Source of the DNA: Chloroflexota bacterium
GTDB lineage: Bacteria > Chloroflexota > UBA6077 > SHYK01
Reading direction: 5' to 3'
DNA: 64,000 nt
Assembly: GCA_009692845.1 (NCBI GenBank)
Contig: SHYK01000001.1
Coordinates: 438,359 to 502,358 of the forward strand
Shown here: one piece after another, positions 1 through 64,000 of the stretch
Numbering within the stretch: position 1 is the stretch's first letter
Layout: the number at the start of each line of letters is the position of its first letter
Translations under genes and position numbers: made by a program
The notes under the pieces: model-generated
Database searches by the model: none
Told to the model about the DNA's origin: nothing
Seen by the model: only the letters and a program-made list of their open reading frames with translations

Positions 1-78
1 CATGTGCCTTCGGTTTCTCCCCTAACTGCTCGCTATTGTCCGTCCCGAAAGCCCGCAGCGCAATAAGGGTGCACCAGC

Positions 79-618
79 TCAGATAGGCCGAATCCAGCCA
101 GGGGCCGCCGCGCGGCCGGCGACTCCGGGGATTCGGACCGGGGGGTAGCCGAACTCTTCTAGAGAGACGCCATCCTTGACCAGGGTTATGCCGTCTACTC
201 CATCCAGCCCGGTCAGCGTGTAAACGATGGACCAATACGCGAGCTCCGAGAAAGGACGCCCGCGTACGCGGGCGAGCTCAGGTCCGAACTCAACCGTGGC
301 GATCCGGTCCCGGACCTCGAAGGACACCACCTGCGTGCGCGGGCTGAGTGGGTACTCATAGTCCGCCGCGCGTTCGTCACCGTCTGGACCGTCGACGAGC
401 GCCTCGATTGCCGCCCGGGGTAGACCATTGGTGGGGACTTCGCGCTGGGCCGCCGACAACCCAAGCGACCCGTCAGCGAGGAGCCGAGGAAAGTAAAGCG
501 TGATCCGGGTGGTTGGCGCCCCAGCGGGAATCCCCACCAGCCGGCCAGTGGCAAACGGGGCCCCGTCCGGGTTTCGGGCTGGCGGGGAACCTTGCTGGCC
601 GATGAATCCGCAGCTCAA
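79..618 (-). CDS. GerMN-domain lipoprotein (GerM-like)
   Basis: ORF track 179 aa with a TTG start. The pattern ITLYFPR...AIEALVDGP...VVSFEVRDRIATVEF...SIVYTLTGLDGVDGITLVKDG is GerMN-like. In-frame codons 619-657 encode ILRALLTAFAFVA directly before L-S-C, which is a lipoprotein signal peptide. The true start is therefore probably upstream of 618 (see finding). Confidence 0.6.
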   Translation of the reverse strand: MSCGFIGQQGSPPARNPDGAPFATGRLVGIPAGAPTTRITLYFPRLLADGSLGLSAAQREVPTNGLPRAAIEALVDGPDGDERAADYEYPLSPRTQVVSFEVRDRIATVEFGPELARVRGRPFSELAYWSIVYTLTGLDGVDGITLVKDGVSLEEFGYPPVRIPGVAGRAAAPGWIRPI

Positions 619-704
619 TGCGACAAAAGCGAAGGCCGTGAGCAGGGCGCGAAGGATCAGCGCTCTCGTCGATGGTGCGTGGACCCACCGGAGTTGAGGG
701 GAGG

Positions 705-1892
705 TCAGACCGCGCGACTCAGATCGAGGTGAAGACTCTGGATCTGGCGTAGGAGCTCGCGGGTTTCCGGATCGGCGAGCACTGCAGCAAACAAGCTCTC
801 CTCTTCATCGGCCTTGTTGGTGATGTCGAACGCCGGTTCCTGGTGACGCTGATTCAGTCGATCAATGCGCTCGTTCAGACGACTGATCTTGCCGAGATAG
901 CCTTCCAGGGTCTGGATCGATGTCCCGCTGTACCTCGCAGCAGAGGAGGGGTCGGCGAGCAATTCGTGAATCGCCGTGCTCTCGAGACCCGCGAGGGGAG
1001 CGAAATCAGCCTCGAAAGGACGGTCGTACATGGCTCGGGCGGCCCACCCGTGAATGTGACGGGAATTGACGTCGAGCTCCTTGATGGCGCGCAGGGCCCA
1101 TATCCGGACCCGCCGCCGCGCCCAATACTGATCGACGAAGTCTTCCTGGTCTTCACAGAGCAGCCGACTGCGCAGGTGCGTAACCAAGAGGAACCGCAGA
1201 GCCTCACTTTCGGCCAGACCCGATCTGATTCCCACTGCCGTGTCCACCTGCATGGTTGGGTCGCCCGCCCGGTGCAGCCAGGCGAACTCGAACGGAGCTT
1301 CCCGCATTGCTTGCGACATGTGGAGTCGGTCGTGCCAGTCCCACTGCGCGTAATCGACGGTCCGTCGATAGCTTTCGGTAGCGGCCGCCAGATGAGCGGC
1401 GATGAGACGGCATTTTTGAGCATCGCCGAGCGTGCTCCAATCAGCAATCGCCTGCTGACGATTTCCTGCGCTAGGCAGGACCATGTAGTTTTGGGCCAGC
1501 CAAAGGCGCGCCCACTCGGGCAGGTGCTTGACAAAGGCCTGGTGGATCGCATCTCCGGGTTCATCGGCTGCGTTTTCGGCAATCGGGATGCAGGTAGCCG
1601 CGAGAAAAGCGGTGAGCTGATCGATGTCCCGCCATTGCCGCTCGGCATAGATGTCCTGGCCAGCCACGATGCGTTCCTCGCGGAGGCGCTCGATCAGCCC
1701 AAGTCGCGTGCTAACCGCCATCAGGCGACCGATGAGGGCCGGCTCCCGCTCGAACATCTCGATGTTCCGATCCATGAAGGCCGGTGAGTCGTCCTCGCCG
1801 AGGGTCCGGAGAATGACGGGAATCGCAGCCCAGAATTGCTGCTCGGCAGCGAGATTCAGCGGAGTGGCCTCATTTGGATCAGGACGGGTCAC
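705..1892 (-). CDS. hypothetical protein, helical and acidic with a C-terminal heptad-like segment
   Basis: ORF track 395 aa. It lies 27 nt downstream of the SPFH gene on the same strand, and its stop is about 45 nt before the GerMN signal-peptide codons. I recognise no family motif. Confidence 0.55.
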   Translation of the reverse strand: MTRPDPNEATPLNLAAEQQFWAAIPVILRTLGEDDSPAFMDRNIEMFEREPALIGRLMAVSTRLGLIERLREERIVAGQDIYAERQWRDIDQLTAFLAATCIPIAENAADEPGDAIHQAFVKHLPEWARLWLAQNYMVLPSAGNRQQAIADWSTLGDAQKCRLIAAHLAAATESYRRTVDYAQWDWHDRLHMSQAMREAPFEFAWLHRAGDPTMQVDTAVGIRSGLAESEALRFLLVTHLRSRLLCEDQEDFVDQYWARRRVRIWALRAIKELDVNSRHIHGWAARAMYDRPFEADFAPLAGLESTAIHELLADPSSAARYSGTSIQTLEGYLGKISRLNERIDRLNQRHQEPAFDITNKADEEESLFAAVLADPETRELLRQIQSLHLDLSRAV

Positions 1893-1919
1893 GGGATCAG
1901 GACGGGGTCACGGCGGGGA

Positions 1920-2846
1920 TCAAGAGGGGGTGGCGCTCGATCCGCCATCGGCGACCTGCGCCGTGCCCCCACTGAGAAATGGACGCAGCAGGGTGGTGAA
2001 CTCCAGCGGCACGATCCATTTTGAGGAGTCAGAGCGGCTCAAGGTTTTGAAAGCATCCAGGTACTGCAAGCCCATGGTGTTGACGCTGACGCCCACGGCT
2101 GCTGCGTCGATCTGACCTAAGGCACCCGCCAGCCCCTCGGCCTGCAAGATGAGTGCTTGGCGACTTCCCTCGGCTTCGAGGATGGTTGCCTGGCGCAAGC
2201 CTTCGGCGGTGAGGATGGCCGCTTGCTTCTGGCCTTCGGCTACGGCGATCGCCGCCGCTCGCTGTCCATCAGCTTCGAGCACTACCGCCCGGCGATTTCG
2301 TTCGGCGGACATTTGACGGCTCATGGCATCCTGGATCTCCCGCGGCGGCTGAATCTCCTTGACCTCAACCGCGGTGACTTTCACCCCCCAACGGCTGGTT
2401 ACCTCGTCGAGCTTGGCGCGCAGCTGATCATTCATGTCCTCTCGCCGGGAGAGCACGTCGTCCAGAATGATGTCCCCCACGACCGCCCGCAACGTTGTTT
2501 TGGCAATCCCTTCCGCGGCGCCGAAGACGTCCTGGACGCTGATTACGCTGGCGAGGGGCTCGAGAATCCGGAGGTAGATGAGGAAATCGATCGAGACAGG
2601 AGCGTTGTCCTTCGTAATCGCCGACTGAGCCGGAACTTCGATGAAACGCTCGCGCAGGTCAACGGTCACCGGGCGGTCAACCCAGGGAATGAGGAAAACG
2701 AGGCCGGGACCCTTAGCAATGTCGAGGGCCCGCCCCAGGCGGAAAATCACGAGCCGCTGATATTCTGGGACGATCCGGGCAGCTCGGAGCACGGTGGCGA
2801 TAACCAGAATGGCGACAAGCCCTGGGACGATAAAGTCGGTGATCAT
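1920..2846 (-). CDS. SPFH/band-7 (stomatin/slipin-like) membrane protein
   Basis: 308 aa with an N-terminal TM helix. It then shows PEYQRLVIFRLGR, GPGLVFLIPWVDR, VKEIQPPREIQDAM and an Ala/Glu/Gln-rich coiled segment. Its ATG overlaps the NfeD stop (TAATG). Confidence 0.9.
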   Translation of the reverse strand: MITDFIVPGLVAILVIATVLRAARIVPEYQRLVIFRLGRALDIAKGPGLVFLIPWVDRPVTVDLRERFIEVPAQSAITKDNAPVSIDFLIYLRILEPLASVISVQDVFGAAEGIAKTTLRAVVGDIILDDVLSRREDMNDQLRAKLDEVTSRWGVKVTAVEVKEIQPPREIQDAMSRQMSAERNRRAVVLEADGQRAAAIAVAEGQKQAAILTAEGLRQATILEAEGSRQALILQAEGLAGALGQIDAAAVGVSVNTMGLQYLDAFKTLSRSDSSKWIVPLEFTTLLRPFLSGGTAQVADGGSSATPS

Positions 2847-4255
2847 TAGCCTTCCCTTCGAGTGGTTCCGCTCTCGGTGCTCGGAGCCGGCCGAGCGACG
2901 GAATGCGGAGATAGTAGCACTGGCGGGTCAGAAACGGGCTCTACTCGCAGAATGACCCCACTGATGCCCACCACCCGCACCGTCTCTCCGTCAAGCAAGC
3001 TTCGGCCAGTTGTGTCGGCAGTCCAATCTTCTCCCCCGAGCCGGACTTGCCCCCTGGGGTTCAGGTTCCCCACGGCGGTGGCCAGGCGCCCCATCAAAGT
3101 CTGGGAGCCACTCAAGGCTGGCTGCTTCCTGATTCGCTGCACAGCGCGGAGTACGATCAACGTAAAGGCCACGATTCCTGCGCCCACCGCAATGACGGCC
3201 AGTGGATTTAGGTCAATGGCCGCCGCCGATGGAGAGACCGACCCGATCGGTCGAAATAGGAGCATGGCTCCGAGGACAAAGGAGATGGCGCCGAGACCTG
3301 CAAAGGCGCCGACGGTCGGGTTGTGGGCTTCGACGACGAATAGGAAGAAGCCCAGCATCAGCAAGCCGGCGCCGGCCCAGTTGGTGGGCAGGCTGCCCAG
3401 GGCCACCCAGGCGAGCACCAGGGAAATGACTCCGCCGATGCCCGGGAAGAACATCCCCGGGTGGTAGAGCTCGGCCAGGATGCCAACCGTGCCGATGCTG
3501 AGCAAGACGAGGGCAATGTCGGGATCGGTGATGATGTGGAGGAGCTGTTCGATCGGATTCATCGGAAGGTCCACCGTCTCGGATCCAGCGGTCGCGAGTC
3601 TGATGGTCCCCGCCGCCGTCTTCACGGTTCTCCCATCAACCGCGCGGAGCAGGCTGGGCAGATCGTCTGCGACAATTTCAATGATTCCCAGAGTGAGAGC
3701 TTCTGAGCTGGAAGCTGAGACGCTTTCCCGGACGGCGCGTTCTCCCCAATCTTTGTTGCGCCCGCGTGTCTCCGCCAGAGACCGCATGTAGGCCGCAGAG
3801 TCCGAGACCACCTTGTCCGTCATCGTGGGATCGCTGGGCTGGCCACCCAGAGAGACCGGATGAGCGGCCCCAATATTCGTTCCGGGTGCCATGGCGGCGA
3901 TGTGGGCGGACATGGCGAGAAAGAGACCGGCGGACGCTGCTCGGGCACCAGAAGGCGCGACGTAGACGATCACCGGGACTCGACTGCCGAGAACCGCCTG
4001 GACCATGGTCCGCATAGCGCTATCCAGGCCGCCGGGGGTGTCCACCCGAATGACCAGGGCCGGAGCGCCCTCGCGCTCGGCTTCGTCGATCGCGCGAACG
4101 AGATAGTCCGCGGTCAGCGGGTTGATGACCCCGGTCACTTCTGCCACTGGGATCGGGGGCGGTCCGTCCTTGGCAAAGGCGAAACCGGAGATGCTGAGCA
4201 TGGCGATGCCGAAACCAGCGATGACGACCCAGATGGTCCGGCGCAAGACGCTCAC
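2846..4255 (-). CDS. NfeD-family membrane-bound ClpP-class serine protease
   Basis: 469 aa with a signal/TM segment. The ClpP-like core reads VIRVDTPGGLDS...PSGARAASAGLFLAMSAHIAAMAPGTNIGAAHPV, followed by multi-TM segments and a C-terminal OB-like NfeD domain (GRLATAVGNLNPRGQVRLGGEDWTA). This is the classic pairing with a downstream SPFH gene. The GTG start overlaps the cca stop (GTGA); TTG 4246 is an alternative start. Confidence 0.9.
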   Translation of the reverse strand: MSVLRRTIWVVIAGFGIAMLSISGFAFAKDGPPPIPVAEVTGVINPLTADYLVRAIDEAEREGAPALVIRVDTPGGLDSAMRTMVQAVLGSRVPVIVYVAPSGARAASAGLFLAMSAHIAAMAPGTNIGAAHPVSLGGQPSDPTMTDKVVSDSAAYMRSLAETRGRNKDWGERAVRESVSASSSEALTLGIIEIVADDLPSLLRAVDGRTVKTAAGTIRLATAGSETVDLPMNPIEQLLHIITDPDIALVLLSIGTVGILAELYHPGMFFPGIGGVISLVLAWVALGSLPTNWAGAGLLMLGFFLFVVEAHNPTVGAFAGLGAISFVLGAMLLFRPIGSVSPSAAAIDLNPLAVIAVGAGIVAFTLIVLRAVQRIRKQPALSGSQTLMGRLATAVGNLNPRGQVRLGGEDWTADTTGRSLLDGETVRVVGISGVILRVEPVSDPPVLLSPHSVARPAPSTESGTTRREG

Positions 4256-5622
4256 ACCTCCTGCGGCCCGTCCTCTAGCATGGCGCGAGCGATGGCAATC
4301 GCGCTCTCTTTGTCATCTGGCGCCAGGTCTCCGTCCAGCACCATGGTGAGCAGCCGATCCTTGATCGGACGAATCCACGGGCCCGGCTCGCGGCCGAACA
4401 GCTCCATGAGCTCCAAGCCGTCGATCGGGGGACGAAGCCTGGCAAGATCCGCTTCGGCGTCCAGTTGCGCGCACCGCGCCTGAAGGTCGGCGACTCGCTG
4501 CTCGGCAGCCCGGACGCGCTCAATTCGGCGGCTGGTTACGTCGGCGCGCGAGAGCATGAACAGATCTTCCAGTGCGTCACCGGCTTCGCGGACGAAGCGG
4601 CGTACCGCGCCGTCCGTCCAATCCCCATCGTAGGAGTTGCCCCGCCCGCTCAGCGCCACAATGTGGGCCACCCGGTCGCTGGTTGCCCGATCAAATCTCA
4701 GTCTCCGGAGGATCCGGGAGGCCATCTCCCGTCCCATTTGCTCGTGCCCATAGAAGTGAACTTCATCCTCTTCGACCGCCATCACTCTAGGCTTGGCGAT
4801 GTCGTGCAGCAGGGCGCCCCACCGCACAGTAAGGACCGGCGGAGTCCGGTCGAGAACCATCAGCGTGTGCGAGAAGTTGTCCTTGTGCCGAGCCCCGCCA
4901 GCGGCTTCTTTCCGAAGGTCCAGAAATTCGGGGACGATCCACGGCATCAAGCCCAGCTCACATAGCTGGCGGACGGCGCCGCCTGGTTGGCGGGCCAGCA
5001 GAATCTTGTTCATCTCCTGTGCAATGCGCTCGGCGCTGATGGTCTGGAGGGTTGCGCAGTTGCGAGCGATGCTCTCCCGAGTCTTGGGCTCGAGAGTGAA
5101 GGAGAACTGGGCGACGAACCGAACCCCGCGCAGCAACCGAAGTGGATCTTCCCGAAACCGTTCGTCCGGTATTCCGACGGCTCGAACCAGGCCGGCGGCA
5201 AGGTCGGCCTGCCCGCCATAAGGGTCCACCAGGTCGCCGCCCAGCGCGGGGCGGGCCATGGCGTTGATAGTGAAGTCCCGTCGGGAGAGATCGTCTTCGA
5301 GGGTGGCACCGAACTCCACGTGGGGCTTGCGGTCGCCGGCCGTGTAGGTCTCAGTGCGGTAAGTGGTGATCTCGACGCGCTGGTCGACAAAGATCGCTCC
5401 GATCGTCCCGAAGCGTTCGCCTACGGCATAGACGCTGTCGGCGCCGGCTGCATGGACCAAATGTTTGATCTCATCCGGCGGAGCGTCGGTGGTGCAGTCG
5501 TAATCGCTCACCGGCAGACTGAGCAGGCTGTCGCGTACGCAGCCGCCGACGAGATAAAGGCTGCGCCCGCGGGCCTCAAAAGCGCGCGCCAGCTGCGGGA
5601 TCGGTTTAACGACTGTCTCCAT
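4252..5622 (-). CDS. cca: CCA tRNA nucleotidyltransferase with HD domain
   Basis: The ORF track gives 4252..5664. Motifs seen are LVGGCVRDSLL..DYD, RRDFTINAM and the HD-domain LLHDIAKP. I set the start at ATG 5622 (METVVKP) because a TACAAT box sits 7 nt upstream of it, inside the 5664 extension. A start at 5664 is not excluded. Confidence 0.85.
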   Translation of the reverse strand: METVVKPIPQLARAFEARGRSLYLVGGCVRDSLLSLPVSDYDCTTDAPPDEIKHLVHAAGADSVYAVGERFGTIGAIFVDQRVEITTYRTETYTAGDRKPHVEFGATLEDDLSRRDFTINAMARPALGGDLVDPYGGQADLAAGLVRAVGIPDERFREDPLRLLRGVRFVAQFSFTLEPKTRESIARNCATLQTISAERIAQEMNKILLARQPGGAVRQLCELGLMPWIVPEFLDLRKEAAGGARHKDNFSHTLMVLDRTPPVLTVRWGALLHDIAKPRVMAVEEDEVHFYGHEQMGREMASRILRRLRFDRATSDRVAHIVALSGRGNSYDGDWTDGAVRRFVREAGDALEDLFMLSRADVTSRRIERVRAAEQRVADLQARCAQLDAEADLARLRPPIDGLELMELFGREPGPWIRPIKDRLLTMVLDGDLAPDDKESAIAIARAMLEDGPQEV

Positions 5623-5629
5623 AGCGGAA

Positions 5630-5635
5630 ATTGTA
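5630..5635 (-). promoter_or_regulatory. candidate -10 box (TACAAT) 7 nt upstream of the cca ATG, implying a leaderless transcript
   Basis: The minus strand reads TACAAT-TTCCGCT-ATG. There is no good -35 hexamer at a 17-18 nt spacing. Confidence 0.3.
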
Positions 5636-5715
5636 CGGGCTGGGCCGATCCGTACGAGTTTCATCCCGGCGGTCAGCGCCAGTGCTATGATTGCAGCTAA
5701 TTAAATAGCGAGCGG

Positions 5716-7774
<2,059 letters not shown>

Positions 7775-7807
7775 GGAGAACAATGAAACGGGCTTTTGAG
7801 CACGTTT

Positions 7808-8653
7808 CTACGCGGGTGGGCGACTGCCTGAGCGCGTAGCGGCTCGACGGGCCGGAGTCGCGGGTGCAGCGGACGGAGTTGCCGCGGCGGGGGCGGCTGA
7901 AACGGCGGCCGGAGTCGCCGCTGGGGCGGCCGGAGTCGCCGGCGCGGACGCGGCTGATGCGGCGGCCGGAGTCGCCGGTGCGCGGGGGGCGGCTGATGCG
8001 GCGGCCGGAGTCGCCGTCGGAGCGGCCGTTGAAGGCCGGGCTACCGTCGACCGGGCGACTGGAGCCGTAGCTGGAGCCACCGAGGCGGCCACTGCAACTG
8101 GTGCGACCGGCCGAGGAGCGCCCTCAGGGACCGGCGGGGCTGCATCCTTCCCTTTGGAAAGGATCATGGTCATAGAGTTGCCTTCGAGTTGCGGCATCCG
8201 CTCAACCAGGACGCCGTCTTTGAGCTTGGCGACGACCTGTTCGAGGACCTGGCGGCCAATGTTGGGATGGGCCAACTCGCGTCCCCGGAACCTGATCGTT
8301 ACCTTGACCTTTTCGCCGTCCTCGATGAATCTCTCGATCGCCTTGGTCTTAAAATCGAGGTCGTGATCGTCCGTCTTGGGCCGGAAGCGCACTTCTTTCA
8401 GCAGGATGATCTTCTGGTTCTTTCGCGCTTCGCGGTCTTTCTTTTCCTGCTCGTACTTGAAACGGCCGTAGTCCAAGAGGCGGCATACGGGAGGGGCGGC
8501 GGTGGGTGCCACTTCGACGAGGTCAAGGCCCCGCTGGCGTGCGATGCCAATTGCATCGGCAGTATTGACGATTCCGAGCTGTTCCCCGTTCTCGCCGATC
8601 AGGCGGACCTGAGGAATTCGGATCCGTTCGTTAACTCTTAGCTCTCTGCTTAT
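7808..8653 (-). CDS. infC: translation initiation factor IF-3 with a 112-aa Ala/Pro-rich C-terminal extension
   Basis: The frame is ORF 7808..8668. The IF-3 core shows RVNERIRIPQVRLIGENGEQLGI, RLLDYGRFKYEQ and KEVRFRPKTDDHDLDFK. The TTG at 8668 lies inside the GGAGG motif (8665-8661), whereas in-frame ATA 8653 sits 7 nt after GGAGG. Atypical infC start codons are well established. Confidence 0.9.
   Translation of the reverse strand: MSRELRVNERIRIPQVRLIGENGEQLGIVNTADAIGIARQRGLDLVEVAPTAAPPVCRLLDYGRFKYEQEKKDREARKNQKIILLKEVRFRPKTDDHDLDFKTKAIERFIEDGEKVKVTIRFRGRELAHPNIGRQVLEQVVAKLKDGVLVERMPQLEGNSMTMILSKGKDAAPPVPEGAPRPVAPVAVAASVAPATAPVARSTVARPSTAAPTATPAAASAAPRAPATPAAASAASAPATPAAPAATPAAVSAAPAAATPSAAPATPARRAATRSGSRPPA
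7811..8146 (-). repeat. imperfect tandem GC-rich repeats encoding the PA-rich IF-3 tail
   Basis: Units such as GCGGCTGATGCGGCGGCCGGAGTCGCCGG recur on the plus strand. In the infC frame they translate to reiterated PATPAAASAA-type peptides. Confidence 0.7.
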
Positions 8654-8810
8654 TCGATGGCCTCCCAATGACTGACACTCGTATTACCATTATCGAGAGG
8701 CCTTATAGGACTGTCAAGCAATTGGTGAGCGGTGTGGGTCGGCCAAGGGCCAAGGGTTAAGCGAGGGCACCACGCTGACCTCGAGCCCGGCCCGGCGAGC
8801 CTAGTCAAGG

Positions 8811-10613
8811 CTACTGCAGGCTCCCTTCGGACGTCTGCCCGGGAATCTCGCTTCGGAAGCGTTGAATCACGTCGGCGACGGCAATGGCGCCTAGATTTTC
8901 GCCAGCCCGGGTTCGAACTGCGGCAGCTCCGCTCTCGGCTTCGCGATCTCCAATGACCAGCATGTAGGGAATCTTTTGGAGCTGCGCGTCCCGGATTTTG
9001 TGGTTCAGGTTTTCGCGGCGCACGTCCAGTTCGACCCGGAATCCCGCGTCTCGGAGGTTGTGGACGACACCCTGTGCATGCTCAGTGTGACGGTCGGCAA
9101 TCGGGAGGACCACCGCCTGGACGGGCGCGATCCAGAACGGGAACGCGCCCGCGTAGTGCTCAACCAGCATGGCGATGAATCGCTCAAAGCTGCCAAAGAT
9201 GGCTCGGTGGATCACCACCGGCCGATAGCGCTGCTGATCGTCCCCGACGTAGGTTAGGTCGAATCGCTCCGGGAGCTGATAGTCGAGCTGGATTGTGGCG
9301 CACTGCCATTCGCGTCCCAAGGCGTCGGTGACGTGAATGTCGATCTTGGGTCCGTAGAAAGCGGCGTCGCCTTCCTTGACTAGGTACGGGATGTCATTGG
9401 AGATCAGCGCGTCGCGCAGGTTGTTCTCGGCCCGCTCCCAAGTTTCGAGATCGCCCAGGTAGCTCTCTGGGTTTCGGGTCGAAAGCTCCATCTGATATTC
9501 CAAACCAAATAGGGCGTAGACCTGCTTGACCAGCCGAAGTAGATCGGAGATCTCACTCTCGATCTGGTCTGGCCGCACGAACAGGTGCGCGTCATCCTGA
9601 CAGAACTGACGAACCCTGGTGAGTCCTGAGAGATTTCCGGACTCTTCGTTCCTGTGGAGGACGCTCTGGTCGTGAATCCGGAGCGGGAGATCGCGATAGG
9701 ACCTCAACTCGCTGCCGTAGACGAGCATGTGGCCAGGGCAGTTCATGGGCTTGAGTCCCATCTGCTGGTCTTCAACGTCCAGAACGAACATGTTGTCGCG
9801 GAACTTGTCCCAGTGACCGCTGGTCTCCCAGAGCGCCCGGTTGAAAAGGAGCGGTGAGCGGACCTCCACGTAACCCCCGTCGTGCACGAGCAAACGCCGC
9901 ATGTAGTCGGACAGGGTCTGATAGAGCACCGTGCCTTTGGGGAGCCAGAACGCCTCGCCTGGCGCATAGGGGTGGAACATGAACAGTCCCAGCTCCCGCC
10001 CCAGTTTGCGATGATCGCGCTTCTCGGCCTCCTCGATCTGCCAGAGGTAGTGGTCGAGCTCTTCCTGGGAGTGCCAGGTCGTCCCGTAGATGCGCTGGAG
10101 CTGGGGTCGCCGCTGGTCGCCCCGCCAATATGCTCCGGAGATCTCCAGGAGCTTAAACGCGCCGATCTCGCCACTGTGCTTGACGTGGGGGCCGCGGCAG
10201 AGGTCCACAAAGTCGCCGGTTCGATAGAGGCTCGCCGAAGTGACGTTGGCCGGGTCGACGTCCACATCTTCGTGGCTGCCCACCCGGGTGGTGCCTCGCT
10301 CGCGGAGGTCGGTGAGCAGCTCCACTTTGAAGTCCTGGCCCGCCGCGCGAAAACGCTCCAGTGCGCCGTCGATCGTGACCTCTTCGCGCTCGAAGATATG
10401 CTGCTCGGCCGCGATTCGGCGCATCTCCTCTTCGATGCGGGGGAGGTCCTCCCGAGTTATTCCCCCCGGGATGTCCATGTCGTAGTAGAAGCGATTTTCG
10501 ATGGCCGGGCCGACGCCGAGCTTGGTCCCGGGGAATAGGTGCTCCACCGCGGCGGCCATCACGTGCGCGGCGCTGTGTCGCATGGTCGTCAGGTCTGGCT
10601 GCGGCTCCGTCAT
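8811..10613 (-). CDS. thrS: threonine--tRNA ligase (no N-terminal TGS domain)
   Basis: ORF 8811..10631. The editing-domain HSAAHVMAAAVEH appears at about residue 13, followed by the class II core and an anticodon-binding domain. Start chosen at ATG 10613, 6 nt after AAGGAG (10625-10620); GTG 10631 is an alternative. Confidence 0.95.
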   Translation of the reverse strand: MTEPQPDLTTMRHSAAHVMAAAVEHLFPGTKLGVGPAIENRFYYDMDIPGGITREDLPRIEEEMRRIAAEQHIFEREEVTIDGALERFRAAGQDFKVELLTDLRERGTTRVGSHEDVDVDPANVTSASLYRTGDFVDLCRGPHVKHSGEIGAFKLLEISGAYWRGDQRRPQLQRIYGTTWHSQEELDHYLWQIEEAEKRDHRKLGRELGLFMFHPYAPGEAFWLPKGTVLYQTLSDYMRRLLVHDGGYVEVRSPLLFNRALWETSGHWDKFRDNMFVLDVEDQQMGLKPMNCPGHMLVYGSELRSYRDLPLRIHDQSVLHRNEESGNLSGLTRVRQFCQDDAHLFVRPDQIESEISDLLRLVKQVYALFGLEYQMELSTRNPESYLGDLETWERAENNLRDALISNDIPYLVKEGDAAFYGPKIDIHVTDALGREWQCATIQLDYQLPERFDLTYVGDDQQRYRPVVIHRAIFGSFERFIAMLVEHYAGAFPFWIAPVQAVVLPIADRHTEHAQGVVHNLRDAGFRVELDVRRENLNHKIRDAQLQKIPYMLVIGDREAESGAAAVRTRAGENLGAIAVADVIQRFRSEIPGQTSEGSLQ

Positions 10614-10631
10614 CGACTGCTCCTTTGTCAC

Positions 10632-10666
10632 AAATAAAAAGACCTCTCGTCCTGGGACGAGAGGTC
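10632..10666 (-). terminator. T-box terminator hairpin
   Basis: GACCTCTCGTC-CCAG-GACGAGAGGTC forms an 11-bp stem on the minus strand, followed by TTTTTATTT. Confidence 0.85.
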
Positions 10667-10925
10667 ACTCGCGGTTCCACCCAGGTTCCCCCCGATGGAA
10701 TCGGGGGACGCCTCGCCGGCCTGATAACCGAGGCAACCGGGTTCTCGCTCGCCCTCATTTATCGGCTCGGCTGAACTACCTGCTCGGAGTTCCCGACGAG
10801 CCTGATCTGAGTTTCGCGAGTCAGCTCTGAGGTGGTTTTCGTCGGTTCTTGCGTGGCCGCGCTCTCAGCGCGTGCGGGCCTCTCTGAACGCCGATCTCCG
10901 ACTACTCGTCCTCTTCGCAGCCTTT
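10632..10925 (-). promoter_or_regulatory. T-box leader (threonine specifier)
   Basis: The minus strand shows GCGAAGAGGACGAGTA (GA/K-turn-like), CAGAGAG (AG bulge) and CCGACGAAAACCACC (ACC followed by A in the specifier region). The T-box sequence AACCTGGGTGGAACCGCGAG follows, then a terminator hairpin just upstream of the thrS SD. Confidence 0.85.
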
Positions 10926-10931
10926 CACTCT

Positions 10932-11008
10932 TGGTGGGCAAGAAGGGGCTCGAACCCCTGACCTCCACGATGTCAACGTGGCGCTCTAACCAGCTGAGCT
11001 ACTTGCCC
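10932..11008 (-). tRNA. tRNA-Val (anticodon GAC), CCA encoded
   Basis: The reverse complement is GGGCAAGTAGCTCAGCTGGTTAGAGCGCCACGTTGACATCGTGGAGGTCAGGGGTTCGAGCCCCTTCTTGCCCACCA. It folds as a cloverleaf with acceptor GGGCAAG/CTTGCCC, anticodon loop TTGACAT and T-loop GGTTCGAGCC. Confidence 0.95.
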
Positions 11009-11017
11009 TGATTCTGA

Positions 11018-11047
11018 ATCATAGCCATCAGGCACGGCCACGGTCAA
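11018..11047 (-). promoter_or_regulatory. sigma70-like promoter for tRNA-Val (and probably the T-box-thrS-infC unit)
   Basis: The minus strand reads TTGACC (11047-11042), an 18-nt spacer, then TATGAT (11023-11018). The mature tRNA 5' end follows 9 nt later. Confidence 0.55.
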
Positions 11048-11108
11048 TACCTGATCGCTGGAGTGTGAAAAAGGCACCAGCGTCGAGTATCCACCCGAGG
11101 GCGCGTCT

Positions 11109-11114
11109 TACAAT
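11109..11114 (+). promoter_or_regulatory. candidate -10 box (TACAAT) 6 nt upstream of the panE GTG
   Basis: The sequence is TACAAT-CACCGG-GTG. There is no SD and no convincing -35 hexamer. Confidence 0.3.
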
Positions 11115-11120
11115 CACCGG

Positions 11121-12107
11121 GTGCAGCCGGAGCAAGCTTCCTTCGTCATTGTCGGGGCCGGAGCGGTGGGGACCGTGCTGGCCGGGTGTCTGGCCAGGGC
11201 TGCGCATCGGGTCACCCTCATAACCCGTCCCAGTTACGTCGCTCAGATGAACGACGGCCTGCTGCGCGTTTTCGGAATCAGCGATTTCGAGGTCCGAGTG
11301 CAGGTGGCCGGGGAGCTCCATGAGGGATCGCCGGACTATCTGATTCTGGCGGTGAAGACGCCGGATACCGAGGGTGCGCTGGCGGCGGTACAGGGGCTGG
11401 CTCCAAAGACGGTTCTCTCGCTCCAGAATGGGCTGGCCAAAGACCAAATCCTTTCGAAGGTATTTGGGCGAGAAAAGGTGCTGGGGGCGACCAGCATCAT
11501 CGGAGCCAGCATGGTTCAGCCGGGAGTTGCCGAGCACACTTTCAACGGGGCCACACTGCTCGGGGAGCTGGAAGGAGCACCAAGCGAGCGAGCGATGCGG
11601 CTGGCCGATATCCTCTCATGGGCCGGCTTGCGTGCGGAGGTGACGGACAACATCGGGGCGGCCGAGTGGTCGAAGCTTTGCCAGTACGCACCCGCCGCCC
11701 TTGTCTCGGTTTTGAGTCGCCTTCCTTACTATCAGATCTGTTTGAGCGAGCCACTGGCCGAAGTCTTTGTGCAATTGACTCGCGAGTGCGCGGCGGTCGC
11801 AACCGCCTGTGGCTCCGAGGTGGGCGACTATCCCGGTTTCAACATCAAGAGCCTGGTCGAAGTCTCGGAATCCGAAGCCGTACGATCGATCGTGGAGCGG
11901 GGAGAGGACATGGAGAGACGCGGAATGACGGGCATGCGCATCTCGATGTTGCAAGACGTTGAGCGTGGCCATCCGACCGAATTGGAAGAAACGATCGGGG
12001 ACGTTGTGCGGCGGGGCGCGGAAGCGAACGTGCCGGTGCCGTGGATGCGGCTCGGCTACCTCGTGGTGCGCGGGATCGAAGCCAACTGGCGGCGTCCCAC
12101 CCGATGA
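11121..12107 (+). CDS. panE: 2-dehydropantoate 2-reductase (ApbA/PanE family)
   Basis: 328 aa. It has the N-terminal Rossmann motif FVIVGAGAVGTVLAG, and its length and C-terminal domain are typical of ketopantoate reductases. Confidence 0.8.
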   Translation: MQPEQASFVIVGAGAVGTVLAGCLARAAHRVTLITRPSYVAQMNDGLLRVFGISDFEVRVQVAGELHEGSPDYLILAVKTPDTEGALAAVQGLAPKTVLSLQNGLAKDQILSKVFGREKVLGATSIIGASMVQPGVAEHTFNGATLLGELEGAPSERAMRLADILSWAGLRAEVTDNIGAAEWSKLCQYAPAALVSVLSRLPYYQICLSEPLAEVFVQLTRECAAVATACGSEVGDYPGFNIKSLVEVSESEAVRSIVERGEDMERRGMTGMRISMLQDVERGHPTELEETIGDVVRRGAEANVPVPWMRLGYLVVRGIEANWRRPTR

Positions 12108-12472
12108 CGGATGTCATTCGGCTCAACCGAATGAGCTTCTTTGGCCACCACGGGGTGCTCCCTGAAGAGCAGAAGCTGGGCCAGCGCTACGAGGTGGATC
12201 TGGAGGTTCGGTCGGACCTGCAGGCGGCCGGTCTAACGGATGACCTTGACGCGACGTTGAACTATTCGGAGCTGTACCGAACGACTGAGTCGATCATCGT
12301 CGGGTCACCCCGGCGGCTCATCGAAGCGCTGGCTGAGCGGATCGCCACTGCGGTGCTGGAGCGGTTTGGGTCCGCGCAAAGTGTCGTGGTCCGGGTGCGC
12401 AAGCTGCATCCACCAATTGAAGGGGCTTTCCTCGAGAGCTCCGAAGTGGAGATCGAGCGATGGCGACTTTGA
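12104..12472 (+). CDS. folB: dihydroneopterin aldolase
   Basis: This is the frame of ORF 12041..12472. ATG 12104 overlaps the panE stop (ATGA). RLNRMSFFGHHGVLPEEQKLGQRYEVDLEV is the FolB signature region. Confidence 0.85.
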   Translation: MTDVIRLNRMSFFGHHGVLPEEQKLGQRYEVDLEVRSDLQAAGLTDDLDATLNYSELYRTTESIIVGSPRRLIEALAERIATAVLERFGSAQSVVVRVRKLHPPIEGAFLESSEVEIERWRL

Positions 12473-13017
12473 CCGGCGGCGTCGACGGTATTCCAACTGG
12501 AGTCCTCGGAAGGGACTCTATTCGGGAGCTGTTGAAGGCGCCTGATCCGATCGTTGACCGAATTCGCGACGTTGACGCCCAGCTGCAGCCGCATGGCATC
12601 GACCTCACGGTTGAGGCGGTTTGGCAATTCGCCGGGCGGGGCGCTCTGGGGCCGGAGCGGCGGCTTCCCGATCGGATTCGAGCGGTTTCCTCTGACGGTT
12701 GGTACCAGTTGGCACCAGGCTCATACGTAGTGACGCTGTATGAGTCGATCAAGCTGCCCGAGGACTTGATGGCGCTGATTTTTCCTCGGTCGACGTTGCT
12801 GCGTTGCGGGGGGCGCCTGGGGACGGCGGTGATTGATGCCGGGTATCAGGGGCAGCTCGAGGTGCTGCTTTCGGTAGAAAATCCGTTCGGGCTGAGCCTG
12901 GCGGCCGCGGCCACGCTTTGCCAGGTCGTTTTCTTTCCATTGAGCGAGAAAGTGGAAGGCTATCAAGGGTTCTATCAAGGGAAATATCTAAATGAAGATG
13001 TGTCCTCTCAGGGTTAG
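12460..13017 (+). CDS. dCTP deaminase/dUTPase-superfamily protein
   Basis: 185 aa. LQPHGIDLTV, LIFPRSTLLRCG and VIDAGYQGQLEVLL resemble the dCTP deaminase / archaeal-type dUTPase fold. It overlaps the folB end by 13 nt. Confidence 0.7.
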   Translation: MATLTGGVDGIPTGVLGRDSIRELLKAPDPIVDRIRDVDAQLQPHGIDLTVEAVWQFAGRGALGPERRLPDRIRAVSSDGWYQLAPGSYVVTLYESIKLPEDLMALIFPRSTLLRCGGRLGTAVIDAGYQGQLEVLLSVENPFGLSLAAAATLCQVVFFPLSEKVEGYQGFYQGKYLNEDVSSQG

Positions 13018-13066
13018 CCGAGTGCCTATGGGTCATGCATAATCCAATAGAGCACCCAATTGGGAA

Positions 13067-15130
13067 ATGGGCTGGAGCGAAGCTTTGAGTGATGGAGTCT
13101 CGGTCGTGGGGAATCTTGGTCATCCGGCTGGGCGAGGCTGGATCGCCGTTGCGGGCGCCTCTACGCTACTCGGGGTTGCTCTAGCCATCAGCGTGGCATT
13201 TCAGCTGGCTTATGCCGACCGCATAGTCGCCGGCGTAAAGGTTCTGGGACTAGACCTGGGAGGCCAGACGCCTCCGGTTGGTCGGGCTCTGTTGGAGACC
13301 AGTGCCGCTCAGCTTGGTCAGCAGTTGGTGACGCTCAAGGCGGGAGGCCGAGAGTGGCAGCTAAGTGTCGTCGATCTGGGCACCCAGATGGACGCCGACG
13401 CAATGGTGCAACAGGCCTATGAAATCGGGAGGGCGGGCAATCCCCTGCAGCGGGTCGGGGCCCAGTGGAGCGCGCTGTTCTTTGGCACTCGCTTTGTCAG
13501 CCCCGTGGTGCAGTTCGATTCCGAGCGGCAAGATGCCGTGCTCCAGCGCATCGCCGCCGAGATCGATCAGCCGTCCCTGAACGCTCGCATTGATCCTCAA
13601 ATTAGCCAGGATGGGCGGGTGAGCTTCGCCACGGTTCCTGAACGTCCGGGCAGCCGCCTGCGCATCTCGGAGTCTGCCCAACGCGTGCGGGAGGCCATTT
13701 CTCGGGGATTACCGGCCACGGTGGACCTGATAATCGGAATCGAGCAGCCGGGGCTCACGACGGCCAACGTCGAGTCCGTCCGGTCCCGAGCCAGTCAAAT
13801 GGCCGCTGGTCCCGTGGCTTTGAGCTACGGATCGTCGACCTGGGACCTCAGTCCTCAGGAAATCGCGCGAACTATCGCTTTCCAGAGTGCGGGAGGGGCT
13901 GACCTCCGAATTGCCGTGGACCCTGACACCCTGAGCAGGGTGGCGAATCGAATCGACGCCCAGCTAGGTCAGCCCGCGACGAATGCTCGTTTCGACTGGA
14001 ATGGGGGCTCTCCTCGGCCCATTCGAGCGAGCCAGGATGGCATGGGGGTAGATTTCGCTGCGCTCGCACAAACGTTGCAGGACCGGTTGCCCGCCGAGCG
14101 GAGCTTCGCGATTCCGCTGACCACGACCCGCGCGTTAGTTACCGCGGATGATGGCGCCAAGCTGGGGTTGAAGGAGTTGATCAAACAAGGCCGTACCACA
14201 TTTCCGGGCGCTACGGCGGAGAAGCAATTCAACATCAAGCTGGCATCTTCTCGGCTGGACGGGACGGTGGTAGCACCTGGAGAGCTGTTCTCGTTCAACA
14301 AGGAAGTTGGTCCGACGACCCTCGAGGCCGGCTTCAAAACCGGGTGGGGAATCACCCTTTCGGATACCGGCGCCCACACCATTCCCTCGGTCGCGGGCGG
14401 AATCTGCCAGGTTGCGACCACCCTGTTTCAGCCGATTTTCCACGCCGGCTACGCCATCGAAGAGCGAAACTACCATCTCTACTGGATCCAATCTTATGGA
14501 CAGGCGCCACTCGGGATGAAGGGCCTCGATGCCACTGTGGATGAGGCCTATGGGCTGGATCTCCGATTTATCAACAATACGACGGACTATCTGCTGGTTG
14601 GGTCGCGGGTTGAAGGAACGACGCTCTTGTTCGACCTCTACGGAACCAAGCCGACCTGGGACGTAAAAATTGGCGCGCCGACTATCAGCAACGTCGTTCC
14701 AACCGATCCAACTCTGATTCGAGAGGTGGAGCCGACCATGCCTCCGGGCAGGTCATTGCAGGTCGAGACGGCCCAGGATGGATTCGACGTAACCGTCAAC
14801 CGGACCGTCACTCTGGGCGACGACGTCCGCCGGCTCCCGCTTCGGAGTCACTATCTGCCGGCCCACAACGTGATCCTGTTCGGGGGGGAGCTGCCCGCGG
14901 TCGAGGCCGACCCGAGCTCGCCCACCAATCCAGCGAGCCCACCTGGGTCGAATCAGAACACGTCGCCCGCCGTCACGCCCCAGCCCAACAGTGCGACCCC
15001 GGTCGCGACTGCGCAACCCACGAACGTGAGCGTCACCGCTCAGCCCACGGCCGGGCAGCCCACCGCGAGCGCGACGGCCGCACCGAAGCAAACCCAGCCA
15101 ATTGCCACTCTCCAGGCTCCCCGACCGTGA
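13067..15130 (+). CDS. VanW-family protein with G5-like domain and Pro-rich tail
   Basis: 687 aa with an N-terminal TM anchor. The VanW core is FSFNKEVGPTTLEAGFKTGWGI...GGICQVATTLFQPIFHAGY. A G5-like segment (VPTDPTLIREVEPTMPPGRSLQVETAQDGFDVTVNRTV) and a P/T/A/Q-rich C-terminus follow. Confidence 0.85.
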   Translation: MGWSEALSDGVSVVGNLGHPAGRGWIAVAGASTLLGVALAISVAFQLAYADRIVAGVKVLGLDLGGQTPPVGRALLETSAAQLGQQLVTLKAGGREWQLSVVDLGTQMDADAMVQQAYEIGRAGNPLQRVGAQWSALFFGTRFVSPVVQFDSERQDAVLQRIAAEIDQPSLNARIDPQISQDGRVSFATVPERPGSRLRISESAQRVREAISRGLPATVDLIIGIEQPGLTTANVESVRSRASQMAAGPVALSYGSSTWDLSPQEIARTIAFQSAGGADLRIAVDPDTLSRVANRIDAQLGQPATNARFDWNGGSPRPIRASQDGMGVDFAALAQTLQDRLPAERSFAIPLTTTRALVTADDGAKLGLKELIKQGRTTFPGATAEKQFNIKLASSRLDGTVVAPGELFSFNKEVGPTTLEAGFKTGWGITLSDTGAHTIPSVAGGICQVATTLFQPIFHAGYAIEERNYHLYWIQSYGQAPLGMKGLDATVDEAYGLDLRFINNTTDYLLVGSRVEGTTLLFDLYGTKPTWDVKIGAPTISNVVPTDPTLIREVEPTMPPGRSLQVETAQDGFDVTVNRTVTLGDDVRRLPLRSHYLPAHNVILFGGELPAVEADPSSPTNPASPPGSNQNTSPAVTPQPNSATPVATAQPTNVSVTAQPTAGQPTASATAAPKQTQPIATLQAPRP

Positions 15131-15771
15131 GCGTACCGCCGCGCACCGCACGCCGGACTCAAAATCGACAAGAGAACCGATTGCATGCCCGGGAGCGCCA
15201 GCGGCAACGCGAGCTCCGCGGCCGGCAATTTCGAATGGCGGCCTACATTGCCGCGGGGGTGGCGGTTCTGGTTGCGATCGTCGTCGGGATGGTACTCTCT
15301 TCGAGGACGCAACCTGGGCGAACGGTGTCCCTTCAGGGGGCCGAACACATCGAGAAAGGCGCGCAGCACGTCGCTTATAACTCAAAGCCGCCGACGTCTG
15401 GACCCCACTGGAATATCGGCGGAGAGGCGCCGGCCAACTGGGGCATCTACGAAATCCCCATTGCCGATGAGGCGCAGATCCACAATCTGGAGCATGGCGG
15501 GATCATGATTCAGTACAACTGCAACGATTGTCTGGATCTGGTGAGTCAGCTCCAGGACTTCTACAACCGCTACGTGCCCGCTCACCGGATCCCGCTATTC
15601 CCGTCCAGCTCGAAGATCGTGATCGCTCCCTATCCGGACATGCCAACTCGGATCACGCTGACCGCCTGGGGCCGCATCGACACTTTCGACGCGTACGATG
15701 AAGATCGGATCGTGAAGTTCGTCGACGCATTCCGAGAGAAGGGAGCCCCCGAAGCCGGTCGCGTCCCCTAG
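15127..15771 (+). CDS. DUF3105-domain membrane protein
   Basis: 214 aa with a basic N-terminus and one TM helix. YNSKPPTSGPHW and HNLEHGGIMIQYN are DUF3105 signatures. The GTG start overlaps the VanW stop (GTGA). Confidence 0.8.
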   Translation: MSVPPRTARRTQNRQENRLHARERQRQRELRGRQFRMAAYIAAGVAVLVAIVVGMVLSSRTQPGRTVSLQGAEHIEKGAQHVAYNSKPPTSGPHWNIGGEAPANWGIYEIPIADEAQIHNLEHGGIMIQYNCNDCLDLVSQLQDFYNRYVPAHRIPLFPSSSKIVIAPYPDMPTRITLTAWGRIDTFDAYDEDRIVKFVDAFREKGAPEAGRVP

Positions 15772-15851
15772 GGCCACCTCCTGGGGCGGGCCTCACTCAA
15801 GCCCAGCGGCCAGGCCTCCGTGACCGCCCTATAATCGGGGTTCGCTTCTGA

Positions 15852-17372
15852 TTGCGCGGACGGGAGAATTGGACACTGGCTCAGCGAGGCCGACGAACCA
15901 GCGCGTACGCAACTAGAGATCTCACTCAGGGGAGCATTCCCCGAAATCTCTGGTTTCTGGGTTGGCCCCAGATTATATCGGGTGCCGTTAATGCTATCGA
16001 CACCCTGGCCGATTTGTTCTGGGCGGGTTTCCTCGGCTCCCGCGCGGTAGCCACGGTCGGAGTCGCCCAGACCTGGATCCAGCTGTTCAACACGGGGCGT
16101 ATGGGTCTGGATACATCGGCGCGGGCCATGGTTTCGCGGGCGGTCGGGTCCGGCAACCTCGCTCAGGCCAGCGACATCGCTCGCCAGTCGGTCATCTTCA
16201 ACGTCGGCCTGTCGCTCGTGGTGATGGTCATCGGCATCGGGCTCAGCGATTTTTTGCTGAAAGTGCTCGGGGTTTCCGACGCGTTAGTCGAGGAAGGGTC
16301 GACCTACCAGCGACTGCGATTCGCCGGGTCGTTTTTCTTTGGGTTGAACATGATCTCGGGATCATTGCTGCAGGCGGGCGGAGATACCCTCACGCCGATG
16401 AAGGCGCAGCTCGTCACTCGTGCCTCGCACCTGATCCTGAGTCCGGTCCTTACCTTCGGCTGGGGCGGCCTACCCGCGTTTGGAGTCTCTGGAGCGGCGA
16501 TCGCGAACGGGATCTCCCAGGGGATCGGGTCGGCGATGAATTTTTGGGCGCTCTACACCGGCACGTCCCGTATTCAATTGTCAATGAACAATCTCAAAGT
16601 TGAACTGCCACTCATGTGGAGGCAGGTGCAGATTGGTGGTCCGGCCTCAGTGACCGCGGCAGAGCGCGCAATCGCTCAGGTGGTGCTGGTGGGCCTGGCA
16701 GCCCCGTTCGGTACGGCCGGGCTAGCGGTGTTCTCGATCACCCAGCGGATACAGATGTTCGGAGGCTTTGGGGCGCAGGGCTTGGCGCAGGCATCTGGCG
16801 TGATCGTGGGGCAGAGCCTCGGCGCTCAACAGCCTAAGCGGGCGAAGGAGACCGTCTGGTGGGCGCTGGGTTACAACTTCGCCATCCAGGGCCTCGTCTG
16901 CGCACTCATCTTTGCATTCCCGGAGGCGGTGATCCTCGTCTTCAGTCGGGACCCGGAGGTGATGGAGATCGCAGGCACTTGGCTCCGCATCGAGGTTCTG
17001 GGCTACATGCTGTTCAGCCTGGCCAATGTGCTGGTGCTGTCGTTTAATACCGCCGGCGATACCACGATACCGATGTTGGCGGCGCTGGGCGGGATCTGGG
17101 GGGTCCAGCAGCCGGTGGCGATATTGCTAACTGGAGCCGCTGGCCGCTGGTTGCCGCCGAACCTGGCCGCGCTCGTGCCGATTTCGTGGAACCTGGGAAT
17201 CCTCGGGATCGCCTGGGCCAACGTGGCCGCGGCTATTGCTCGTTTCATATTTCTCTTTCTGTACTTCATGTGGGGCCCGTGGTGGAAAAAGAACGTGCTG
17301 CAGTTCTCGCAAGCACCGGTTGAGATCGTTCCGGAGCCCGCGGTGGTCCCCCCTCCGGTCGGGCTGCCCTAG
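15852..17372 (+). CDS. MATE-family efflux transporter
   Basis: 506 aa, about 12 TM helices. The N-terminus RDLTQGSIPRNLWFLGWPQ is typical of MATE/NorM. A TATAAT box at 15830-15835 lies upstream. Confidence 0.85.
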   Translation: MRGRENWTLAQRGRRTSAYATRDLTQGSIPRNLWFLGWPQIISGAVNAIDTLADLFWAGFLGSRAVATVGVAQTWIQLFNTGRMGLDTSARAMVSRAVGSGNLAQASDIARQSVIFNVGLSLVVMVIGIGLSDFLLKVLGVSDALVEEGSTYQRLRFAGSFFFGLNMISGSLLQAGGDTLTPMKAQLVTRASHLILSPVLTFGWGGLPAFGVSGAAIANGISQGIGSAMNFWALYTGTSRIQLSMNNLKVELPLMWRQVQIGGPASVTAAERAIAQVVLVGLAAPFGTAGLAVFSITQRIQMFGGFGAQGLAQASGVIVGQSLGAQQPKRAKETVWWALGYNFAIQGLVCALIFAFPEAVILVFSRDPEVMEIAGTWLRIEVLGYMLFSLANVLVLSFNTAGDTTIPMLAALGGIWGVQQPVAILLTGAAGRWLPPNLAALVPISWNLGILGIAWANVAAAIARFIFLFLYFMWGPWWKKNVLQFSQAPVEIVPEPAVVPPPVGLP

Positions 17373-17403
17373 TAGCGCATGTCGGCACAAGACCCAGACC
17401 GGT

Positions 17404-17850
17404 CGCCGAGGCTCGTATGCCACGCGCGATCTCACTCAAGGTAGCATTTCGCGGAACCTGTGGTTTCTCGGATGGCCACAGATCGTGGCCGGGTTGGTCA
17501 ATGCCATCGACCAGATCGGCGATTTGTTCTGGGCGGGTTTCATCGGCTCTCGAGCGATCGCTAGCATCGGCGTCGCCCAAACCTGGATCCAGCTTTCAAC
17601 ACCGGCCGGATGGGCCTCGATACCGATGCACGGGCGATGGTCTCGCGTGCGGTGGGCGCAGGCGACATGCCATCGGCCAACAACATCACCCGCCCGGGCC
17701 TGTTCTTCAATCTTGGCTTCACAGCGATTGTGATGGGCCTGGCAATCATCCTCAGCGACTTTCTGCTGCGAGTCTGGGTGTATCGGAGAGCCTGGTAGAG
17801 GAGGGCACGACCTACCAGCGGCTTCGGGTTCGCAGGTTCGATGTGTTTTG
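17404..17850 (+). pseudogene. decayed, truncated paralog of the MATE gene 5' region
   Basis: Three ORF-track fragments in three different frames (17236..17733, 17610..17798, 17417..17869) together reproduce residues ~17-165 of the upstream MATE protein. Examples: RDLTQGSISRNLWFLGWPQ, GRMGLDT.ARAMVSRAVG and LVEEGTTYQRLR. At least two frameshifts are needed, and homology stops at about 17850. Confidence 0.7.
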
Positions 17851-17892
17851 TCTGAAGTCGCGGTGCTGAAGGGTTGGTACCCGCTGTCTCGT

Positions 17893-18576
17893 CTAGGAGA
17901 GCGGGAGCTCCGCGAGATCCCGGCAGGCGGGGCAGACGCCTTCGATCAGCTTGCGGTCCATCCTGGGCAAGCGAGCACCGGCGGCGGTCAGTACGCGAAA
18001 GACTTCTGGAAGGGGCAACCCGACTACCGATAGGAAACAACCGTCGAGCCGTTCGGCCGGCCGAAAGGTCGGATGCTGGATGGCATAAGCGCCCGCTTTG
18101 TCGAAGGGGTCACCCGACGCAACATAAGCTTCGACTTCAGCGTCGCTGTAATTGCGCATCCAGACCTCGGTAATGCCGGATTGAACCCAGGTCGCAGGAA
18201 GTCCGCCGGAATCGACCCGGGCAGCGGCGACCGCGGTGATGACGTGGTGCGAGCGATTCCGAAGCCGGTGCAGCATGGCTGTGGCAGCGGTGGAGGACGC
18301 CGGTTTCCCGAGGGGCTCGCCGTCCAGAGCAACGACCGTGTCAGCGCCGAGAGCAACATCCCCCGGGAACTGACGGGCGGCGAACTGCGCTTTTTCCCGG
18401 GCTAGCCGTTCAGCGAGGGCCCGGGGAGTCTCGCCGGGCTGGGGCCGCTCGTCGAGCTCGCACGGAAAAGCAAGATAGGGCAAGCCAAGCCGGCTAAGGA
18501 TCTGTTGCCGACGGGGAGAGGCTGAACCGAGAATGAGGCGAAGGTTAGCCCTCGCCGCGACAGAGCTCGCAGTCAC
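17893..18576 (-). CDS. maf: Maf-like nucleoside triphosphate pyrophosphatase
   Basis: The frame is ORF 17893..18699. Motifs seen are LILGSASPRRQQIL, GADTVVALDG, KAGAYAIQ and VVGLPL. The 18577-18699 extension is Trp/Arg-rich and looks non-coding, so in-frame GTG 18576 is the tentative start. Confidence 0.8.
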   Translation of the reverse strand: MTASSVAARANLRLILGSASPRRQQILSRLGLPYLAFPCELDERPQPGETPRALAERLAREKAQFAARQFPGDVALGADTVVALDGEPLGKPASSTAATAMLHRLRNRSHHVITAVAAARVDSGGLPATWVQSGITEVWMRNYSDAEVEAYVASGDPFDKAGAYAIQHPTFRPAERLDGCFLSVVGLPLPEVFRVLTAAGARLPRMDRKLIEGVCPACRDLAELPLS

Positions 18577-18772
18577 ATCCGCAGGCGGGATCGCCGGCAG
18601 ATTGTAGACTGGCACGTGCCCATTCAACCACGATTCTGCCCGCCAGTCGCTCCGGCAGCCCCCCGTCAACCATTGACTGGTAGAAGCCGGCAATCTCACG
18701 CGCTCGGCGCGAGAGCTCCGTCACTACCTGGTCATGCTGGGAGATTGACCCGAGCTCGTATGTGTCCACCAT
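18545..18772 (-). CDS. small hypothetical protein with a C-terminal CGCDCELC motif
   Basis: This is the frame of ORF 18545..18805. GGGAGG lies immediately upstream of ATG 18772 / GTG 18769. The third-position GC bias looks coding-like. It sits between the amidase and maf genes on the same strand. Confidence 0.4.
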   Translation of the reverse strand: MVDTYELGSISQHDQVVTELSRRAREIAGFYQSMVDGGLPERLAGRIVVEWARASLQSAGDPACGCDCELCRGEG

Positions 18773-18955
18773 GGCCTCCCCAGATCTCGATGGCGGGCCA
18801 TTCATCGGGCGAAATGCGTCGAATCTTGGCTCCCCTAAAGGGTAGCGTAGAGGGCCCTCCGGGTGCTAGCCGTTGGGGCTGCCCCGTGGTTAATGACAAA
18901 GCCGGGCGAGTCGCGGGATCGATAAATCAGGCATGGAGCGGCTGCTGATGTCCCT

Positions 18956-19810
18956 TCAGCCGGTGAGAAATTCGACCGCTGCCTCGAAATAGGCTTCGGC
19001 AATCGCATTGAGGACATCCGTATTTTTGAGTAGCTCTGCTTCCCGATCACTGGTGATATAGAGCGACTCACCGACCACGCCCGGCATCTGCGAGACCCGC
19101 GCCACTCGGGGCGTCTGGGGGCCGACCAGGAATAGGTGGCCGAAGGGTTTGCCGAGGCCGGCATCGTCGTGAAAACCGGCATTCACGGCCTGGAGATATC
19201 CGATGTCGCGAAGATGGGATAGCAGAGATGTTTGGACCAGAGCGGCCAGGCGAAGGCTTTCGGCGCCCGACGGATGGTCGATGGAGTACCACGTACTCGT
19301 CCCTCGCACACTCGGACTGGTGGATCCATTGTTATGGATCGAGAAGAGTAGCGCAGCGCCCGCCGCGTTGGCGATATCGACCCGCGCCTGGAGGTCGTCA
19401 TCGTTATCGATCCGGCCATCGCCGTTCCGGTCGGAGGGTGGCACGTTGACGTCGCTGTCGTCAGCTCGGGTGAGCGCGGTGCGGAAGCCGTGGTCGCGGA
19501 GCAGCGCATCGAGCCGCAGAGCAATTTCCAGGTTCACGTCCTTTTCCAGCAGATCCACCCGGCCGTTGGCCTGCCGATGCACGGCGCCCGGCTCGCGCCC
19601 TCCGTGCCCCGGGTCGATGGCGATCAGGGGGGACCGCTCGCGGTCAGCCGATGACAGGTTGGCTGATTGAAGGTCGACGTCCAGCGAGACGGGCAGCGTA
19701 GGGTCTGATGGCTCCTGAGCCAGCGACGATGACGGGCCGGAGATGGTGAGCAGCCAGCAGGTGAGGAGTGAGATTACCCGGAAGTCTTCATTGCTCATAA
19801 GAAGTCGCAA
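18956..19810 (-). CDS. N-acetylmuramoyl-L-alanine amidase (Amidase_3)
   Basis: 284 aa with a signal peptide. Motifs seen are IAIDPGHGGREPGA, EKDVNLEIALRL and LLFSIHNNG. It contains an inserted DRNGDGRIDNDD loop. Confidence 0.85.
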   Translation of the reverse strand: MRLLMSNEDFRVISLLTCWLLTISGPSSSLAQEPSDPTLPVSLDVDLQSANLSSADRERSPLIAIDPGHGGREPGAVHRQANGRVDLLEKDVNLEIALRLDALLRDHGFRTALTRADDSDVNVPPSDRNGDGRIDNDDDLQARVDIANAAGAALLFSIHNNGSTSPSVRGTSTWYSIDHPSGAESLRLAALVQTSLLSHLRDIGYLQAVNAGFHDDAGLGKPFGHLFLVGPQTPRVARVSQMPGVVGESLYITSDREAELLKNTDVLNAIAEAYFEAAVEFLTG

Positions 19811-19879
19811 TTTCAGAGCTATACTCGACTTCAGATTTTTGGCGGCGCGATCCGCCCTAGCTCAGTAGAGGAGGCGCAA

Positions 19880-20881
19880 ATGTCGAAAGAGCAGCGTCCC
19901 GGCACAGTCTATTGGATCGATCACTATGTAGTGCCGGTCAGCGATATCGCGAGGTGGAGCGACTTCTATACGAATGCCCTGGGGGCCAAGCCGCAGGTTC
20001 GGGAAGCGCGGCCGGATCGCCCGGCTGGCGGTGGTGGTGGTGGCGGACTTTTGTTCACCTACGTCGGCGAGTGCCATGTCGGTGGCGCGAAAGCGGAAGG
20101 CCTGACCCCGGGCACCGGGAGCCCGCGCTACTCCTGGTTCATTCGGCCCGAAGAGGTCGAGTTGCACCTCCGCCGCCTGGACGCGCACCAGATCGCACAT
20201 TCGGGCGCGATTCGCACGAGCGACGAAGGTGAGCCTGGGACCGCGATTCGGTTTGCCGATCCGGATGGCAATCAGCTCGCGCTGTGGGCGCCGGCCCGCC
20301 TTCCGGACGGTGCCATGGCCAACGAAACCACGGCGAAAGTGGGGCGGATCGCAGGTGCACTCCTGGAAGCGCGGGATCTGGGAAAGACGGCTGACTTTTA
20401 CAGCACCTACTGCGGAGTGGACCCGTTGCCGAGCGGGGATGTGGAGCGAGATACCGTGGTCTTCCCACTGGCCGCCGGCGGCCGTCTCGCCTTCAAGAAA
20501 GTCGACTCGCTCGGCAACCGGACCGCCGGGCACGCGGTGTACCGGGCCCTCCATCAGGCGTTAGTGATCCGCGATGAAGACTTTCTGCCTGCCCTGGAGC
20601 ACATGTACCGCGACCTGCCCGAATGGGACCACGATCCGAGCGCCATCGGCACCGTTAGCGTCGACGAATCCGCCTCGCTTCCGGCTCGAACCGGCATCCA
20701 CGGAAATCCGATCGGACCCGAGTGGAAGAAGGCATTTGGGCGGGGTGATAGCTTCTACGATTGGGACGAGAACACCTTCCACTTTGTGAACGCGAACCCG
20801 AAGCAGGGGAGCTCGATGGCGACCTACGAGAGTGTGTCTCAGCGTACCTACGTCGACCAGAGGCTTGCCGCCCGGGGCTAG
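19880..20881 (+). CDS. VOC (glyoxalase/dioxygenase-fold) family protein
   Basis: 333 aa with a GAGGAGG SD 5 nt before the ATG. IDHYVVPVSDIARWSDFYTNALGA and IRFADPDGNQLALW are VOC-like beta-alpha-beta-beta-beta modules, and a second module follows. The specific function is unknown. Confidence 0.55.
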   Translation: MSKEQRPGTVYWIDHYVVPVSDIARWSDFYTNALGAKPQVREARPDRPAGGGGGGGLLFTYVGECHVGGAKAEGLTPGTGSPRYSWFIRPEEVELHLRRLDAHQIAHSGAIRTSDEGEPGTAIRFADPDGNQLALWAPARLPDGAMANETTAKVGRIAGALLEARDLGKTADFYSTYCGVDPLPSGDVERDTVVFPLAAGGRLAFKKVDSLGNRTAGHAVYRALHQALVIRDEDFLPALEHMYRDLPEWDHDPSAIGTVSVDESASLPARTGIHGNPIGPEWKKAFGRGDSFYDWDENTFHFVNANPKQGSSMATYESVSQRTYVDQRLAARG

Positions 20882-20895
20882 AGCTCCGGGCCAAC

Positions 20896-22185
20896 TCACC
20901 TGAGGGTTAGTGTCGTTACCGACTCGATGTGATAGGTCTGCGGAAACATGTCGAGGGGCTCGACGCTCTGAATCTGATAACCGCCCGCACAGAGGGCCTT
21001 GCAATCTCTGGCCAGGGTGGCTGGGTCACAAGACACGTAGACGACCTTCGGAGCCTGGCGGTCGAGCAGCGCCTGGATAACTGGCGGCGCGCATCCGACT
21101 CGCGCCGGATCCAGCACCACGGCGTCGACTCGCTCCTCGGCCAGCCCGGGCAGCACTTGCTCGGTTTTGCCGAGCTCAAACCGGACGTTGGCAAGGTCGG
21201 CGGTGTTGGCTCGCGCGTCGAGCACCGCTGCTGACGACTCTTCGATGCCGATCGCGGTACCCACGTGGGGGGCAATGAGCGCCGTGAGCGTTCCGACTCC
21301 GCTGTAGGCATCGACGACCGTTTGGTCGGGTTGAGGATCGAGCCGATCCAGAACGAGCAGGGCGAGCAGATCGGCGATGGACACGGGAACCGAGCGGTTG
21401 GGAGCCCATCTCGCCGAGATGCTGTCCGGGATGTCCCGCAGCTCCCGCTTCGTGTTCACCTGGAAGAATGAGGCGGCGGCGACGCGAAAGCGCCGGTCGA
21501 GCACCTCTTCCTCCAGGTGGGTTTGGCCGGACTCCAGCTCGGGAATCATGGGAAGGGCGGGACTGATCATCAGCGATCCGGTGTTGGCCCCGACCCGCAC
21601 CGCGATTTGATGGGAGCGGAGACCGGCACAGCGGCGCTGAATGGTCGCCAACACCGCATTGATGGAGGGATGAGCGATGGGGCAGTGATCGACTCGCAGC
21701 AGTCGGTGGCTGTTTCGATAGGTATAGCCGAGGTCGCCCCAGTTGCGGCCGAGGCTGAAGCGAATGTGGTTGCGGTACTCCCACGGTTCAACCATTCCGA
21801 TTGCGGGGCGCACCAATAGTTCCGCGGAGGCGAAACCGCCGATCCGAACCAGCTGATCGATCACCACCTGCCGTTTCATCGCGAGCTGCAAGGTGTAGGT
21901 TGCGTGCTGCCACTGGCACCCCCCGCATTCCCCAAAGTGCGGGCAAGGGGGCGTAACCCTTTCGTCGGCCGGACGAAGTACTTCGAGGATCTGAGCCGAG
22001 GCATAGTCGCGCTTGCGGCTCACGATCTCGATCCGAGCCCGCTCGCCGGGGAGACCGAAAGGAACGAAGACCACCTCGCCTTCGATGCGCCCCAACGTGT
22101 CGCCGCCGAAGGCAACGTCGGTAAGCTCGATTTCAGGAGTGTCGGGCGGAGGGGGGGAGTCCATTGCAGGCATATGGTAAGGCAC
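20896..22185 (-). CDS. 23S rRNA (uracil-5)-methyltransferase, RlmD/RumA family
   Basis: 429 aa. It has an N-terminal TRAM-like segment, the Fe-S cysteines CPHFGECGGCQWQH, the SAM motif VVDAYSGVGT, and a C-terminal VYVSCDPATLARD. Confidence 0.85.
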   Translation of the reverse strand: MPYHMPAMDSPPPPDTPEIELTDVAFGGDTLGRIEGEVVFVPFGLPGERARIEIVSRKRDYASAQILEVLRPADERVTPPCPHFGECGGCQWQHATYTLQLAMKRQVVIDQLVRIGGFASAELLVRPAIGMVEPWEYRNHIRFSLGRNWGDLGYTYRNSHRLLRVDHCPIAHPSINAVLATIQRRCAGLRSHQIAVRVGANTGSLMISPALPMIPELESGQTHLEEEVLDRRFRVAAASFFQVNTKRELRDIPDSISARWAPNRSVPVSIADLLALLVLDRLDPQPDQTVVDAYSGVGTLTALIAPHVGTAIGIEESSAAVLDARANTADLANVRFELGKTEQVLPGLAEERVDAVVLDPARVGCAPPVIQALLDRQAPKVVYVSCDPATLARDCKALCAGGYQIQSVEPLDMFPQTYHIESVTTLTLR

Positions 22186-22289
22186 CGACGCCGTGCATTC
22201 TGATCCGGTGGATTGGCGGGACGCTTCTGAGGGCGAAAATGGGCTCCCCTGTGATACGCTGACGCCATCCAGGATGCAGGGGGGAAGCC

Positions 22290-23603
22290 GTGCTGAGCAA
22301 GGAAGAAAATGAGCTGCTCACCCGGGTCGGACCGGGCACGATGATGGGCGATGTGATGCGCCAGTACTGGCTGCCGTTCCTCTATTCCTGGGAGATTCCT
22401 GCTGATGGCCCGCCCCTGCGGGTGCGGCTGCTAGGCGAAGACCTACTCGCCTTTCGCGATTCGGCCGGTGCCATTGGGCTGTTGGCCGAACGGTGCGCCC
22501 ACCGAGGGGCCGCGCTTTTCTTCGGCCGCAACGAGGAATGCGGGCTGCGCTGCGTTTACCACGGGTGGAAGTATGACACCCAGGGCCGTTGTATCGACAT
22601 GCCCAACGAGCCAGCCGAGAGCAGCTTCAAAGAGCGCATCCTGCTCCAGGCATATCAGGCACGGGAACGTGGCGGAGTTGTCTTCGCTTATCTGGGTCCC
22701 AAGCAATCCGATCCGCCGGCCCTGCCCGATCTGGAATGGACCCTCCTGCCTGAAGCCCAGGTGCACCACGGCTACAAGGCCGTTCTGGAGTGCAATTGGA
22801 TGCAATCGTTGGAGGGTGATCTCGACTCCGCCCACCTGTTCATCCTCCATGGCCGGCTTCGGGCTGATGACCAGGGGGCGATGGGTGTCTGGCACCCGGA
22901 CCGCTCGCCTAGGCTGGAGATCCAGGAGACCGGCTACGGCTTGATGTATGGAGCGCGACGGGATGAACCCGATGGCCGGGTCTACTGGCGGACCAGCCAG
23001 TATCTCTTTCCCGTCCACACCATCTTCCCCGCCTCGCCAGACGGCACGGTTCCCTGCCATATCTGGGTGCCGATCGACGATGAGCACACCCTGGCCTGGG
23101 ACGTTCGCTGGCATCCGACCCGCGAGATGCCGAACCACCAGATGACGCACCTTTCACCCGAGCTCGCCGGAATGGGGCCCATGAAGCCGGAGCAGAAGGG
23201 GCGGTTCTTCGCCGATTGGTGGCCCGAGATCGACCAATGGAGCGACTTCGCAATCGACCGTGAGATCCAGCGCACCCAGACCTATACCGGGATTCCCACG
23301 ATCCGGCTGCAAGATGCCGCGGTGACCACCAGTATGGGAGCGATCTTCGATCGGTCTCAGGAGCGGCTCGGTACCACCGATGCCATGATCGTCCGTAGCC
23401 GCCAACGATTGCTGCAGGCCGCTCGAGAGCTGCGAGAGTCGAGCATCCCGCCCCCGGGCGCCGACCGACCAGAGCTATTTCGAGTTCGGTCATGCTCGGC
23501 GGTGCTGCCGGCCGGGGTGGACTGGCGAGTGGCCTTGGACGACTGGCACCGAGCCCGGACCAATGAGCTGATGGTGGAGCAGACGGCCGAAGCTGGGCGC
23601 TGA
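22290..23603 (+). CDS. Rieske [2Fe-2S] oxygenase, alpha-subunit type
   Basis: 437 aa. The Rieske motif is CAHRGAALFFG...CVYHGWKY, and the mononuclear-iron region has DSAHLFILHG. No reductase or ferredoxin gene is adjacent. Confidence 0.85.
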   Translation: MLSKEENELLTRVGPGTMMGDVMRQYWLPFLYSWEIPADGPPLRVRLLGEDLLAFRDSAGAIGLLAERCAHRGAALFFGRNEECGLRCVYHGWKYDTQGRCIDMPNEPAESSFKERILLQAYQARERGGVVFAYLGPKQSDPPALPDLEWTLLPEAQVHHGYKAVLECNWMQSLEGDLDSAHLFILHGRLRADDQGAMGVWHPDRSPRLEIQETGYGLMYGARRDEPDGRVYWRTSQYLFPVHTIFPASPDGTVPCHIWVPIDDEHTLAWDVRWHPTREMPNHQMTHLSPELAGMGPMKPEQKGRFFADWWPEIDQWSDFAIDREIQRTQTYTGIPTIRLQDAAVTTSMGAIFDRSQERLGTTDAMIVRSRQRLLQAARELRESSIPPPGADRPELFRVRSCSAVLPAGVDWRVALDDWHRARTNELMVEQTAEAGR

Positions 23604-23643
23604 GGTTCCGGCGCCGAGCTGAGAATCTGAAAAGCTCGCCTCT

Positions 23644-23664
23644 GGCCGAGCGGCCGCTCGGTTT
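23644..23664 (+). terminator. candidate terminator after the Rieske gene
   Basis: GGCCGAGCGGCCGCTCGG is a GC-rich palindrome followed by TTT. The U-tract is short. Confidence 0.4.
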
Positions 23665-23735
23665 CGCCGGGGGAAAGGTGGTGCTCAACGTAATCCACCG
23701 AGGGCCACGACGGTTCGAAACGGGCCCCAGTGAGC

Positions 23736-23764
23736 TTGCTAGTGTGAAACCGGCCACATATACT
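23736..23764 (+). promoter_or_regulatory. sigma70-like promoter TTGCTA-N17-TATACT
   Basis: TTGCTA (23736-23741), a 17-nt spacer, then TATACT (23759-23764). The downstream ATG at 23775 would leave only a ~3-4 nt leader. Confidence 0.5.
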
Positions 23765-23774
23765 GCCGTCTTGT

Positions 23775-24665
23775 ATGCGTCCCATGGCGGTTTGGGCGGG
23801 CCGACCTGGTCCCCTGACCTACCCCCAAGCGATCCCGATCGCCGATTATCGGCGGAAGCAGCTCCTCGGCAGTTCTCTGCCGTGGCTGGCGCTCCTGCTG
23901 GCCGCCTTCGCCATCTACGCAGCGGCAGCCAGCCCGTGGTCCCGTCCGCAATGGACGAGCGAGATCGGAACGGCCGTGGCCCCCGCCGAGGTCCGGCGAG
24001 AAGCTGCGCTAGCCTCGCCGTCGAGCGAGATCGTCGCGGCTATTGACTCGGTCGAGCCGATCGTGTCCCCGGCCCCGGTCGAAGCGACCGCCGCGATCCG
24101 CTTCCTGGCTCAGGGTCAGGCCACAGTAGGAGGTTTGGCGGGGACGGCCCTCACGAACGCCTTGATCTCGATTGCATTCGTAGACGGAACGGTGATCCAG
24201 CCTGGAGCACAGTTCTCATTTGATGAAGTCGCCCGGACCTGGGATTACCGAGAGGACCCTCGTTACTATTGGAGCTTCGGGACGTCCCGCTACGGGCTCA
24301 TCCCCATGCGCGGCGGAGGGGTCTGCTGGGTCAGCACCGCGTTGTGGCGGGCGGCCCTTTGGGCGGGCCTCCCCACTGACTTCCGGGAGAATCACAGCGG
24401 CGTCGTGGATACGCTGGGGATTGGGACCGACGCGACCAACACCTTGGTGATTCGCAATGATTCGACCGTGCCGATCACGGTTCGGGCCTGGCTGGATGAT
24501 TCGGATGTCAACGTTGCGCTGATCTCGAGCGAGTCGATCGGTCGCACCGCCCGGGTGCGGGGTCCCGAACGGCTCGGCCCGGGCCGGTACGTGCTTAACC
24601 AGGACATCACTTGGGCGGACGGAACCAAGACGACGTCGTCTTTCTATAGCGGCTACTACTGGTAG
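23775..24665 (+). CDS. VanW-family protein (second paralog)
   Basis: 296 aa with a TM anchor. The VanW core is FSFDEVARTW...GGGVCWVSTALWRAALWAGL...ENH. Confidence 0.75.
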   Translation: MRPMAVWAGRPGPLTYPQAIPIADYRRKQLLGSSLPWLALLLAAFAIYAAAASPWSRPQWTSEIGTAVAPAEVRREAALASPSSEIVAAIDSVEPIVSPAPVEATAAIRFLAQGQATVGGLAGTALTNALISIAFVDGTVIQPGAQFSFDEVARTWDYREDPRYYWSFGTSRYGLIPMRGGGVCWVSTALWRAALWAGLPTDFRENHSGVVDTLGIGTDATNTLVIRNDSTVPITVRAWLDDSDVNVALISSESIGRTARVRGPERLGPGRYVLNQDITWADGTKTTSSFYSGYYW

Positions 24666-24960
24666 TCGACGCTATAGAGAGAGTGGAGCACGGCCTCAGC
24701 CGCACCTCCGAACTCCGGTGTAGTCGTCCACCGGGGTGCCCGGTGCTCGCCCAATCTGTCGACTTCGGGTGTGTCGACCATTCGATGCCGAGCATCTGGG
24801 CAGATATTCGCGAAGGGGTTGCGCGCGACGTCTGTCAGGCGCCCGGCGGCTACGCCCTGGGGAGCGACGCGAGGACGCGGCTTCGGGTCCAGTTGGGCTG
24901 ACTTGGCCTGTAACTGGTGGCCCACCCCCGTCGGCCGTAGAATTTGGCTGCCCGCGACGT

Positions 24961-25048
24961 GGAGAGGTCGCCTAGAGGCCTAGGGCGCTCGTCTGGAAAG
25001 CGAGTAAGCGGTGACGCTTCGTGGGTTCGAATCCCACCCTCTCCGCCA
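24961..25048 (+). tRNA. tRNA-Ser (anticodon GGA), long variable arm, CCA encoded
   Basis: Acceptor GGAGAGG/CCTCTCC, anticodon loop CTGGAAA, variable arm TAAGCGGTGACGCTTCG, T-loop GGTTCGAATCC, ending GCCA. Confidence 0.95.
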
Positions 25049-25096
25049 ATTTTCTCTTTGTCGCCTCGCAGGGCTGAATTTTCGGACTGGTAGGCT

Positions 25097-25594
25097 TTGG
25101 GCGAACCCGTGATATCCCATCAACTGAACGCCGACGCTGTCGGACGTCTGCTCACCGAGCGAGGTGAAACGATTGCCGTCGCCGAGTCGTCCGCCGGCGG
25201 ATTGATCTCGGCCGCTTTGCTTTCGGTCGCGGGGGCTTCGGCCTATTTTCGGGGTGGGGTGGTCACCTACACAGGGGTTTCGCGAGTGGCCTTGCTGGGC
25301 ATTTCGGACGAAATGATGGAAGGAATACGGGCGAGCACCGAGCAATACGCGTTGCTGCTGGCCCGCGCGGTGCGCGAATTGCTAGGGACCACCTGGGGTC
25401 TCGCGGAGACGGGGGCGACCGGGCCGACTGGCAACCGTTACGGAGATGCGGCGGGCCACGCGTGCTTTGCCGTGGCCGGACCTGTGGAGCTTGCGATCAT
25501 GCTCGAGACGGGCGCAAACCAGCGTGAGCGGAACATGACAGCATTCGCCGAGGGTGCCCTCAATCTGCTCCAGTCAGCCCTCCGAACGGCCTGA
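25097..25594 (+). CDS. CinA C-terminal-domain / PncC-type nicotinamide-nucleotide amidohydrolase
   Basis: 165 aa. IAVAESSAGGLISAALLSVAGASAYFRGGVVTY is the CinA_C signature. The start codon is uncertain (TTG 25097 or GTG 25109). Confidence 0.8.
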   Translation: MGEPVISHQLNADAVGRLLTERGETIAVAESSAGGLISAALLSVAGASAYFRGGVVTYTGVSRVALLGISDEMMEGIRASTEQYALLLARAVRELLGTTWGLAETGATGPTGNRYGDAAGHACFAVAGPVELAIMLETGANQRERNMTAFAEGALNLLQSALRTA

Positions 25595-25677
25595 TTGGCT
25601 GCCAGCGGTCGGAACGGGCTGTACTTCTGGGGAATACGAGAGGTCTGGCTTAGCAGCCAGATTGGTCTCTTGACAGC

Positions 25678-27372
25678 ATGAACCGAGTCGCTTGGAATCG
25701 GATGAGCACGGCCCTGGTGGTGCTGGTCGCGGCGGCCTGCTCTGCAGCTGTGCCGAGCGGACTCGAAACGACGGCCGTGACCCCCGTCGCCTCTAGCCAG
25801 ACGATAGGGCCTTCGGCGACCGCGGGTCCCACCATATCTTTGCCGGACGTTGGTCCAGCCAGCTCGTTGGCGGCCGCCGCGGCCAACATCGCGCCACTCG
25901 CCAGGGTCACGGTTTTGGACCAGCCTGATGCTGCCAGGAACGCGGTGGACGGTAACGGCGGTACTCAGTGGACGTCAGGACGGGTCGCGCCCGGATGGTT
26001 CGCGCTGAGCTATGACCAGCCGTACCAGGTCGAACGAATCGAGATGGTGGTCGCCCAATCGCCACCGGGGAACACCATCCACGAGATCTGGCTGGGCAAT
26101 GGACCAGACCTTCAGTTCCTCACCCGGTTGGCCGGGAACACCAGTGATGGCCAGACGCTGCTCGCGCCGGTTAGCCCCCCGCAGCTGGTTACGCGAGTTC
26201 TGATTCGCACGTCCACGAGCCCTAGTTTTGTCGGGTGGCGGGAAGTGCGAGTGTTTGGGGCGAGCGCCCCCCAGCCACCCGGAGCTAGCCTGAAGCTCAC
26301 GCCGTTCTTGACCGGCGGCCGCATTGACCACCCGACCAACATCACCCACGCGGGTGATGGCAGTGGGCGGATCTTCATCAATCAGCAGGAGGGGCGCGTC
26401 TGGGTGGTGAATGCCAATGGCGAGCGACGCAGCCAGCCCTTCCTCGAGATTCCGGAGCGGGTTGGCTGTTGCAATGAACGCGCTCTGCTCGGACTCGCCT
26501 TCCCGCCAGGCTATGCACAGAAGCGCTACTTCTACGTCAGCTACACGAGCACGGCGCGGCCCGACCTCCGGATTGCTCTCGGCGACGACGTCATCTCTCG
26601 ATTCCGGCTGGCCGCGGATGCAGATGCCGGTAACCCACGAAGCGAAGAGATTATTCTGGTAATCCCCCAGGCATCGGATGCGCACCACGGCGGCAAGATG
26701 GAGTTTGGTCGGGATGGTTACCTTTACGTCACCGTTGGCGACGGGGGACCAGGTGGCGGGGCCGAGGGACGGGCTCAACGGACGGACAATTTACAGGGCA
26801 AGCTCCTTCGCATCGATGTCGAGGCGGGACAGACCCCTTATGCGATACCGTCGAGCAACCCGTTCGTGGGGAGAGACGGATACCGGCCGGAGATCTGGTC
26901 CCTGGGGCTCCGCAATCCCTGGGGTATGACCATAGATCTGCCCACTGGCAATCTCTACATTGCCGATGCCGGTGAGAACGAGTGGGAAGAGATCGATGTC
27001 CAGCGAAGGGGCGACGCGGGCGGCGAGAACTACGGATGGCCGCGAATGGAAGGCAGGCACTGCTACCCACAGGAAGGGTGCGATATGTCCGGACTGACCT
27101 TGCCTGTGACCGAGTATCACCATTTGGAGGGCTGTGCGGAGATCGGCGGGGCGGTGGCGCGGGGTTCCCGCTACCGGCAGCTCCAAGGGTGGTACCTATA
27201 CGGCGATTTCTGCAGTGGGCGAATCTGGGGGCTTCGTGAGGAAGACGGCCGGTGGATTGTTTCCGTAGTGGGAGAACCCGGCTTCCCGATAAGCTCGATG
27301 GGGCGCGACGAGGCGGGAAACCTCTACGTAGCGGACTATGCCCACGGTGCCATTTACCTGATCGGCGAGTAG
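25678..27372 (+). CDS. PQQ-dependent sugar dehydrogenase (SGDH beta-propeller) with N-terminal discoidin-like domain; probable lipoprotein
   Basis: 564 aa. NAVDGNGGTQWTS is F5/8-type-C-like. HHGGKMEFGRDGYLYVTVGDGG, LGLRNPWGM and GENYGWPRMEG are SGDH motifs. MSTALVVLVAAAC from ATG 25702 looks like a lipoprotein signal peptide. Confidence 0.85.
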   Translation: MNRVAWNRMSTALVVLVAAACSAAVPSGLETTAVTPVASSQTIGPSATAGPTISLPDVGPASSLAAAAANIAPLARVTVLDQPDAARNAVDGNGGTQWTSGRVAPGWFALSYDQPYQVERIEMVVAQSPPGNTIHEIWLGNGPDLQFLTRLAGNTSDGQTLLAPVSPPQLVTRVLIRTSTSPSFVGWREVRVFGASAPQPPGASLKLTPFLTGGRIDHPTNITHAGDGSGRIFINQQEGRVWVVNANGERRSQPFLEIPERVGCCNERALLGLAFPPGYAQKRYFYVSYTSTARPDLRIALGDDVISRFRLAADADAGNPRSEEIILVIPQASDAHHGGKMEFGRDGYLYVTVGDGGPGGGAEGRAQRTDNLQGKLLRIDVEAGQTPYAIPSSNPFVGRDGYRPEIWSLGLRNPWGMTIDLPTGNLYIADAGENEWEEIDVQRRGDAGGENYGWPRMEGRHCYPQEGCDMSGLTLPVTEYHHLEGCAEIGGAVARGSRYRQLQGWYLYGDFCSGRIWGLREEDGRWIVSVVGEPGFPISSMGRDEAGNLYVADYAHGAIYLIGE

Positions 27373-27398
27373 AACCGGCCACGGTGGCCGATTGGTAG

Positions 27399-27815
27399 AT
27401 GGCGGTGCGATTTGGCCCGCGCATGCAGTTCATTTTGGCGTCACTCGAACGGCATGGGATTAGGATGAGGTCGGTGACAGCAAGCCTGAAAGGCGTTGAC
27501 AGCATGCGCGCGGAGTGGATCAATCGGGTCAGCAGCCTCGGTCTAGTAGTCCTGTCTCTTTCGGCATTGAGTCCAGTGCTCATCGGCGCGCTGCTTGCGC
27601 TGTTCGGCGGGCAAGACCCGTTCCACGAATCGGACGAAGGCACCGGGGCGCATATCTTTCAGCTATCGATCGTGGCGCTGTTTCCGATGACGTTGCTCTT
27701 CTTCGTCACAGCTGATTGGGCGCAGCCCGTACGAAGCGCGCGACGATTGGCGTTTCCCGGCGCCGCTGTGGTTATTGCGTTTGCGCTCCTCTACTACTTT
27801 GAGCAATACACGTGA
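27399..27815 (+). CDS. hypothetical membrane protein
   Basis: ORF track 138 aa. The hydrophobic helices start after M at 27504 (MRAEWINRVSSLGLVVLSL...). The start is uncertain and no family is recognised. Confidence 0.45.
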   Translation: MAVRFGPRMQFILASLERHGIRMRSVTASLKGVDSMRAEWINRVSSLGLVVLSLSALSPVLIGALLALFGGQDPFHESDEGTGAHIFQLSIVALFPMTLLFFVTADWAQPVRSARRLAFPGAAVVIAFALLYYFEQYT

Positions 27816-27918
27816 ACGGCGCTGAAGATCTCCTTCTTGTGCTCACAGTGCATTCATAATTCGCCGCGAGACTCCTGAGTAGGTCGAGGAGGACCTTGGC
27901 CACGAAGGAGAAAACACG

Positions 27919-28275
27919 ATGACTGGTCGAATCGTCGGGAAGTTAGCGTTCTTGGTGGGCATGGTGGTCCTGCTTGGCGGAGCGGGGGGAGTGGCCTACG
28001 AAGCGGGACTTGCTCAGGGTCTCGGCCAGGCTGGCGCGGCGGTCGCACCTGGCGCCGGCTACTGGCCCTATTTCCATCCGTTCGGATTCCTGGGCTTTCT
28101 CGCGCCCCTGTTCTTCCTGTTCCTGATGTTCGGGCTGATCCGGACCGCCTTGTGGGGACACCGGTGGGGAGGCCGTCACGGAGGATGGGCTAGCCATTCG
28201 ACGCTGGAAGACTGGCATCGTCGGATGCATGAGGACCGTCCGGAGGGGGGCTCGGAGCCCATCGCCCGCGTCTAG
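27919..28275 (+). CDS. small membrane protein upstream of the two-component system
   Basis: 118 aa with a strong SD (GAAGGAGAAAACACG-ATG). It has two hydrophobic helices and a His/Arg/Trp-rich tail. Confidence 0.6.
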   Translation: MTGRIVGKLAFLVGMVVLLGGAGGVAYEAGLAQGLGQAGAAVAPGAGYWPYFHPFGFLGFLAPLFFLFLMFGLIRTALWGHRWGGRHGGWASHSTLEDWHRRMHEDRPEGGSEPIARV

Positions 28276-28294
28276 TCCGGCCCAAGCAGTCCAG

Positions 28295-28331
28295 CAAGTT
28301 GGCCCGCCCAGGTCCTGGGCGGGCCAACTTG
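28295..28331. repeat. 37-nt perfect palindrome (18-nt arms)
   Basis: CAAGTTGGCCCGCCCAGG-T-CCTGGGCGGGCCAACTTG lies between the small membrane-protein gene and the response regulator. No U-tract follows on either strand. Confidence 0.85.
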
Positions 28332-28377
28332 CCATGATCCAGAGCGGTGATGACAGAATACGACCGGAGGAACGCAC

Positions 28378-29061
28378 GTGCCGAAACGGATCCTGGTTGT
28401 CGATGACGAGCCCAAAATCGTCGAAATCGTGCGGGACTATCTGGTCCACGCCGGCTTCGACGTCGTGACCGCCGGCTCCGGTGCTTCGGCCCTCTCCGCT
28501 GCTCGCGTCGATCGACCGGACCTAATCGTTCTGGACCTCGGGCTGCCCGACCTCGACGGCTTGGACGTCACCCGAACCCTCCGCAAGCAGTCGGACGTGC
28601 CTATCATCATGCTGACTGCACGGGCGGAAGAGTCCGACAAGCTCATCGGGCTAGAGTTGGGCGCCGACGACTACCTCACTAAGCCGTTCAGCCCCAAAGA
28701 GCTGGTGGCCCGGGTGCGAGCCCTCTTTCGCCGAATCGACGGGGCCGCCTCTGGCGCCCGAGTGCTGCGGGTAGCCGACGTCGATTTGGATCTGGACCGT
28801 ATGGCCACCGAGGTGGGTGGTCGCCGGATCGAGCTCACCGCCACCGAGTTTCAGCTGCTGGCGGAGCTCGTCCGGCAGCACGGGCGGATCTTCACCCGCG
28901 GTCAGCTGCTCAATGCGGTGCGAGGGGTTGCCTTCGAGTCTTACGAGCGAGCCATCGACGCGCACATCAAGAACATTCGGCGCAAGATCGAGCCGGACCC
29001 GCGTGAGCCGCGATACATCCAAACCGTGTATGGCGTCGGCTACAAGTTTGCTGAACCATGA
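28378..29061 (+). CDS. OmpR-family response regulator
   Basis: 227 aa. Receiver-domain motifs are ILVVDDE, DLIVLDLGLPDLDG and ADDYLTKPF. The winged-helix C-terminus ends YIQTVYGVGYKF. The SD is GGAGG plus 7 nt plus GTG. Confidence 0.95.
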   Translation: MPKRILVVDDEPKIVEIVRDYLVHAGFDVVTAGSGASALSAARVDRPDLIVLDLGLPDLDGLDVTRTLRKQSDVPIIMLTARAEESDKLIGLELGADDYLTKPFSPKELVARVRALFRRIDGAASGARVLRVADVDLDLDRMATEVGGRRIELTATEFQLLAELVRQHGRIFTRGQLLNAVRGVAFESYERAIDAHIKNIRRKIEPDPREPRYIQTVYGVGYKFAEP

Positions 29062-30182
29062 ACCGAGGCTGGCCCGGCCCGCGTAATCGGCCGCACTGGT
29101 GGCCGTCCGACGAACCGTGGCCCCCGAATGGGCCCCCGGGCAGAGGGTGGCAGGGCCGTCCTCCCCTGCATTTCATGTGGCGAGTGGGGCTGGCCCTCCT
29201 CCTCTTTCCGCTGCTCCTGTTTACCGCTTTCGCAATCATCTTCTGGTTGGCGGCAGCGGCTATCGGGGCCATCGACGTACCCCGGAGCGCCTTTGTCTGG
29301 GTGATCCCGCTGGGGATTCTCGCGCTGGTGTTCGGATTTGCCAGCATCGTTCGGCTAGCCCGGTCGTTGCGGGTCTCCGCGGCGCCCATCACGGAGCTGC
29401 TGGGCGCTGCGGAAAAGGTGGCCAATGGGGATTTATCGGCGCGAGTGTCCGAAGCGGGACCGCGAGAATTGCGCCAGCTAGCCCATGCCTTCAACCTGAT
29501 GTCAGCCCGCCTCGAGGCAACGGACCAGCAGCGGCGGGACTTCCTGGCCGACGTGACCCATGAGCTACGGACTCCGCTCACCGTGGTAACCGGCAACCTC
29601 GAGGGGATGCTCGATGGTGTCTACGCGGCGGACCTGCAGCGGCTGAACGCGACTCTCGAAGAAACTCGGCTGCTGGCGACGCTCGTCGAAGACCTGCGGA
29701 CGCTCGCTTTGGCTGAGACCGGCTCGCTGCCGCTCCAGATAGAACCGATCGATATGGCGGTACTGGCGGCGGAAACGGTCGTTCAGTTTCGGCGGCAGGC
29801 TGAGGACCGCGGGGTGACCCTCGAGTCCGAGGCAACACCAGGGTTGGGAACGGTAGAGGTCGATCCGGTTTGCATCCGACAGGTCCTGGAAAACCTGATC
29901 GCCAATGCGCTGAACTACTCTAAGGCCGGCGACTCGGTGCGGGTGCGCTGCGCAGCCAACCCGGCTGGGCCAGGAATCCAGCTAGTGGTGAAGGACAGCG
30001 GCATAGGAATTGCACCGGAGGATCTACCCAGGGTCTTCGATCGCTTCTGGAAAGGGTCCCGTTCCACCGGTAGCGGGCTGGGCCTGGCGATCGTGAGGGA
30101 TCTGGTGAACGCGCATGGGGGTACGGTCGCGATTACCAGCCTATCTGGGCAGGGTACTGAAGTTGCGGTGACCTTGCCCTGA
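29058..30182 (+). CDS. sensor histidine kinase (TM-HAMP-HisKA-HATPase)
   Basis: 374 aa. The H-box is FLADVTHELRTPL, the N-box ENLIANALNYS, and the G-boxes are DSGIGI and GSGLGLAIV. It overlaps the response-regulator stop by 4 nt. Confidence 0.9.
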   Translation: MNRGWPGPRNRPHWWPSDEPWPPNGPPGRGWQGRPPLHFMWRVGLALLLFPLLLFTAFAIIFWLAAAAIGAIDVPRSAFVWVIPLGILALVFGFASIVRLARSLRVSAAPITELLGAAEKVANGDLSARVSEAGPRELRQLAHAFNLMSARLEATDQQRRDFLADVTHELRTPLTVVTGNLEGMLDGVYAADLQRLNATLEETRLLATLVEDLRTLALAETGSLPLQIEPIDMAVLAAETVVQFRRQAEDRGVTLESEATPGLGTVEVDPVCIRQVLENLIANALNYSKAGDSVRVRCAANPAGPGIQLVVKDSGIGIAPEDLPRVFDRFWKGSRSTGSGLGLAIVRDLVNAHGGTVAITSLSGQGTEVAVTLP

Positions 30183-30240
30183 TCGCCTTAGGCCCTAGTG
30201 AGCGACAAGGTGGGAATTTCGCTCGAAGGGTGCTGCCTGG

Positions 30241-30564
30241 CTAGGCGCAGCTACCGCACTCGCAGGAGCCGGTCTCCTGGTTGGGATTTCGGATTGCGAA
30301 CGATCCACCCATTGCTTCGTCGGTGTAGTCGATCTCCACTCCCTCGAGATAGGGAGCGGATTCCGCATCGATCACGAAGCGAATGCCACTGACCTCGAGC
30401 AGGCTATCGCCATCCGACCGCTCGGCGCTGAGCCCCATGCCGTAGTGGGCGGCGCCGCAGCCGCAGGTTCCCTGGACGAAAACGTGGACGGAGTCGTCGG
30501 GATCGGCGTTCGCCTCGACAAAGCGGATTATTTCACTCGCTGCACGCTCGCTGACATTGATCAT
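30241..30564 (-). CDS. HesB/IscA-family iron-sulfur cluster insertion protein
   Basis: 107 aa. INVSERAASEI, VQGTCGCG and the C-terminal CECGSC are seen. The SD AAGGAG lies 8 nt upstream. Confidence 0.8.
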   Translation of the reverse strand: MINVSERAASEIIRFVEANADPDDSVHVFVQGTCGCGAAHYGMGLSAERSDGDSLLEVSGIRFVIDAESAPYLEGVEIDYTDEAMGGSFAIRNPNQETGSCECGSCA

Positions 30565-30774
30565 GGCTCAGGCTCCTTGGTTGGATTGAGGTTGAGATCT
30601 GAACGGAGTTGTGTCACCCATGGTGAACGAATGATTCATCCTATCGCAATCGCGGTGGGTGGTGCACCGTAGGCGTCCCCTAGCGCCTGGGCCTGGGCCG
30701 ACGGGTAGAGACTCGGAAGGGGCCGTCCCTGACGGGTCGGCAGCAGGAGCCTGTTGCTGCCCTCCCGGGGCCTA

Positions 30775-30782
30775 TGTAGAAT
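30775..30782 (+). promoter_or_regulatory. extended -10 promoter element TGTAGAAT upstream of pdxS
   Basis: TG-T-AGAAT lies 25 nt upstream of the pdxS ATG. Confidence 0.4.
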
Positions 30783-30806
30783 GGCTTAGGCTTCCTTCGT
30801 GAACGA

Positions 30807-31703
30807 ATGAGGGTGGAAAACTTGGAACGTGGGACTCTAACGGTCAAGGTCGGCCATGCCGAGATGCTCAAGGGCGGCGTGATCATGGATGTGATCAACG
30901 CTGACCAGGCCCGAATCGCCGAAGACGCCGGCGCCTGTGCCGTCATGGCGCTCGAGCGCGTTCCGTCTGACATTCGAGCCCAGGGCGGGGTGGCTCGTAT
31001 GACGGACCCGCAAATCATTCGGGACATTATGGACGCGGTCACGATCCCGGTAATGGCGAAATGCCGAATTGGCCACTTTGTAGAGGCGCAGATCCTCCAA
31101 GAATTGGGAGTGGACTACGTTGATGAGAGCGAAGTGCTCACCCCGGCCGACGACCGGTATCACATCGACAAGCGCAAATTTACGGTGCCATTCGTTTGCG
31201 GGGCCCGCGATCTCGGCGAGGCGCTGCGGCGAATAGCCGAGGGTGCTGCGATGATCCGGACCAAGGGTGAGGCGGGCAGCGGCAATATCGTTGAGGCTAC
31301 CCGGCACGTACGAACCGTGCTCGGCTCGATTCGCCGCCTGCACGGGCTTGGCGATGAAGAGCTGGTCGCCGAAGCAAAAGAGCTAGGCGCTCCATTCGAA
31401 CTGGTCCGAGAGGTAGCCAAAGCCGGAAAGCTTCCGGTGGTCAACTTCGCCGCTGGTGGCGTGGCAACGCCCGCCGACGCTGCGCTCATGATGCAGCTCG
31501 GATCCGAGGGAGTCTTCGTCGGCTCGGGCGTCTTCAAGTCGGAGGACCCCGAAGCTAGGGCGCGGGCCATCGTGCGCGCGGTGACCTTCTTTCAGGACCC
31601 TGAGGTGCTGCTCGAAGTTTCCCGCGGGCTCGGCGAGCCCATGCGGGGGATTGACCTGGCCACGCTCCGGCCCGAGGAAGTTCTTTCCACCCGAGGGTGG
31701 TAG
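30807..31703 (+). CDS. pdxS: pyridoxal 5'-phosphate synthase lyase subunit
   Basis: 298 aa. [35 protein letters not shown] and [15 protein letters not shown] are highly diagnostic of PdxS. Confidence 0.95.
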
Positions 31704-31707
31704 CTCC

Positions 31708-32307
31708 GTGCGGATCGGCGTCCTGGCCCTCCAAGGCGCGTTTCGCGAACATATCGACCAACTTGCGCGGCTTAGCGTGGATGCTGTCGAAGTCCGCCTG
31801 CCCAAACACCTGGCTGGTGTCGACGCTCTCGTGATCCCAGGTGGGGAAAGCACCACGATCCGCAAGCTGATGACGGATTACAAATTGATCGGCCCCATCG
31901 GGTCTGCAATCAAGGGAGGCCTTCCTGTCCTGGGTACCTGCGCCGGCATGATCGTCTGCGCGAAGCGCGTCGATGGTGAGGAGGTACCCGGGATCGGTGG
32001 TTTGGACGTGGAACTGCGACGAAATGCCTTCGGTCGTCAGGTCGACAGCTTTGAAGCTGATGTCGACGTGCCTATCTTGGGGACACAGCCCTTCCATGGG
32101 GTCTTTATTCGCGCTCCGGTCGTGGAATCGGTTCAGCCGGAGGTCAAGATACTCGCCCAATTGAAAGATGGTCGAATTGTCGCGGTCCGCCAGGGAGCGG
32201 TGGTGGGTATCGCCTTTCACCCCGAGCTCACGGACGATGACCGTTTCCATCGCTATTTTCTGAAGTTGGTGAAAGAGGCCCACCCCGTGACGTCGGCCGC
32301 CTGGTGA
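31708..32307 (+). CDS. pdxT: pyridoxal 5'-phosphate synthase glutaminase subunit
   Basis: The frame is ORF 31651..32307. GTG 31708 gives VRIGVLALQGAFREH. GTCAGMI is the catalytic Cys motif, and FHPELT is also present. Confidence 0.9.
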   Translation: MRIGVLALQGAFREHIDQLARLSVDAVEVRLPKHLAGVDALVIPGGESTTIRKLMTDYKLIGPIGSAIKGGLPVLGTCAGMIVCAKRVDGEEVPGIGGLDVELRRNAFGRQVDSFEADVDVPILGTQPFHGVFIRAPVVESVQPEVKILAQLKDGRIVAVRQGAVVGIAFHPELTDDDRFHRYFLKLVKEAHPVTSAAW

Positions 32308-32314
32308 CCTTCCA

Positions 32315-33271
32315 GTGATCCGGGCTATGCGAGCCACCGACGCGTTGGCCGTACGGTCGCTGATCCAGGGCAACGGCCCGGCTGCCGAGCTTACTGCCCC
32401 GAATTGGCCAAAAACCCCTCCGGAAAGCCAGGGAGCCAGTCCCTTCGAGCTGGTGAAATGGAGCCTCATACCTCGCGGCGGGGTAGTCGGAATCGCGACT
32501 ACCGGCTCGGCGACCGTGGGGCTAGCTACGGCACGGCCTCGGGCATCAGGCCTGGTTTGGGACGTCGAGCACCTGCTGACGACTCGGCTGCCTGAGACAA
32601 GCGTGGAATTGCTGCGTTGGACGTGCGAGCGCGCGGTTGAGGCCGGAGCGCGCCGCTTGTTCCTGGAGACGGCGGAGGAGGGCGGGGGGTACGAAGCCGC
32701 GAGCCGGTCCGGATTTGACCAGTGCACCCGAGGCAGCGTGTACGTGCTCGGGCAGGGATTCGCGGTCGATCGAACCGAAGCGGTGCCGGCCCGACCCCGG
32801 CTGCGGTCGGACGAGGCCGGGCTGTTTCAACTGTACAACGCGGCCGTGCCCGCTCCGGTGCGAGCCGCCGAAGCACTCGACAACCGGGAATGGTCGGCGC
32901 TCTATCGAGGGGGAAAGCTTTGGTCGCCGTCTTTGTTCGGAGCCCAGGATTACGTTTGGGAGCTGGGCTCTCGACCGGTCGGCTGGATGCACGTGGTCTT
33001 CGGGGAGAGAGCCCAATACCTGACGCTGCTCGTCCATCCGCAATCTGATTCGCTGACTGAGCGAATGATGCGGGACGCGCTGGGCCAGGTGAGCGCGAAG
33101 GCGCCGGTGCTGATTGACGCGCGCGAGTACCAGACCTCCTTACAGGACGCGGTTCAGGAGCTGGGTTTCGAAAGGGCGCACGACTATGTAGTGTGGGTGA
33201 GGCAGCTCGCCCAGCGAGTCGTCGAGCCCGCGGTGGCGGCGGTACGGGCCCAACCGAGCTCGCTCGCTTGA
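32315..33271 (+). CDS. hypothetical protein, possibly a two-module GNAT-like acetyltransferase
   Basis: 318 aa. IRAMRATDALAV...RRLFLETAEEGGGYEAASRSGFD and a second LRSDEAGLFQLYN...AVQELGFE segment loosely resemble tandem GNAT folds. The assignment is weak. Confidence 0.45.
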   Translation: MIRAMRATDALAVRSLIQGNGPAAELTAPNWPKTPPESQGASPFELVKWSLIPRGGVVGIATTGSATVGLATARPRASGLVWDVEHLLTTRLPETSVELLRWTCERAVEAGARRLFLETAEEGGGYEAASRSGFDQCTRGSVYVLGQGFAVDRTEAVPARPRLRSDEAGLFQLYNAAVPAPVRAAEALDNREWSALYRGGKLWSPSLFGAQDYVWELGSRPVGWMHVVFGERAQYLTLLVHPQSDSLTERMMRDALGQVSAKAPVLIDAREYQTSLQDAVQELGFERAHDYVVWVRQLAQRVVEPAVAAVRAQPSSLA

Positions 33272-33334
33272 CCCTCGCCGGCCACCTCAGGGACCAAGAA
33301 TCAAAGAAGCAACAAGCCGGGCATCGGAGGGGAA

Positions 33335-35068
33335 ATGGCGTTGGCTGAGCGGCGAGGCGAGGAGGTCATCGTGGACGATCTCACCGTGCTGCTGGAGGAC
33401 TTGCCTCCTCGGATTCGAGATTCGCTACTCCGCCAGCCCCGGGGGACCGACCTTCTTGAGGTTGTCTTGGATCTCGGTCGGGAGCCGGAGGCCCGTTACC
33501 CTGGTAGCGAGCTGGTGCTCAGTGAAGAGCCGGTCGGAGATGAGGACCTGCAGTACGTGGTCACGCATGTCGGGAGCTTCGGCGATGACAACCGGGCCGG
33601 GATCGAGCGGACGCTCCATCGGATCTCGGCCATCCGCAATCGGGCTGGCCGGATAGTCGGGCTGACCGTTCGGGTCGGTCGGGCGGTATTCGGAACCGTT
33701 GCCATCATTCGGGATATCGTCGAAAGCGGACGGAGTATTTTGCTGCTGGGCCGGCCCGGGGTTGGCAAGACCACCATGCTCCGGGAGACGGCTCGCGTCC
33801 TGGCCGATGACCTGGGTAAGCGCGTCATCGTCGTGGACACGTCGAACGAAATCGCCGGAGATGGCGATATCCCGCATCCGGCCATTGGCAAAGCCCGCCG
33901 GATGCAGGTGCGCAGCCCCAGCTTCCAGCACCACGTCATGATCGAAGCCGTCGAGAATCACATGCCCGAGGTGATCGTGATCGACGAAATTGGCACCGAG
34001 CTCGAAGCGGCGGCCGCTCGGACCATCGCCGAACGAGGGGTCCAGTTGGTGGCGACCGCCCATGGCAATACCCTAGAGAATCTGATCATGAATCCGACCC
34101 TGGCCGATCTCATCGGGGGCATTCAAACCGTCACGCTGGGGGATGAGGAAGCTCGCCGGCGGGGTACTCAAAAATCGGTGCTGGAGCGCAAGGCGCCGCC
34201 AACCTTTGACGTACTCGTCGAAATCCAGGATTGGGAACGGGTCGCAGTGCACGAGAACGTGGCCCAGGTGGTCGACGCTATCCTGCGCGGGGAGCCCGTG
34301 TCGCCGACGCTTCGCTATCGAGACGATGATGGAGAAATTCGGGTTACCCGCGGTGAGCCGCAGCGTTTTTCGTCCGTGCCATCGAATAGGGACCGTCCTC
34401 AGCCCCACCGGGGCGACACGAGTCGACGGAATGATTCGTGGAGCTTCGGCGGAGAATCGGACGCGTTCACTCCGCGGGCCACCGAGATCGAGCTGCCTGA
34501 AGCACCCTGGCCGCCGACCCCCGGGCCGTCGGCACCCCGGCTGTCGGCACCCCGGTCGCCGGCACCGGGGTCGCCGGCACCCGGGTCGACTGAAGAACGC
34601 CGTCGCCCAGTGCGGGTTTACGCCTATGGGGTCAACCGTACCCGTCTGGAGCACGCGATCCGCCAGCAGCGGGCCCCTGCCATGGTCGTGCTCGACGTGG
34701 ATCAAGCGGACGTCGTGATGACGGTCAAGAACTACTACCGTCGCAAACCGCAGCCGTTGCTGGACGCTGAGGCGCGGGGGATCCCGGTGTACGTCCTGCG
34801 GAGCAACACCGGAGCCCAGATCGACGAGGGCATAACCAAGCTCGGTCGGACGCCGCGATCCGAAATGAACACCGAGGCCATACAAGAAGCGGAAGATGCG
34901 ATTCATCGCGTACTCAACCGCGACGATCCTTCGGTCGAGTTGACCCCCCAAAACTCGTATCTACGCCGTCTGCAACATCAAATGGCCGATCGGTACAACG
35001 TGGGGTCACGCAGCGTCGGTCAGGAGCCCCATCGGAGGGTTACGATCCTTCCCGTGGATCGGTCCTAG
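33335..35068 (+). CDS. R3H-domain AAA-type ATPase (Ycf45/SpoIIIAA-like)
   Basis: 577 aa. The Walker A is [11 protein letters not shown] and the Walker B is [19 protein letters not shown] is also seen, and the C-terminal R3H-like segment is [36 protein letters not shown]. Confidence 0.75.
34528..34588 (+). repeat. short tandem repeat (about 15 nt units) in the ATPase linker
   Basis: GTCGGCACCCCGGCT / GTCGGCACCCCG / GTCGCCGGCACCGGG / GTCGCCGGCACCCGG encode [20 protein letters not shown]. Confidence 0.6.
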
Positions 35069-35138
35069 CGGACGGCACAGTGCGAATTTCATTCTGGCAA
35101 GACTCTCCTCTTGCTGCCAGGCGTTAGGTGCTCAGCCA

Positions 35139-35834
35139 ATGTTCGTGAGTCTCGAGGGCCCGGACGGCGCCGGCAAGACCACGCAGGCCCAGCTCCTGGT
35201 GGCGAAGCTCGAAGCATCGGATCGGCGCGCGATATTGGTCCACGAGCCGGGCGGAACGGATCTTGGAGTCCACGTGCGCGCGTTGCTCGTCGGGCGTACC
35301 TGGACCGCGATCGATCCCTGGGCGGAAGCATTGCTATTCTCGGCATGTCGGGCGCAACTTGTGCGTGAAGTCATTCGGCCCGCGCTCGAGCAAGGATTGC
35401 TGGTCATTGCTGACCGATTCGCCGACTCAACCCTTGCCTATCAGGGGGCCGGCCGGGGATTGAGTCGCTCCCCGCTTCAGACCTTGATTGAGATCGCTAC
35501 TGGCGGCCTTCAACCGGACCTTACGGTTTTGCTCGACCTACCTGCCGAGGTCGGATTGGCCCGAAATCTGGGCCCGGCCGGCGGCCAGGATGTTGCCGGT
35601 CAAATGGCTTTTTTCGAAGAGCTACAGCTTGCCCAGGACTGGAATCGGTTCGAGGATGAGGCAGTCGCCTTTCATGGGCGGGTGCAACAAGCCTACCGCG
35701 AGATGGCCGCCTGCGATCCTGCTCGATGGGTTGTCGTCGATGCGACGAAAGGCCGCGACATTGTCGCGGCCGAAGTCTGGTCTGTGGTCCAAGCGCGTCT
35801 CCCGAAACCCTCCCCCTCGGACGGGGGAGGGTAG
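35139..35834 (+). CDS. tmk: dTMP kinase
   Basis: 231 aa. MFVSLEGPDGAGKTTQ is the P-loop, and DRFADSTLAYQG is also present. Confidence 0.9.
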   Translation: MFVSLEGPDGAGKTTQAQLLVAKLEASDRRAILVHEPGGTDLGVHVRALLVGRTWTAIDPWAEALLFSACRAQLVREVIRPALEQGLLVIADRFADSTLAYQGAGRGLSRSPLQTLIEIATGGLQPDLTVLLDLPAEVGLARNLGPAGGQDVAGQMAFFEELQLAQDWNRFEDEAVAFHGRVQQAYREMAACDPARWVVVDATKGRDIVAAEVWSVVQARLPKPSPSDGGG

Positions 35835-35964
35835 GGCGGGGGTGCCGCCTTCTGAGCGGATCATTCTGGAAGCGTTCGGTTGACACCGAGGCGACAGGGG
35901 AAGGCGGGCACTCGCTGCCTCGATGCTACAATCGGCCCCAGTTGGGTTCGAGCCGGGGGCAACG

Positions 35965-38342
<2,378 letters not shown>

Positions 38343-38508
38343 TCCCGCCTGATCCCGCGCCTACATCTCGGTTCGCCTCGCCTCATTCTTCACCTGGGCT
38401 GCTGTTAAGCGCGGTTAAGGCGCTTGCCCGATCAGCTGGTCAGCGGCCCTCCGGGGGTTCGGGGGCGGTAGCCCCCGAGTTAAATGGGCGGGAGGGCGGG
38501 CCTTCCTC

Positions 38509-39447
38509 TTGAGAATCCTGGTAACTGGTGGGGCCGGCTTCATTGCCTCGCATGTGGCGGATGCCTTTGTGGCCGCCGGCCACGAAGTCTGGGTGGTGGA
38601 CAACCTGTCCACCGGCCGCCGGGAAAACGTGCCAGCCGGCGCGCGCTTCTCAGAGCTCGATCTCCTCGATCCGAAGCTAATCGAGTTGGTAGCCGAGTTT
38701 CGGCCGGATTGCATCGACCATCATGCCGCTCATGCGGACGTGTTTGAGTCGGTGAAGGATCCGGTGAACGATGCTCGGGTCAATGTTCTGGGCACCGTCG
38801 CGCTGCTCCATGCCGCCGCCCAGGCGAGCGTTGGGAAATTCATCTTCATCTCGAGCGGCGGGGCGATCTACGGTGAGCCCGAACAATTCCCCTGCAATGA
38901 GGAGCACCCGGCTCGGCCCATCTCGCCCTATGCAGCTGCCAAGCTCGCCGGCGAAAATTACCTCCATACTTTTGGACGCGTCCACGGGTTGGACTACACG
39001 GTGCTGCGTTACCCGAACATTTACGGACCGCGACAGCATCCCTACACGGAAGAGGGGCAGGTCGTCCCCCTGTTTGCGCGGCTGATGTTGGCCGGTCGTC
39101 AGCCCACCATCTTTGGCGATGGGGAGCAAGCCCGCGACTTTCTGTACGTGGGGGATGTTGTCAGGGCGAATGAACTAGCGTTGGAACGTGGCGCTGGCCA
39201 GGTGCTCAACCTGGGGACCGGTGAGGCGATTACCATCAACTCGCTCTATCGCTCTCTGCAGGTATTGACCGGCTACGAGGCGCCACCTCGCTACGGCCCA
39301 GGCCGGGCCGGCGAGGTCTACCGCATTGCCCTCGATGCGTCACGGGCCGGGCAGGAGCTCGGATGGCGCCCACAGACGTCCTTTGACGACGGTCTCCGCG
39401 CAACCGTTGAGTGGGTCCGCGCCAATCCGGTGATCGCTAGCTCATGA
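38509..39447 (+). CDS. NAD-dependent epimerase/dehydratase (UDP-glucose 4-epimerase-like SDR)
   Basis: 312 aa. ILVTGGAGFIASH is the Rossmann motif, and PYAAAK is the YxxxK catalytic motif. Confidence 0.88.
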   Translation: MRILVTGGAGFIASHVADAFVAAGHEVWVVDNLSTGRRENVPAGARFSELDLLDPKLIELVAEFRPDCIDHHAAHADVFESVKDPVNDARVNVLGTVALLHAAAQASVGKFIFISSGGAIYGEPEQFPCNEEHPARPISPYAAAKLAGENYLHTFGRVHGLDYTVLRYPNIYGPRQHPYTEEGQVVPLFARLMLAGRQPTIFGDGEQARDFLYVGDVVRANELALERGAGQVLNLGTGEAITINSLYRSLQVLTGYEAPPRYGPGRAGEVYRIALDASRAGQELGWRPQTSFDDGLRATVEWVRANPVIASS

Positions 39448-39460
39448 TCGACCCGCACTC

Positions 39461-40537
39461 TTGAGCCAGTACGTCGTGATCCTGGCGGGCGGGAGCGGGA
39501 CTCGATTGTGGCCGCTCAGCCGCTCGCACTATCCCAAGCAGCTTCTAGCGCTGTTCGGTCAACGCTCCCTGGTCCAGGCTACCGTGGACCGAGTCGTGCC
39601 CATGATCCCCCCCGAACGCATTCTGGTGGTCACTGAGGCGAGCCATGCCGATCAACTCCGCAAGCAGCTCCCGGAGCTTCCCGCGGAGAATATCCTGGTC
39701 GAGCCGGTTCGTCGAGGGACGGCCGCCGCGATCGGCCTCGCCGCGATAACGATCTCCCATCGCGATCCGGGTGCTGTGATGGCCTCCCTCCATTCGGACC
39801 ATGCCGTTCAGGACGACGAAGCCTTTCGGCGCGCCCTCTCCGCGGCATTCGAATTAGCCGAATCTACCGATTGGCTGGTCACCCTGGGGATTCGGCCGTC
39901 GTCCCCGCATACCGGCATGGGGTACATCCAGGCTGGCGAGCCCATCGGTCAGTTTCACGGGCACGAGGCGTTTCGCGCCGTCCGTTTCGTCGAGAAGCCG
40001 GCCAGCGCCCAGGCCGAGCGGTTCATCGAACAAGGCTACGTGTGGAACCCCGGCTACTTCATCTGGCGGATTGAGGTCATCCTGGCCGCTTTCAAGACAC
40101 TGCTTCCGGATATGCACGCCGAGCTGATGGCAATCGGTGGTGCCCTAGGCACTCCGACCGCCGACCAGGCCTTGCAGGAGCACTATCCTCGCCTACGGGT
40201 CGAGACCATTGACTACGGCATCATGGAGCGCTCAGACCGAATCGCGACGATTCCGGCCGACTTCGGCTGGAATGACGTTGGCGGCTGGGGCGATCTCTGG
40301 GAGATCTCGCCCAAAGACGTTGACCGTAACGTTATCCACGGCGACTTTCTGGGGGTCGAGACCAGCGGATCGCTCATCTGGGGCTCGGCCCGCCCGGTCT
40401 TCGCGCTGGGCGTCGAAGACCTGGTGATCGTGGACACCCCGGATGCGCTGCTGATCGCCCCGAGGGCCCGCGCCGAGCAGCTCAAGACTCTCATCGAGCA
40501 GTTGCAGCAAGACCCGTCTAAAGTCGACCTGCTATAG
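39461..40537 (+). CDS. mannose-1-phosphate guanylyltransferase
   Basis: 358 aa. VILAGGSGTRLWPLSR, the GYI and WNPGYF motifs, and DFGWNDVGGW are seen. Confidence 0.85.
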   Translation: MSQYVVILAGGSGTRLWPLSRSHYPKQLLALFGQRSLVQATVDRVVPMIPPERILVVTEASHADQLRKQLPELPAENILVEPVRRGTAAAIGLAAITISHRDPGAVMASLHSDHAVQDDEAFRRALSAAFELAESTDWLVTLGIRPSSPHTGMGYIQAGEPIGQFHGHEAFRAVRFVEKPASAQAERFIEQGYVWNPGYFIWRIEVILAAFKTLLPDMHAELMAIGGALGTPTADQALQEHYPRLRVETIDYGIMERSDRIATIPADFGWNDVGGWGDLWEISPKDVDRNVIHGDFLGVETSGSLIWGSARPVFALGVEDLVIVDTPDALLIAPRARAEQLKTLIEQLQQDPSKVDLL

Positions 40538-40555
40538 GGTGACTGGACTGGCCGC

Positions 40556-41614
40556 TCAGGGCAGGCGGAGAATTTCGACCCAGTTCGGCCCCCGACCCAT
40601 GGCGTACCGGCCCAGTTCGTTCAAGCCGCCGGTTTCTTGATCAATAGCGTAAGCGGTTAGGTGGTCGGAACCCTGCCCGACGGCCAGCAGGTAGCGGCCG
40701 ATAGGGTCGATGTTGAAACCCCTGGGCGTCTTTTCCGTCGGGAAGCTATCGATCCGCTCCAGCCGTCCAGAATCGAGATCGATGCGGAACGCAGTCAGCG
40801 TACTCGTCGTTCGCTCGGATGCGTAGAGGAAGCGGCCGTCCGGCGTAACGTGAAGATCGGCCGCCTTGGGCCCGCCGTTGGTGCTCACACCGGGCATGCC
40901 AATCGGCGGTCCGCTGAAATCTGACGGAAGAGCCGGGATTGTCTGAAGCTCGCTCAGCGAGCCGTCTTCGGCGTCGTAACCAAAAACGTAGATGGACGCC
41001 TGGAGTTCGTTGAGGAGGTACACATGCCGGTTGTTGGGATGAAAGACGAAATGGCGGGGACCGGCGCCCTTCTCCACCTTCGTCGTCTCAGCCGAGCTGG
41101 TGTCAATCTTGCCGGTTACGTCATCGAAGCGCCAGCGTAGGAATACGTCGCCGCCGAGGCAAGGGACGAAAACGTGACGGTTGGCAGCGTCGATCTGGAT
41201 CGAGTGCGCGTTTGCGTCGGTGCGGATCACCTGGTGGGGCGGCTGGAGGACGCCCTGCGAACCGATCGGGCTGACACTGACGAGGCTGCCCTGGTATGAG
41301 GCGGCGAACAGCCAGCGCCCGGTGCGGTCAGTAATGATGTAGGGCGTGCTCTGGAGCAAAGGCGCGCTGGAAAGGTAGGTCAGCTCGCCGCTCAATTGGT
41401 CTACGGCGAAACAAGAGACCATGTCGGGTACGCGCTGCGCCGCGTAGAGAAAACGTCGATTGGGGCTGACCGCGAGCGGATTGAGCGCGCCCGAATGGCT
41501 CAGCCCGACGCGCTGTACCTCCGTGAGTGCGCCGCTCGCAGCGTCGAGGTCAAGGACGGTGATGTCCTTGCTGTCGGCGTTAGATACATATACGAACGTG
41601 CCTCCGATTGCTAT
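40556..41614 (-). CDS. YbhE/Pgl-type lactonase (7-bladed beta-propeller, 6-phosphogluconolactonase-like)
   Basis: The ORF track starts at ATG 41422 (288 aa). The same frame stays open for 64 more codons up to stop TAG 41617-41615. Those codons encode the expected first blade (TFVYVSNADSKDITVLDLD..SGALT...VSPNRRFLY). Downstream motifs GAGPRHFVFHP, LHVTPDGRFLY and PRGFNIDP fit the family. The start is probably ATA 41614 (see finding). Confidence 0.75.
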   Translation of the reverse strand: MAIGGTFVYVSNADSKDITVLDLDAASGALTEVQRVGLSHSGALNPLAVSPNRRFLYAAQRVPDMVSCFAVDQLSGELTYLSSAPLLQSTPYIITDRTGRWLFAASYQGSLVSVSPIGSQGVLQPPHQVIRTDANAHSIQIDAANRHVFVPCLGGDVFLRWRFDDVTGKIDTSSAETTKVEKGAGPRHFVFHPNNRHVYLLNELQASIYVFGYDAEDGSLSELQTIPALPSDFSGPPIGMPGVSTNGGPKAADLHVTPDGRFLYASERTTSTLTAFRIDLDSGRLERIDSFPTEKTPRGFNIDPIGRYLLAVGQGSDHLTAYAIDQETGGLNELGRYAMGRGPNWVEILRLP

Positions 41615-41702
41615 CTAGGTCCCTCATTTCCAATTGCGGCTGAGTCGCTCGGGGGTCGATCGGGTGGGTGCTTAGCGTCACTCAAAACTTCACTCCGAGG
41701 AC

Positions 41703-42671
41703 CTAGGCCCGCCGAAGAACTGGTTGCGGCCGGCGTCGACCGAACAGCCGGCCCAGCTCGCCGTTTTCCCAGATTACCAGCAGCATGCTGGCATTGAATA
41801 TGCTGGAATAGGTTCCCGAGGCGATTCCCACTAGCAGGGCGAGCACGAAATTTCGGATGGTGACGCCGCCGAAGAGCCAGAGAGTCAGAAGGGTCAGGAT
41901 TACGGTGATCGAGGTCGCCAATGATCGACCCATGGTCTGAGTCAGGCTGTGGTTCACGACGTCCTCGAATGGCTCTCCCTGGTACTTCACCAGGTTTTCG
42001 CGGATCCGGTCAAATACCACGATTGTGTCATGGACCGAGAAACCGATGACAGTAAGGACGGCTGTGATGAACAGGGCGTCGAGCTCGAAGCCCGGGAATC
42101 GACCCAGGATCGAGAAGACCCCCAGGACCACCAGCGCATCGTGGATCAACGCGAACACGGCGCAGGCGCCATACCGCCACGATTCTTTGATGTGGCGGAA
42201 CGCCCACCACAGGTAGAGCAGGATACCGCCGCAGGCGGCGATGACCGCCAACACGGCATTGCGCACGATCTCTGCCGCCACGATTGGTGAGACCTGGTCG
42301 AAGCTCAGCACGGTCAACGGGCCGAATCGCTCAGTTAGAACGTCCTGCAGGTGCTGCCGCCCGGAAATCGCCTGCCCGCTTTCAGTCGTCTCTCCGGACT
42401 CGGCTTCTAACGTCCGTGTCCGTACGATGTAAGTCCCGTCATCCGACCTTTGAATGATGGCATCGGGTTGCCCGAGTTCAGCGTACACCTGGCGCACCGA
42501 TCCTTGATCGGTGGACTGATCGAAGCGGAAGGTCATGATGGAGCCGCTGGTGAAATCGATCCCGGGTCGGAGCCCACCGGGCAAAGCGAGAGAGACCAGG
42601 CCAGGAAGAATGATCAGTGCAGACAGCAGGAAGAACTGATAGCGGCGCGCGATGAAATCGAAGTACTGCAC
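41703..42671 (-). CDS. secF: protein translocase subunit SecF
   Basis: 322 aa. PGIDFTSGS and FSVHDTIVVFDRIRE are seen, with 6 TM helices. Confidence 0.95.
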   Translation of the reverse strand: MQYFDFIARRYQFFLLSALIILPGLVSLALPGGLRPGIDFTSGSIMTFRFDQSTDQGSVRQVYAELGQPDAIIQRSDDGTYIVRTRTLEAESGETTESGQAISGRQHLQDVLTERFGPLTVLSFDQVSPIVAAEIVRNAVLAVIAACGGILLYLWWAFRHIKESWRYGACAVFALIHDALVVLGVFSILGRFPGFELDALFITAVLTVIGFSVHDTIVVFDRIRENLVKYQGEPFEDVVNHSLTQTMGRSLATSITVILTLLTLWLFGGVTIRNFVLALLVGIASGTYSSIFNASMLLVIWENGELGRLFGRRRPQPVLRRA

Positions 42672-42674
42672 GCG

Positions 42675-44135
42675 CTAAACCTGCGCGCCGATTGCTTCGG
42701 TCCGGGGCCGGTTGGCTGGCATGCCGAGATAGGTGGGATTCACGGTAGGCCGCCCGGCCATCGCCGCTTGGAGCAGTCCCCGCGATACGACGATCGCGCT
42801 GAACATGCTCACCCCCACTCCGATGGCCAGGGTGAGGGCGAAGCCCATCACGATGCTGGCACCGAAGTTCGCCCCGAAGGCGTAGAGGATTCCGCAGGTG
42901 ATGAGCGTCGAGATATTCGAATCCCGAATCGAAGACCAGGCCCGGGTGAACCCCGCGTCGATTGCGGCCCCCACGGTCTTCCCAGTCCGAAGCTCTTCTT
43001 TCATTCTTTCGAAGATCAGGATGTTCGCATCCACCGCCATCCCGATCGACAGGATGAACCCGGCGATACCCGCCAGGGTCAAAGTAACCGGAAGCAGCTT
43101 GAAGATGGCCAGCAGGAACAGCGTGTACACGAACAAAGCTGAAACCGCGACGATGCCAAGGACTCGGTAATAGAGCAGCATGAATGCGGCCACGATGATG
43201 AGACCGATTTCACCGGCCACGACGCTCTTGCGCACCGAGTCTTCGCCCAGAGTGGCGTTGACGGTGCGCTCCTCCTGGATGCTGACCGGAAGGGGCAGCG
43301 CACCTGCGTTCAGCTGAATCACCAGTGCCCGGGCCTCGTCGAGTGTAAAGCTACCCGTGATCCGCCCCTGGTCGCGGATTGTCTCCTGCACGGTCGGGGT
43401 CGTGATCGGATTGCCGTCCAGGAAAATTCCGAGCTGCTTGCCTTTGAGGCGGGTGGTGACCTGCCCAAACATCGAAGCGCCATCGCTATTGAACTGGAAG
43501 AGAATCTCGGGCTTGCTGGTGTTCTGCTCGAAGCCGACCTCGGCTTTCTTGAAATAGGCGCCAGTTAGCTCTGTGTCGACTCCGTTAAGCGGGGCGACCG
43601 CCAGTATCCATTCCTGCTTGCCCTCAACAGTCTTCTGCTCCCGGAAGTCGAGCTGGGCCGTTTTCCCAATGAGGTTCTTGGCCTCTTCGATGTTTCGGAC
43701 GCCTGGCAGGTCCACGATGATCCGATCCGTACCCTGGCGCTGGACGATTGGCTCGGCGACGCCGTAGGCGTTGATACGCCGCTCGATGATGCTGAGCGCG
43801 CCCTCGACGGCGGCGTTCTTGTCGCTGTCGGCGGGCAGCCTGCTGGTGTCTGCCTGGAGGATCAGATGAGTCCCGCCCTGCAGATCCAACCCTAGACGGA
43901 AACCCTGACGGTCGAAGCGGAAGCCGAGAAAATCGATGTGGAGGCCCGCGCTTCCGGGCAGCGGGAGGACTTCCGGAACGTAGTTTGAAGGCTTCTGCGG
44001 CCATATGACCAATAACGATGTGACGGTCAGCGCCGCCACGGCCAAGAGAAACAGATTGTTACGACGGTCGCTCGTAGCCGCCTCCTGGAGAAAAGTTTCG
44101 GGGGAGTATAGGGGCCGCCGGGCCGGCTGGGCCAT
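42675..44135 (-). CDS. secD: protein translocase subunit SecD
   Basis: 486 aa. LGLDLQGG, a periplasmic domain, and GMAVDANILIFERMKEE are seen. It lies immediately upstream of secF. Confidence 0.95.
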   Translation of the reverse strand: MAQPARRPLYSPETFLQEAATSDRRNNLFLLAVAALTVTSLLVIWPQKPSNYVPEVLPLPGSAGLHIDFLGFRFDRQGFRLGLDLQGGTHLILQADTSRLPADSDKNAAVEGALSIIERRINAYGVAEPIVQRQGTDRIIVDLPGVRNIEEAKNLIGKTAQLDFREQKTVEGKQEWILAVAPLNGVDTELTGAYFKKAEVGFEQNTSKPEILFQFNSDGASMFGQVTTRLKGKQLGIFLDGNPITTPTVQETIRDQGRITGSFTLDEARALVIQLNAGALPLPVSIQEERTVNATLGEDSVRKSVVAGEIGLIIVAAFMLLYYRVLGIVAVSALFVYTLFLLAIFKLLPVTLTLAGIAGFILSIGMAVDANILIFERMKEELRTGKTVGAAIDAGFTRAWSSIRDSNISTLITCGILYAFGANFGASIVMGFALTLAIGVGVSMFSAIVVSRGLLQAAMAGRPTVNPTYLGMPANRPRTEAIGAQV

Positions 44136-44170
44136 TTTGCTCCGCTATACTGCACTGACCGGAGGCACTG

Positions 44171-44551
44171 GTGAGAGTCAGCTATACCCGCGGCGTGGTA
44201 CTCGGCCTCGCCCTCGGCGGCTGGGCCGTCGCGCTGATCGTCGTGTTTGCCTGGCCGGTCAGCCCCACCACTCAAGCCGTGTTGTACGCGGCCGGCTTCG
44301 CCGGCTTGTCCGGAACCTGGGCGCTGCTGCGGGAGAGCTACTATCTCCGAAGATCTGCCGAGGGCGTCAACCCACCGACCGCGATCGGACTATTGGGGAG
44401 CGGGATGCGGTTTGCCACCGCGGTCGAGTTTGGACTCTGGCTGCAATCATTGCGGATGCTGACCACGGTCTATGTCATCTTGCTGGTGGTGAGCTACTTG
44501 TTCTTGGAGTACTTGTTCCGGTCCGCCGAAACCCGTCAGGTGGGCGCGTGA
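44171..44551 (+). CDS. hypothetical membrane protein (4 predicted helices)
   Basis: 126 aa. The SD is GGAGG plus 5 nt plus GTG. Its stop overlaps the pyrF GTG (GTGA). Confidence 0.5.
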   Translation: MRVSYTRGVVLGLALGGWAVALIVVFAWPVSPTTQAVLYAAGFAGLSGTWALLRESYYLRRSAEGVNPPTAIGLLGSGMRFATAVEFGLWLQSLRMLTTVYVILLVVSYLFLEYLFRSAETRQVGA

Positions 44552-45396
44552 ACGCGAACGCGCGGCCTTTCCAGGAGCGGCTCCGAAACGCACAGCTCCA
44601 GAGTGGCAGCGCCCTTTGTGTCGGTATCGATGTCGACCCCCGGCGCCTGCCCGAGGGTCTCGCGCCCGACCGTCGGGGCATCGAGCAGTTTATTCGGGGC
44701 ATCATCGAGGCGACCGCCGATCTGGTTTCCGTTTACAAGCCCAACCTCGCCTTTTTTGAAGCGCTGGGAGACGACGGCCCGCCGCTGGTGCGATCCACTT
44801 TGGCCGCCATCCCGGATTCCGTACTCTCGATTGGGGACGCTAAACGTGGCGATATCAGCACGACCGCGGAGCGGTATGCCACCGCGCTCTTCGAAGTCTT
44901 TGGATTCGATGCCGCTACCGTCAACCCATACCAGGGTTGGGACAGTGTTGAGCCTTACATTCGAGACCCCAGTCGAGGTGCGTTCCTCCTCTGCAAGACC
45001 TCCAATCCCGGAAGCGTCGATTTTCAAGACTTGCTCTGTGAGTACCAAGGCCAGCGCCTGCCGCTTTACGAGGTGGTCGCCCGTCGCGCCGTGGAATGGG
45101 CAGGGGCCGGAAATGTGGGTCTGGTGGTCGGGGTGACCTACCCAGAGGATTTGAGCCGGATGCGTCAGGTGGCGACTGACCTCCCGATCCTTATTCCCGG
45201 GGTGGGTGCGCAGGGCGGTGAGGCCAGCGAGGCACTTGAGCGGGGCGCGCGGCCCGACGGTACGCTCGCGATCGTAAGCGTAAGCCGTCAGGTCCTTTAT
45301 GCGTCGAGCGGCGCCGACTGGGCTGCGGCCGCCCGCGCCGAGGCGCTCAAGCTGCGCGACGCACTGCGGGTGCCGGCTCCCTCAGCTTCCGGTTAG
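44548..45396 (+). CDS. pyrF: orotidine 5'-phosphate decarboxylase (long type 2)
   Basis: The frame is ORF 44005..45396. The upstream 181 codons overlap secD and the membrane ORF, so they are rejected. From GTG 44548 the protein reads FQERLRNAQLQSGSALCVGID, followed by YKPNLAFFE and IGDAKRGDI. Confidence 0.9.
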   Translation: MNANARPFQERLRNAQLQSGSALCVGIDVDPRRLPEGLAPDRRGIEQFIRGIIEATADLVSVYKPNLAFFEALGDDGPPLVRSTLAAIPDSVLSIGDAKRGDISTTAERYATALFEVFGFDAATVNPYQGWDSVEPYIRDPSRGAFLLCKTSNPGSVDFQDLLCEYQGQRLPLYEVVARRAVEWAGAGNVGLVVGVTYPEDLSRMRQVATDLPILIPGVGAQGGEASEALERGARPDGTLAIVSVSRQVLYASSGADWAAAARAEALKLRDALRVPAPSASG

Positions 45397-45400
45397 TCAG

Positions 45401-45667
45401 GTGGCACCGCCAGTCGATTTTCACATCGGCGATGTCATCCGTCTCCGTAAGCCGCATCCCTGCAAAGGATTCGATTGGACTGTGGTCCGAATTGGGGCCG
45501 ATATCGGTCTTCACTGCACGACCTGTGGCCGCCGGGTGCTGCTGTCCCGAAGCGTCGTTGAGCGGAGGCTCAAGAGCTTCGTGGCCCGCCCCGACTTCCA
45601 CGAGCCCTTCGACGGAGCTGATGCACTTCGGGGTCTGGAACCGCTGGCTCCGCCAGGTGCGGAGTGA
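45401..45667 (+). CDS. DUF951-family small protein
   Basis: The frame is ORF 45299..45667. From GTG 45401 the protein reads IGDVIRLRKPHPCKGFDWTVVRIGADIGLHCTTCGRRVLL, the DUF951 pattern. Confidence 0.7.
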   Translation: MAPPVDFHIGDVIRLRKPHPCKGFDWTVVRIGADIGLHCTTCGRRVLLSRSVVERRLKSFVARPDFHEPFDGADALRGLEPLAPPGAE

Positions 45668-46983
45668 GCGCGACCCAGCTAGGACCGCAGTCCGATCGTG
45701 CGCTCTGGCGGAATGGCGCCTTCGTCAGGCTTTGGATCGCTCAGGGGATCAGCCAGACCGCCCAAAACGCCGTCTGGTATGGCCTGCTGGTCCTTGTGGA
45801 GGAGCAAAGCCACTCCAGTACCCAACTCGGCATCACTATTCTTTCCGTGATCATCCCGTCAATCCTGTTCGGCGTCCCGGCTGGCGTATACGTGGATCGC
45901 TGGGACAAGCGCCTGGTGTTGATCGCGACGAATCTCGCCCGGGCGCTCATTGTCGCCAGCTACGTGGTGCTCAATTCTGTGCTGATCCTCTTATTCGCGG
46001 TCAGCTTCTTGTTCTCGGTGGTCAGCCAATTTTTTGGACCGGCCGAGCTTGCTGCAATTCCGTTCTTGGTCGGACGGCGGAGGCTCATGGAGGCAACCTC
46101 CCTCTTCCATTTGACCTTCACCGCGTCCCAGGTGATGGGGCTGGTCTTCTTGGGCCCGCTAATTGTGAAGCTGCTTGGACCCCAGACATTCTTCGTGGTC
46201 GCAGCTGGCTTGTATGGCGTCTGTACCGCTCTGGTGTGGGCCCTCCCCGCGCAACCTGCCGATCCAGCCGAAGACGGCGGACGGAGCCCGGTAGGCGAAG
46301 TTCTGGCCGAACTCCGAGAAGTGTCCGACCTCCTGCTGGGTGACCGCACGATGCTGTGGTCGATGGCCTACTGGACGGTCGGCGTTGCCATCACGCTCAT
46401 GGTGGCAATGATCGCCCCCCGGTTTGTAGTCGACGTGCTTGGAATGACCGCCGCGGACACGGTCTTCATCGTGGGACCGGGCTTCGGCGGAACAGTGCTA
46501 GCCGCGGCGCTGCTGACTCGCTCCGGTCCGGGAGACTGGGGAAAGCGCCACGCCCTTATCACCGGGGGCCTGCTGGTCGTGGCCTTCGCGCTCGCCATGA
46601 TCGGAGGGATTCCGTTGTTCGCGCGGGCGGTCGGCGTCCTGCGGCCGGAGGGCGTCGGGCTGGATATGCTGAGCGGCGGGGAGTTGCTGGTGGCCGGCGG
46701 AGTGATGCTCTCCACCTTTGTGGCTGGGTTGGGTTTCACCGCAGTCATGGTTGCCGCGCAGACATCACTTCAGGAGCGAGCGCCAGAAGACGCTCGGGGC
46801 CGCATATTTGCGGTTCAGCTGATGCTCGGCAACCTCTTTTCGGTGATTCCGCTGCTGTTCTTTGGCGGTGTGGCGGACCTGATCGGGGTTAGCCGGGTCA
46901 TGTTGGTGATGGGAGGCGCGGTTGGCTGCGTGGCGGCAGTTGGCCGCCGCTTCGCCCCCCGCTATTCCGAGTCGCACGGTTGA
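45664..46983 (+). CDS. MFS transporter
   Basis: 439 aa, about 12 TM helices. The GVYVDRWDKR loop motif is present. The GTG start overlaps the upstream stop (GTGA). Confidence 0.85.
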   Translation: MSATQLGPQSDRALWRNGAFVRLWIAQGISQTAQNAVWYGLLVLVEEQSHSSTQLGITILSVIIPSILFGVPAGVYVDRWDKRLVLIATNLARALIVASYVVLNSVLILLFAVSFLFSVVSQFFGPAELAAIPFLVGRRRLMEATSLFHLTFTASQVMGLVFLGPLIVKLLGPQTFFVVAAGLYGVCTALVWALPAQPADPAEDGGRSPVGEVLAELREVSDLLLGDRTMLWSMAYWTVGVAITLMVAMIAPRFVVDVLGMTAADTVFIVGPGFGGTVLAAALLTRSGPGDWGKRHALITGGLLVVAFALAMIGGIPLFARAVGVLRPEGVGLDMLSGGELLVAGGVMLSTFVAGLGFTAVMVAAQTSLQERAPEDARGRIFAVQLMLGNLFSVIPLLFFGGVADLIGVSRVMLVMGGAVGCVAAVGRRFAPRYSESHG

Positions 46984-47007
46984 CCCTTTAGCCGAACGCC
47001 GTTGGTG

Positions 47008-47712
47008 TCAGGCGGGCGCTCCGGCTAGGTCAAGTTCAGCAAAAGACGGGGTTAGCGAGAAGCGCCGAGCAAGCTCGATGGCGGCATATTCCCCAACTTC
47101 GCGCAATGGTGGAATGCGCCCCCCACATTGGGCGATCGAGGTAACGTCGTCGCTGAGGCCGCACGGCTTGATCAGACGAAAGGGCGCCAGGTCCGGGGCA
47201 ACGTTAAGCGCGAAACCGTGCCAGCATACCCCGCGGTGGACGGCCAATCCGATGAAGCCCAGTTTGGCCAGGCCCGCCCAGACGCCTGGCTGACGGGGAT
47301 CGGTGCGCGTCTCCACGCTGAGGCCGGCCGAGACGCAGATCAGCGTCTGCTCGATGTCGTCGACCATCTGACAGAGGCTCGGAGCAATCGAGCGGACCCG
47401 CGCGATGAGATAGCCAACCAGTTGCCCGGGTCCATGGTAGGTGGCTTTTCCGCCTCGCTCGGATTGATGGACGCGTATCCCCAGCGATGAAAAATGGCTG
47501 GCGGGAACCAACAGGTCACCTGCCTCGCCCCGACGGCCGAGCGTTATCACCGGTTGATGCTCGAGGAGCAATAGCGTAGGCGGTTCGAGCCCAGCGGCGA
47601 CGTCGTCCCGCAGGCGTCGTTGAAGTGTTTGCGTCGCGTCGTAACTGCGGGTGCCCAGCCATTCGACTCGCAACATCGTTGATCTGGCGCCGGCTTCGCC
47701 ATGGGCGCTCAT
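47008..47712 (-). CDS. lipB: lipoyl(octanoyl) transferase
   Basis: 234 aa. PVITLGRRG and SERGGKATYHGPGQLVGY are seen. ATG 47712 overlaps the lpd stop (ATGA); ATG 47676 is an alternative start. Confidence 0.9.
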   Translation of the reverse strand: MSAHGEAGARSTMLRVEWLGTRSYDATQTLQRRLRDDVAAGLEPPTLLLLEHQPVITLGRRGEAGDLLVPASHFSSLGIRVHQSERGGKATYHGPGQLVGYLIARVRSIAPSLCQMVDDIEQTLICVSAGLSVETRTDPRQPGVWAGLAKLGFIGLAVHRGVCWHGFALNVAPDLAPFRLIKPCGLSDDVTSIAQCGGRIPPLREVGEYAAIELARRFSLTPSFAELDLAGAPA

Positions 47713-49136
47713 GGGGCACGCCCCGGAGCACTTGAACGACTGCTTGATCGGGATGGAACGTGAATCGGAGTGCCCAGCGCCGCCCAGGCGGCTTCCATCA
47801 GCGCCTCCGAAAAAGTTGGATGTGCATGGATGGTGTGGGCGAGATCGTGCAAAGTTGCCCTGAGTCGAATCGCCAGGGTGGCCTCCGCAATGATCTCGCC
47901 GGCCCGCTGCCCGATGATGTGCACCCCGAGAATCTCCTGCGTGTCCTGACGGGCGATGATCTTCACGAAGCCCACGGCCTGGTCCGCTGCCACCGCTCGT
48001 GGGCTAGCTGCGAACGGGAATCGCCCCACGCTGACTTCGAGCCCGGCGTCCCTGGCCTGGGTTTCCCCCCAGCCCACACTCGCAATTTCGGGGTCGGTGA
48101 ACACCACGCTGGGCACCGCCCGGTCGTCGAATGGCTCGCCACTCCCGCCAATCGTTTCCGCCGCCACGATGCCCTGGTGCGAGGCGGCATGGGCGAGCAG
48201 GTACTGCCCCGTCACGTCGCCGACGGCGTAGATGTTGGGGACGTTGGTGCGCATCCTATCGTCAGTCGGAATCCCCCCCGGGTTGGCCTCAACCCCGGCC
48301 GCTTCGAGGTTCAGGCCTTCGACATTAGGTCGGCGGCCGGCTGCCAGCAGGACGATGTCGGAAGCCAGGCTCTCCTCGTGGTTTTCTACGAGAACCTGGG
48401 TCCGCAGACCGCCCCCATCCGGGCTGATACCCTGGATGCGGGCCCCTACTCGATAGGTGATCCCTTTTCGATTCCAGGATCGGCCGAGCTCTCGGCTGAT
48501 CTCGGGATCGGCAGTTGGCAGCAGCCGAGGCTGTATTTCCAGAACCATGACCTCGGCGCCCAGCGCACGCCAGATCTCCGCCCATTCCACACCGACCGCA
48601 CCGGCGCCGACGACAACCGCGCGGCGGGGACAGCTCTCTAGGCGCAGAGCGCCGTCACTGTCGATTACGCCTGGGCTTTCGATTCCGGGAATCGCCGGAG
48701 TCGAGGGGCGTGAGCCGGAGGCGATGATCAAATTCTTGAAAGTAAGGGCGCTGGTCTCGCCGGAGCCGGTAACCTCGACAGTGGCGGAGTCCCGCAGCCG
48801 CGCGTCGCCCTTGATCACCTGAACGTTGCGCAGGAGGTTGCCCACCCCCGTTCTCAACTGGTCAACCGACTCATCCCGTTGCCGCACTAATCCGGCATAG
48901 CTGACCTCGACAGCGGCGCAGGTCACCCCGAACCGCGTCGCCTGACGGCAGGTGTCCAGGATCTCCGCACCCCGCAGCATTGCCTTGGACGGGATACATC
49001 CCCGATTCAAGCAAATGCCTCCCAGGGCATCTCGCTCGACGATCGCGGTGGAAAGGCCCAGCTGGGTCGCCCGGATGGCCGCCACGTATCCGCCCGGGCC
49101 TCCGCCCACGATGACCACGTCATAGGATTCCGGCAT
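47709..49136 (-). CDS. lpdA: dihydrolipoyl dehydrogenase
   Basis: The frame is ORF 47709..49325. ATG 49136 follows a GGAGG SD and gives MPESYDVVIVGGGPGGYVAA. GGICLNRGCIPSK is the redox disulfide, and the C-terminal HAHPTFSE is present. Confidence 0.93.
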   Translation of the reverse strand: MPESYDVVIVGGGPGGYVAAIRATQLGLSTAIVERDALGGICLNRGCIPSKAMLRGAEILDTCRQATRFGVTCAAVEVSYAGLVRQRDESVDQLRTGVGNLLRNVQVIKGDARLRDSATVEVTGSGETSALTFKNLIIASGSRPSTPAIPGIESPGVIDSDGALRLESCPRRAVVVGAGAVGVEWAEIWRALGAEVMVLEIQPRLLPTADPEISRELGRSWNRKGITYRVGARIQGISPDGGGLRTQVLVENHEESLASDIVLLAAGRRPNVEGLNLEAAGVEANPGGIPTDDRMRTNVPNIYAVGDVTGQYLLAHAASHQGIVAAETIGGSGEPFDDRAVPSVVFTDPEIASVGWGETQARDAGLEVSVGRFPFAASPRAVAADQAVGFVKIIARQDTQEILGVHIIGQRAGEIIAEATLAIRLRATLHDLAHTIHAHPTFSEALMEAAWAALGTPIHVPSRSSSRSSAPGRAP

Positions 49137-49215
49137 CAAACCTCCGCTGGGTCCGAGGGAATGGTAAAAATGTCTGCGCGCAACGAGCCGGGCTCCGAGC
49201 CCAAAGGAACAGGAT

Positions 49216-50682
49216 ATGGGGCCAGAAGAATATCTGCACGATGCAGAAGGGTTCACTCGCTCGCTCAGCGCTGAGCAGTATGTGGCTCGATCCGGGCTCA
49301 AGGCGACTCTCGACCTCGCCCCCATCTATGAGCGATATCCTCACCTCTTCGAAGGAGATCGGTTTGCGGAAGCGAGCCGTTGGGATATCGACCCCCGTCA
49401 GCTTCATCATCTGCTCGACTTTATCGCGCATGGCTACGCCGAGGATCAGAGTCGGGACTCTGCTGAGCGGGCGGCAGCGATGGAAACCAGTCTGACCGTG
49501 GATTGGGACGAGGCCCCGGTGCCCTACCGCCAGGTCCCGGCATTGATTGCTGGCGAAGCCAACGCCGTTCGCCGGCATGCCCTCGAGGCGAAGTATTTGA
49601 CCGCTATGACGACTCTCAATTCTCCCCTCGAAGCGGGGGAAAAACGCAAGCAGCGGGCCGGTCGCCAGTTCGGTCATGCTGACTACGTGGCCATGTACGA
49701 CGAATTACGCGGCTTCGACCTGGCTGGTCTCACCGCGACGATGAAGAAGTTCATTGCCGATACCCACGACCTCTATTTCTCGACCCTGGACACCTACCTC
49801 CACGAGATGCACATCCTGCGCGAAGATGCCCGCCGCTGTGACCTCAGCCGTATTTTTCGGGCCCCTCACCATGATGTGAGCTTTCCGTCTGACCAGATGC
49901 TGCCGCGCCTTCACTCAGCCTTGCGGGATCTCGGGATCCTGCTCGGCGACCAACCCAACATTCATGTTGATGCCGAGCCTCGGCCTCTGAAGTCGCCCCG
50001 CGCCTTCTGTGCCATCATCGGGGTGCCGGATGAGATCCGGCTGGTCGTGAAGCCGTCCGGCGGTGAGCAGGACTACGAATCGTTGTTTCACGAGGCCGGC
50101 CACGCGGAGCATTACGGGAGCGTCGGCCGCACCGAGCCCTTTGCCTACCGCTATCTGGGCGACCCGTCGGTTACCGAGAGCTACGCTTTCTTGTTCGAGT
50201 ACTTGCTTCACGACGCCAACTGGTTGCGCCGTAACCTGGCTATGGATGCGACGAACTTCTTCCATCTGGTCGGCTTTCAGCGCCTGTACATGCTGCGCCG
50301 GTATGGATCCAAGCTCATTTATGAGCAGGAGCTCCATCGGTCCAACGAGCCCGGCGACGTGGCGACTTACTATGATGACCTCATGAGCCAAAATCTGGGC
50401 GCGACCTACGGACCGGAAAGCTTTCTCACGGACGTGGACGACGGCTTCTACTGCGCGGCCTATCTGCGCGCCTGGATCTTTGAGGCGCAGCATCGGCGGT
50501 TTTTGCTCAAGGAGTTCGACCAGGAGTGGTTCCGTAACCCCAAGGCGGGTAGGTTTTTGGTGGAGTTGTGGCGAGAAGGACAGAAGTACTCGGTGGAGGA
50601 GTTGGCCCGGTTCATGGGCTTCGAGCAGCTGGACATTGGCGTGGTCACGCAGGATATTCGCCGGCTCCTGGGCGCAGAATGA
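49216..50682 (+). CDS. M3-like zinc metallopeptidase (oligoendopeptidase F-like)
   Basis: 488 aa. [10 protein letters not shown] is the HExxH motif in a helical M3-type context. Confidence 0.65.
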
Positions 50683-51197
50683 GCGCTGAGTCAGCAAGCC
50701 ATGGGTCGTTGAGCCACCTGCCGCTGACCCATCTAGATGAACACGGCGCCGCCCACATGGTGGACGTTTCCGAGAAGGACGACACTCTCCGGGAGGCGAC
50801 TGCTCGCGGTCGCATATCGATGGCGCCAGAGACTCTGAACCTGATCGAAAGTGGGACTGCAGCCAAGGGCAGTGTGCTGGGGGTGGCCCAGCTGGCCGGC
50901 ATCATGGCGGCCAAGCAAACCGGGACGCTGATTCCGCTGTGCCACCCGCTGCCGCTCACCGGAGTGGACGTCAGCTTCGCGGTGGATCGGGCGAGCGCCT
51001 CGGTCGAGATCGAGGCAACCGCCCGCACTGTGGGTAAAACCGGAGTCGAGATGGAGGCCATGGTGGCGGTCTCGGTCGCCGCGCTCACCATTTACGACAT
51101 GTGCAAGGCGGTCGATCGGGCCATGATCATCGGGGGAGTGCGCCTGGTTCACAAGAGCGGCGGAAAGTCCGGCGAGTTTGTCCGGGGGAAAGAGTAG
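50679..51197 (+). CDS. moaC: cyclic pyranopterin monophosphate synthase
   Basis: The frame is ORF 50568..51197. ATG 50679 overlaps the upstream stop (ATGA). [27 protein letters not shown] and [10 protein letters not shown] are seen. Confidence 0.92.
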
Positions 51198-51725
51198 TTG
51201 GACGAGCGTCTGGGAGGCCAACCGATTCGCGCGGCGGTCATGACCATGAGCGATATGGGTTCCCGTGGAGAGCGGGAGGACACCAGTGGCGATCGGATCG
51301 TCGAGTTCCTGGCCGAGATCAAGGCCGAGCTGGTGGACCGGGTGCTCATTCCCGATGAGCGCGAGCAAATTCGCGAGCATTTGTGCCGCCTGGCGGACGT
51401 TGCCCACGTTGATCTGATTCTGACCACCGGCGGCACCGGGCTGTCTCCCCGCGATGTGACGCCCGACGTTACTGCGCAAGTTGTGGACTACCAGGCCCTC
51501 GGTATCGCGGAGGCCATGCGGGCCTACAGCCTGCAGAAGACACCATTCGGCATGCTGTCCCGCCAGGTGGTGGGTGTACGAGGAAGCACGTTGATCATCA
51601 ACCTGCCCGGGAGTCCCAAAGCGGTCGTCGAATGTCTCGAGGTGGTACAACCGGTCCTAGCCCATGCCGTCGAGCTCATCCGCGGCCGCCCGGTCGACCA
51701 CACCCCACCCACGCCGAAGGCCTGA
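51198..51725 (+). CDS. MoaB/MogA-family molybdenum cofactor biosynthesis protein
   Basis: 175 aa. LILTTGGTGLSPRDVTP and INLPGSPKA are seen. Confidence 0.85.
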   Translation: MDERLGGQPIRAAVMTMSDMGSRGEREDTSGDRIVEFLAEIKAELVDRVLIPDEREQIREHLCRLADVAHVDLILTTGGTGLSPRDVTPDVTAQVVDYQALGIAEAMRAYSLQKTPFGMLSRQVVGVRGSTLIINLPGSPKAVVECLEVVQPVLAHAVELIRGRPVDHTPPTPKA

Positions 51726-51726
51726 G

Positions 51727-54700
51727 TCAGTCCAGGATTTCGGCCGCTGATCTTAGGGCCCCTTCCTCCTGCCCTCGGCCAAAAAGGCCGCGAAGAAATG
51801 CCCGCTCCTGTTTACCCACGCCGCCGATCGCGAACAAGACCGCGCCATAGGCCACCGCTGAGAGGACGATCACCCCGGCCAATGGCCAAGATGCCAGGCC
51901 CCAGGTGACCAGCCCCATTGCGAGCCCGGCCACTATCGGTCGCCAGGCCAGCGCGAGCAGGTGGACCGGCCCGACGTAGCGCTGGATGGCATACCAGAAC
52001 GGACCGAGCAGGATGAGCTCGGAGGCGATGGTGGCCGCCGCCGCCCCCACGTAGGCGAATCGAGGAATAAGAATCAGGTTCGCGGCAATGTTGAACGCAC
52101 TGGCCAGCACGAAGGCCCAGGTAATGAACCGCTGTTGGTTGACCGCAATGAGCACGTACTGCAACAGGCTATTGACGAAGCTAAACGGCAGGAACCAGAT
52201 CAGCACCTGCAGCGCGACTACCGAGTGCGGAATATATGCCTCGCCGGCCACGATTCGAATGATCGGCTCGGCGAGCAGCGTGGTCCCGAAGGCAATTGGG
52301 AAAGCTGCGCTGAGTAGCGTCTTCAGAGCGAGCTCAACCGTTGGGATTAGACGGTCGCTGGACCCGGCGAGCCTCGAGAAGATCGGGAAGAGGGCGAGGG
52401 TGAATTGGGATGGGATGAGGTTGAGGCCGTCGATGAACTTATAGGCGGCGCCGTACCAACCCAGGACCGTGTCCCCCCAGATTGGTCGCAGGATCAATCC
52501 GTCCACTCGAAAGAACAGGGTGGAGAGCAGGTTGTTGAGCATCAACGGGTATGACGTGAGTACGAGCTTCACCGAAAATCTGGGTTCCATCGACAAACCT
52601 GGCCAGCCCACCACCTCGGCTAGAAGTACGACCAGGGCGACCGCGGTAATGGTATTTACGGCGATCGACACCGCCGCGAGTCCCACGATCCCGAAGCCGA
52701 GCAGCAGCACGCTGACCCCGCCCACCAGCTTGAGCACCGCGGTCAGGTTGCCGACATAGGCTGGGTATTCCATCAGCTCGCGGGAGTTCATGACCGCCGT
52801 AACCAGCCCCGACAGGTTCGAAATCGCGATCCCGACCGCCAGTAACACCAGCGTCAGGCCCATCTCGGGGGTTAGCTCGATCAGCGGCCCCAGTGGCCCG
52901 GCCACCACGCCCGCGATGACTAACGCAACCATAGAGAGGGTCAGCCGGGCGGCGGCGGCTGAGCCCAGATAACGGGAAGTTGCGGCGGCGTCGCGCGCGA
53001 GATCGCGGGTCAGGAGCACGCCCAGGCCGAAGTTGGCCAGGATATCCAGGTACCCGATCACCAGCACTGCCCACGTGTAGCGACCCACGTCCGTGGGACC
53101 CAGGACCCGCAGCATTACGATTGCCAGGCCCAGGTCGAGCACCTTGTTGAGGCCGCCGGCCGCCATCGGCACCGCTGCGTTCTTCACGACCCGGGCGAGA
53201 GTCGAGCGCCGAGCGTAGCGAGCGATGATCCCCTGCCAGCTCGTAATGGCGGCCAGAATGACGATCACCAGCAGCCCTGTCCCGGACAGCAACAGTGCGA
53301 TCCGCCAGCTGTACGGTTGGTAGGCGAAAACTACGTCATGGCCGCCGGGTCCCAGCTCAATGGCTCGAAAGAGGCCGTCCGCCCGCAGAATCGTTTGCGG
53401 GTTGCCGTCGACATAGGCGGTCCAGCCGGGAAAGGCGACGTCAAACAGGACCAGGTAGCCACCCGCCGAGGAGCTTGCCTGGATGCGCACTTCCTCGTTG
53501 GCGTAGCTGGTCACCTGAGCGGTGCCGGCCGGTCTGGGGGCTTGCTCGGTGACCGATCCCTCCAACGCAGCCACGTTGGCAGGGTTGATGGCTTTGGTCA
53601 CCACCTGAGCCATCGCATCCTCCTGCGAGACCGCCGCTATGGCGCTGCCGACGAGGAGCACGCGAGGCAAGGCGGTACTCCGTCGATACACCTTGGTCGG
53701 ACCGTCGTAGACCAGCGCAAGCTGGGGGTCGCTCAACGTATCGCGAGTAAAGACGTACCGAACGCCGAGGGCGTCGACCAGCGGAGAGCCCAGGGTCTTC
53801 GGGTCGGTAAGCGCCTCGATCCGGTTGAAGGCCAGGCTGGCCCGGACATTGTCCGCGTCGATTGCACTGGCGTAGCGGACGTAGTCCTGCTGGATGATGC
53901 TGTCGTATCCGCGGATGTCTTCGAGTCCGAACAGCGCGCCGGTATTCGCGGGGAGCACGTCATGATCGAAGGCAGTAATGCGAAAAGGCCCGGCCCATCC
54001 GCTACTGGCCACGTCGTGGCGGAGGGCACGAACCGAAGGCGGCACATAGTCAAGGACCTTAGGATCGCCGGCCGTGCCGTAGCCGATGCCGAAGGCAAAC
54101 AGGTCGACCAGGCTAACGGCGATGAGGACTGAGGGACCGAATCGAAATCGGGCACTCAGGAGGATTCCGGCTCCGCTGGCTAAGAGCAGGATCGTAGCGA
54201 TTGCGACGTTGGCCCACTGGTACGAGAACAAGGATCCGCCATCCAAGAAAGCGTCGGTCAGCCGGTCGGAGCCCCTGATTGCGCTTTCTGCCCAGCCGAT
54301 GACCTGGCCCCGGACACCGATCGCTGGATCATCGAGCATGCTCAGGAGCAAACCGCCAGAGATGATTCCGCCGAGACCGAGGACCCCCAACCCGATCTGA
54401 CGCACCCTGGTCGGGGCAGCGCTGGATAGTGCAGTCAGGGCTAGCCCGGCCAGCGCCGCGGCAGCAAACGAGTACGGGAAGATCCACCGAAATGGGGTGC
54501 GGAGCTGGGAGTACCCCGGGACCAACGAGTACAGGATCCCGAATAGAGGCGTCCCAAAGGCGATCAGAAGCGCGAAAACGGCGATCAGGGCCAAAGGCCA
54601 GCGCTGGGGGGCACGGCTCAGCCATGGAGCGAGGACGGCCAGGAGCAGTGCGACAATGCCGATATAGGCGGTTCCCTCGACAAAGTTCTTTTTGCCCCAC

Positions 54701-55740
54701 TCGGTCGTCCCCGCGTCATTGCTTGCGCTGGCCGGCCGCCACGAGAGAGTCGTTAGGTCGAACACCCGGTGATGGGTTGGGTTCCCGAAGACGTTCGGAA
54801 TGACAAAGGCCAGAGCAGCCTCGCGGGGCAGCGCATAACCACGAACCTGGTCGTAGGTGGTTCCCCCTACCCGATAGTTGGTGGCGCCGGCTTCCGTCAG
54901 GGGCACCAGTTGCACGGCAGCCAGCAGACCTCCGAGGAGGAAGCCGCCGCTCAAGGCCGCGACACTGATAGCGGTGTCGGCTAGCCGACGCGATCGCCGT
55001 AGGCATTGGATCAGGCGCGCGGACGCGTACAGCGCGGGCGCCGCGAGGTTGTAGAAGGCGATCTCGGGGTGGCCGCCGGTAAGCTGCAAGCCAGTTGCCA
55101 CGCTCAGGATCAGAAGTGTGAACAGAATCGCTCGGGCGCCCTTCCTCTGCTCCACCCCGATGATTGTTCGCTCGACGCCCCACAGGATCAGCGGGAGCCA
55201 TATCGCCGTGGCGATCATCTGGGGCCACATGGTGCTCACGGTCAGGAAGCCGCACAGCCCGAAGGAGACCGCGGCCAGCGTGCTGCCGACCCGGTTGGCG
55301 CCAATCTCACGCATGAAGAGATGCGTGAAGACCATGCCGAGCCATAGATGGAGTGCTATGAACCACACATACCACCGCGCTGGAGGAAGGAAGTTGAGCG
55401 CGATCGCCGGTGGGTAGAGGGCTTGATTCTGCCCGGTGGCCAGAAAGGCCTGGCCTCCAAAGATGTTGGGGTTCCACAAGGGGGGCTGCCCCGATGCCCA
55501 GCTCGCTTGAGCGAGGAGTCGCCAAGAGATGTTCTGGAGGATCGAATCCGACGACAGCATGTTGTTAGGACGAGTGAGGTCAAGCTCTTCAGCCGACTCC
55601 CGCCAGGGGCCGAAAGCCACCAGATTGTCGGTCGGCAGGAGAACTCGGTTGGTGAGCAGCACCGGGGAAAAGAACGCCAGCACGATGGCGACGTAGAGGA
55701 TTGGGATGGCGGCCCGGGAAGCCAGGGCCCGTCCTACCAC
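51727..55740 (-). CDS. fusion protein: YfhO-like GT-C glycosyltransferase (N-terminal ~865 aa) + MOP/Wzx-type polysaccharide flippase (C-terminal ~470 aa)
   Basis: A single 1337-aa ORF. The N-terminal part is multi-TM with an extracytoplasmic domain ending LVLFDVAFPGWTAYVDGNPQTILRADGLFRAIELGPGGHDVVFAYQP plus a final TM helix, the typical YfhO family ending. A cytoplasmic RYARRSTLARVVKN linker follows, then 12-14 TM helices with flippase-like segments (LGPTDVGRYTWAVLVIGYLDI, WYGAAYKF, NIAANLILIPRF). The GTG start overlaps the stop of the upstream GT2 gene by 7 nt. Confidence 0.8.
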   Translation of the reverse strand: MVGRALASRAAIPILYVAIVLAFFSPVLLTNRVLLPTDNLVAFGPWRESAEELDLTRPNNMLSSDSILQNISWRLLAQASWASGQPPLWNPNIFGGQAFLATGQNQALYPPAIALNFLPPARWYVWFIALHLWLGMVFTHLFMREIGANRVGSTLAAVSFGLCGFLTVSTMWPQMIATAIWLPLILWGVERTIIGVEQRKGARAILFTLLILSVATGLQLTGGHPEIAFYNLAAPALYASARLIQCLRRSRRLADTAISVAALSGGFLLGGLLAAVQLVPLTEAGATNYRVGGTTYDQVRGYALPREAALAFVIPNVFGNPTHHRVFDLTTLSWRPASASNDAGTTEWGKKNFVEGTAYIGIVALLLAVLAPWLSRAPQRWPLALIAVFALLIAFGTPLFGILYSLVPGYSQLRTPFRWIFPYSFAAAALAGLALTALSSAAPTRVRQIGLGVLGLGGIISGGLLLSMLDDPAIGVRGQVIGWAESAIRGSDRLTDAFLDGGSLFSYQWANVAIATILLLASGAGILLSARFRFGPSVLIAVSLVDLFAFGIGYGTAGDPKVLDYVPPSVRALRHDVASSGWAGPFRITAFDHDVLPANTGALFGLEDIRGYDSIIQQDYVRYASAIDADNVRASLAFNRIEALTDPKTLGSPLVDALGVRYVFTRDTLSDPQLALVYDGPTKVYRRSTALPRVLLVGSAIAAVSQEDAMAQVVTKAINPANVAALEGSVTEQAPRPAGTAQVTSYANEEVRIQASSSAGGYLVLFDVAFPGWTAYVDGNPQTILRADGLFRAIELGPGGHDVVFAYQPYSWRIALLLSGTGLLVIVILAAITSWQGIIARYARRSTLARVVKNAAVPMAAGGLNKVLDLGLAIVMLRVLGPTDVGRYTWAVLVIGYLDILANFGLGVLLTRDLARDAAATSRYLGSAAAARLTLSMVALVIAGVVAGPLGPLIELTPEMGLTLVLLAVGIAISNLSGLVTAVMNSRELMEYPAYVGNLTAVLKLVGGVSVLLLGFGIVGLAAVSIAVNTITAVALVVLLAEVVGWPGLSMEPRFSVKLVLTSYPLMLNNLLSTLFFRVDGLILRPIWGDTVLGWYGAAYKFIDGLNLIPSQFTLALFPIFSRLAGSSDRLIPTVELALKTLLSAAFPIAFGTTLLAEPIIRIVAGEAYIPHSVVALQVLIWFLPFSFVNSLLQYVLIAVNQQRFITWAFVLASAFNIAANLILIPRFAYVGAAAATIASELILLGPFWYAIQRYVGPVHLLALAWRPIVAGLAMGLVTWGLASWPLAGVIVLSAVAYGAVLFAIGGVGKQERAFLRGLFGRGQEEGALRSAAEILD

Positions 55741-56519
55741 CGAGATCGAATCTGCCAGACCCGCCAGGTGGCTTCAGTGATGATTTTCAGGGACATTTTG
55801 GAGGTTCCCCGCACCCGCTCCTCGAAGTAGATCGGGAGCTCAGCCACCTTAAGGCCGTACCGGTGACACGCCATCGCCACCTCGATTTGGAAAGCGTAGC
55901 CATCGGATCGAACTCGATGGAGCGGTAGCTTGCGCAGGGCGGCCGCTCGATAGGCCTTGAATCCGGCGGTTGGATCGTAGACCGGGAGGCCCGTGACCCA
56001 GCGCGCATACAGATTGGCGTACTTGCTGAGAAGGTAGCGCCAGAGTGGCCAGTTCTCATCGAGTTTCCCACCCGGCGCCCACCGCGAGCCGACGACCACG
56101 TCGTTCTCATTCAGCAGACGGAGCATCTGGGGCAGATATTCCGGCGAATGGGAAAAGTCCGCGTCCATTTCGAAGACGACGTCTGCGCCTCGCTCGAGAG
56201 CGAGGGAGAAGCCGGCGATGTACGCGGTGCCGAGGCCGAGCTTGCCGGCCCGGTGCAGGATGTGCAGTCTGCCCGGTCGCTCGCGCGCGATGCGCTCAGC
56301 CAGGTCCCCGGTGCCGTCCGGTGAGTTGTCGTCCACCACAAGGATCGATACCTGGATGTCTTCAGGAGCCCGGCTGGTTTCTGGCTCGGGGGACCCGGCC
56401 AGCTCTCGGAGGCTCACCGGACCCGTGGCGGGCCAATCCAGCTTGTCGAGCAGCGTGGTGACCATGATTTCCAGATTGTCTGCCTCGTTGTAGGTAGGCA
56501 TGACGATCCAGATGTTCAA
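55734..56519 (-). CDS. GT2 polyprenyl-phosphate sugar synthase (Dpm1/Ppm1-like)
   Basis: 261 aa. VMPTYNEADNL, ILVVDDNSPDGT, MDADFSH and YAFQIE are seen. A ~25-aa insert follows the first strand. No C-terminal TM helix is present. Confidence 0.88.
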   Translation of the reverse strand: MNIWIVMPTYNEADNLEIMVTTLLDKLDWPATGPVSLRELAGSPEPETSRAPEDIQVSILVVDDNSPDGTGDLAERIARERPGRLHILHRAGKLGLGTAYIAGFSLALERGADVVFEMDADFSHSPEYLPQMLRLLNENDVVVGSRWAPGGKLDENWPLWRYLLSKYANLYARWVTGLPVYDPTAGFKAYRAAALRKLPLHRVRSDGYAFQIEVAMACHRYGLKVAELPIYFEERVRGTSKMSLKIITEATWRVWQIRSRW

Positions 56520-56768
56520 TCGGCCCAGGTCCTAACTGATCCCTCCGGGGGAGACCGGAGGTGGATCTTGCTCGACTTCAGGAGCCTTTTCGAGCGGTTG
56601 GGCGAGTATAGCACTGGGAAAATGACCACTCGCCCGGCGGAGGTGATTTTCAGACTGCGCTGATTCCCGACTGATAGACACCAGGGCTGCCCGCTGGCGG
56701 GGGTGTAGATTGCACTACGGTATCATTTCGGCGCCTGCCAGGAAGGCTCCCGTCGAGAGGTAATTTCG

Positions 56769-57614
56769 ATCCGAGACGTCACTTCGAAGCCAGTTGTAAT
56801 CTGGGGCCCGTCCCAAGACTGGCTGCAATCCGCGCTCGGGCGCCCGGCCGAGATCTGGCACTATCGCGGGCTCCTGGCGAACCTGGTTCTGCGCGACGTA
56901 CGGCTCCGTTATCGGGGTACCGTGCTCGGAGTGATTTGGTGCCTCCTGAACCCCCTGGCTATGACTCTAATTTTTACGCTGCTCTTCACCGTCTTCATGC
57001 CAAACAAGGCGATATCGAACTTCCCAGTTTTTGCTCTGATCGGGGTGCTCGTGTGGAATTTCCATGCCAGCTCCATCGTGGGGGGCATCCAGAGTATCAC
57101 GGCCAACAGCGCCCTGCTCACCAAGACGCATTTTCCGCGCGAGCTGCTCCCGCTCTCGATGGTGCTGTCCAATGGCGTGAACTTCCTGTTCGCGATTCCG
57201 ATCCTGGTGGCGTTTCTGATGCTGTTCGGGATCGGCATTGGTTGGGGGCTGCTATTGCTCCCGATCGTGGTGCTGATTCAAATCGGCTTCCTGGCGGGCT
57301 TCGCCTTTATCTTTGCCACCGCCAACGTCTACTACCGGGACACTGGCATCATCATGGAATCCCTGCTGCTGGCTTGGTTCTTCCTGACGCCCGTTTTCTA
57401 CCAGCCCCAGGACTTGTTTCCTGAATGGCAGCGGTTGCTGTATATCGTGAACCCGGTGGCATCAGTCTTAGCGAGCTACCGAGACATCCTGTATTCCAAT
57501 GCCGCCCCAGAAGGACTCTTTTTGCTGCGAAGCGCCACCGAAGCGGGGGCCTTTCTCATCTTCGGGTGGCTCATCTTTCACCGTTTCGCGGATCGGTTTG
57601 TCGAAGAGCTATGA
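56769..57614 (+). CDS. ABC-2 type polysaccharide export permease (Wzm/TagG-like)
   Basis: The ORF track starts at GTG 56922, but that codon lies inside the conserved RD..LRYRGTVLGVIW motif. The frame is open back to 56709 with no ATG/GTG/TTG. GAGAGG (56755-56760) plus 8 nt plus ATC 56769 is the tentative start. Six TM helices follow. Confidence 0.8.
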   Translation: MRDVTSKPVVIWGPSQDWLQSALGRPAEIWHYRGLLANLVLRDVRLRYRGTVLGVIWCLLNPLAMTLIFTLLFTVFMPNKAISNFPVFALIGVLVWNFHASSIVGGIQSITANSALLTKTHFPRELLPLSMVLSNGVNFLFAIPILVAFLMLFGIGIGWGLLLLPIVVLIQIGFLAGFAFIFATANVYYRDTGIIMESLLLAWFFLTPVFYQPQDLFPEWQRLLYIVNPVASVLASYRDILYSNAAPEGLFLLRSATEAGAFLIFGWLIFHRFADRFVEEL

Positions 57615-58432
57615 CCGTCGCCTTGCCAGTCGCATTCGCTAGTCAGCCGCCTGCCGTCGTGGGGACGGTTACGAGTTTGCAGTTCGAAGCGGTCTCCAAG
57701 CGGTTCACCCTCGAGCACGCCCAGGCCCGCTCATTCCAGGAAGCGTGGATTCGCTTGATCCACCGGCGGCGGGACCCTTCGCGAGAGGATTTCTGGGCCC
57801 TCAACAACGTTTCATTTGAGGTGCACGCCGGGGAGATGCTCGGCGTGATCGGTCGGAATGGCTCGGGGAAGAGCACGTTGCTCCGGGTGGCGGCGCGGAC
57901 GGTACGGCCCACGACGGGGCGGGTCTTGATCAGAGGCCGCGTAACCCCGCTGCTGGAGCTGGGCGCGGGATTTCATCCGGAGTTGAGTGGCCGAGACAAT
58001 ATCTACCTCAATGGGTCGGTCCTCGGCCTCTCGCGAGCGGAAATTTCGGACCGATACGCCGATATCGTTGGGTTCGCGGAGCTCGAGCATTTCATCGATA
58101 CCCCGCTAAAGCACTATTCGAGTGGAATGTGGCTCCGATTGGGATTCGGCGTCGCGGTCTACACCGATGCCGACATATTGCTCATCGACGAAACCCTGGC
58201 GGTGGGTGATGCCCAGTTCCAGGCGAAATGCTTCGACCGCATTGCCGAGCTGCGGAATCGAGGAACGACGATCCTCCTGGTCAGCCACGATCTTGGACTG
58301 GTTTCCACCATGTGCGACCGTGCTTTGTGGCTCGAAAGCGGTTCGGTACGCGCGGCCGGTCAGGCTTCCACTGTGGTTGCTGAGTATCAGGACGGAGCCG
58401 AGCCCGCGCGAGTCGGTGAGCCCAGAACATGA
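57611..58432 (+). CDS. polysaccharide ABC exporter ATP-binding protein (Wzt/TagH-like, NBD only)
   Basis: The frame is ORF 57425..58432. ATG 57611 overlaps the wzm stop (ATGA). Walker A is GRNGSGKSTLL, the signature is YSSGMWLRL, and Walker B is ILLIDE. At 273 aa there is no C-terminal glycan-binding domain. Confidence 0.9.
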   Translation: MTVALPVAFASQPPAVVGTVTSLQFEAVSKRFTLEHAQARSFQEAWIRLIHRRRDPSREDFWALNNVSFEVHAGEMLGVIGRNGSGKSTLLRVAARTVRPTTGRVLIRGRVTPLLELGAGFHPELSGRDNIYLNGSVLGLSRAEISDRYADIVGFAELEHFIDTPLKHYSSGMWLRLGFGVAVYTDADILLIDETLAVGDAQFQAKCFDRIAELRNRGTTILLVSHDLGLVSTMCDRALWLESGSVRAAGQASTVVAEYQDGAEPARVGEPRT

Positions 58433-59448
58433 TTCGCGAGCCTGATTTGGTGGTTCAGGCAGAGAGCCGATTGGCTGGGATCGAAAGCCTCCGCCATGCT
58501 CCGGACGTTCCCCCAATGGATCTCGACAGCAGTCGACACGGGTGGCCGGGGCGGGTCGTCAAACGGTTGGTTGCCCGACTGTTGAGCTACCACAGCTTTT
58601 ATCAGCAGCGGGTGAACCTCGCCTTCGCCGCCTTTCAGCGGGAGCTTGAGCTGAGAAGTGATCGACAGGCTCTCGAGATTGCCACTGCTTTGGCTCAAAT
58701 CGATACGCTGTCAGCTGCGGGAGAAGGGCTCAGGCAACGGCTCGAGGAACTGTCGGCCCTGATCGCGGCGCGACCCTACATGGCGTATGACGCCTTCGGA
58801 ACGATCGGGGACCCATCCGACGTGATGGGCTATGGCCCAGAGGCAGGAAGAGCCCTCGAAGGGCAAGCTCGATTTGAAGAGCTGTTTCGGGGATCGGCCG
58901 AGTTTATCGCCGAACGGCAACGGATCTACGTCCCGTTCTTTACGAAATGCAGCAATGTGTTGGACGTAGGGGCCGGCCGAGGAGAATTTCTGCAGCTGTT
59001 GGAGCAGGCGGGTATTCCGGCCGTTGGGGTGGATCTGGACCCGGTCCTTTGCGAGCGGTGCCGGGAGCAAGGCCTGAATGTCCTGTGCGTTGATGCATTC
59101 GACTATCTCGCTAGCTCCGCAGATGAATCATTTGATGGAGTGTTCTGCGCGCAAGTCATCGAGCATTTCGAGAGCTCACGGCTGATCGAATTTCTCGGCC
59201 TGGTGCGCCAGAAGCTACGGCCCGGTGGTGTGCTGGTAGCCGAGACGGTGAATCCTGAGTCTTACGCTGCACTCAAGACTTTCCACGTCGACCTGACCCA
59301 TCAGCGCCCCATCTTTCCAGAGGTGCTCCTTTATCTATGCCATGAAGCTGGCTACCCAAGCGCGCGGGTCTTTTATCCTCAGGGAGGCGGGTTCGACCAG
59401 CGAAACTATGCGGGGTGTGGCGAGTATGCCGTCGTCGCCACCCGATGA
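58429..59448 (+). CDS. class I SAM-dependent methyltransferase with N-terminal coiled-coil-like region
   Basis: 339 aa. VLDVGAGRGEF is motif I, followed by FDGVFCAQVIEHF and GGVLVAET. The N-terminal ~150 aa are helical and heptad-like. The ATG overlaps the wzt stop (ATGA). Confidence 0.8.
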   Translation: MIREPDLVVQAESRLAGIESLRHAPDVPPMDLDSSRHGWPGRVVKRLVARLLSYHSFYQQRVNLAFAAFQRELELRSDRQALEIATALAQIDTLSAAGEGLRQRLEELSALIAARPYMAYDAFGTIGDPSDVMGYGPEAGRALEGQARFEELFRGSAEFIAERQRIYVPFFTKCSNVLDVGAGRGEFLQLLEQAGIPAVGVDLDPVLCERCREQGLNVLCVDAFDYLASSADESFDGVFCAQVIEHFESSRLIEFLGLVRQKLRPGGVLVAETVNPESYAALKTFHVDLTHQRPIFPEVLLYLCHEAGYPSARVFYPQGGGFDQRNYAGCGEYAVVATR

Positions 59449-59523
59449 TCCCTCGTGGCGGTTGGCAATTCGCGGCGGGCGTGTGACGCGGGTCATTGAT
59501 TCTCCTCCAGGGGTAACCGAGCT

Positions 59524-62142
59524 TTGAGTGCTTCGAGCCTGGGCTCATCCGGGGCCTGTACCATCATCGCCAAGAATTACCTGGCTTATGCCCGAGTTCT
59601 CGCGGAGTCCTTCACCCGACACAATCCAGGGATTCCGTTTTTTGTTCTGTTGGCTGACAAGAATGACGGGCGAATAAGCGCCGCGGAAGAGCCGTTCGAG
59701 CTAGTGGAAATCGAGCAGCTCGGCATTCAGGGCCTGCCGGGCATGTGCTTTCGCTACAACGTCCAAGAGTTCAGCACGGCCGTGAAACCCTTCCTGCTCG
59801 AGTATCTCCTCCGGCATCGTGGGCTGGCGAACGTGCTCTATCTCGATCCAGACATCCTGGTGTTGGACAGCCTCTCGGAGCTGTATGGAACGCTCGACGC
59901 CTCATCGGTAGTGCTGACGCCGCACATCACCACTCCGATGGCGGACGACTTCAAGCCTCGGGAAATCGACCTGCTCCAGGCCGGTGTGTACAACCTTGGC
60001 TTCATCGGAGTCCATTCGGATCCCGAAACCTACAGCTTCCTGGGCTGGTGGCAAGAGAAGCTTCGGGCCCATGGGCACGTTTCCCCCGAGAGCGGCATGT
60101 TTTTCGATCAAAAGTGGATCGATTTTGCCCCGGCGTTTCTCGAACACGCCAGGATCTTGAGGGACCCGGGTTACAACGTCGCCTACTGGAATCTTGCTTC
60201 TCGCAAAGTGACCCACGAAGGTGATTCGGTTCGGGTCAACGGTGAACCCGGATATTTCTTCCACTTCAGTGGATTTGACCCGACCAAACCCAAAGCCATT
60301 TCCAAGCACCAGGATCGATTGAGCATGTCGACAGTGGGAGATGCTCGCGGATTGTTCGAAGCCTATGCAAAGCGACTGCTAAACGCGGGGTATGAAGAAG
60401 CCACCGGGTGGCCCTATCATTTCAACCGCTTCGACAATGGAATACGTATTCCAGCCGAGGCGCGCGCCATTTATGCTGGGCTCGGCCAAGCAGCCGCGCA
60501 ATTCGGCGATCCGTTCAAGAGCGATGAGACCAACAGCTTTTTTATCTGGCTGAGCAGCCCCGCCCCCGCCGAACGGGGCGGTGGCCCGATCACCAGGTTG
60601 TGGTTCGACGTGTACCGTCACCGAGTGGATCTCCAGGCGGCCTTCCCGGACCTCTTTGGAAGGGACCGCGATGCCTTCGTCCACTGGGTGCGAAACGGCA
60701 GCCGTCGAGAATACGACATCGACGGTGCCTTCATTCCTCGCGCTACGCCGGGAAACCCTCCGAGCAAATCGTCCGGTGGCTCAGCGCCGGTCGTCTCAGA
60801 CGATCCCGCTCCGGCCAGAGCGGCCGACCCCGGCAATGGGACCGAGACCTTAGGCATTAACGTCGCCGGGTACTTCACGTCCGAGAAGGGGGTCGGTGAA
60901 GCGGCAAGATCGGCCCTACGGGCAATTTCGGCGGCAGGAATTCCCCATGTACTGAACAATTTCATGGACTACGGTGGCGAGAACTTAGTTGCTGGGCAGA
61001 GGAAGTTCCAAACCGACAACCCCTATGGAACCAACTTGATCAATGTCAACGCCGATCAGGTTCCTGAATTCGTCCGGATTTGGGGCTCGGCCTATTTCAA
61101 AGACCGATACAACATCGGGGTTTGGAACTGGGAATTGGCTGCTTTTCCCGAAGAATGGCTGCCGTTTTTCGACCCGTTTGACGAAATCTGGGTCGCTTCC
61201 AGCTTCGAGCAGGACGCGGTCTCGCGGGTATCCCCGGTTCCGGTGGTGCGAATTCCCTATCCAATGGTGTTCGAGCCGCACCCCCAACCCGCCCAGGTCC
61301 GGGAGCGATTGGGTATCCCCAACACCAGCGTGGTTTTTCTGTTCGTGTTTGACTTCATGAGCTACTTCGAGCGAAAGAATCCCCTGGCGGTCATCGAAGC
61401 GTTCCGACGCAGCTTCAAGCCGGACGATGATGCGGCCCTGGTCATCAAATGCGCCCATTCTGATTTCTTTTCCTCCGGCCTGGCCTCTATCAAAGAGGCG
61501 GGGCAGGGGGCCAGAGTTCTCATCGTCGATGAGTTGCTCGATCGCGGAGAACTCAACGGACTGCTGCAGACTTCAGATTGTTATGTGTCGCTACATCGGT
61601 CGGAGGGTTTCGGGCTGACCCTGGCCGAGGCCATGGCAGCGGGGAAACCGGTCATCGCGACTGGATACTCGGGGAATCTCGATTTCATGAGTCCGGCGAA
61701 TAGCTTTTTGGTGGACTACAAGCTAGTAGAGATTGAAGAGGATAGTGGACCGTACAAACGCGGCGCGGTTTGGGCCGCGCCGGACGTCGGACGCGCTGCC
61801 GAGTACATGCGCTTTGTTTATGAACACCCCGACCAAGCCCAGGAACTCGGTCAACGGGCACAAGTGGACATCCGCGATCTGCTGGATCCCATGTCGATAG
61901 GTGGCCTCATCCGAGCGCGGCTCGAGCGGATTACCACCTTGGAGCGGAATCCGACCAAGCGAATGCGAGAAACGCTCGGAAGAGCAACGTCGCCTGGAAT
62001 GTTTCCGCCTCCAACTCCCCTATGGCGGCTCCCCCTCAAGGCCGTCGGCTTTCTCGGGGCCGGCGGCCCGGCTCGGCTTTCCGAGGAGGTGCGCTCATAT
62101 CTCCGTTGGAGAAGTGCCCGGCCGACGGGACGAAAACGCTAG
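59524..62142 (+). CDS. two-domain glycosyltransferase (N-terminal GT-A/DxD domain + C-terminal GT4/GT-B domain)
   Basis: 872 aa. The N-terminus has CTIIAKNYLAYARVLAESF...LYLDPDILVLDS (DxD). The C-terminus has SLHRSEGFGLTLAEAMAAGKPVIATGYSGNLDF, a Glycos_transf_1-type motif. Confidence 0.85.
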   Translation: MSASSLGSSGACTIIAKNYLAYARVLAESFTRHNPGIPFFVLLADKNDGRISAAEEPFELVEIEQLGIQGLPGMCFRYNVQEFSTAVKPFLLEYLLRHRGLANVLYLDPDILVLDSLSELYGTLDASSVVLTPHITTPMADDFKPREIDLLQAGVYNLGFIGVHSDPETYSFLGWWQEKLRAHGHVSPESGMFFDQKWIDFAPAFLEHARILRDPGYNVAYWNLASRKVTHEGDSVRVNGEPGYFFHFSGFDPTKPKAISKHQDRLSMSTVGDARGLFEAYAKRLLNAGYEEATGWPYHFNRFDNGIRIPAEARAIYAGLGQAAAQFGDPFKSDETNSFFIWLSSPAPAERGGGPITRLWFDVYRHRVDLQAAFPDLFGRDRDAFVHWVRNGSRREYDIDGAFIPRATPGNPPSKSSGGSAPVVSDDPAPARAADPGNGTETLGINVAGYFTSEKGVGEAARSALRAISAAGIPHVLNNFMDYGGENLVAGQRKFQTDNPYGTNLINVNADQVPEFVRIWGSAYFKDRYNIGVWNWELAAFPEEWLPFFDPFDEIWVASSFEQDAVSRVSPVPVVRIPYPMVFEPHPQPAQVRERLGIPNTSVVFLFVFDFMSYFERKNPLAVIEAFRRSFKPDDDAALVIKCAHSDFFSSGLASIKEAGQGARVLIVDELLDRGELNGLLQTSDCYVSLHRSEGFGLTLAEAMAAGKPVIATGYSGNLDFMSPANSFLVDYKLVEIEEDSGPYKRGAVWAAPDVGRAAEYMRFVYEHPDQAQELGQRAQVDIRDLLDPMSIGGLIRARLERITTLERNPTKRMRETLGRATSPGMFPPPTPLWRLPLKAVGFLGAGGPARLSEEVRSYLRWRSARPTGRKR

Positions 62143-62323
62143 ATCGCCGAGCCAGTCCTCTGCTCACAAAAGGCTCACGGAAAGCCGTCCGCCTGCATCC
62201 CCAGCGCTTAAGAGGCGCCGATGCTACTAGAATTCTCATGATGGACTCTCTTCTTGGCTACCTAGCCTCTGTCTCGCTGGTGCCAAGTGCCAGGAATCTC
62301 GGTCTGGAGCACGTGACCCCAGC

Positions 62324-64000
62324 ATGCTAAATGCCCCGCTCAGGGGCCGAGTCGCGCTTCTCCTCAGCGTCGCTTCGCTCCTGTTGCTTCCCCCGTCCCA
62401 TCTTCATGCCGAAAACGAGCCGGCTACGGCCGACTTCTGGTTGGCCAGCCGGGAGTTCGTCAGTGAGGACTCCGCGATCGTGCTGCTGGACGACGCGGGT
62501 TTCCTCATGTTGTCCCCCGACGCGCCGTCATCCCTCAGCTATTTTCCCCATTCGCAATTTGCCATGGTTGAGTCCATCCCGTATCAGCTACCCTGGCCGG
62601 CGGCTCTCGGCGGGCTCACCCTCGACGCCGAGCTGCCGGACGGAACCGACGTCCAGATTGAGTCAAGAGGCGTCCGCGGGGGCCTTTGGACCCTGTGGGA
62701 ACCTCTGGATAGTCTGAACGAGCTCGACGGCGTGGTGATGTTGCAGACACGGCTGACCTTGCTGTCTTCCTCCGACGGGCTGTCGCCTCGGATCCGAGGC
62801 GTCTACGGGAGCGCTCGCGCGGCCGTGGCCGGCGTTACTGCGTCGAGCACCGAGGCCCAATTCGGACCGCCTACCGTGACAGTCTGGGCGACCCGGGAAG
62901 GTCTGGTTGGTCAGACGACCGCCAACGGTCACGTAATTACAGAGCACGATCGTTTTGTCGCCTTGCCGTCGCGTCGAGCATTGAATGGACTCGACCGAAG
63001 GGACTACGTCGTCCGACTCGAGTACCACGGTCGCACAGCAGAGGCCCCGGTCTGGGACATTGGTCCCTGGAATATCCGAGATGACTACTGGAATGATAAG
63101 CGGGAGAGTTTCCCGGATTTGCCTCGTTGGACCCCCGAATCAGAGGCCGCGTTTTTCCGCGAATACAACAATGGTCGCGATTCATTTGGTCGTTACGTGA
63201 CGATCCCCACCTCCATCGACCTCGCCGATGGAACCTTCTGGGACGACCTGCAGATGGGTGCAAATGACTGGATTAAGGTGACCTTTCTCTGGGTGGACGC
63301 TCCTTCACCTCCCGCCCGAATGACGCCCCTGGTGGTGCCAAAGACGCCTCCCCGAACCGAGCCAGTGGCTCCGGTAGTGGCGGCTCCCCCGCCGCCCGCC
63401 GCGAGTAGCGGGGCGATCCTGTCCGCTAGCCCCAATCCAGTGCCCGCCGGCAGTACCAGCGGAACTACGACGGTTAACTGGGATACTGGCGACGGCTCGA
63501 TGGGGCAGGTCTATGTCTGGCAGAAAGGTGGCGGCGAAGTGCCTTTCGGCCAGGGAGGCAAGGGCGCTCTCCCCGCGCCCTGGATTCATACGGGCTGGAC
63601 CTATGAGTTTCGTTTGTATCAAGGAACCGCCAAGCTGAACCGGCTTCGGACGCTGACCGTTACCGGAAGCAGTGCGACGACGCTTGTAGTGCCTACGGTG
63701 GCTCCAGTGGTGTTGCCGGCTCCCGTCGTCAGCGACGCGATCAATGCGGTGCCTTCAGCGGTGCAACAGGCCGAGGCCTCGGCGATCAGCGGCCTGGCTG
63801 ATGCCCCGTGGATCGCCGCTGCCCCGGATGGGAATGGGGGGACGACAGTGAGCTGGAGTACCGCGAACAACGGTCAAGGCCAGGTTTACGTCTGGCAGCC
63901 GGGCGGGAGCGAAGTCCCGTTCGCTCAAGCGGCAAGTGGGTTTACGAGTGTTGGGTGGCTGCAAAAGGGCTGGCAATACGAATTTCGGTTGTACCAGGGA
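62324..64000 (+). CDS. secreted RlpA-like double-psi beta-barrel protein with tandem C-terminal repeats (partial, runs off the window)
   Basis: My own translation: from ATG 62324 the frame is open for all 559 codons to 64000. It is not in the ORF track because it has no stop. The signal peptide is MLNAPLRGRVALLLSVASLLLLPPSHLHA. The DPBB-like segment is VTVWATREGLVGQTTANGHVITEHDRFVALPSRRAL...VVRLEYHGRTAEAPVWDIGPW. A Pro-rich linker follows, then two repeats ending YEFRLYQG. Confidence 0.8.
   Translation, partial: MLNAPLRGRVALLLSVASLLLLPPSHLHAENEPATADFWLASREFVSEDSAIVLLDDAGFLMLSPDAPSSLSYFPHSQFAMVESIPYQLPWPAALGGLTLDAELPDGTDVQIESRGVRGGLWTLWEPLDSLNELDGVVMLQTRLTLLSSSDGLSPRIRGVYGSARAAVAGVTASSTEAQFGPPTVTVWATREGLVGQTTANGHVITEHDRFVALPSRRALNGLDRRDYVVRLEYHGRTAEAPVWDIGPWNIRDDYWNDKRESFPDLPRWTPESEAAFFREYNNGRDSFGRYVTIPTSIDLADGTFWDDLQMGANDWIKVTFLWVDAPSPPARMTPLVVPKTPPRTEPVAPVVAAPPPPAASSGAILSASPNPVPAGSTSGTTTVNWDTGDGSMGQVYVWQKGGGEVPFGQGGKGALPAPWIHTGWTYEFRLYQGTAKLNRLRTLTVTGSSATTLVVPTVAPVVLPAPVVSDAINAVPSAVQQAEASAISGLADAPWIAAAPDGNGGTTVSWSTANNGQGQVYVWQPGGSEVPFAQAASGFTSVGWLQKGWQYEFRLYQG
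63413..63625 (+). repeat. protein repeat 1 (about 70 aa) of the secreted protein
   Basis: ILSASPNPVPAGSTSGTTTVNWDTGDGSMGQVYVWQKGGGEVPFGQGGKGALPAPWIHTGWTYEFRLYQGT. Confidence 0.7.
63808..64000 (+). repeat. protein repeat 2 of the secreted protein
   Basis: WIAAAPDGNGGTTVSWSTANNGQGQVYVWQPGGSEVPFAQAASGFTSVGWLQKGWQYEFRLYQG shares the T(T)V.W.T..G.GQVYVWQ.GG.EVPF....G....W...GW.YEFRLYQG pattern with repeat 1. Confidence 0.7.

Follow-up and report, generated by a model that had tools for sequence, protein, structure and literature searches.

In extracytoplasmic glycosylation from polyprenyl-phosphate sugars, the flippase is the component for which proof is weakest: the GtrA/GtcA proteins, GacK, the Wzx-like AglR and a Citrobacter MATE protein have been assigned mainly through genetics or gene context. 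For Wzx-type MOP proteins, flipping of monophosphate-linked sugar lipids is so far no more than a hypothesis, raised in the cases of GacK and AglR. Classical Wzx, MurJ and TacF flip lipid-linked oligosaccharides or polymers, and the substrates of WzxE and MurJ are pyrophosphate-linked oligosaccharide lipids, not monophosphate-linked monosaccharides. The donors of ArnT and of the mycobacterial arabinosyltransferases are polyprenyl-monophosphate sugars. Little appears to be known about cell-envelope glycosylation in Chloroflexota.

The Wzx-type protein GacK of S. pyogenes has been proposed as the flippase of a glycosylation system (PMC8035078; 10.1101/180810), a role that is a hypothesis only (10.1101/180810), and the MATE-family protein ORF14 of Citrobacter youngae has been proposed as a flippase as well (PMC11127046). 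AglR is implicated in carrying mannose-charged dolichol phosphate across the membrane (PMC3871713). For the eukaryotic translocation of Dol-P-Man and Dol-P-Glc, the mechanism is still described as unknown (PMC12992685). The multi-component systems described to date all consist of separate polypeptides; in the Chloroflexota locus reported here, the GT-C enzyme and the flippase form one chain, and it is this feature that makes the system a variant.

Domain organisation of the fusion protein

The fusion gene was located in a 64,000-nt stretch of Chloroflexota DNA (the window), and its product was divided into the following parts.

51727..55740, minus strand: whole fusion ORF, a YfhO-type GT-C followed by a MOP/Wzx-type flippase; 1337 codons plus stop
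54079..55740, minus strand: YfhO membrane module, residues 1-554, TM1-TM13 with the first extracytoplasmic loop (24-119); from AF2 helices
55546..55548, minus strand: codon of Asp65, which lies in extracytoplasmic loop 1 and is the candidate catalytic acid of the GT-C; from conservation
53317..54078, minus strand: extracytoplasmic domain of the YfhO half, residues 555-808, an alpha/beta part and a beta-sandwich; AF2 strands at 587-807
53203..53316, minus strand: TM14 of the YfhO half (approximately residues 810-843) and a very short cytoplasmic turn (RRS), after which the N-terminal helix of the MOP domain starts
51730..53202, minus strand: MOP-superfamily (PST/Wzx-like) flippase domain, residues 847-1337, 14 TM helices; from Pfam, AF2 and Foldseek

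The ORF listing returned 51727..55740 as a single unbroken ORF of 1337 aa with a GTG start, in agreement with the original prediction, and the peptides quoted there are present in the translation, which contains FPGWTAYVDG...FRAIELGPGGHDVVFAYQP, then the helix IALLLSGTGLLVIVILAAI and then RYARRSTLARVVKN. The two halves (residues 1-865 and 866-1337) were scanned separately against Pfam. The YfhO family (PF09586; curated cut-off of 28.5 bits) was matched at 68.1 bits by residues 1-865 alone and at 54.7 bits by the whole protein. As only two patches align to the profile (residues 124-209 and 742-819), the N-terminal half represents a divergent member of the YfhO family, and its identity to the best unfused YfhO proteins is 27-29%.

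An AlphaFold2 (AF2) model of residues 1-1200 (pLDDT of 91.8, mostly above 90 in the TM1-TM13 helices; pTM of 0.90) showed that the N-terminal half is composed of 13 TM helices, a beta-rich domain (555-808) and then TM14, and that it displays the GT-C architecture, in which a multi-TM module, whose first extracytoplasmic loop is long, is combined with an extracytoplasmic domain and closed by a last TM helix. Its PDB neighbours identified by Foldseek, ArnT (5ezm/5f15), AftD (6w98) and AftA (8if8), are all GT-C enzymes, while WzxE was also matched by the model of residues 1-1200. The earlier description of residues 1 to ~865 as a full YfhO-family enzyme is thus upheld with regard to family and fold by the profile score and the model, and is to be qualified in that the enzyme is a divergent member aligned in two patches.

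Asp65, located in the loop formed by residues 24-119, does not vary among the 94 fused proteins compared, none of which is shorter than 1250 aa, and is shared by 89% of a set of 66 distant YfhO-family proteins that are unfused, a pattern on which its candidacy as catalytic acid is based. W89, R144, H224, R290, R418, R587 and W773 are also conserved in fused and unfused YfhO proteins, as are R587, R693 and W773 within the extracytoplasmic domain, the latter being predicted as the probable acceptor-binding region.

Residues 866-1337 matched Polysacc_synt_3 (75 bits), Polysacc_synt (64.3 bits) and MurJ (32.4 bits), each above its cut-off. The AF2 model of residues 840-1337 (pLDDT of 93.5, pTM of 0.91) adopts a MOP fold with two 6-TM lobes and two extra C-terminal helices as in MurJ, and Foldseek aligned the C-terminal half with WzxE (9g9p; target-normalised TM-score of 0.82, 20% identity) and with MurJ (7waw; TM-score of 0.78 over ~500 columns). 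These profiles, structural neighbours and 14 TM helices substantiate the polysaccharide flippase of ~470 residues that had been predicted. No variation was seen at R912 and R932 in fused and stand-alone relatives, and R878 is conserved in at least 90% of them, which makes these arginines candidates for the cationic residues that line the central cavity of MOP flippases; the conservation of Asp65 and other residues of the N-terminal half, together with that of R912 and R932, is indicative of purifying selection on both halves. Stand-alone relatives of the MOP half (50-58% identity) are encoded beside an M17 peptidase gene on contigs of 59-99 kb, where neither a YfhO nor a DPMS-like GT2 gene adjoins them, and the MOP module is therefore not obligatorily tied to this GT-C.

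At the junction, AF2 predicted a helix at residues 810-843, a break of three residues and a new helix from residue 847, and the segment from 833 to 866 carries six Lys/Arg and no Asp/Glu residues. Based on the AF2 models and residue counts, the chain thus runs from 13 TM helices through the outside domain and TM14 to a Lys/Arg-rich cytoplasmic turn and the 14-TM MOP domain, consistent with the earlier argument that the end of YfhO and the start of a MOP protein are both cytoplasmic. Because the two domains are connected through no more than one TM helix and a few-residue turn, the flippase is kept beside the transferase at 1:1 stoichiometry, which would make it easier to pass the donor lipid on locally.

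Recurrence of the fusion and linkage to a GT2 gene

Both Pfam families were found to be present in ~50 cluster representatives of 1272-1500 aa with 33-60% identity. A survey for fused and split orthologues in related genomes, which had been proposed with the original prediction, showed that the fusion is present in every one of the best 80 loci, drawn from species-representative genomes of which nearly all bear the label Chloroflexota, with matches extending over residues ~25-1320 and with two loci shortened by contig ends. In six loci, a PMT_2-family GT-C gene was observed after the fusion, which fits a common pool of polyprenyl-phosphate-sugar donors.

The features surrounding the fusion gene in the window are as follows.

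55734..56519, minus strand: GT2 glycosyltransferase of 261 aa, DPMS/ArnC-like catalytic domain only, TTG start; from PF00535 and PDB relatives
55734..55740, minus strand: overlap of 7 nt between the GT2 stop and the GTG start of the fusion; from ORF coordinates
56922..62142, plus strand: divergent neighbours encoding an ABC-2 permease, an ABC ATPase, a SAM methyltransferase and an 872-aa GT4 enzyme; from Pfam and gene calls

The GT2 ORF matched PF00535 at 95 bits, and its best solved relative is the dolichol-phosphate-mannose synthase of P. furiosus (5mlz; E 6.4e-29), followed by ArnC. The alignment to PfDPMS is confined to residues 23-246, i.e. the catalytic domain, in which the PTYNE, VVDDxSPD and MDAD motifs are aligned, and these relatives and motifs agree with the Dpm1/Ppm1-like identity originally assigned. 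No TM helix was detected in the 261-aa protein, which stops at the position where the TM domain starts in PfDPMS, and its orthologues are ~250 aa in length; unlike GtrB, CsbB, ArnC and type-III DPMS, it lacks a membrane anchor. In the absence of a membrane domain of its own, the GT2 would probably dock on a membrane partner, possibly the fusion protein. A membrane partner is also needed by human DPM1. The GT2 is in this respect similar to GacI, a GT-A enzyme that requires such a partner (PMC8035078). No NCBIfam model provided an equivalog-level sugar assignment for the GT2, as AglJ (its best match), PpgS, ArnC, PgfS and others all scored far below their cut-offs.

The 7-nt overlap of stop and start was reproduced from the ORF coordinates as predicted, and the two genes are probably translationally coupled, as judged from their arrangement. 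A GT2 orthologue (41-55% identity) is present directly upstream and on the same strand in 42 of the 71 testable loci, and within 4.4 kb in 46 of the 71, representing the sole strongly conserved neighbour of the fusion. Furthermore, in 27 of 43 related loci the candidate fusion start lies at most 20 nt from the GT2 stop or overlaps it (by 4 nt in ten cases), so that the suggested survey for conservation of this neighbour yielded a positive outcome. Based on the domain assignments and the linkage in 42/71 loci, GT-A, flippase and GT-C functions are all encoded and genetically linked. About a third of the fused loci are without the GT2 within 8 kb.

The divergent genes at 56922..62142 resemble, by their sequence assignments, an ABC-transporter-dependent glycan pathway, and this cluster may supply the acceptor polymer. 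An ABC ATPase gene (50-56% identity) is also present near the MOP gene in the related contigs L081, L083 and L085. No cluster of this type occurs within 8 kb of the fusion in any of the 80 loci, and its association with the fusion is lineage-specific; in most species, the two-gene module is surrounded by housekeeping genes, and no acceptor-polymer cluster lies in its vicinity.

Proposed mechanism and competing explanations

The two overlapping genes probably specify a compact multi-component transmembrane glycosylation system, in which the GT2 loads, the MOP domain flips and the YfhO domain transfers a sugar. At the cytoplasmic face, the soluble DPMS-like GT2 would use a nucleotide sugar to load a single sugar onto polyprenyl phosphate, after which the C-terminal 14-TM MOP domain would move the polyprenyl-phosphate-sugar to the outer leaflet. 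Outside the cell, the YfhO GT-C, with its Asp65 loop and beta-rich domain, would then transfer the sugar from the flipped donor to an extracytoplasmic acceptor, which may be a wall or surface glycan or a protein. The wall polymer originally named as the acceptor is not required, since YfhO-family enzymes also O-glycosylate proteins (10.1101/2024.05.05.592596). This reading joins the domain identities, predicted folds, topology, residue conservation, recurrence of the fusion and GT2 linkage obtained from the analysis to inferred assignments of the MOP lipid substrate, the sugar, the acceptor, GT2 docking and channelling. It counts against this reading that WzxE and MurJ, the closest structurally characterised MOP flippases, carry pyrophosphate-linked oligosaccharide lipids, that there are stand-alone MOP relatives without an adjacent YfhO or GT2 gene, and that the GT2 is missing within 8 kb in about a third of the fused loci.

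A more specific form of this mechanism is put forward tentatively, as possible rather than probable: the MOP domain would be dedicated to a polyprenyl-monophosphate monosaccharide and hand it over laterally to the GT-C domain, with the TM-less GT2 docked on the same protein, so that synthesis, flipping and transfer would take place in one complex.

It is rather unlikely that the substrate of the MOP domain is instead an oligosaccharide or polymer attached to a lipid through a pyrophosphate or a monophosphate. The YfhO domain would in that case transfer this glycan en bloc to a protein or the wall, or would decorate it, while the GT2 would either act like archaeal AglJ, initiating a lipid-linked glycan, or supply a donor whose passage across the membrane follows another route. 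The nearest solved folds of the C-terminal half, WzxE and MurJ, both flip pyrophosphate-linked glycan lipids, whereas ArnT, AftD and AftA, the relatives of the N-terminal half, use monophosphate-linked single sugars. The stand-alone MOP relatives suggest that the MOP module has a job of its own, and a glycan-synthesis cluster adjoins the gene in the window and in L081, L083 and L085; the cluster in the window, however, has its own ABC-2 exporter and would not need a Wzx protein. AglJ is the best NCBIfam match of the GT2, albeit far below the cut-off. Against this alternative, the DPMS-like GT2 is the sole conserved neighbour, and neither a phosphoglycosyltransferase nor a further cytoplasmic glycosyltransferase is conserved beside the fusion.

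An improbable variant of the mechanism proposed above, with a different product, is that the YfhO domain acts as a processive polymerase and assembles an extracellular homopolymer straight from flipped polyprenyl-phosphate sugars. Mycobacterial Emb/Aft enzymes build polymer outside the cell from such donors, AftD and AftA are among the closest folds of the N-terminal half, and the isolation of the two-gene module among housekeeping genes in most species would be consistent with such an activity. Extracellular polymerisation of this kind is suspected for the glucan of Lactobacillus johnsonii, for which a GtrB/GtrA pair is essential (PMC7117936), yet the YfhO-family enzymes that have been characterised attach sugars singly to teichoic acids or to proteins (PMC8035078; 10.1101/2024.05.05.592596).

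Finally, the explanation that the long ORF is an artefact of a missed stop or frameshift merging two genes, or that one half is a decayed, non-functional remnant, has a negligible probability, and artefact is effectively refuted as the origin of the fusion, because three assemblies, namely an NCBI MAG contig (516 kb), one from ENA and one made independently by Logan from run SRR8561391, encode the identical 1337-aa product, the 80 best genome loci, which come from different representative species, show the fusion in a single frame, the alignment crosses the junction region without a break, invariant polar residues are kept in both halves, and the separate overlapping ORFs of the two halves in L081 reflect a ~75-codon deletion and a frame change within a fused gene, with two intact genes not being present. 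The fusion is no assembly accident.

Comparison with described glycosylation systems

The three activities, including the use of a Wzx-type flippase, have precedents, and the locus is not a new kind of system. Novelty is restricted to the covalent GT-C/MOP fusion, of which no description was found in the literature library searched, in keeping with the statement in the original prediction that no characterised example was known; its emphasis on a MOP-type rather than GtrA-type flippase tethered to a GT-C is retained for the tether, whereas a MOP-type role in multi-component glycosylation had already been proposed for GacK and ORF14. The conserved fusion of a Wzx-type MOP protein with a GT-C, coupled to a DPMS-like synthase, provides a strong guilt-by-association argument for the flippase assignment. 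If the single-chain form of the mechanism is true, the recurrent fusion would constitute Rosetta-stone evidence for the flipping of monophosphate-linked sugar lipids by Wzx-type MOP proteins. The fusion also offers one stable polypeptide suited to cryo-EM and to reconstitution of flipping and transfer, and the module marks a widespread, unstudied envelope glycosylation step in Chloroflexota (Anaerolineae and relatives).

Among the described systems, AglD/AglR/AglS of Haloferax volcanii also employs a DPMS-like GT2, which charges dolichol phosphate with mannose, and a membrane transferase acting outside, but is archaeal, consists of separate proteins and modifies an N-linked glycan on the S-layer glycoprotein (PMC3871713). 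The O-antigen pentofuranose system of Citrobacter youngae likewise combines a proposed polyprenyl-phosphate-sugar flippase of the MOP superfamily (MATE family) with a GT-C (PMC11127046); its proteins are separate, however, its donor synthase is of the phosphoribosyltransferase type instead of a GT2, and its GT-C belongs to family GT136. Streptococcal protein O-glycosylation by PgtC2/PgfM1 and GtrB/PgfS pairs a GT2 with a YfhO-family GT-C (10.1101/2024.05.05.592596; PMC5856776), yet is directed at Ser/Thr-rich protein regions and involves no fused flippase. Proteins of the window gave weak NCBIfam matches to PgfM2 and PgfS, and, as these scores are far below the equivalog cut-offs, no orthology is claimed.

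The CsbB-GtcA-YfhO teichoic acid system of B. subtilis, S. aureus and Listeria shares the genetic pairing of a YfhO GT-C with a carrier-charging GT2 and the extracytoplasmic transfer (PMC8035078, PMC7389260). It differs in that a small GtrA-type protein with four TM helices, whose gene lies elsewhere, serves as the flippase and in that the CsbB GT2 is membrane-anchored, while the Chloroflexota YfhO domain is a distant relative, as reflected by its two aligned patches and its low identity to the best unfused proteins.

GacI/GacJ/GacK/GacL of S. pyogenes, which produces the side chain of the group A carbohydrate, similarly comprises a cytoplasmic GT-A, a proposed Wzx-family flippase and GT-C transfer outside the cell (PMC8035078; 10.1101/180810). 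It is thus a precedent for this combination that supports the proposed mechanism, and it adjoins an ABC-transporter-dependent polysaccharide pathway, as does the fusion in the window. Its host is a Firmicute, unlike the Chloroflexota member carrying the fusion, the Chloroflexota GT2 gene has no neighbour coding for a small membrane partner like GacJ, and the Chloroflexota GT-C is a YfhO-family enzyme, whereas GacL is PMT_2-like. Above all, the GT-C and the Wzx-type protein of the Chloroflexota system are one polypeptide.

The fused gene, its upstream neighbour and their predicted folds

The YfhO-type GT-C glycosyltransferase and the MOP/Wzx-type flippase were confirmed to be encoded as one gene, with coordinates and a 7-nt overlap between the stop of the GT2 ORF and the start of the fusion ORF that matched the original prediction in the window ORF listing:

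51727..55740, minus strand: fusion ORF, 1337 aa, GTG start, single uninterrupted reading frame
55734..56519, minus strand: GT2 ORF, 261 aa, TTG start

The peptide strings that had been quoted for the fusion were likewise found in its translation. The G+C content of the window was 58-65%, with no compositional break at the locus, where a promoter scan produced no match and terminator-like sites occurred at chance level.

When the whole fusion was compared with Pfam, it matched YfhO (54.7 bits; cut-off 28.5), Polysacc_synt, Polysacc_synt_3 and MurJ. Separate scans of the two halves assigned these families as had been anticipated, with YfhO (68.1 bits) in residues 1-865, and Polysacc_synt_3 (75 bits), Polysacc_synt (64.3 bits) and MurJ (32.4 bits) in residues 866-1337. 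The YfhO match comprises just two collinear patches (residues 124-209 and 742-819), indicative of a divergent member of this family. Comparison with NCBIfam yielded only weak, sub-threshold matches, to Wzx_EPS and PgfM2, and PDB sequence searches with the whole fusion and with a 36-sequence profile returned no match; PDB relatives were recovered by fold comparison only.

An AlphaFold2 model of residues 1-1200, for which 44 fused homologues served as input (mean pLDDT 91.8, pTM 0.90), displayed the following arrangement:

residues 2-23: TM1
residues 24-119: long first outside loop
up to residue 554: twelve more TM helices
residues 555-808: alpha/beta plus beta-sandwich domain
residues 810-843: TM14, followed by a 3-residue break and the first helix of the C half

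This helix topology was matched by a crude hydropathy count. Segment 833-866, which contains six Lys/Arg and zero acidic residues, is predicted to be cytoplasmic according to the positive-inside rule, and together with the model helices it upholds the argument that the YfhO part ends, and the MOP part starts, inside the cell. Foldseek comparison with the PDB related the N part of the model to the GT-C enzymes AftD (6w98), ArnT (5ezm and 5f15) and AftA (8if8), and its C part to WzxE, MATE proteins and MurJ. A second model, of residues 840-1337, was built from 60 sequences (pLDDT 93.5, pTM 0.91) and superimposed on MurJ (7waw; TM 0.78 over ~500 columns) and WzxE (9g9p; target-normalised TM 0.82, 20% identity), from which the C half is predicted to adopt a 14-TM MOP flippase fold.

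The GT2 ORF was assigned to PF00535 (95 bits) in Pfam, and exhibited only weak, sub-threshold NCBIfam matches to AglJ, PpgS, ArnC, the haloarchaeal dolichyl-phosphate hexose transferase and PgfS. Its closest solved relative was shown to be the dolichol-phosphate-mannose synthase (DPMS) of Pyrococcus furiosus (5mlz, E 6.4e-29), followed by ArnC. As the alignment covers the catalytic domain of this DPMS only (residues 23-246, with PTYNE, VVDDxSPD and MDAD conserved) and ends at the beginning of its TM domain, the GT2 is a candidate TM-less, catalytic-domain-only polyprenyl-phosphate sugar synthase. Compared with the P. furiosus enzyme, the window GT2 carries a ~28-residue insertion, LLDKLDWPATGPVSLRELAGSPEPETSRAPEDIQ, after the first beta strand (residues ~23-50), at which the HMMER alignment splits; a representative GT2 orthologue (L025) is shorter in this region.

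Recurrence of the fusion and its unfused relatives

An identical fusion product is encoded on a 516-kb contig of the NCBI MAG 'Chloroflexi bacterium' (locus tag EXR58_02335), and was also present in an ENA assembly and in an independent Logan assembly of SRR8561391. In a collection of 5.8 billion proteins, ~50 cluster representatives (1272-1500 aa) aligned over their full length at 33-60% identity, nearly all of them with both Pfam families, and those bearing a name were annotated just as 'oligosaccharide flippase family protein'. When one genome per GTDB species was scanned, at least 580 confirmed relatives were identified, the best 80 of which (loci L001 to L080) were all fused, spanning residues ~25-1320. 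The contigs of these best 80 were labelled Chloroflexota, Anaerolineae, Ardenticatenales, Caldilineae, Thermoflexales, Promineifilaceae and Dehalococcoidia, with one Acidobacteriota (L041) and one Patescibacteria (L059) label, which are probably binning errors involving Chloroflexota contigs, this being likelier than lateral transfer. Both contigs carry a typical fused gene with a GT2 upstream. MAGs account for almost all of the recovered loci. Furthermore, an exhaustive HMMER search with residues 500-1337 retrieved 857 representatives at E <= 1e-30, and the junction was covered by one aligned stretch in many of the best 150. The fusion is widespread in Chloroflexota and unannotated as such.

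The collected set comprises 94 proteins with a length of at least 1250 aa. Invariant polar residues include D65, W89, R144, H224, R290, R418, R587 and W773 in the YfhO half, and R912 and R932 in the MOP half. Of 66 distant YfhO proteins that are not fused, 89% likewise have Asp65, which on the basis of sequence conservation is the leading candidate for the catalytic acid of the GT-C domain.

Relatives with a different gene organization were found at the following loci:

L081:8001-11898 (contig JBEEQD010001541.1, GCA_041890195.1): two overlapping ORFs of 866 aa and 441 aa
L083, L084 and L085/L086, at 7001-8554 or 10001-11455: MOP flippases of the stand-alone type, with 50-58% identity to the C half

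L081 was the sole apparent split encountered. Its interpretation as a clean split orthologue (GT2, 866-aa YfhO and 441-aa MOP) was rejected following tblastn, which revealed a frame change and the deletion of ~75 codons, a loss that comprises the last part of the beta domain together with TM14 and the linker. L081 is a broken or decaying, or else misassembled, fused gene, not an ancestral split, and its surroundings still include the upstream GT2 as well as an ABC-2/Wzt cluster.

No unfused YfhO protein closer than 36% identity to the fusion was found in the protein collection, the next best being at 27-29%. By contrast, the C half has many stand-alone MOP relatives of 480-550 aa, at 49-58% identity. 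Three of their genes, on contigs of 59-99 kb, are located after an M17 leucyl-aminopeptidase gene, with neither a YfhO nor a DPMS-like GT2 gene nearby. At two of these three loci the MOP gene is divergent from a multi-gene cluster encoding a Wzt-type ABC ATPase, a methyltransferase, an 850-aa GT2+GT4 protein, a DUF6541 membrane protein and an ABC-2 permease. The DUF6541 protein was considered as a replacement of the YfhO half, to which it showed no pairwise similarity. Some stand-alone MOP proteins have an additional N-terminal helix, which was ruled out as a remnant of YfhO TM14 using an HMM of residues 800-842. This HMM matched only likely fused-gene fragments (P0355 and others; E <= 1e-6) and did not score the stand-alone clades P0321, P0295, P0152 and P0334 above shuffled controls.

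Neighbour-joining analysis of the MOP domain placed the fused trio of the window (P0001 to P0003) beside stand-alone clades, with all other fused proteins further out, suggesting either that the fusion state is evolutionarily labile or that the tree is unreliable. With midpoint rooting, this tree may reflect either one ancient fusion with later losses or repeated fusion.

Conservation of the gene neighbourhood

The expected linkage to a GT2 was borne out in related genomes. Among the 71 loci with room upstream of the fusion, a GT2 orthologue (41-55% identity, tblastn) was located directly upstream on the same strand in 42, and within 4.4 kb in 46; it was additionally seen at two contig edges. 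A candidate fusion start overlapped the GT2 stop or lay at most 20 nt away in 27 of 43 loci, ten loci displaying the classic 4-nt overlap. De novo clustering of four neighbours per side identified the GT2 as the sole strongly conserved neighbour, the next commonest being a response regulator and an Asp/Asn-tRNA synthetase.

Several other genes recur around the module. Upstream of the fusion or the GT2, a response-regulator gene was observed in ~20 of the 80 loci, while genes for a V4R-domain protein (11 loci) and a Roadblock/LC7 protein (5 loci) recur upstream of the module. On the 3' side, six loci share one feature:

~12,000-14,200 in each of L045, L057, L059, L065, L074 and L080, same strand as the fusion and immediately 3' of it: PMT_2-family GT-C (~690 aa)

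Several of these six display the gene string GT2, YfhO-MOP, PMT_2. The module in the window is itself flanked by the following genes:

49216-50682, plus strand: 488-aa ORF with the HExxH-like motif HEAGHAEH, no recorded Pfam family
56922-62142, plus strand, divergent from the module: ABC-2 permease, ABC ATPase, SAM methyltransferase and 872-aa GT4 enzyme
62324 onward, past the window end: large secreted-looking protein with internal repeats, no Pfam match

Three related loci (e.g. L004) encode a homologue of the 488-aa ORF a few genes 3' of the fusion. The plus-strand cluster at 56922-62142, continuing to 64000, looks like an ABC-transporter-dependent glycan pathway. Across the 80 genome loci it is not a conserved neighbour of the fusion, and it was shared in the closer lineage of the window only, where the ABC ATPase (50-56% identity) lies near the gene in L081, L083 and L085. 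No small membrane ORF resembling GacJ, of the group A carbohydrate side-chain system of Streptococcus pyogenes, was present between the GT2 and the ABC-2 gene in the window.

Proposed pathway and relation to known systems

Fusion and GT2 together fairly probably constitute a transmembrane glycosylation pathway whose several components are condensed into two coupled genes. The soluble, DPMS-like GT2 would load a sugar onto polyprenyl phosphate at the cytoplasmic face, the MOP domain would move this product to the outer leaflet, and the YfhO domain would pass the sugar to an extracytoplasmic acceptor. The halves are joined by one TM helix and a turn of a few residues, so that the flippase would be fixed next to the transferase in a 1:1 ratio. 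What the analysis shows of this module is its folds, topology, conservation and gene linkage; the flippase substrate, the sugar and the acceptor, as well as GT2 docking and any channelling, are inferred. The main alternative, although rather unlikely, is that the MOP domain, like WzxE and MurJ, flips a lipid-linked oligosaccharide or polymer on which the YfhO domain then acts, as the stand-alone relatives of the MOP half and its structural neighbours WzxE and MurJ would suggest; however, the GT2 is DPMS-like, and neither an initiating phosphoglycosyltransferase nor further cytoplasmic glycosyltransferases are conserved with the module. A polymerase variant of the pathway is unlikely, and an artefactual origin of the long ORF very unlikely.

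The fusion provides a Rosetta-stone argument on the flipping of polyprenyl-phosphate sugars and their delivery to GT-C enzymes and, being a single chain, is convenient for the study of both steps. Known targets of YfhO-family enzymes include teichoic acids (PMC8035078) as well as protein regions rich in Ser/Thr (10.1101/2024.05.05.592596), so that the acceptor of the window system may be a glycan or a protein. Two layouts of such glycosylation systems are described in a review (PMC8035078), the second of which combines a cytoplasmic GT-A and its membrane partner with the Wzx-type flippase GacK and the GT-C GacL, and targets an ABC-transporter-exported rhamnan (PMC8035078). A gacK mutant was shown to be devoid of the GlcNAc side chain, the flippase role of GacK being explicitly hypothetical (10.1101/180810). 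A MATE-family flippase was proposed for the pentofuranose system of Citrobacter (PMC11127046), and a study on Haloferax implicates AglR in the delivery of dolichol-phosphate-mannose across the membrane (PMC3871713). In view of these three precedents, the participation of a MOP-type flippase is not novel for systems of this kind; the original prediction was sound with respect to architecture and gene linkage, but overstated the novelty of the flippase type. The new feature is the covalent GT-C/flippase fusion, of which no description was found in the literature searched (YfhO with flippase, YfhO in Chloroflexi, and Wzx with GT-C). The system in the window is itself not of a new kind and is functionally closest to the Gac-type layout (PMC8035078).

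What the first reader, a model, noticed from the sequence alone, without database searches (positions are those of the whole stretch)
56709..56924. Wzm permease: conserved N-terminus upstream of the only canonical start; probable AUC (or CUG) initiation
The ORF-track start GTG 56922 falls inside the conserved ABC-2 permease motif (R-D-V-R-L-R-Y-R-G-T-V-L-G-V-I-W). The same frame is open back to TAG 56706-56708 and encodes ...AEIWHYRGLLANLVLRDVRLRYRGT, but it contains no ATG, GTG or TTG. GAGAGG at 56755-56760 is followed 8 nt later by ATC 56769. CTG 56823 is another candidate. This is the second gene in the window with this problem.
Basis: partly seen in the sequence, partly recalled or inferred. 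Interest (0 to 1): 0.45.

Follow-up and report, generated by a model that had tools for sequence, protein, structure and literature searches.

The report
Wzm permease gene with AUC start
The polysaccharide-export permease gene of this uncultured Chloroflexota bacterium has no normal start codon in front of its essential first helix. It most likely starts at a weak AUC codon behind a ribosome-binding site, as do at least a dozen other genes of this genome, which is a known kind of exception that gene finders miss.

Summary
The wzm frame is open from TAG 56706-08 and has no ATG, GTG or TTG until GTG 56922. The 40 codons before that GTG (WGPS...EIWHYRGLLANLVLRDVRLRYRGT) are conserved, with a coding-type substitution pattern.

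GTG 56922 would delete the N-terminal interface helix that solved Wzm structures have. The best start is ATC 56769:
- It follows the SD GAGGT (56757-61) by 7 nt.
- It lies about 35 nt after a conserved -10-like box, TATCAT (56721-26).
- It aligns with the start of orthologues: ATC/ATA in L022, L025, L109 and L194; GTG/ATG/TTG in five others.

CTG 56823 is rejected because it would cut off the conserved WGPS motif.

The case is not isolated. A scan of this 1.88-Mb genome with Pfam checks gives at least 13 genes of the same kind: dnaJ, ftsA and plsX (ATC); gyrB, coaE, hflX and yaiI (CTG); infC and a lactonase gene (ATA). The ftsA start is ATC or ATT in all 7 genomes of the family and ATG or GTG in 23 genomes outside it.

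This is a new member of a known kind (E. coli infC/pcnB, Deinococcus dnaA/rpsL). The scan has already noted the same thing in other Chloroflexota genomes.

The parts
56721..56726 (+). -10-like promoter box TATCAT (inferred)
   Evidence: The same hexamer (TATCAT in 7 loci, TATGAT, TATACT in 2, TATCCT) lies 80-102 nt before the W codon of WGPS in 11 of 11 related loci. The rest of the spacer is not conserved. The box falls in three different phases of the wzm frame, so it is not coding. No -35 was found, and the sigma-70 scan found no full promoter.
56755..56761 (+). Shine-Dalgarno sequence GAGAGGT (core GAGGT 56757-61)
   Evidence: It is complementary to the 16S 3' end ...GGATCACCTCCTTTC found at C10:3523. 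It lies 7 nt (8 nt counted from GAGAGG) before ATC 56769. L022 has the same GAGAGG followed by 9 nt and ATC. L025 and L109 have GGAGG followed by 5-6 nt and ATC or ATA. The apparent 'E-V' amino-acid conservation upstream in P0003, P0011 and P0012 is this GAGGT read in frame.
56769..56771 (+). Proposed initiation codon AUC
   Evidence: It is the only near-cognate in-frame codon with an SD at a working distance. It aligns with GTG of G007 and L108, ATC of L022, L025 and L194, and ATA of L109. It lies 11 codons before W of WGPS, against 9-13 codons in relatives with canonical starts.
56769..57614 (+). wzm coding sequence as proposed (281 codons plus TGA)
   Evidence: Pfam PF01061, E=6.5e-14. PDB Wzm 6M96/6OIH, E about 8e-17. 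59-74% identity to 14 metagenomic orthologues.
56802..56921 (+). Conserved N-terminal segment (WGPS...EIWHYRGLLANLVLRDVRLRYRGT), including the interface helix, all upstream of the first canonical start
   Evidence: 22-30 of 40 residues are identical to each of 10 relatives. There are 10-18 synonymous codon changes per pair, and third-position differences are about twice first- or second-position differences. Aquifex Wzm begins only 4 residues before the LLANLV equivalent.
56922..56924 (+). GTG used by gene callers; an internal Val codon at the start of TM1
   Evidence: The public gene call P0002 (230 aa) starts here. It falls inside the motif R-Y-R-G-T-V-L-G.
57611..58432 (+). wzt ABC ATPase; its ATG overlaps the wzm stop (ATGA)
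   Evidence: Pfam PF00005. The gene call in L130 gives 273 aa. The sequence is shown.
55734..56519 (-). Divergent GT2 glycosyltransferase gene, which bounds the intergenic region
   Evidence: Pfam PF00535. P0003 and L021 have the same synteny.
7808..8653 (-). infC, another near-cognate start in the window (ATA 8653-51, 7 nt after GGAGG)
   Evidence: The orthologues in G002, G003, G004 and G006 start with ATC or ATA behind AGGAGG.
79..660 (-). GerMN lipoprotein gene; its signal peptide lies upstream of the first canonical start (CTG 660-658 or ATC 657-655 after GAGAG)
   Evidence: G006 has CTG after GAGGG plus 6 nt. G002, G003 and G004 have ATG or GTG.
40556..41614 (-). Lactonase (7-bladed propeller) gene with a probable ATA start (41614-12) 7 nt after GAGG
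   Evidence: Pfam PF10282 covers residues 11-347 (profile positions 8-343 of 344), while the first canonical start is at codon 64.

Best explanation
wzm encodes a full-length ABC-2 polysaccharide-export permease of about 281 residues. Its translation starts at the near-cognate codon AUC 56769. The inferred sequence of events is as follows. Transcription starts a few nucleotides after a -10 box, TATCAT (56721-26). This gives an unstructured leader of about 35 nt. The 30S subunit is positioned by the SD GAGGU (56757-61), and initiator tRNA pairs with AUC through two of three bases. Output is therefore low and should depend on IF3, as for infC. wzt follows through an ATGA stop/start overlap. The shown steps are the conserved coding N-terminus, the absence of any canonical start, the SD, and the orthologous near-cognate starts. 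The inferred steps are the promoter, the actual use of AUC, and the low, IF3-dependent output. The gene is one case of a habit of this Chloroflexota family, which is especially frequent in this reduced genome, of using AUC, AUA and CUG as start codons.
For: (1) There is no ATG, GTG or TTG in 71 codons.
(2) The 40 codons before GTG 56922 are under protein-level constraint and belong to the Pfam domain. Aquifex Wzm (6M96) starts 4 residues before LLANLV, so a GTG start would delete the interface helix.
(3) The SD GAGGT is 7 nt before ATC and matches the genome's own anti-SD. In this genome's ordinary genes, SD spacings peak at 5-10 nt.
(4) Orthologue starts align with this codon. L022 has GAGAGG, then 9 nt, then ATC, with an in-frame TGA two codons upstream. 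L194 has an SD followed by ATC, with an in-frame TGA two codons upstream (one codon, ACT, between). L025 has GGAGG, then 5 nt, then ATC. L109 has GGAGG, then 6 nt, then ATA. These four share the opening 'AUH GCN'. G007 and L108 have GTG, L106 has ATG, and L107 and L024 have TTG.
(5) The conserved TATCAT box lies upstream in 11 of 11 loci, in three different frame phases.
(6) Positive controls in the same genome: Pfam domains begin upstream of the first canonical start, with an SD plus a near-cognate codon at the right place, in dnaJ, ftsA and plsX (ATC), gyrB, coaE, yaiI, hflX, an MFS_3 gene and a MatE gene (CTG), and a lactonase gene (ATA). ftsA is ATC or ATT in 7 of 7 family genomes and ATG or GTG in 23 genomes outside the family.
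(7) An independent assembly is identical.
(8) The leader shows no stable structure (z=+0.75).
Against: There is no direct evidence of translation: no proteomics, ribosome profiling or reads. In E. coli, AUC gives only about 0.1-3% of AUG output (10.1101/063800). The 11 residues between AUC and WGPS are poorly conserved, so the exact codon rests on the SD spacing and the alignment. The promoter is inferred from a single conserved hexamer without a -35, and the sigma-70 scan found nothing. Genome-wide, SD motifs are not clearly enriched before ATC: the rate is 9-11% against a background of 7-8%, and only CTG stands out at about twofold. The genome-wide list was selected with an SD filter, so it cannot serve as an independent test of the SD rule.
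Confidence: 0.72

Rival explanations
1. Translation starts at a different non-canonical codon in the same frame: ATT 56763, ATC 56799, CTG 56823 or ATT 56709.
For: All four are in frame and near-cognate. CTG 56823 aligns with the TTG or ATG start of short, more distant homologues (L003, L008). ATT 56709 follows GGGGGTG (56699-705) and would explain the weak similarity to G007 further upstream.
Against: ATT 56763 is only 1-2 nt from the SD. ATC 56799 and CTG 56823 have no SD and would cut the clade-conserved P-x-V-V-W-G-P-S. ATT 56709 lies upstream of the conserved TATCAT box. That box sits in three different frame phases among the relatives, so the stretch is non-coding.
Confidence: 0.13
2. 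The start codon has been lost. The gene is silent, is decaying, or makes only a truncated protein from GTG 56922.
For: The genome is reduced: 1.88 Mb against 3.5-5.7 Mb in most of the family. Start codons in this wzm clade change often, and two relatives (L021, L023) have only ACG behind the SD. Public gene calls use the GTG.
Against: The frame is intact for 281 codons with a coding-type substitution pattern. An ATC or ATA start is kept in four separate orthologues. Essential genes of the same genome (gyrB, ftsA, dnaJ, plsX, coaE) have the same layout and cannot be pseudogenes. A GTG product would lack the interface helix, and no SD precedes the GTG.
Confidence: 0.08
3. A sequencing or assembly error, or a frameshift, hides a canonical start. 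One example is GTG 56703, which is directly followed by TAG.
For: GTG 56703-05 is in frame and separated from the open frame only by TAG. The genome is a MAG, and reads could not be inspected.
Against: Two assemblies agree over 3693 nt. The same lack of a canonical start recurs in independent metagenomic orthologues from other samples. GTG 56703 lies upstream of the conserved -10-like box. No other frame offers a conserved upstream ORF.
Confidence: 0.04
4. Translation starts by termination-reinitiation from a small upstream ORF: the +1 frame TTG 56710 to TAA 56761-63, which overlaps ATT 56763 (TAATT).
For: The 17-codon uORF exists, and its stop overlaps an in-frame ATT.
Against: TTG 56710 lies upstream of the inferred -10 box. 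No relative has an equivalent uORF. The layout is explained more simply by the SD plus AUC.
Confidence: 0.03

Closest known systems
E. coli infC and pcnB (AUU starts), the classic IF3-discriminated near-cognate initiation codons
   Same: A near-cognate AUH codon behind a good SD. Low output is expected, and it should depend on IF3. infC of this genome and its family also uses ATA or ATC. Hecht et al. (10.1101/063800) name infC and pcnB as the only confirmed E. coli cases, and give AUA/AUC/AUU/CUG at 0.1-3% of AUG.
   Different: Here the gene is a membrane permease with no known reason for autoregulation. The codon is AUC rather than AUU. The genome has at least 13 such genes rather than 2.
Deinococcus dnaA (ATC), rpsL (CTG), HPPK (CTG) and infC (ATA), proven by N-terminal proteomics (Baudet et al. 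2010, PMC2830850)
   Same: Conserved housekeeping genes have lineage-conserved ATC or CTG starts that gene finders mis-call. The argument is also the same: a conserved N-terminus plus alignment of the loci.
   Different: The Deinococcus cases have peptide evidence, and this one has none. The phylum is different, and the count per genome is higher here (at least 13 against 4).
Aquifex aeolicus Wzm-Wzt O-antigen ABC transporter (PDB 6M96, 6OIH, 7K2T)
   Same: The same ABC-2 permease fold by sequence (E about 8e-17 over residues 35-265). An N-terminal interface helix precedes TM1, and the permease is paired with an ABC ATPase.
   Different: The Chloroflexota clade has about 30 extra N-terminal residues (P-x-V-V-W-G-P-S...E-I-W-x-Y-R). 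The partner Wzt is short (273 aa), and no carbohydrate-binding domain was detected by Pfam.
TarG/TagG wall-teichoic-acid permease (PDB 6JBH)
   Same: The same ABC-2 family (E=3.8e-10).
   Different: It is a weaker match than Wzm. The substrate here is unknown.
Earlier findings of this scan in other Chloroflexota genomes (e1-1146839, e1-1155302, e1-1239201, e1-3044217 and others)
   Same: Conserved N-termini upstream of any canonical start, with ATC, CTG or ACG candidates that relatives share. One of these notes estimates about 1% of conserved genes.
   Different: Those findings concern other genes and genomes, and I did not re-test them.

Membership tests
ABC-2 type polysaccharide/teichoic-acid export permease (Wzm/TagG, Pfam PF01061) | Significant match to the ABC2_membrane profile above the gathering score | tested here: met
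   52.4 bits against a cut-off of 26.9; residues 59-262 of the open frame match profile positions 6-211 of 211.
ABC-2 type polysaccharide/teichoic-acid export permease (Wzm/TagG, Pfam PF01061) | Sequence homology to structurally solved Wzm or TarG, including the N-terminal interface helix before TM1 | tested here: met
   6M96/6OIH E about 8e-17 and 6JBH E=3.8e-10. The alignment starts at residue 4-5 of Aquifex Wzm, opposite LLANLV. The helix is encoded only if translation starts upstream of GTG 56922.
ABC-2 type polysaccharide/teichoic-acid export permease (Wzm/TagG, Pfam PF01061) | Adjacent, co-oriented ABC ATPase partner (Wzt/TagH) | tested here: met
   The PF00005 gene at 57611-58432 starts in an ATGA overlap with the wzm stop.
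ABC-2 type polysaccharide/teichoic-acid export permease (Wzm/TagG, Pfam PF01061) | Export of an undecaprenyl-linked glycan | not testable with these tools
   The context only suggests it: GT2, a YfhO-flippase fusion and a methyltransferase are neighbours.
Bacterial genes with a near-cognate (non-AUG/GUG/UUG) initiation codon | Conserved, selected coding sequence upstream of the first canonical start, with no canonical start back to the preceding in-frame stop | tested here: met
Bacterial genes with a near-cognate (non-AUG/GUG/UUG) initiation codon | Near-cognate codon (AUH or CUG) at a working distance from a Shine-Dalgarno sequence that matches the organism's anti-SD | tested here: met
   GAGGT, then 7 nt, then ATC. 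The anti-SD CACCUCC was found in the genome's own 16S 3' end.
Bacterial genes with a near-cognate (non-AUG/GUG/UUG) initiation codon | The codon aligns with the start codons of orthologues, and the near-cognate state recurs in them | tested here: met
   ATC in L022, L025 and L194, ATA in L109, and GTG, ATG or TTG in five others at the homologous site.
Bacterial genes with a near-cognate (non-AUG/GUG/UUG) initiation codon | The sequence is correct (no error or indel) | tested here: inconclusive
   A second assembly is identical, but it may rest on the same reads.
Bacterial genes with a near-cognate (non-AUG/GUG/UUG) initiation codon | Direct proof of initiation (N-terminal peptide, ribosome profiling or toeprint) | not testable with these tools
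   No expression data were accessible.

The most novel reading that the evidence does not exclude
The translation-initiation machinery of this Chloroflexota family, and above all of this 1.9-Mb member, discriminates less against near-cognate start codons than model bacteria do. As a result AUC, AUA and CUG serve as routine start codons for 1% or more of genes, including essential ones (gyrB, ftsA, dnaJ, plsX, coaE). A possible cause is its IF3, which carries a long Ala/Pro-rich C-terminal tail in every family member examined, or its initiator tRNA, which is not in the assembly. Under this reading the wzm AUC is one symptom of a lineage-wide shift in start-codon rules, not a gene-specific regulatory device.
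Probability: 0.3. Interest if true: 0.6.

Novelty: new member of a known kind. Interest (0 to 1): 0.38.

Why it matters
For annotation, every public call of this gene and of several orthologues is wrong. P0002, P0014, P0015 and P0016 are truncated into or at TM1, and P0011 is over-extended past its promoter. The same error affects gyrB, ftsA, dnaJ, plsX, coaE and others in this genome, because standard gene finders allow only ATG, GTG and TTG.

For biology, a family-fixed AUC start of ftsA, together with a cluster of lineage-specific changes from canonical to near-cognate starts in a reduced genome, gives a natural system for two questions. One is whether weak start codons are used to set low protein doses. 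The other is whether start-codon stringency itself drifts in some lineages. The single wzm case on its own is a modest curiosity.

Tried and rejected
- First metagenome-contig scan with the single protein: it found no relatives. I did not use the second scan that is allowed.
- P0003, the closest full-length relative: no DNA was available, so its ATH codon at the aligned Ile is only inferred.
- ATT 56709 and the 'GTG-TAG-ATT' reading: I considered these because similarity to G007 and P0003 seemed to extend upstream. I rejected them once that similarity resolved into an SD (GAGGT, read as E-V) and a -10-like box that sits in three frame phases.
- uORF reinitiation: rejected, because relatives have no equivalent uORF.
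- Sigma-70 promoter and terminator scan: it found nothing.
- Leader RNA structure: none.
- Genome-wide SD enrichment before AUH codons: weak or absent. Only the filtered, Pfam-checked list was informative.
- Initiator tRNA: the only tRNA(CAU) found is an elongator type (G1-C72, no GGG/CCC anticodon stem), and a pattern search found no initiator anticodon arm. Its features could therefore not be examined.
- Candidates from the scan that are not start-codon cases: L121 (a DsbA-like gene with TGA at the first Cys, so selenocysteine), L128 and L129 (the domain continues upstream), and L120 and L124 (a canonical start is adequate).
- Lactonase orthologues: none found in five relatives.

Full report
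**Observation.**
TAG lies at 56706-08 and the frame is open from 56709. GAGAGG at 56755-60 is followed after 8 nt by ATC 56769. CTG lies at 56823, and the first ATG/GTG/TTG of the frame is GTG 56922, which is codon 72. The frame runs to TGA 57612-14. Pfam ABC2_membrane matches from residue 59 of the open frame, 13 codons before the GTG. In this genome's coding sequence ATG, GTG and TTG together make up 6.2% of codons. A start-free run of at least 71 codons occurs in 1.0% of runs, and one of at least 51 codons in 3.4%. The run length alone is therefore only mildly unusual. What matters is what lies inside it.

**The missing part is real protein.**
Forty-one relatives from the same class were searched. 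The 5.8-billion-protein search found 933 homologues. All well-aligned homologues begin at least 10 residues before the helix E-L-W-x-Y-R-x-L-L-x-N-L-V-x-R-D-x-K-x-R-Y. For the 40 codons 56802-56921, ten close relatives share 22-30 identical residues. Each pair shows 10-18 synonymous codon changes, and third-position differences are about twice first- or second-position differences. That is the signature of a translated, selected sequence. Against solved structures, Aquifex aeolicus Wzm (6M96, 6OIH) aligns from its own residue 4-5 to our L-L-A-N-L-V. The stretch before GTG 56922 is therefore the N-terminal interface helix, and the GTG sits at the first residues of TM1. A permease starting at the GTG would lack a structural element that every solved member has.

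**Where translation starts.**
The closest clade (59-74% identity; P0003-P0016) is known mostly from metagenomic contigs. I fetched the DNA of eleven of these loci. Anchored on the W codon of the conserved W-G-P-S motif, they share one layout:
- A hexamer (TATCAT in 7 loci; TATGAT, TATACT or TATCCT in the others) lies 80-102 nt upstream.
- An SD-like GAGG, GGAGG or GAGAGG lies 45-55 nt upstream.
- After 4-10 nt comes the codon that opens the protein.

That codon differs among the loci:

| Locus | SD and spacer | Opening codon |
|---|---|---|
| This window | GAGGT, then 7 nt | ATC |
| L022 | GAGAGG, then 9 nt | ATC |
| L025 | GGAGG, then 5 nt | ATC |
| L194 | SD-like GGGGTGA, then 3 nt (ACT) | ATC |
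| L109 | GGAGG, then 6 nt | ATA |
| L108, G007 | L108: GAGG, then 9 nt; G007: no clear SD | GTG |
| L106 | GGAG, then 4 nt | ATG |
| L107, L024 | none | TTG |
| L021, L023 | GAGG, then 9-10 nt | only ACG available |

In L022 and L194 an in-frame TGA lies two codons before the ATC, so nothing upstream can be translated into the protein. The four AUH loci L022, L025, L109 and L194 share the opening 'AUH GCN' (I-A).

The TATCAT box occupies three different phases of the wzm frame among the loci, so it is a DNA signal rather than protein. I read it as a -10 element. This is an inference: no -35 is visible, and the simple sigma-70 scan found nothing. The apparent amino-acid conservation 'E-V' further upstream in P0003, P0011 and P0012 is simply the SD GAGGT read in frame.

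The genome's own 16S 3' end is ...GGAUCACCUCCUUUC, so GAGGU is a five-base SD. Ordinary genes of this genome place GGAG or GAGG 5-10 nt before the start. The other candidates fail:
- ATT 56763 is too close to the SD.
- ATC 56799 and CTG 56823 have no SD and would remove the conserved P-x-V-V-W-G-P-S.
- ATT 56709 and the in-frame GTG 56703 (followed directly by TAG) lie upstream of the box.

The inferred 35-nt leader has no stable fold (z=+0.75). ATC 56769 is therefore the best-supported start.

**Is the sequence right?**
A Logan assembly of run SRR8561391 carries the same gene on a 22.4-kb contig and is identical to the window over 3693 nt. It may derive from the same reads. The recurrence of the same situation in independent samples argues more strongly against an artefact.

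**It is a habit of the genome.**
The window lies in a 1.88-Mb, 10-contig, 89%-complete Chloroflexota MAG. I built a crude gene set of 1643 ORFs and a dicodon coding model. I then listed in-frame ATC, ATT, ATA, CTG or ACG codons that meet three conditions: they lie 4-10 nt behind an SD, they sit at least 9 codons upstream of the first canonical start, and the stretch between looks coding. Pfam scans of the 20 best candidates show conserved domains beginning upstream of the first canonical start in ten genes:

| Gene | Proposed start | Evidence |
|---|---|---|
| dnaJ | ATC | J domain at residues 5-67 = profile 1-63; first canonical start at codon 55 |
| gyrB | CTG | First canonical start is the M of P-G-M-Y-I-G |
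| ftsA | ATC | First canonical start at codon 41 |
| coaE | CTG | Pfam residues 6-181 = profile 2-178 |
| plsX | ATC | Pfam residues 5-324 = profile 2-321 |
| yaiI (DUF188) | CTG | Domain begins upstream of the first canonical start |
| hflX | CTG | Domain begins upstream of the first canonical start |
| MFS_3 transporter gene | CTG | Domain begins upstream of the first canonical start |
| MatE transporter gene | CTG | Domain begins upstream of the first canonical start |
| Lactonase gene | ATA | Inside this window at 40556-41614 |

With wzm, the GerMN lipoprotein gene and infC (ATA), that makes at least 13 genes, about 0.8% of ORFs. The filter can only see a fraction of such cases. It was also selected on the presence of an SD, so it does not test the SD rule independently. 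Unfiltered SD enrichment before ATC is weak. Other candidates had other explanations; for example, a DsbA-like gene has TGA (selenocysteine) at the first Cys of its motif.

**Comparison with relatives.**
- ftsA starts with ATC in six and ATT in one of the seven genomes of the family, each behind a strong SD. In 23 genomes of other families of the same order and class, the homologous codon is ATG (20) or GTG (3). This is a fixed, family-wide AUC start of an essential gene, and it serves as a positive control for AUC initiation in this lineage.
- infC is ATA or ATC throughout the family.
- The hflX CTG is shared with G007, and the yaiI CTG with G002.
- The GerMN gene of G006 also has only CTG.
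- For gyrB, dnaJ, plsX and coaE, every relative examined has a canonical codon at or next to the site. Those changes are therefore specific to this genome, as is the wzm ATC relative to G007's GTG.

**Mechanism.**
The following are shown:
- an intact, selected ORF whose conserved N-terminus has no canonical start;
- an SD at a working distance from AUC;
- orthologous AUH starts;
- many parallel cases in the same genome.

The following are inferred:
- fMet-tRNA initiates on AUC with a third-base mismatch;
- output is low, given 0.1-3% of AUG in E. coli (10.1101/063800);
- output is sensitive to IF3, which rejects such codons (PMC9723500, PMC10158994) and whose own gene here uses ATA;
- wzt is read through the ATGA overlap.

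I cannot decide whether the weak codon is selected for low dosage or merely tolerated in a reduced genome. The frequent switching of the wzm start among ATG, GTG, TTG, ATC, ATA and possibly ACG in the clade suggests weak constraint on initiation strength for this gene. The fixed ftsA ATC suggests selection there.

**Comparison with the known.**
Near-cognate starts are established for E. coli infC and pcnB. They were proven by N-terminal proteomics for Deinococcus dnaA (ATC), rpsL (CTG) and infC (ATA) (PMC2830850). Earlier findings of this scan report the same thing in at least eight other Chloroflexota genomes, and I did not re-test those. The wzm case is therefore a new member of a known kind. 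The higher-than-usual count per genome and the family-fixed ftsA AUC are the more interesting by-products.

**Verdict.**
Confidence in AUC 56769 as the start is about 0.7, and interest is modest.

Noticed in passing
G000 C3:93100-94317 (L112, L169) and relatives L136-L140, L170-L193: The ftsA start codon is ATC (6 genomes) or ATT (1 genome) behind a strong SD in all seven genomes of the family. The homologous codon is ATG (20) or GTG (3) in 23 genomes of other families of the same order and class. This is a clean, family-level fixed near-cognate start of an essential division gene.
   Followed up: yes
G000 loci L110 (dnaJ), L111 (gyrB), L113 (coaE), L114 (plsX), L115 (yaiI), L118 (MFS_3), L119 (hflX), L127 (MatE): Conserved Pfam domains begin upstream of the first canonical start, and an SD plus ATC or CTG sits at the expected N-terminus. 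For gyrB, dnaJ, plsX and coaE, every relative examined has ATG, GTG or TTG there, so these changes are specific to this genome.
   Followed up: yes
window 40556-41614 (-): A lactonase (7-bladed propeller, PF10282) gene whose domain starts 53 codons before the first canonical start. ATA 41614-12 lies 7 nt after GAGG and directly after a TAG. No orthologue was found in five relatives.
   Followed up: partly
window 7808-8653 (-) and L156-L159: IF3 carries an Ala/Pro-rich C-terminal extension of about 110 residues (281 aa in total). Family relatives have similar tails (209-291 aa). All start with ATA or ATC. A link to start-codon stringency is speculation only.
   Followed up: partly
L021:1421-1437 and L023:168-183: In two wzm orthologues, the only near-cognate codon at the SD-defined start site is ACG (GAGG, then 9-10 nt, then ACG). 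L023 has no canonical start for 109 codons. L021 has an ATG only after the WGPS motif. These are possible ACG starts or decaying starts.
   Followed up: partly
window 56703-56711: GTG-TAG-ATT: an in-frame GTG is followed at once by a stop, and then by the ATT that opens the wzm frame, just after GGGGG. It lies upstream of the inferred -10 box, so it is probably meaningless.
   Followed up: partly
G000 C2:147139-147744 (L121) and about 40 nt upstream: A DsbA-like gene with a proper ATG and SD reads M-A-T-K-L-I-V-Y-G-D-F-I-TGA-P-F-C. TGA replaces the first Cys of the C-P-F-C motif, so it is a probable selenoprotein. tRNA-Sec is present at C3:222836-222933.
   Followed up: partly
G000 tRNA set: tRNA-Ile(UAU) is at C3:109508-109581. 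The only tRNA(CAU) found (C9:107910-107985) is an elongator type, and no initiator tRNA is in the assembly. ARAGORN also calls an odd 97-nt 'tRNA' with a 4-base anticodon (gggt) at C9:10026-10122, probably a false positive.
   Followed up: partly
window 57611-59448: Wzt is short (273 aa) with no carbohydrate-binding domain detected. The next gene, whose start overlaps, is a 339-aa SAM methyltransferase. That is reminiscent of chain-terminating modification systems, but the usual reader domain is missing.
   Followed up: no
L194:860-905: A direct repeat, TAGAAATTGCCCG x2, lies in the wzm upstream region of relative P0013, where the other loci have the TATCAT box.
   Followed up: no
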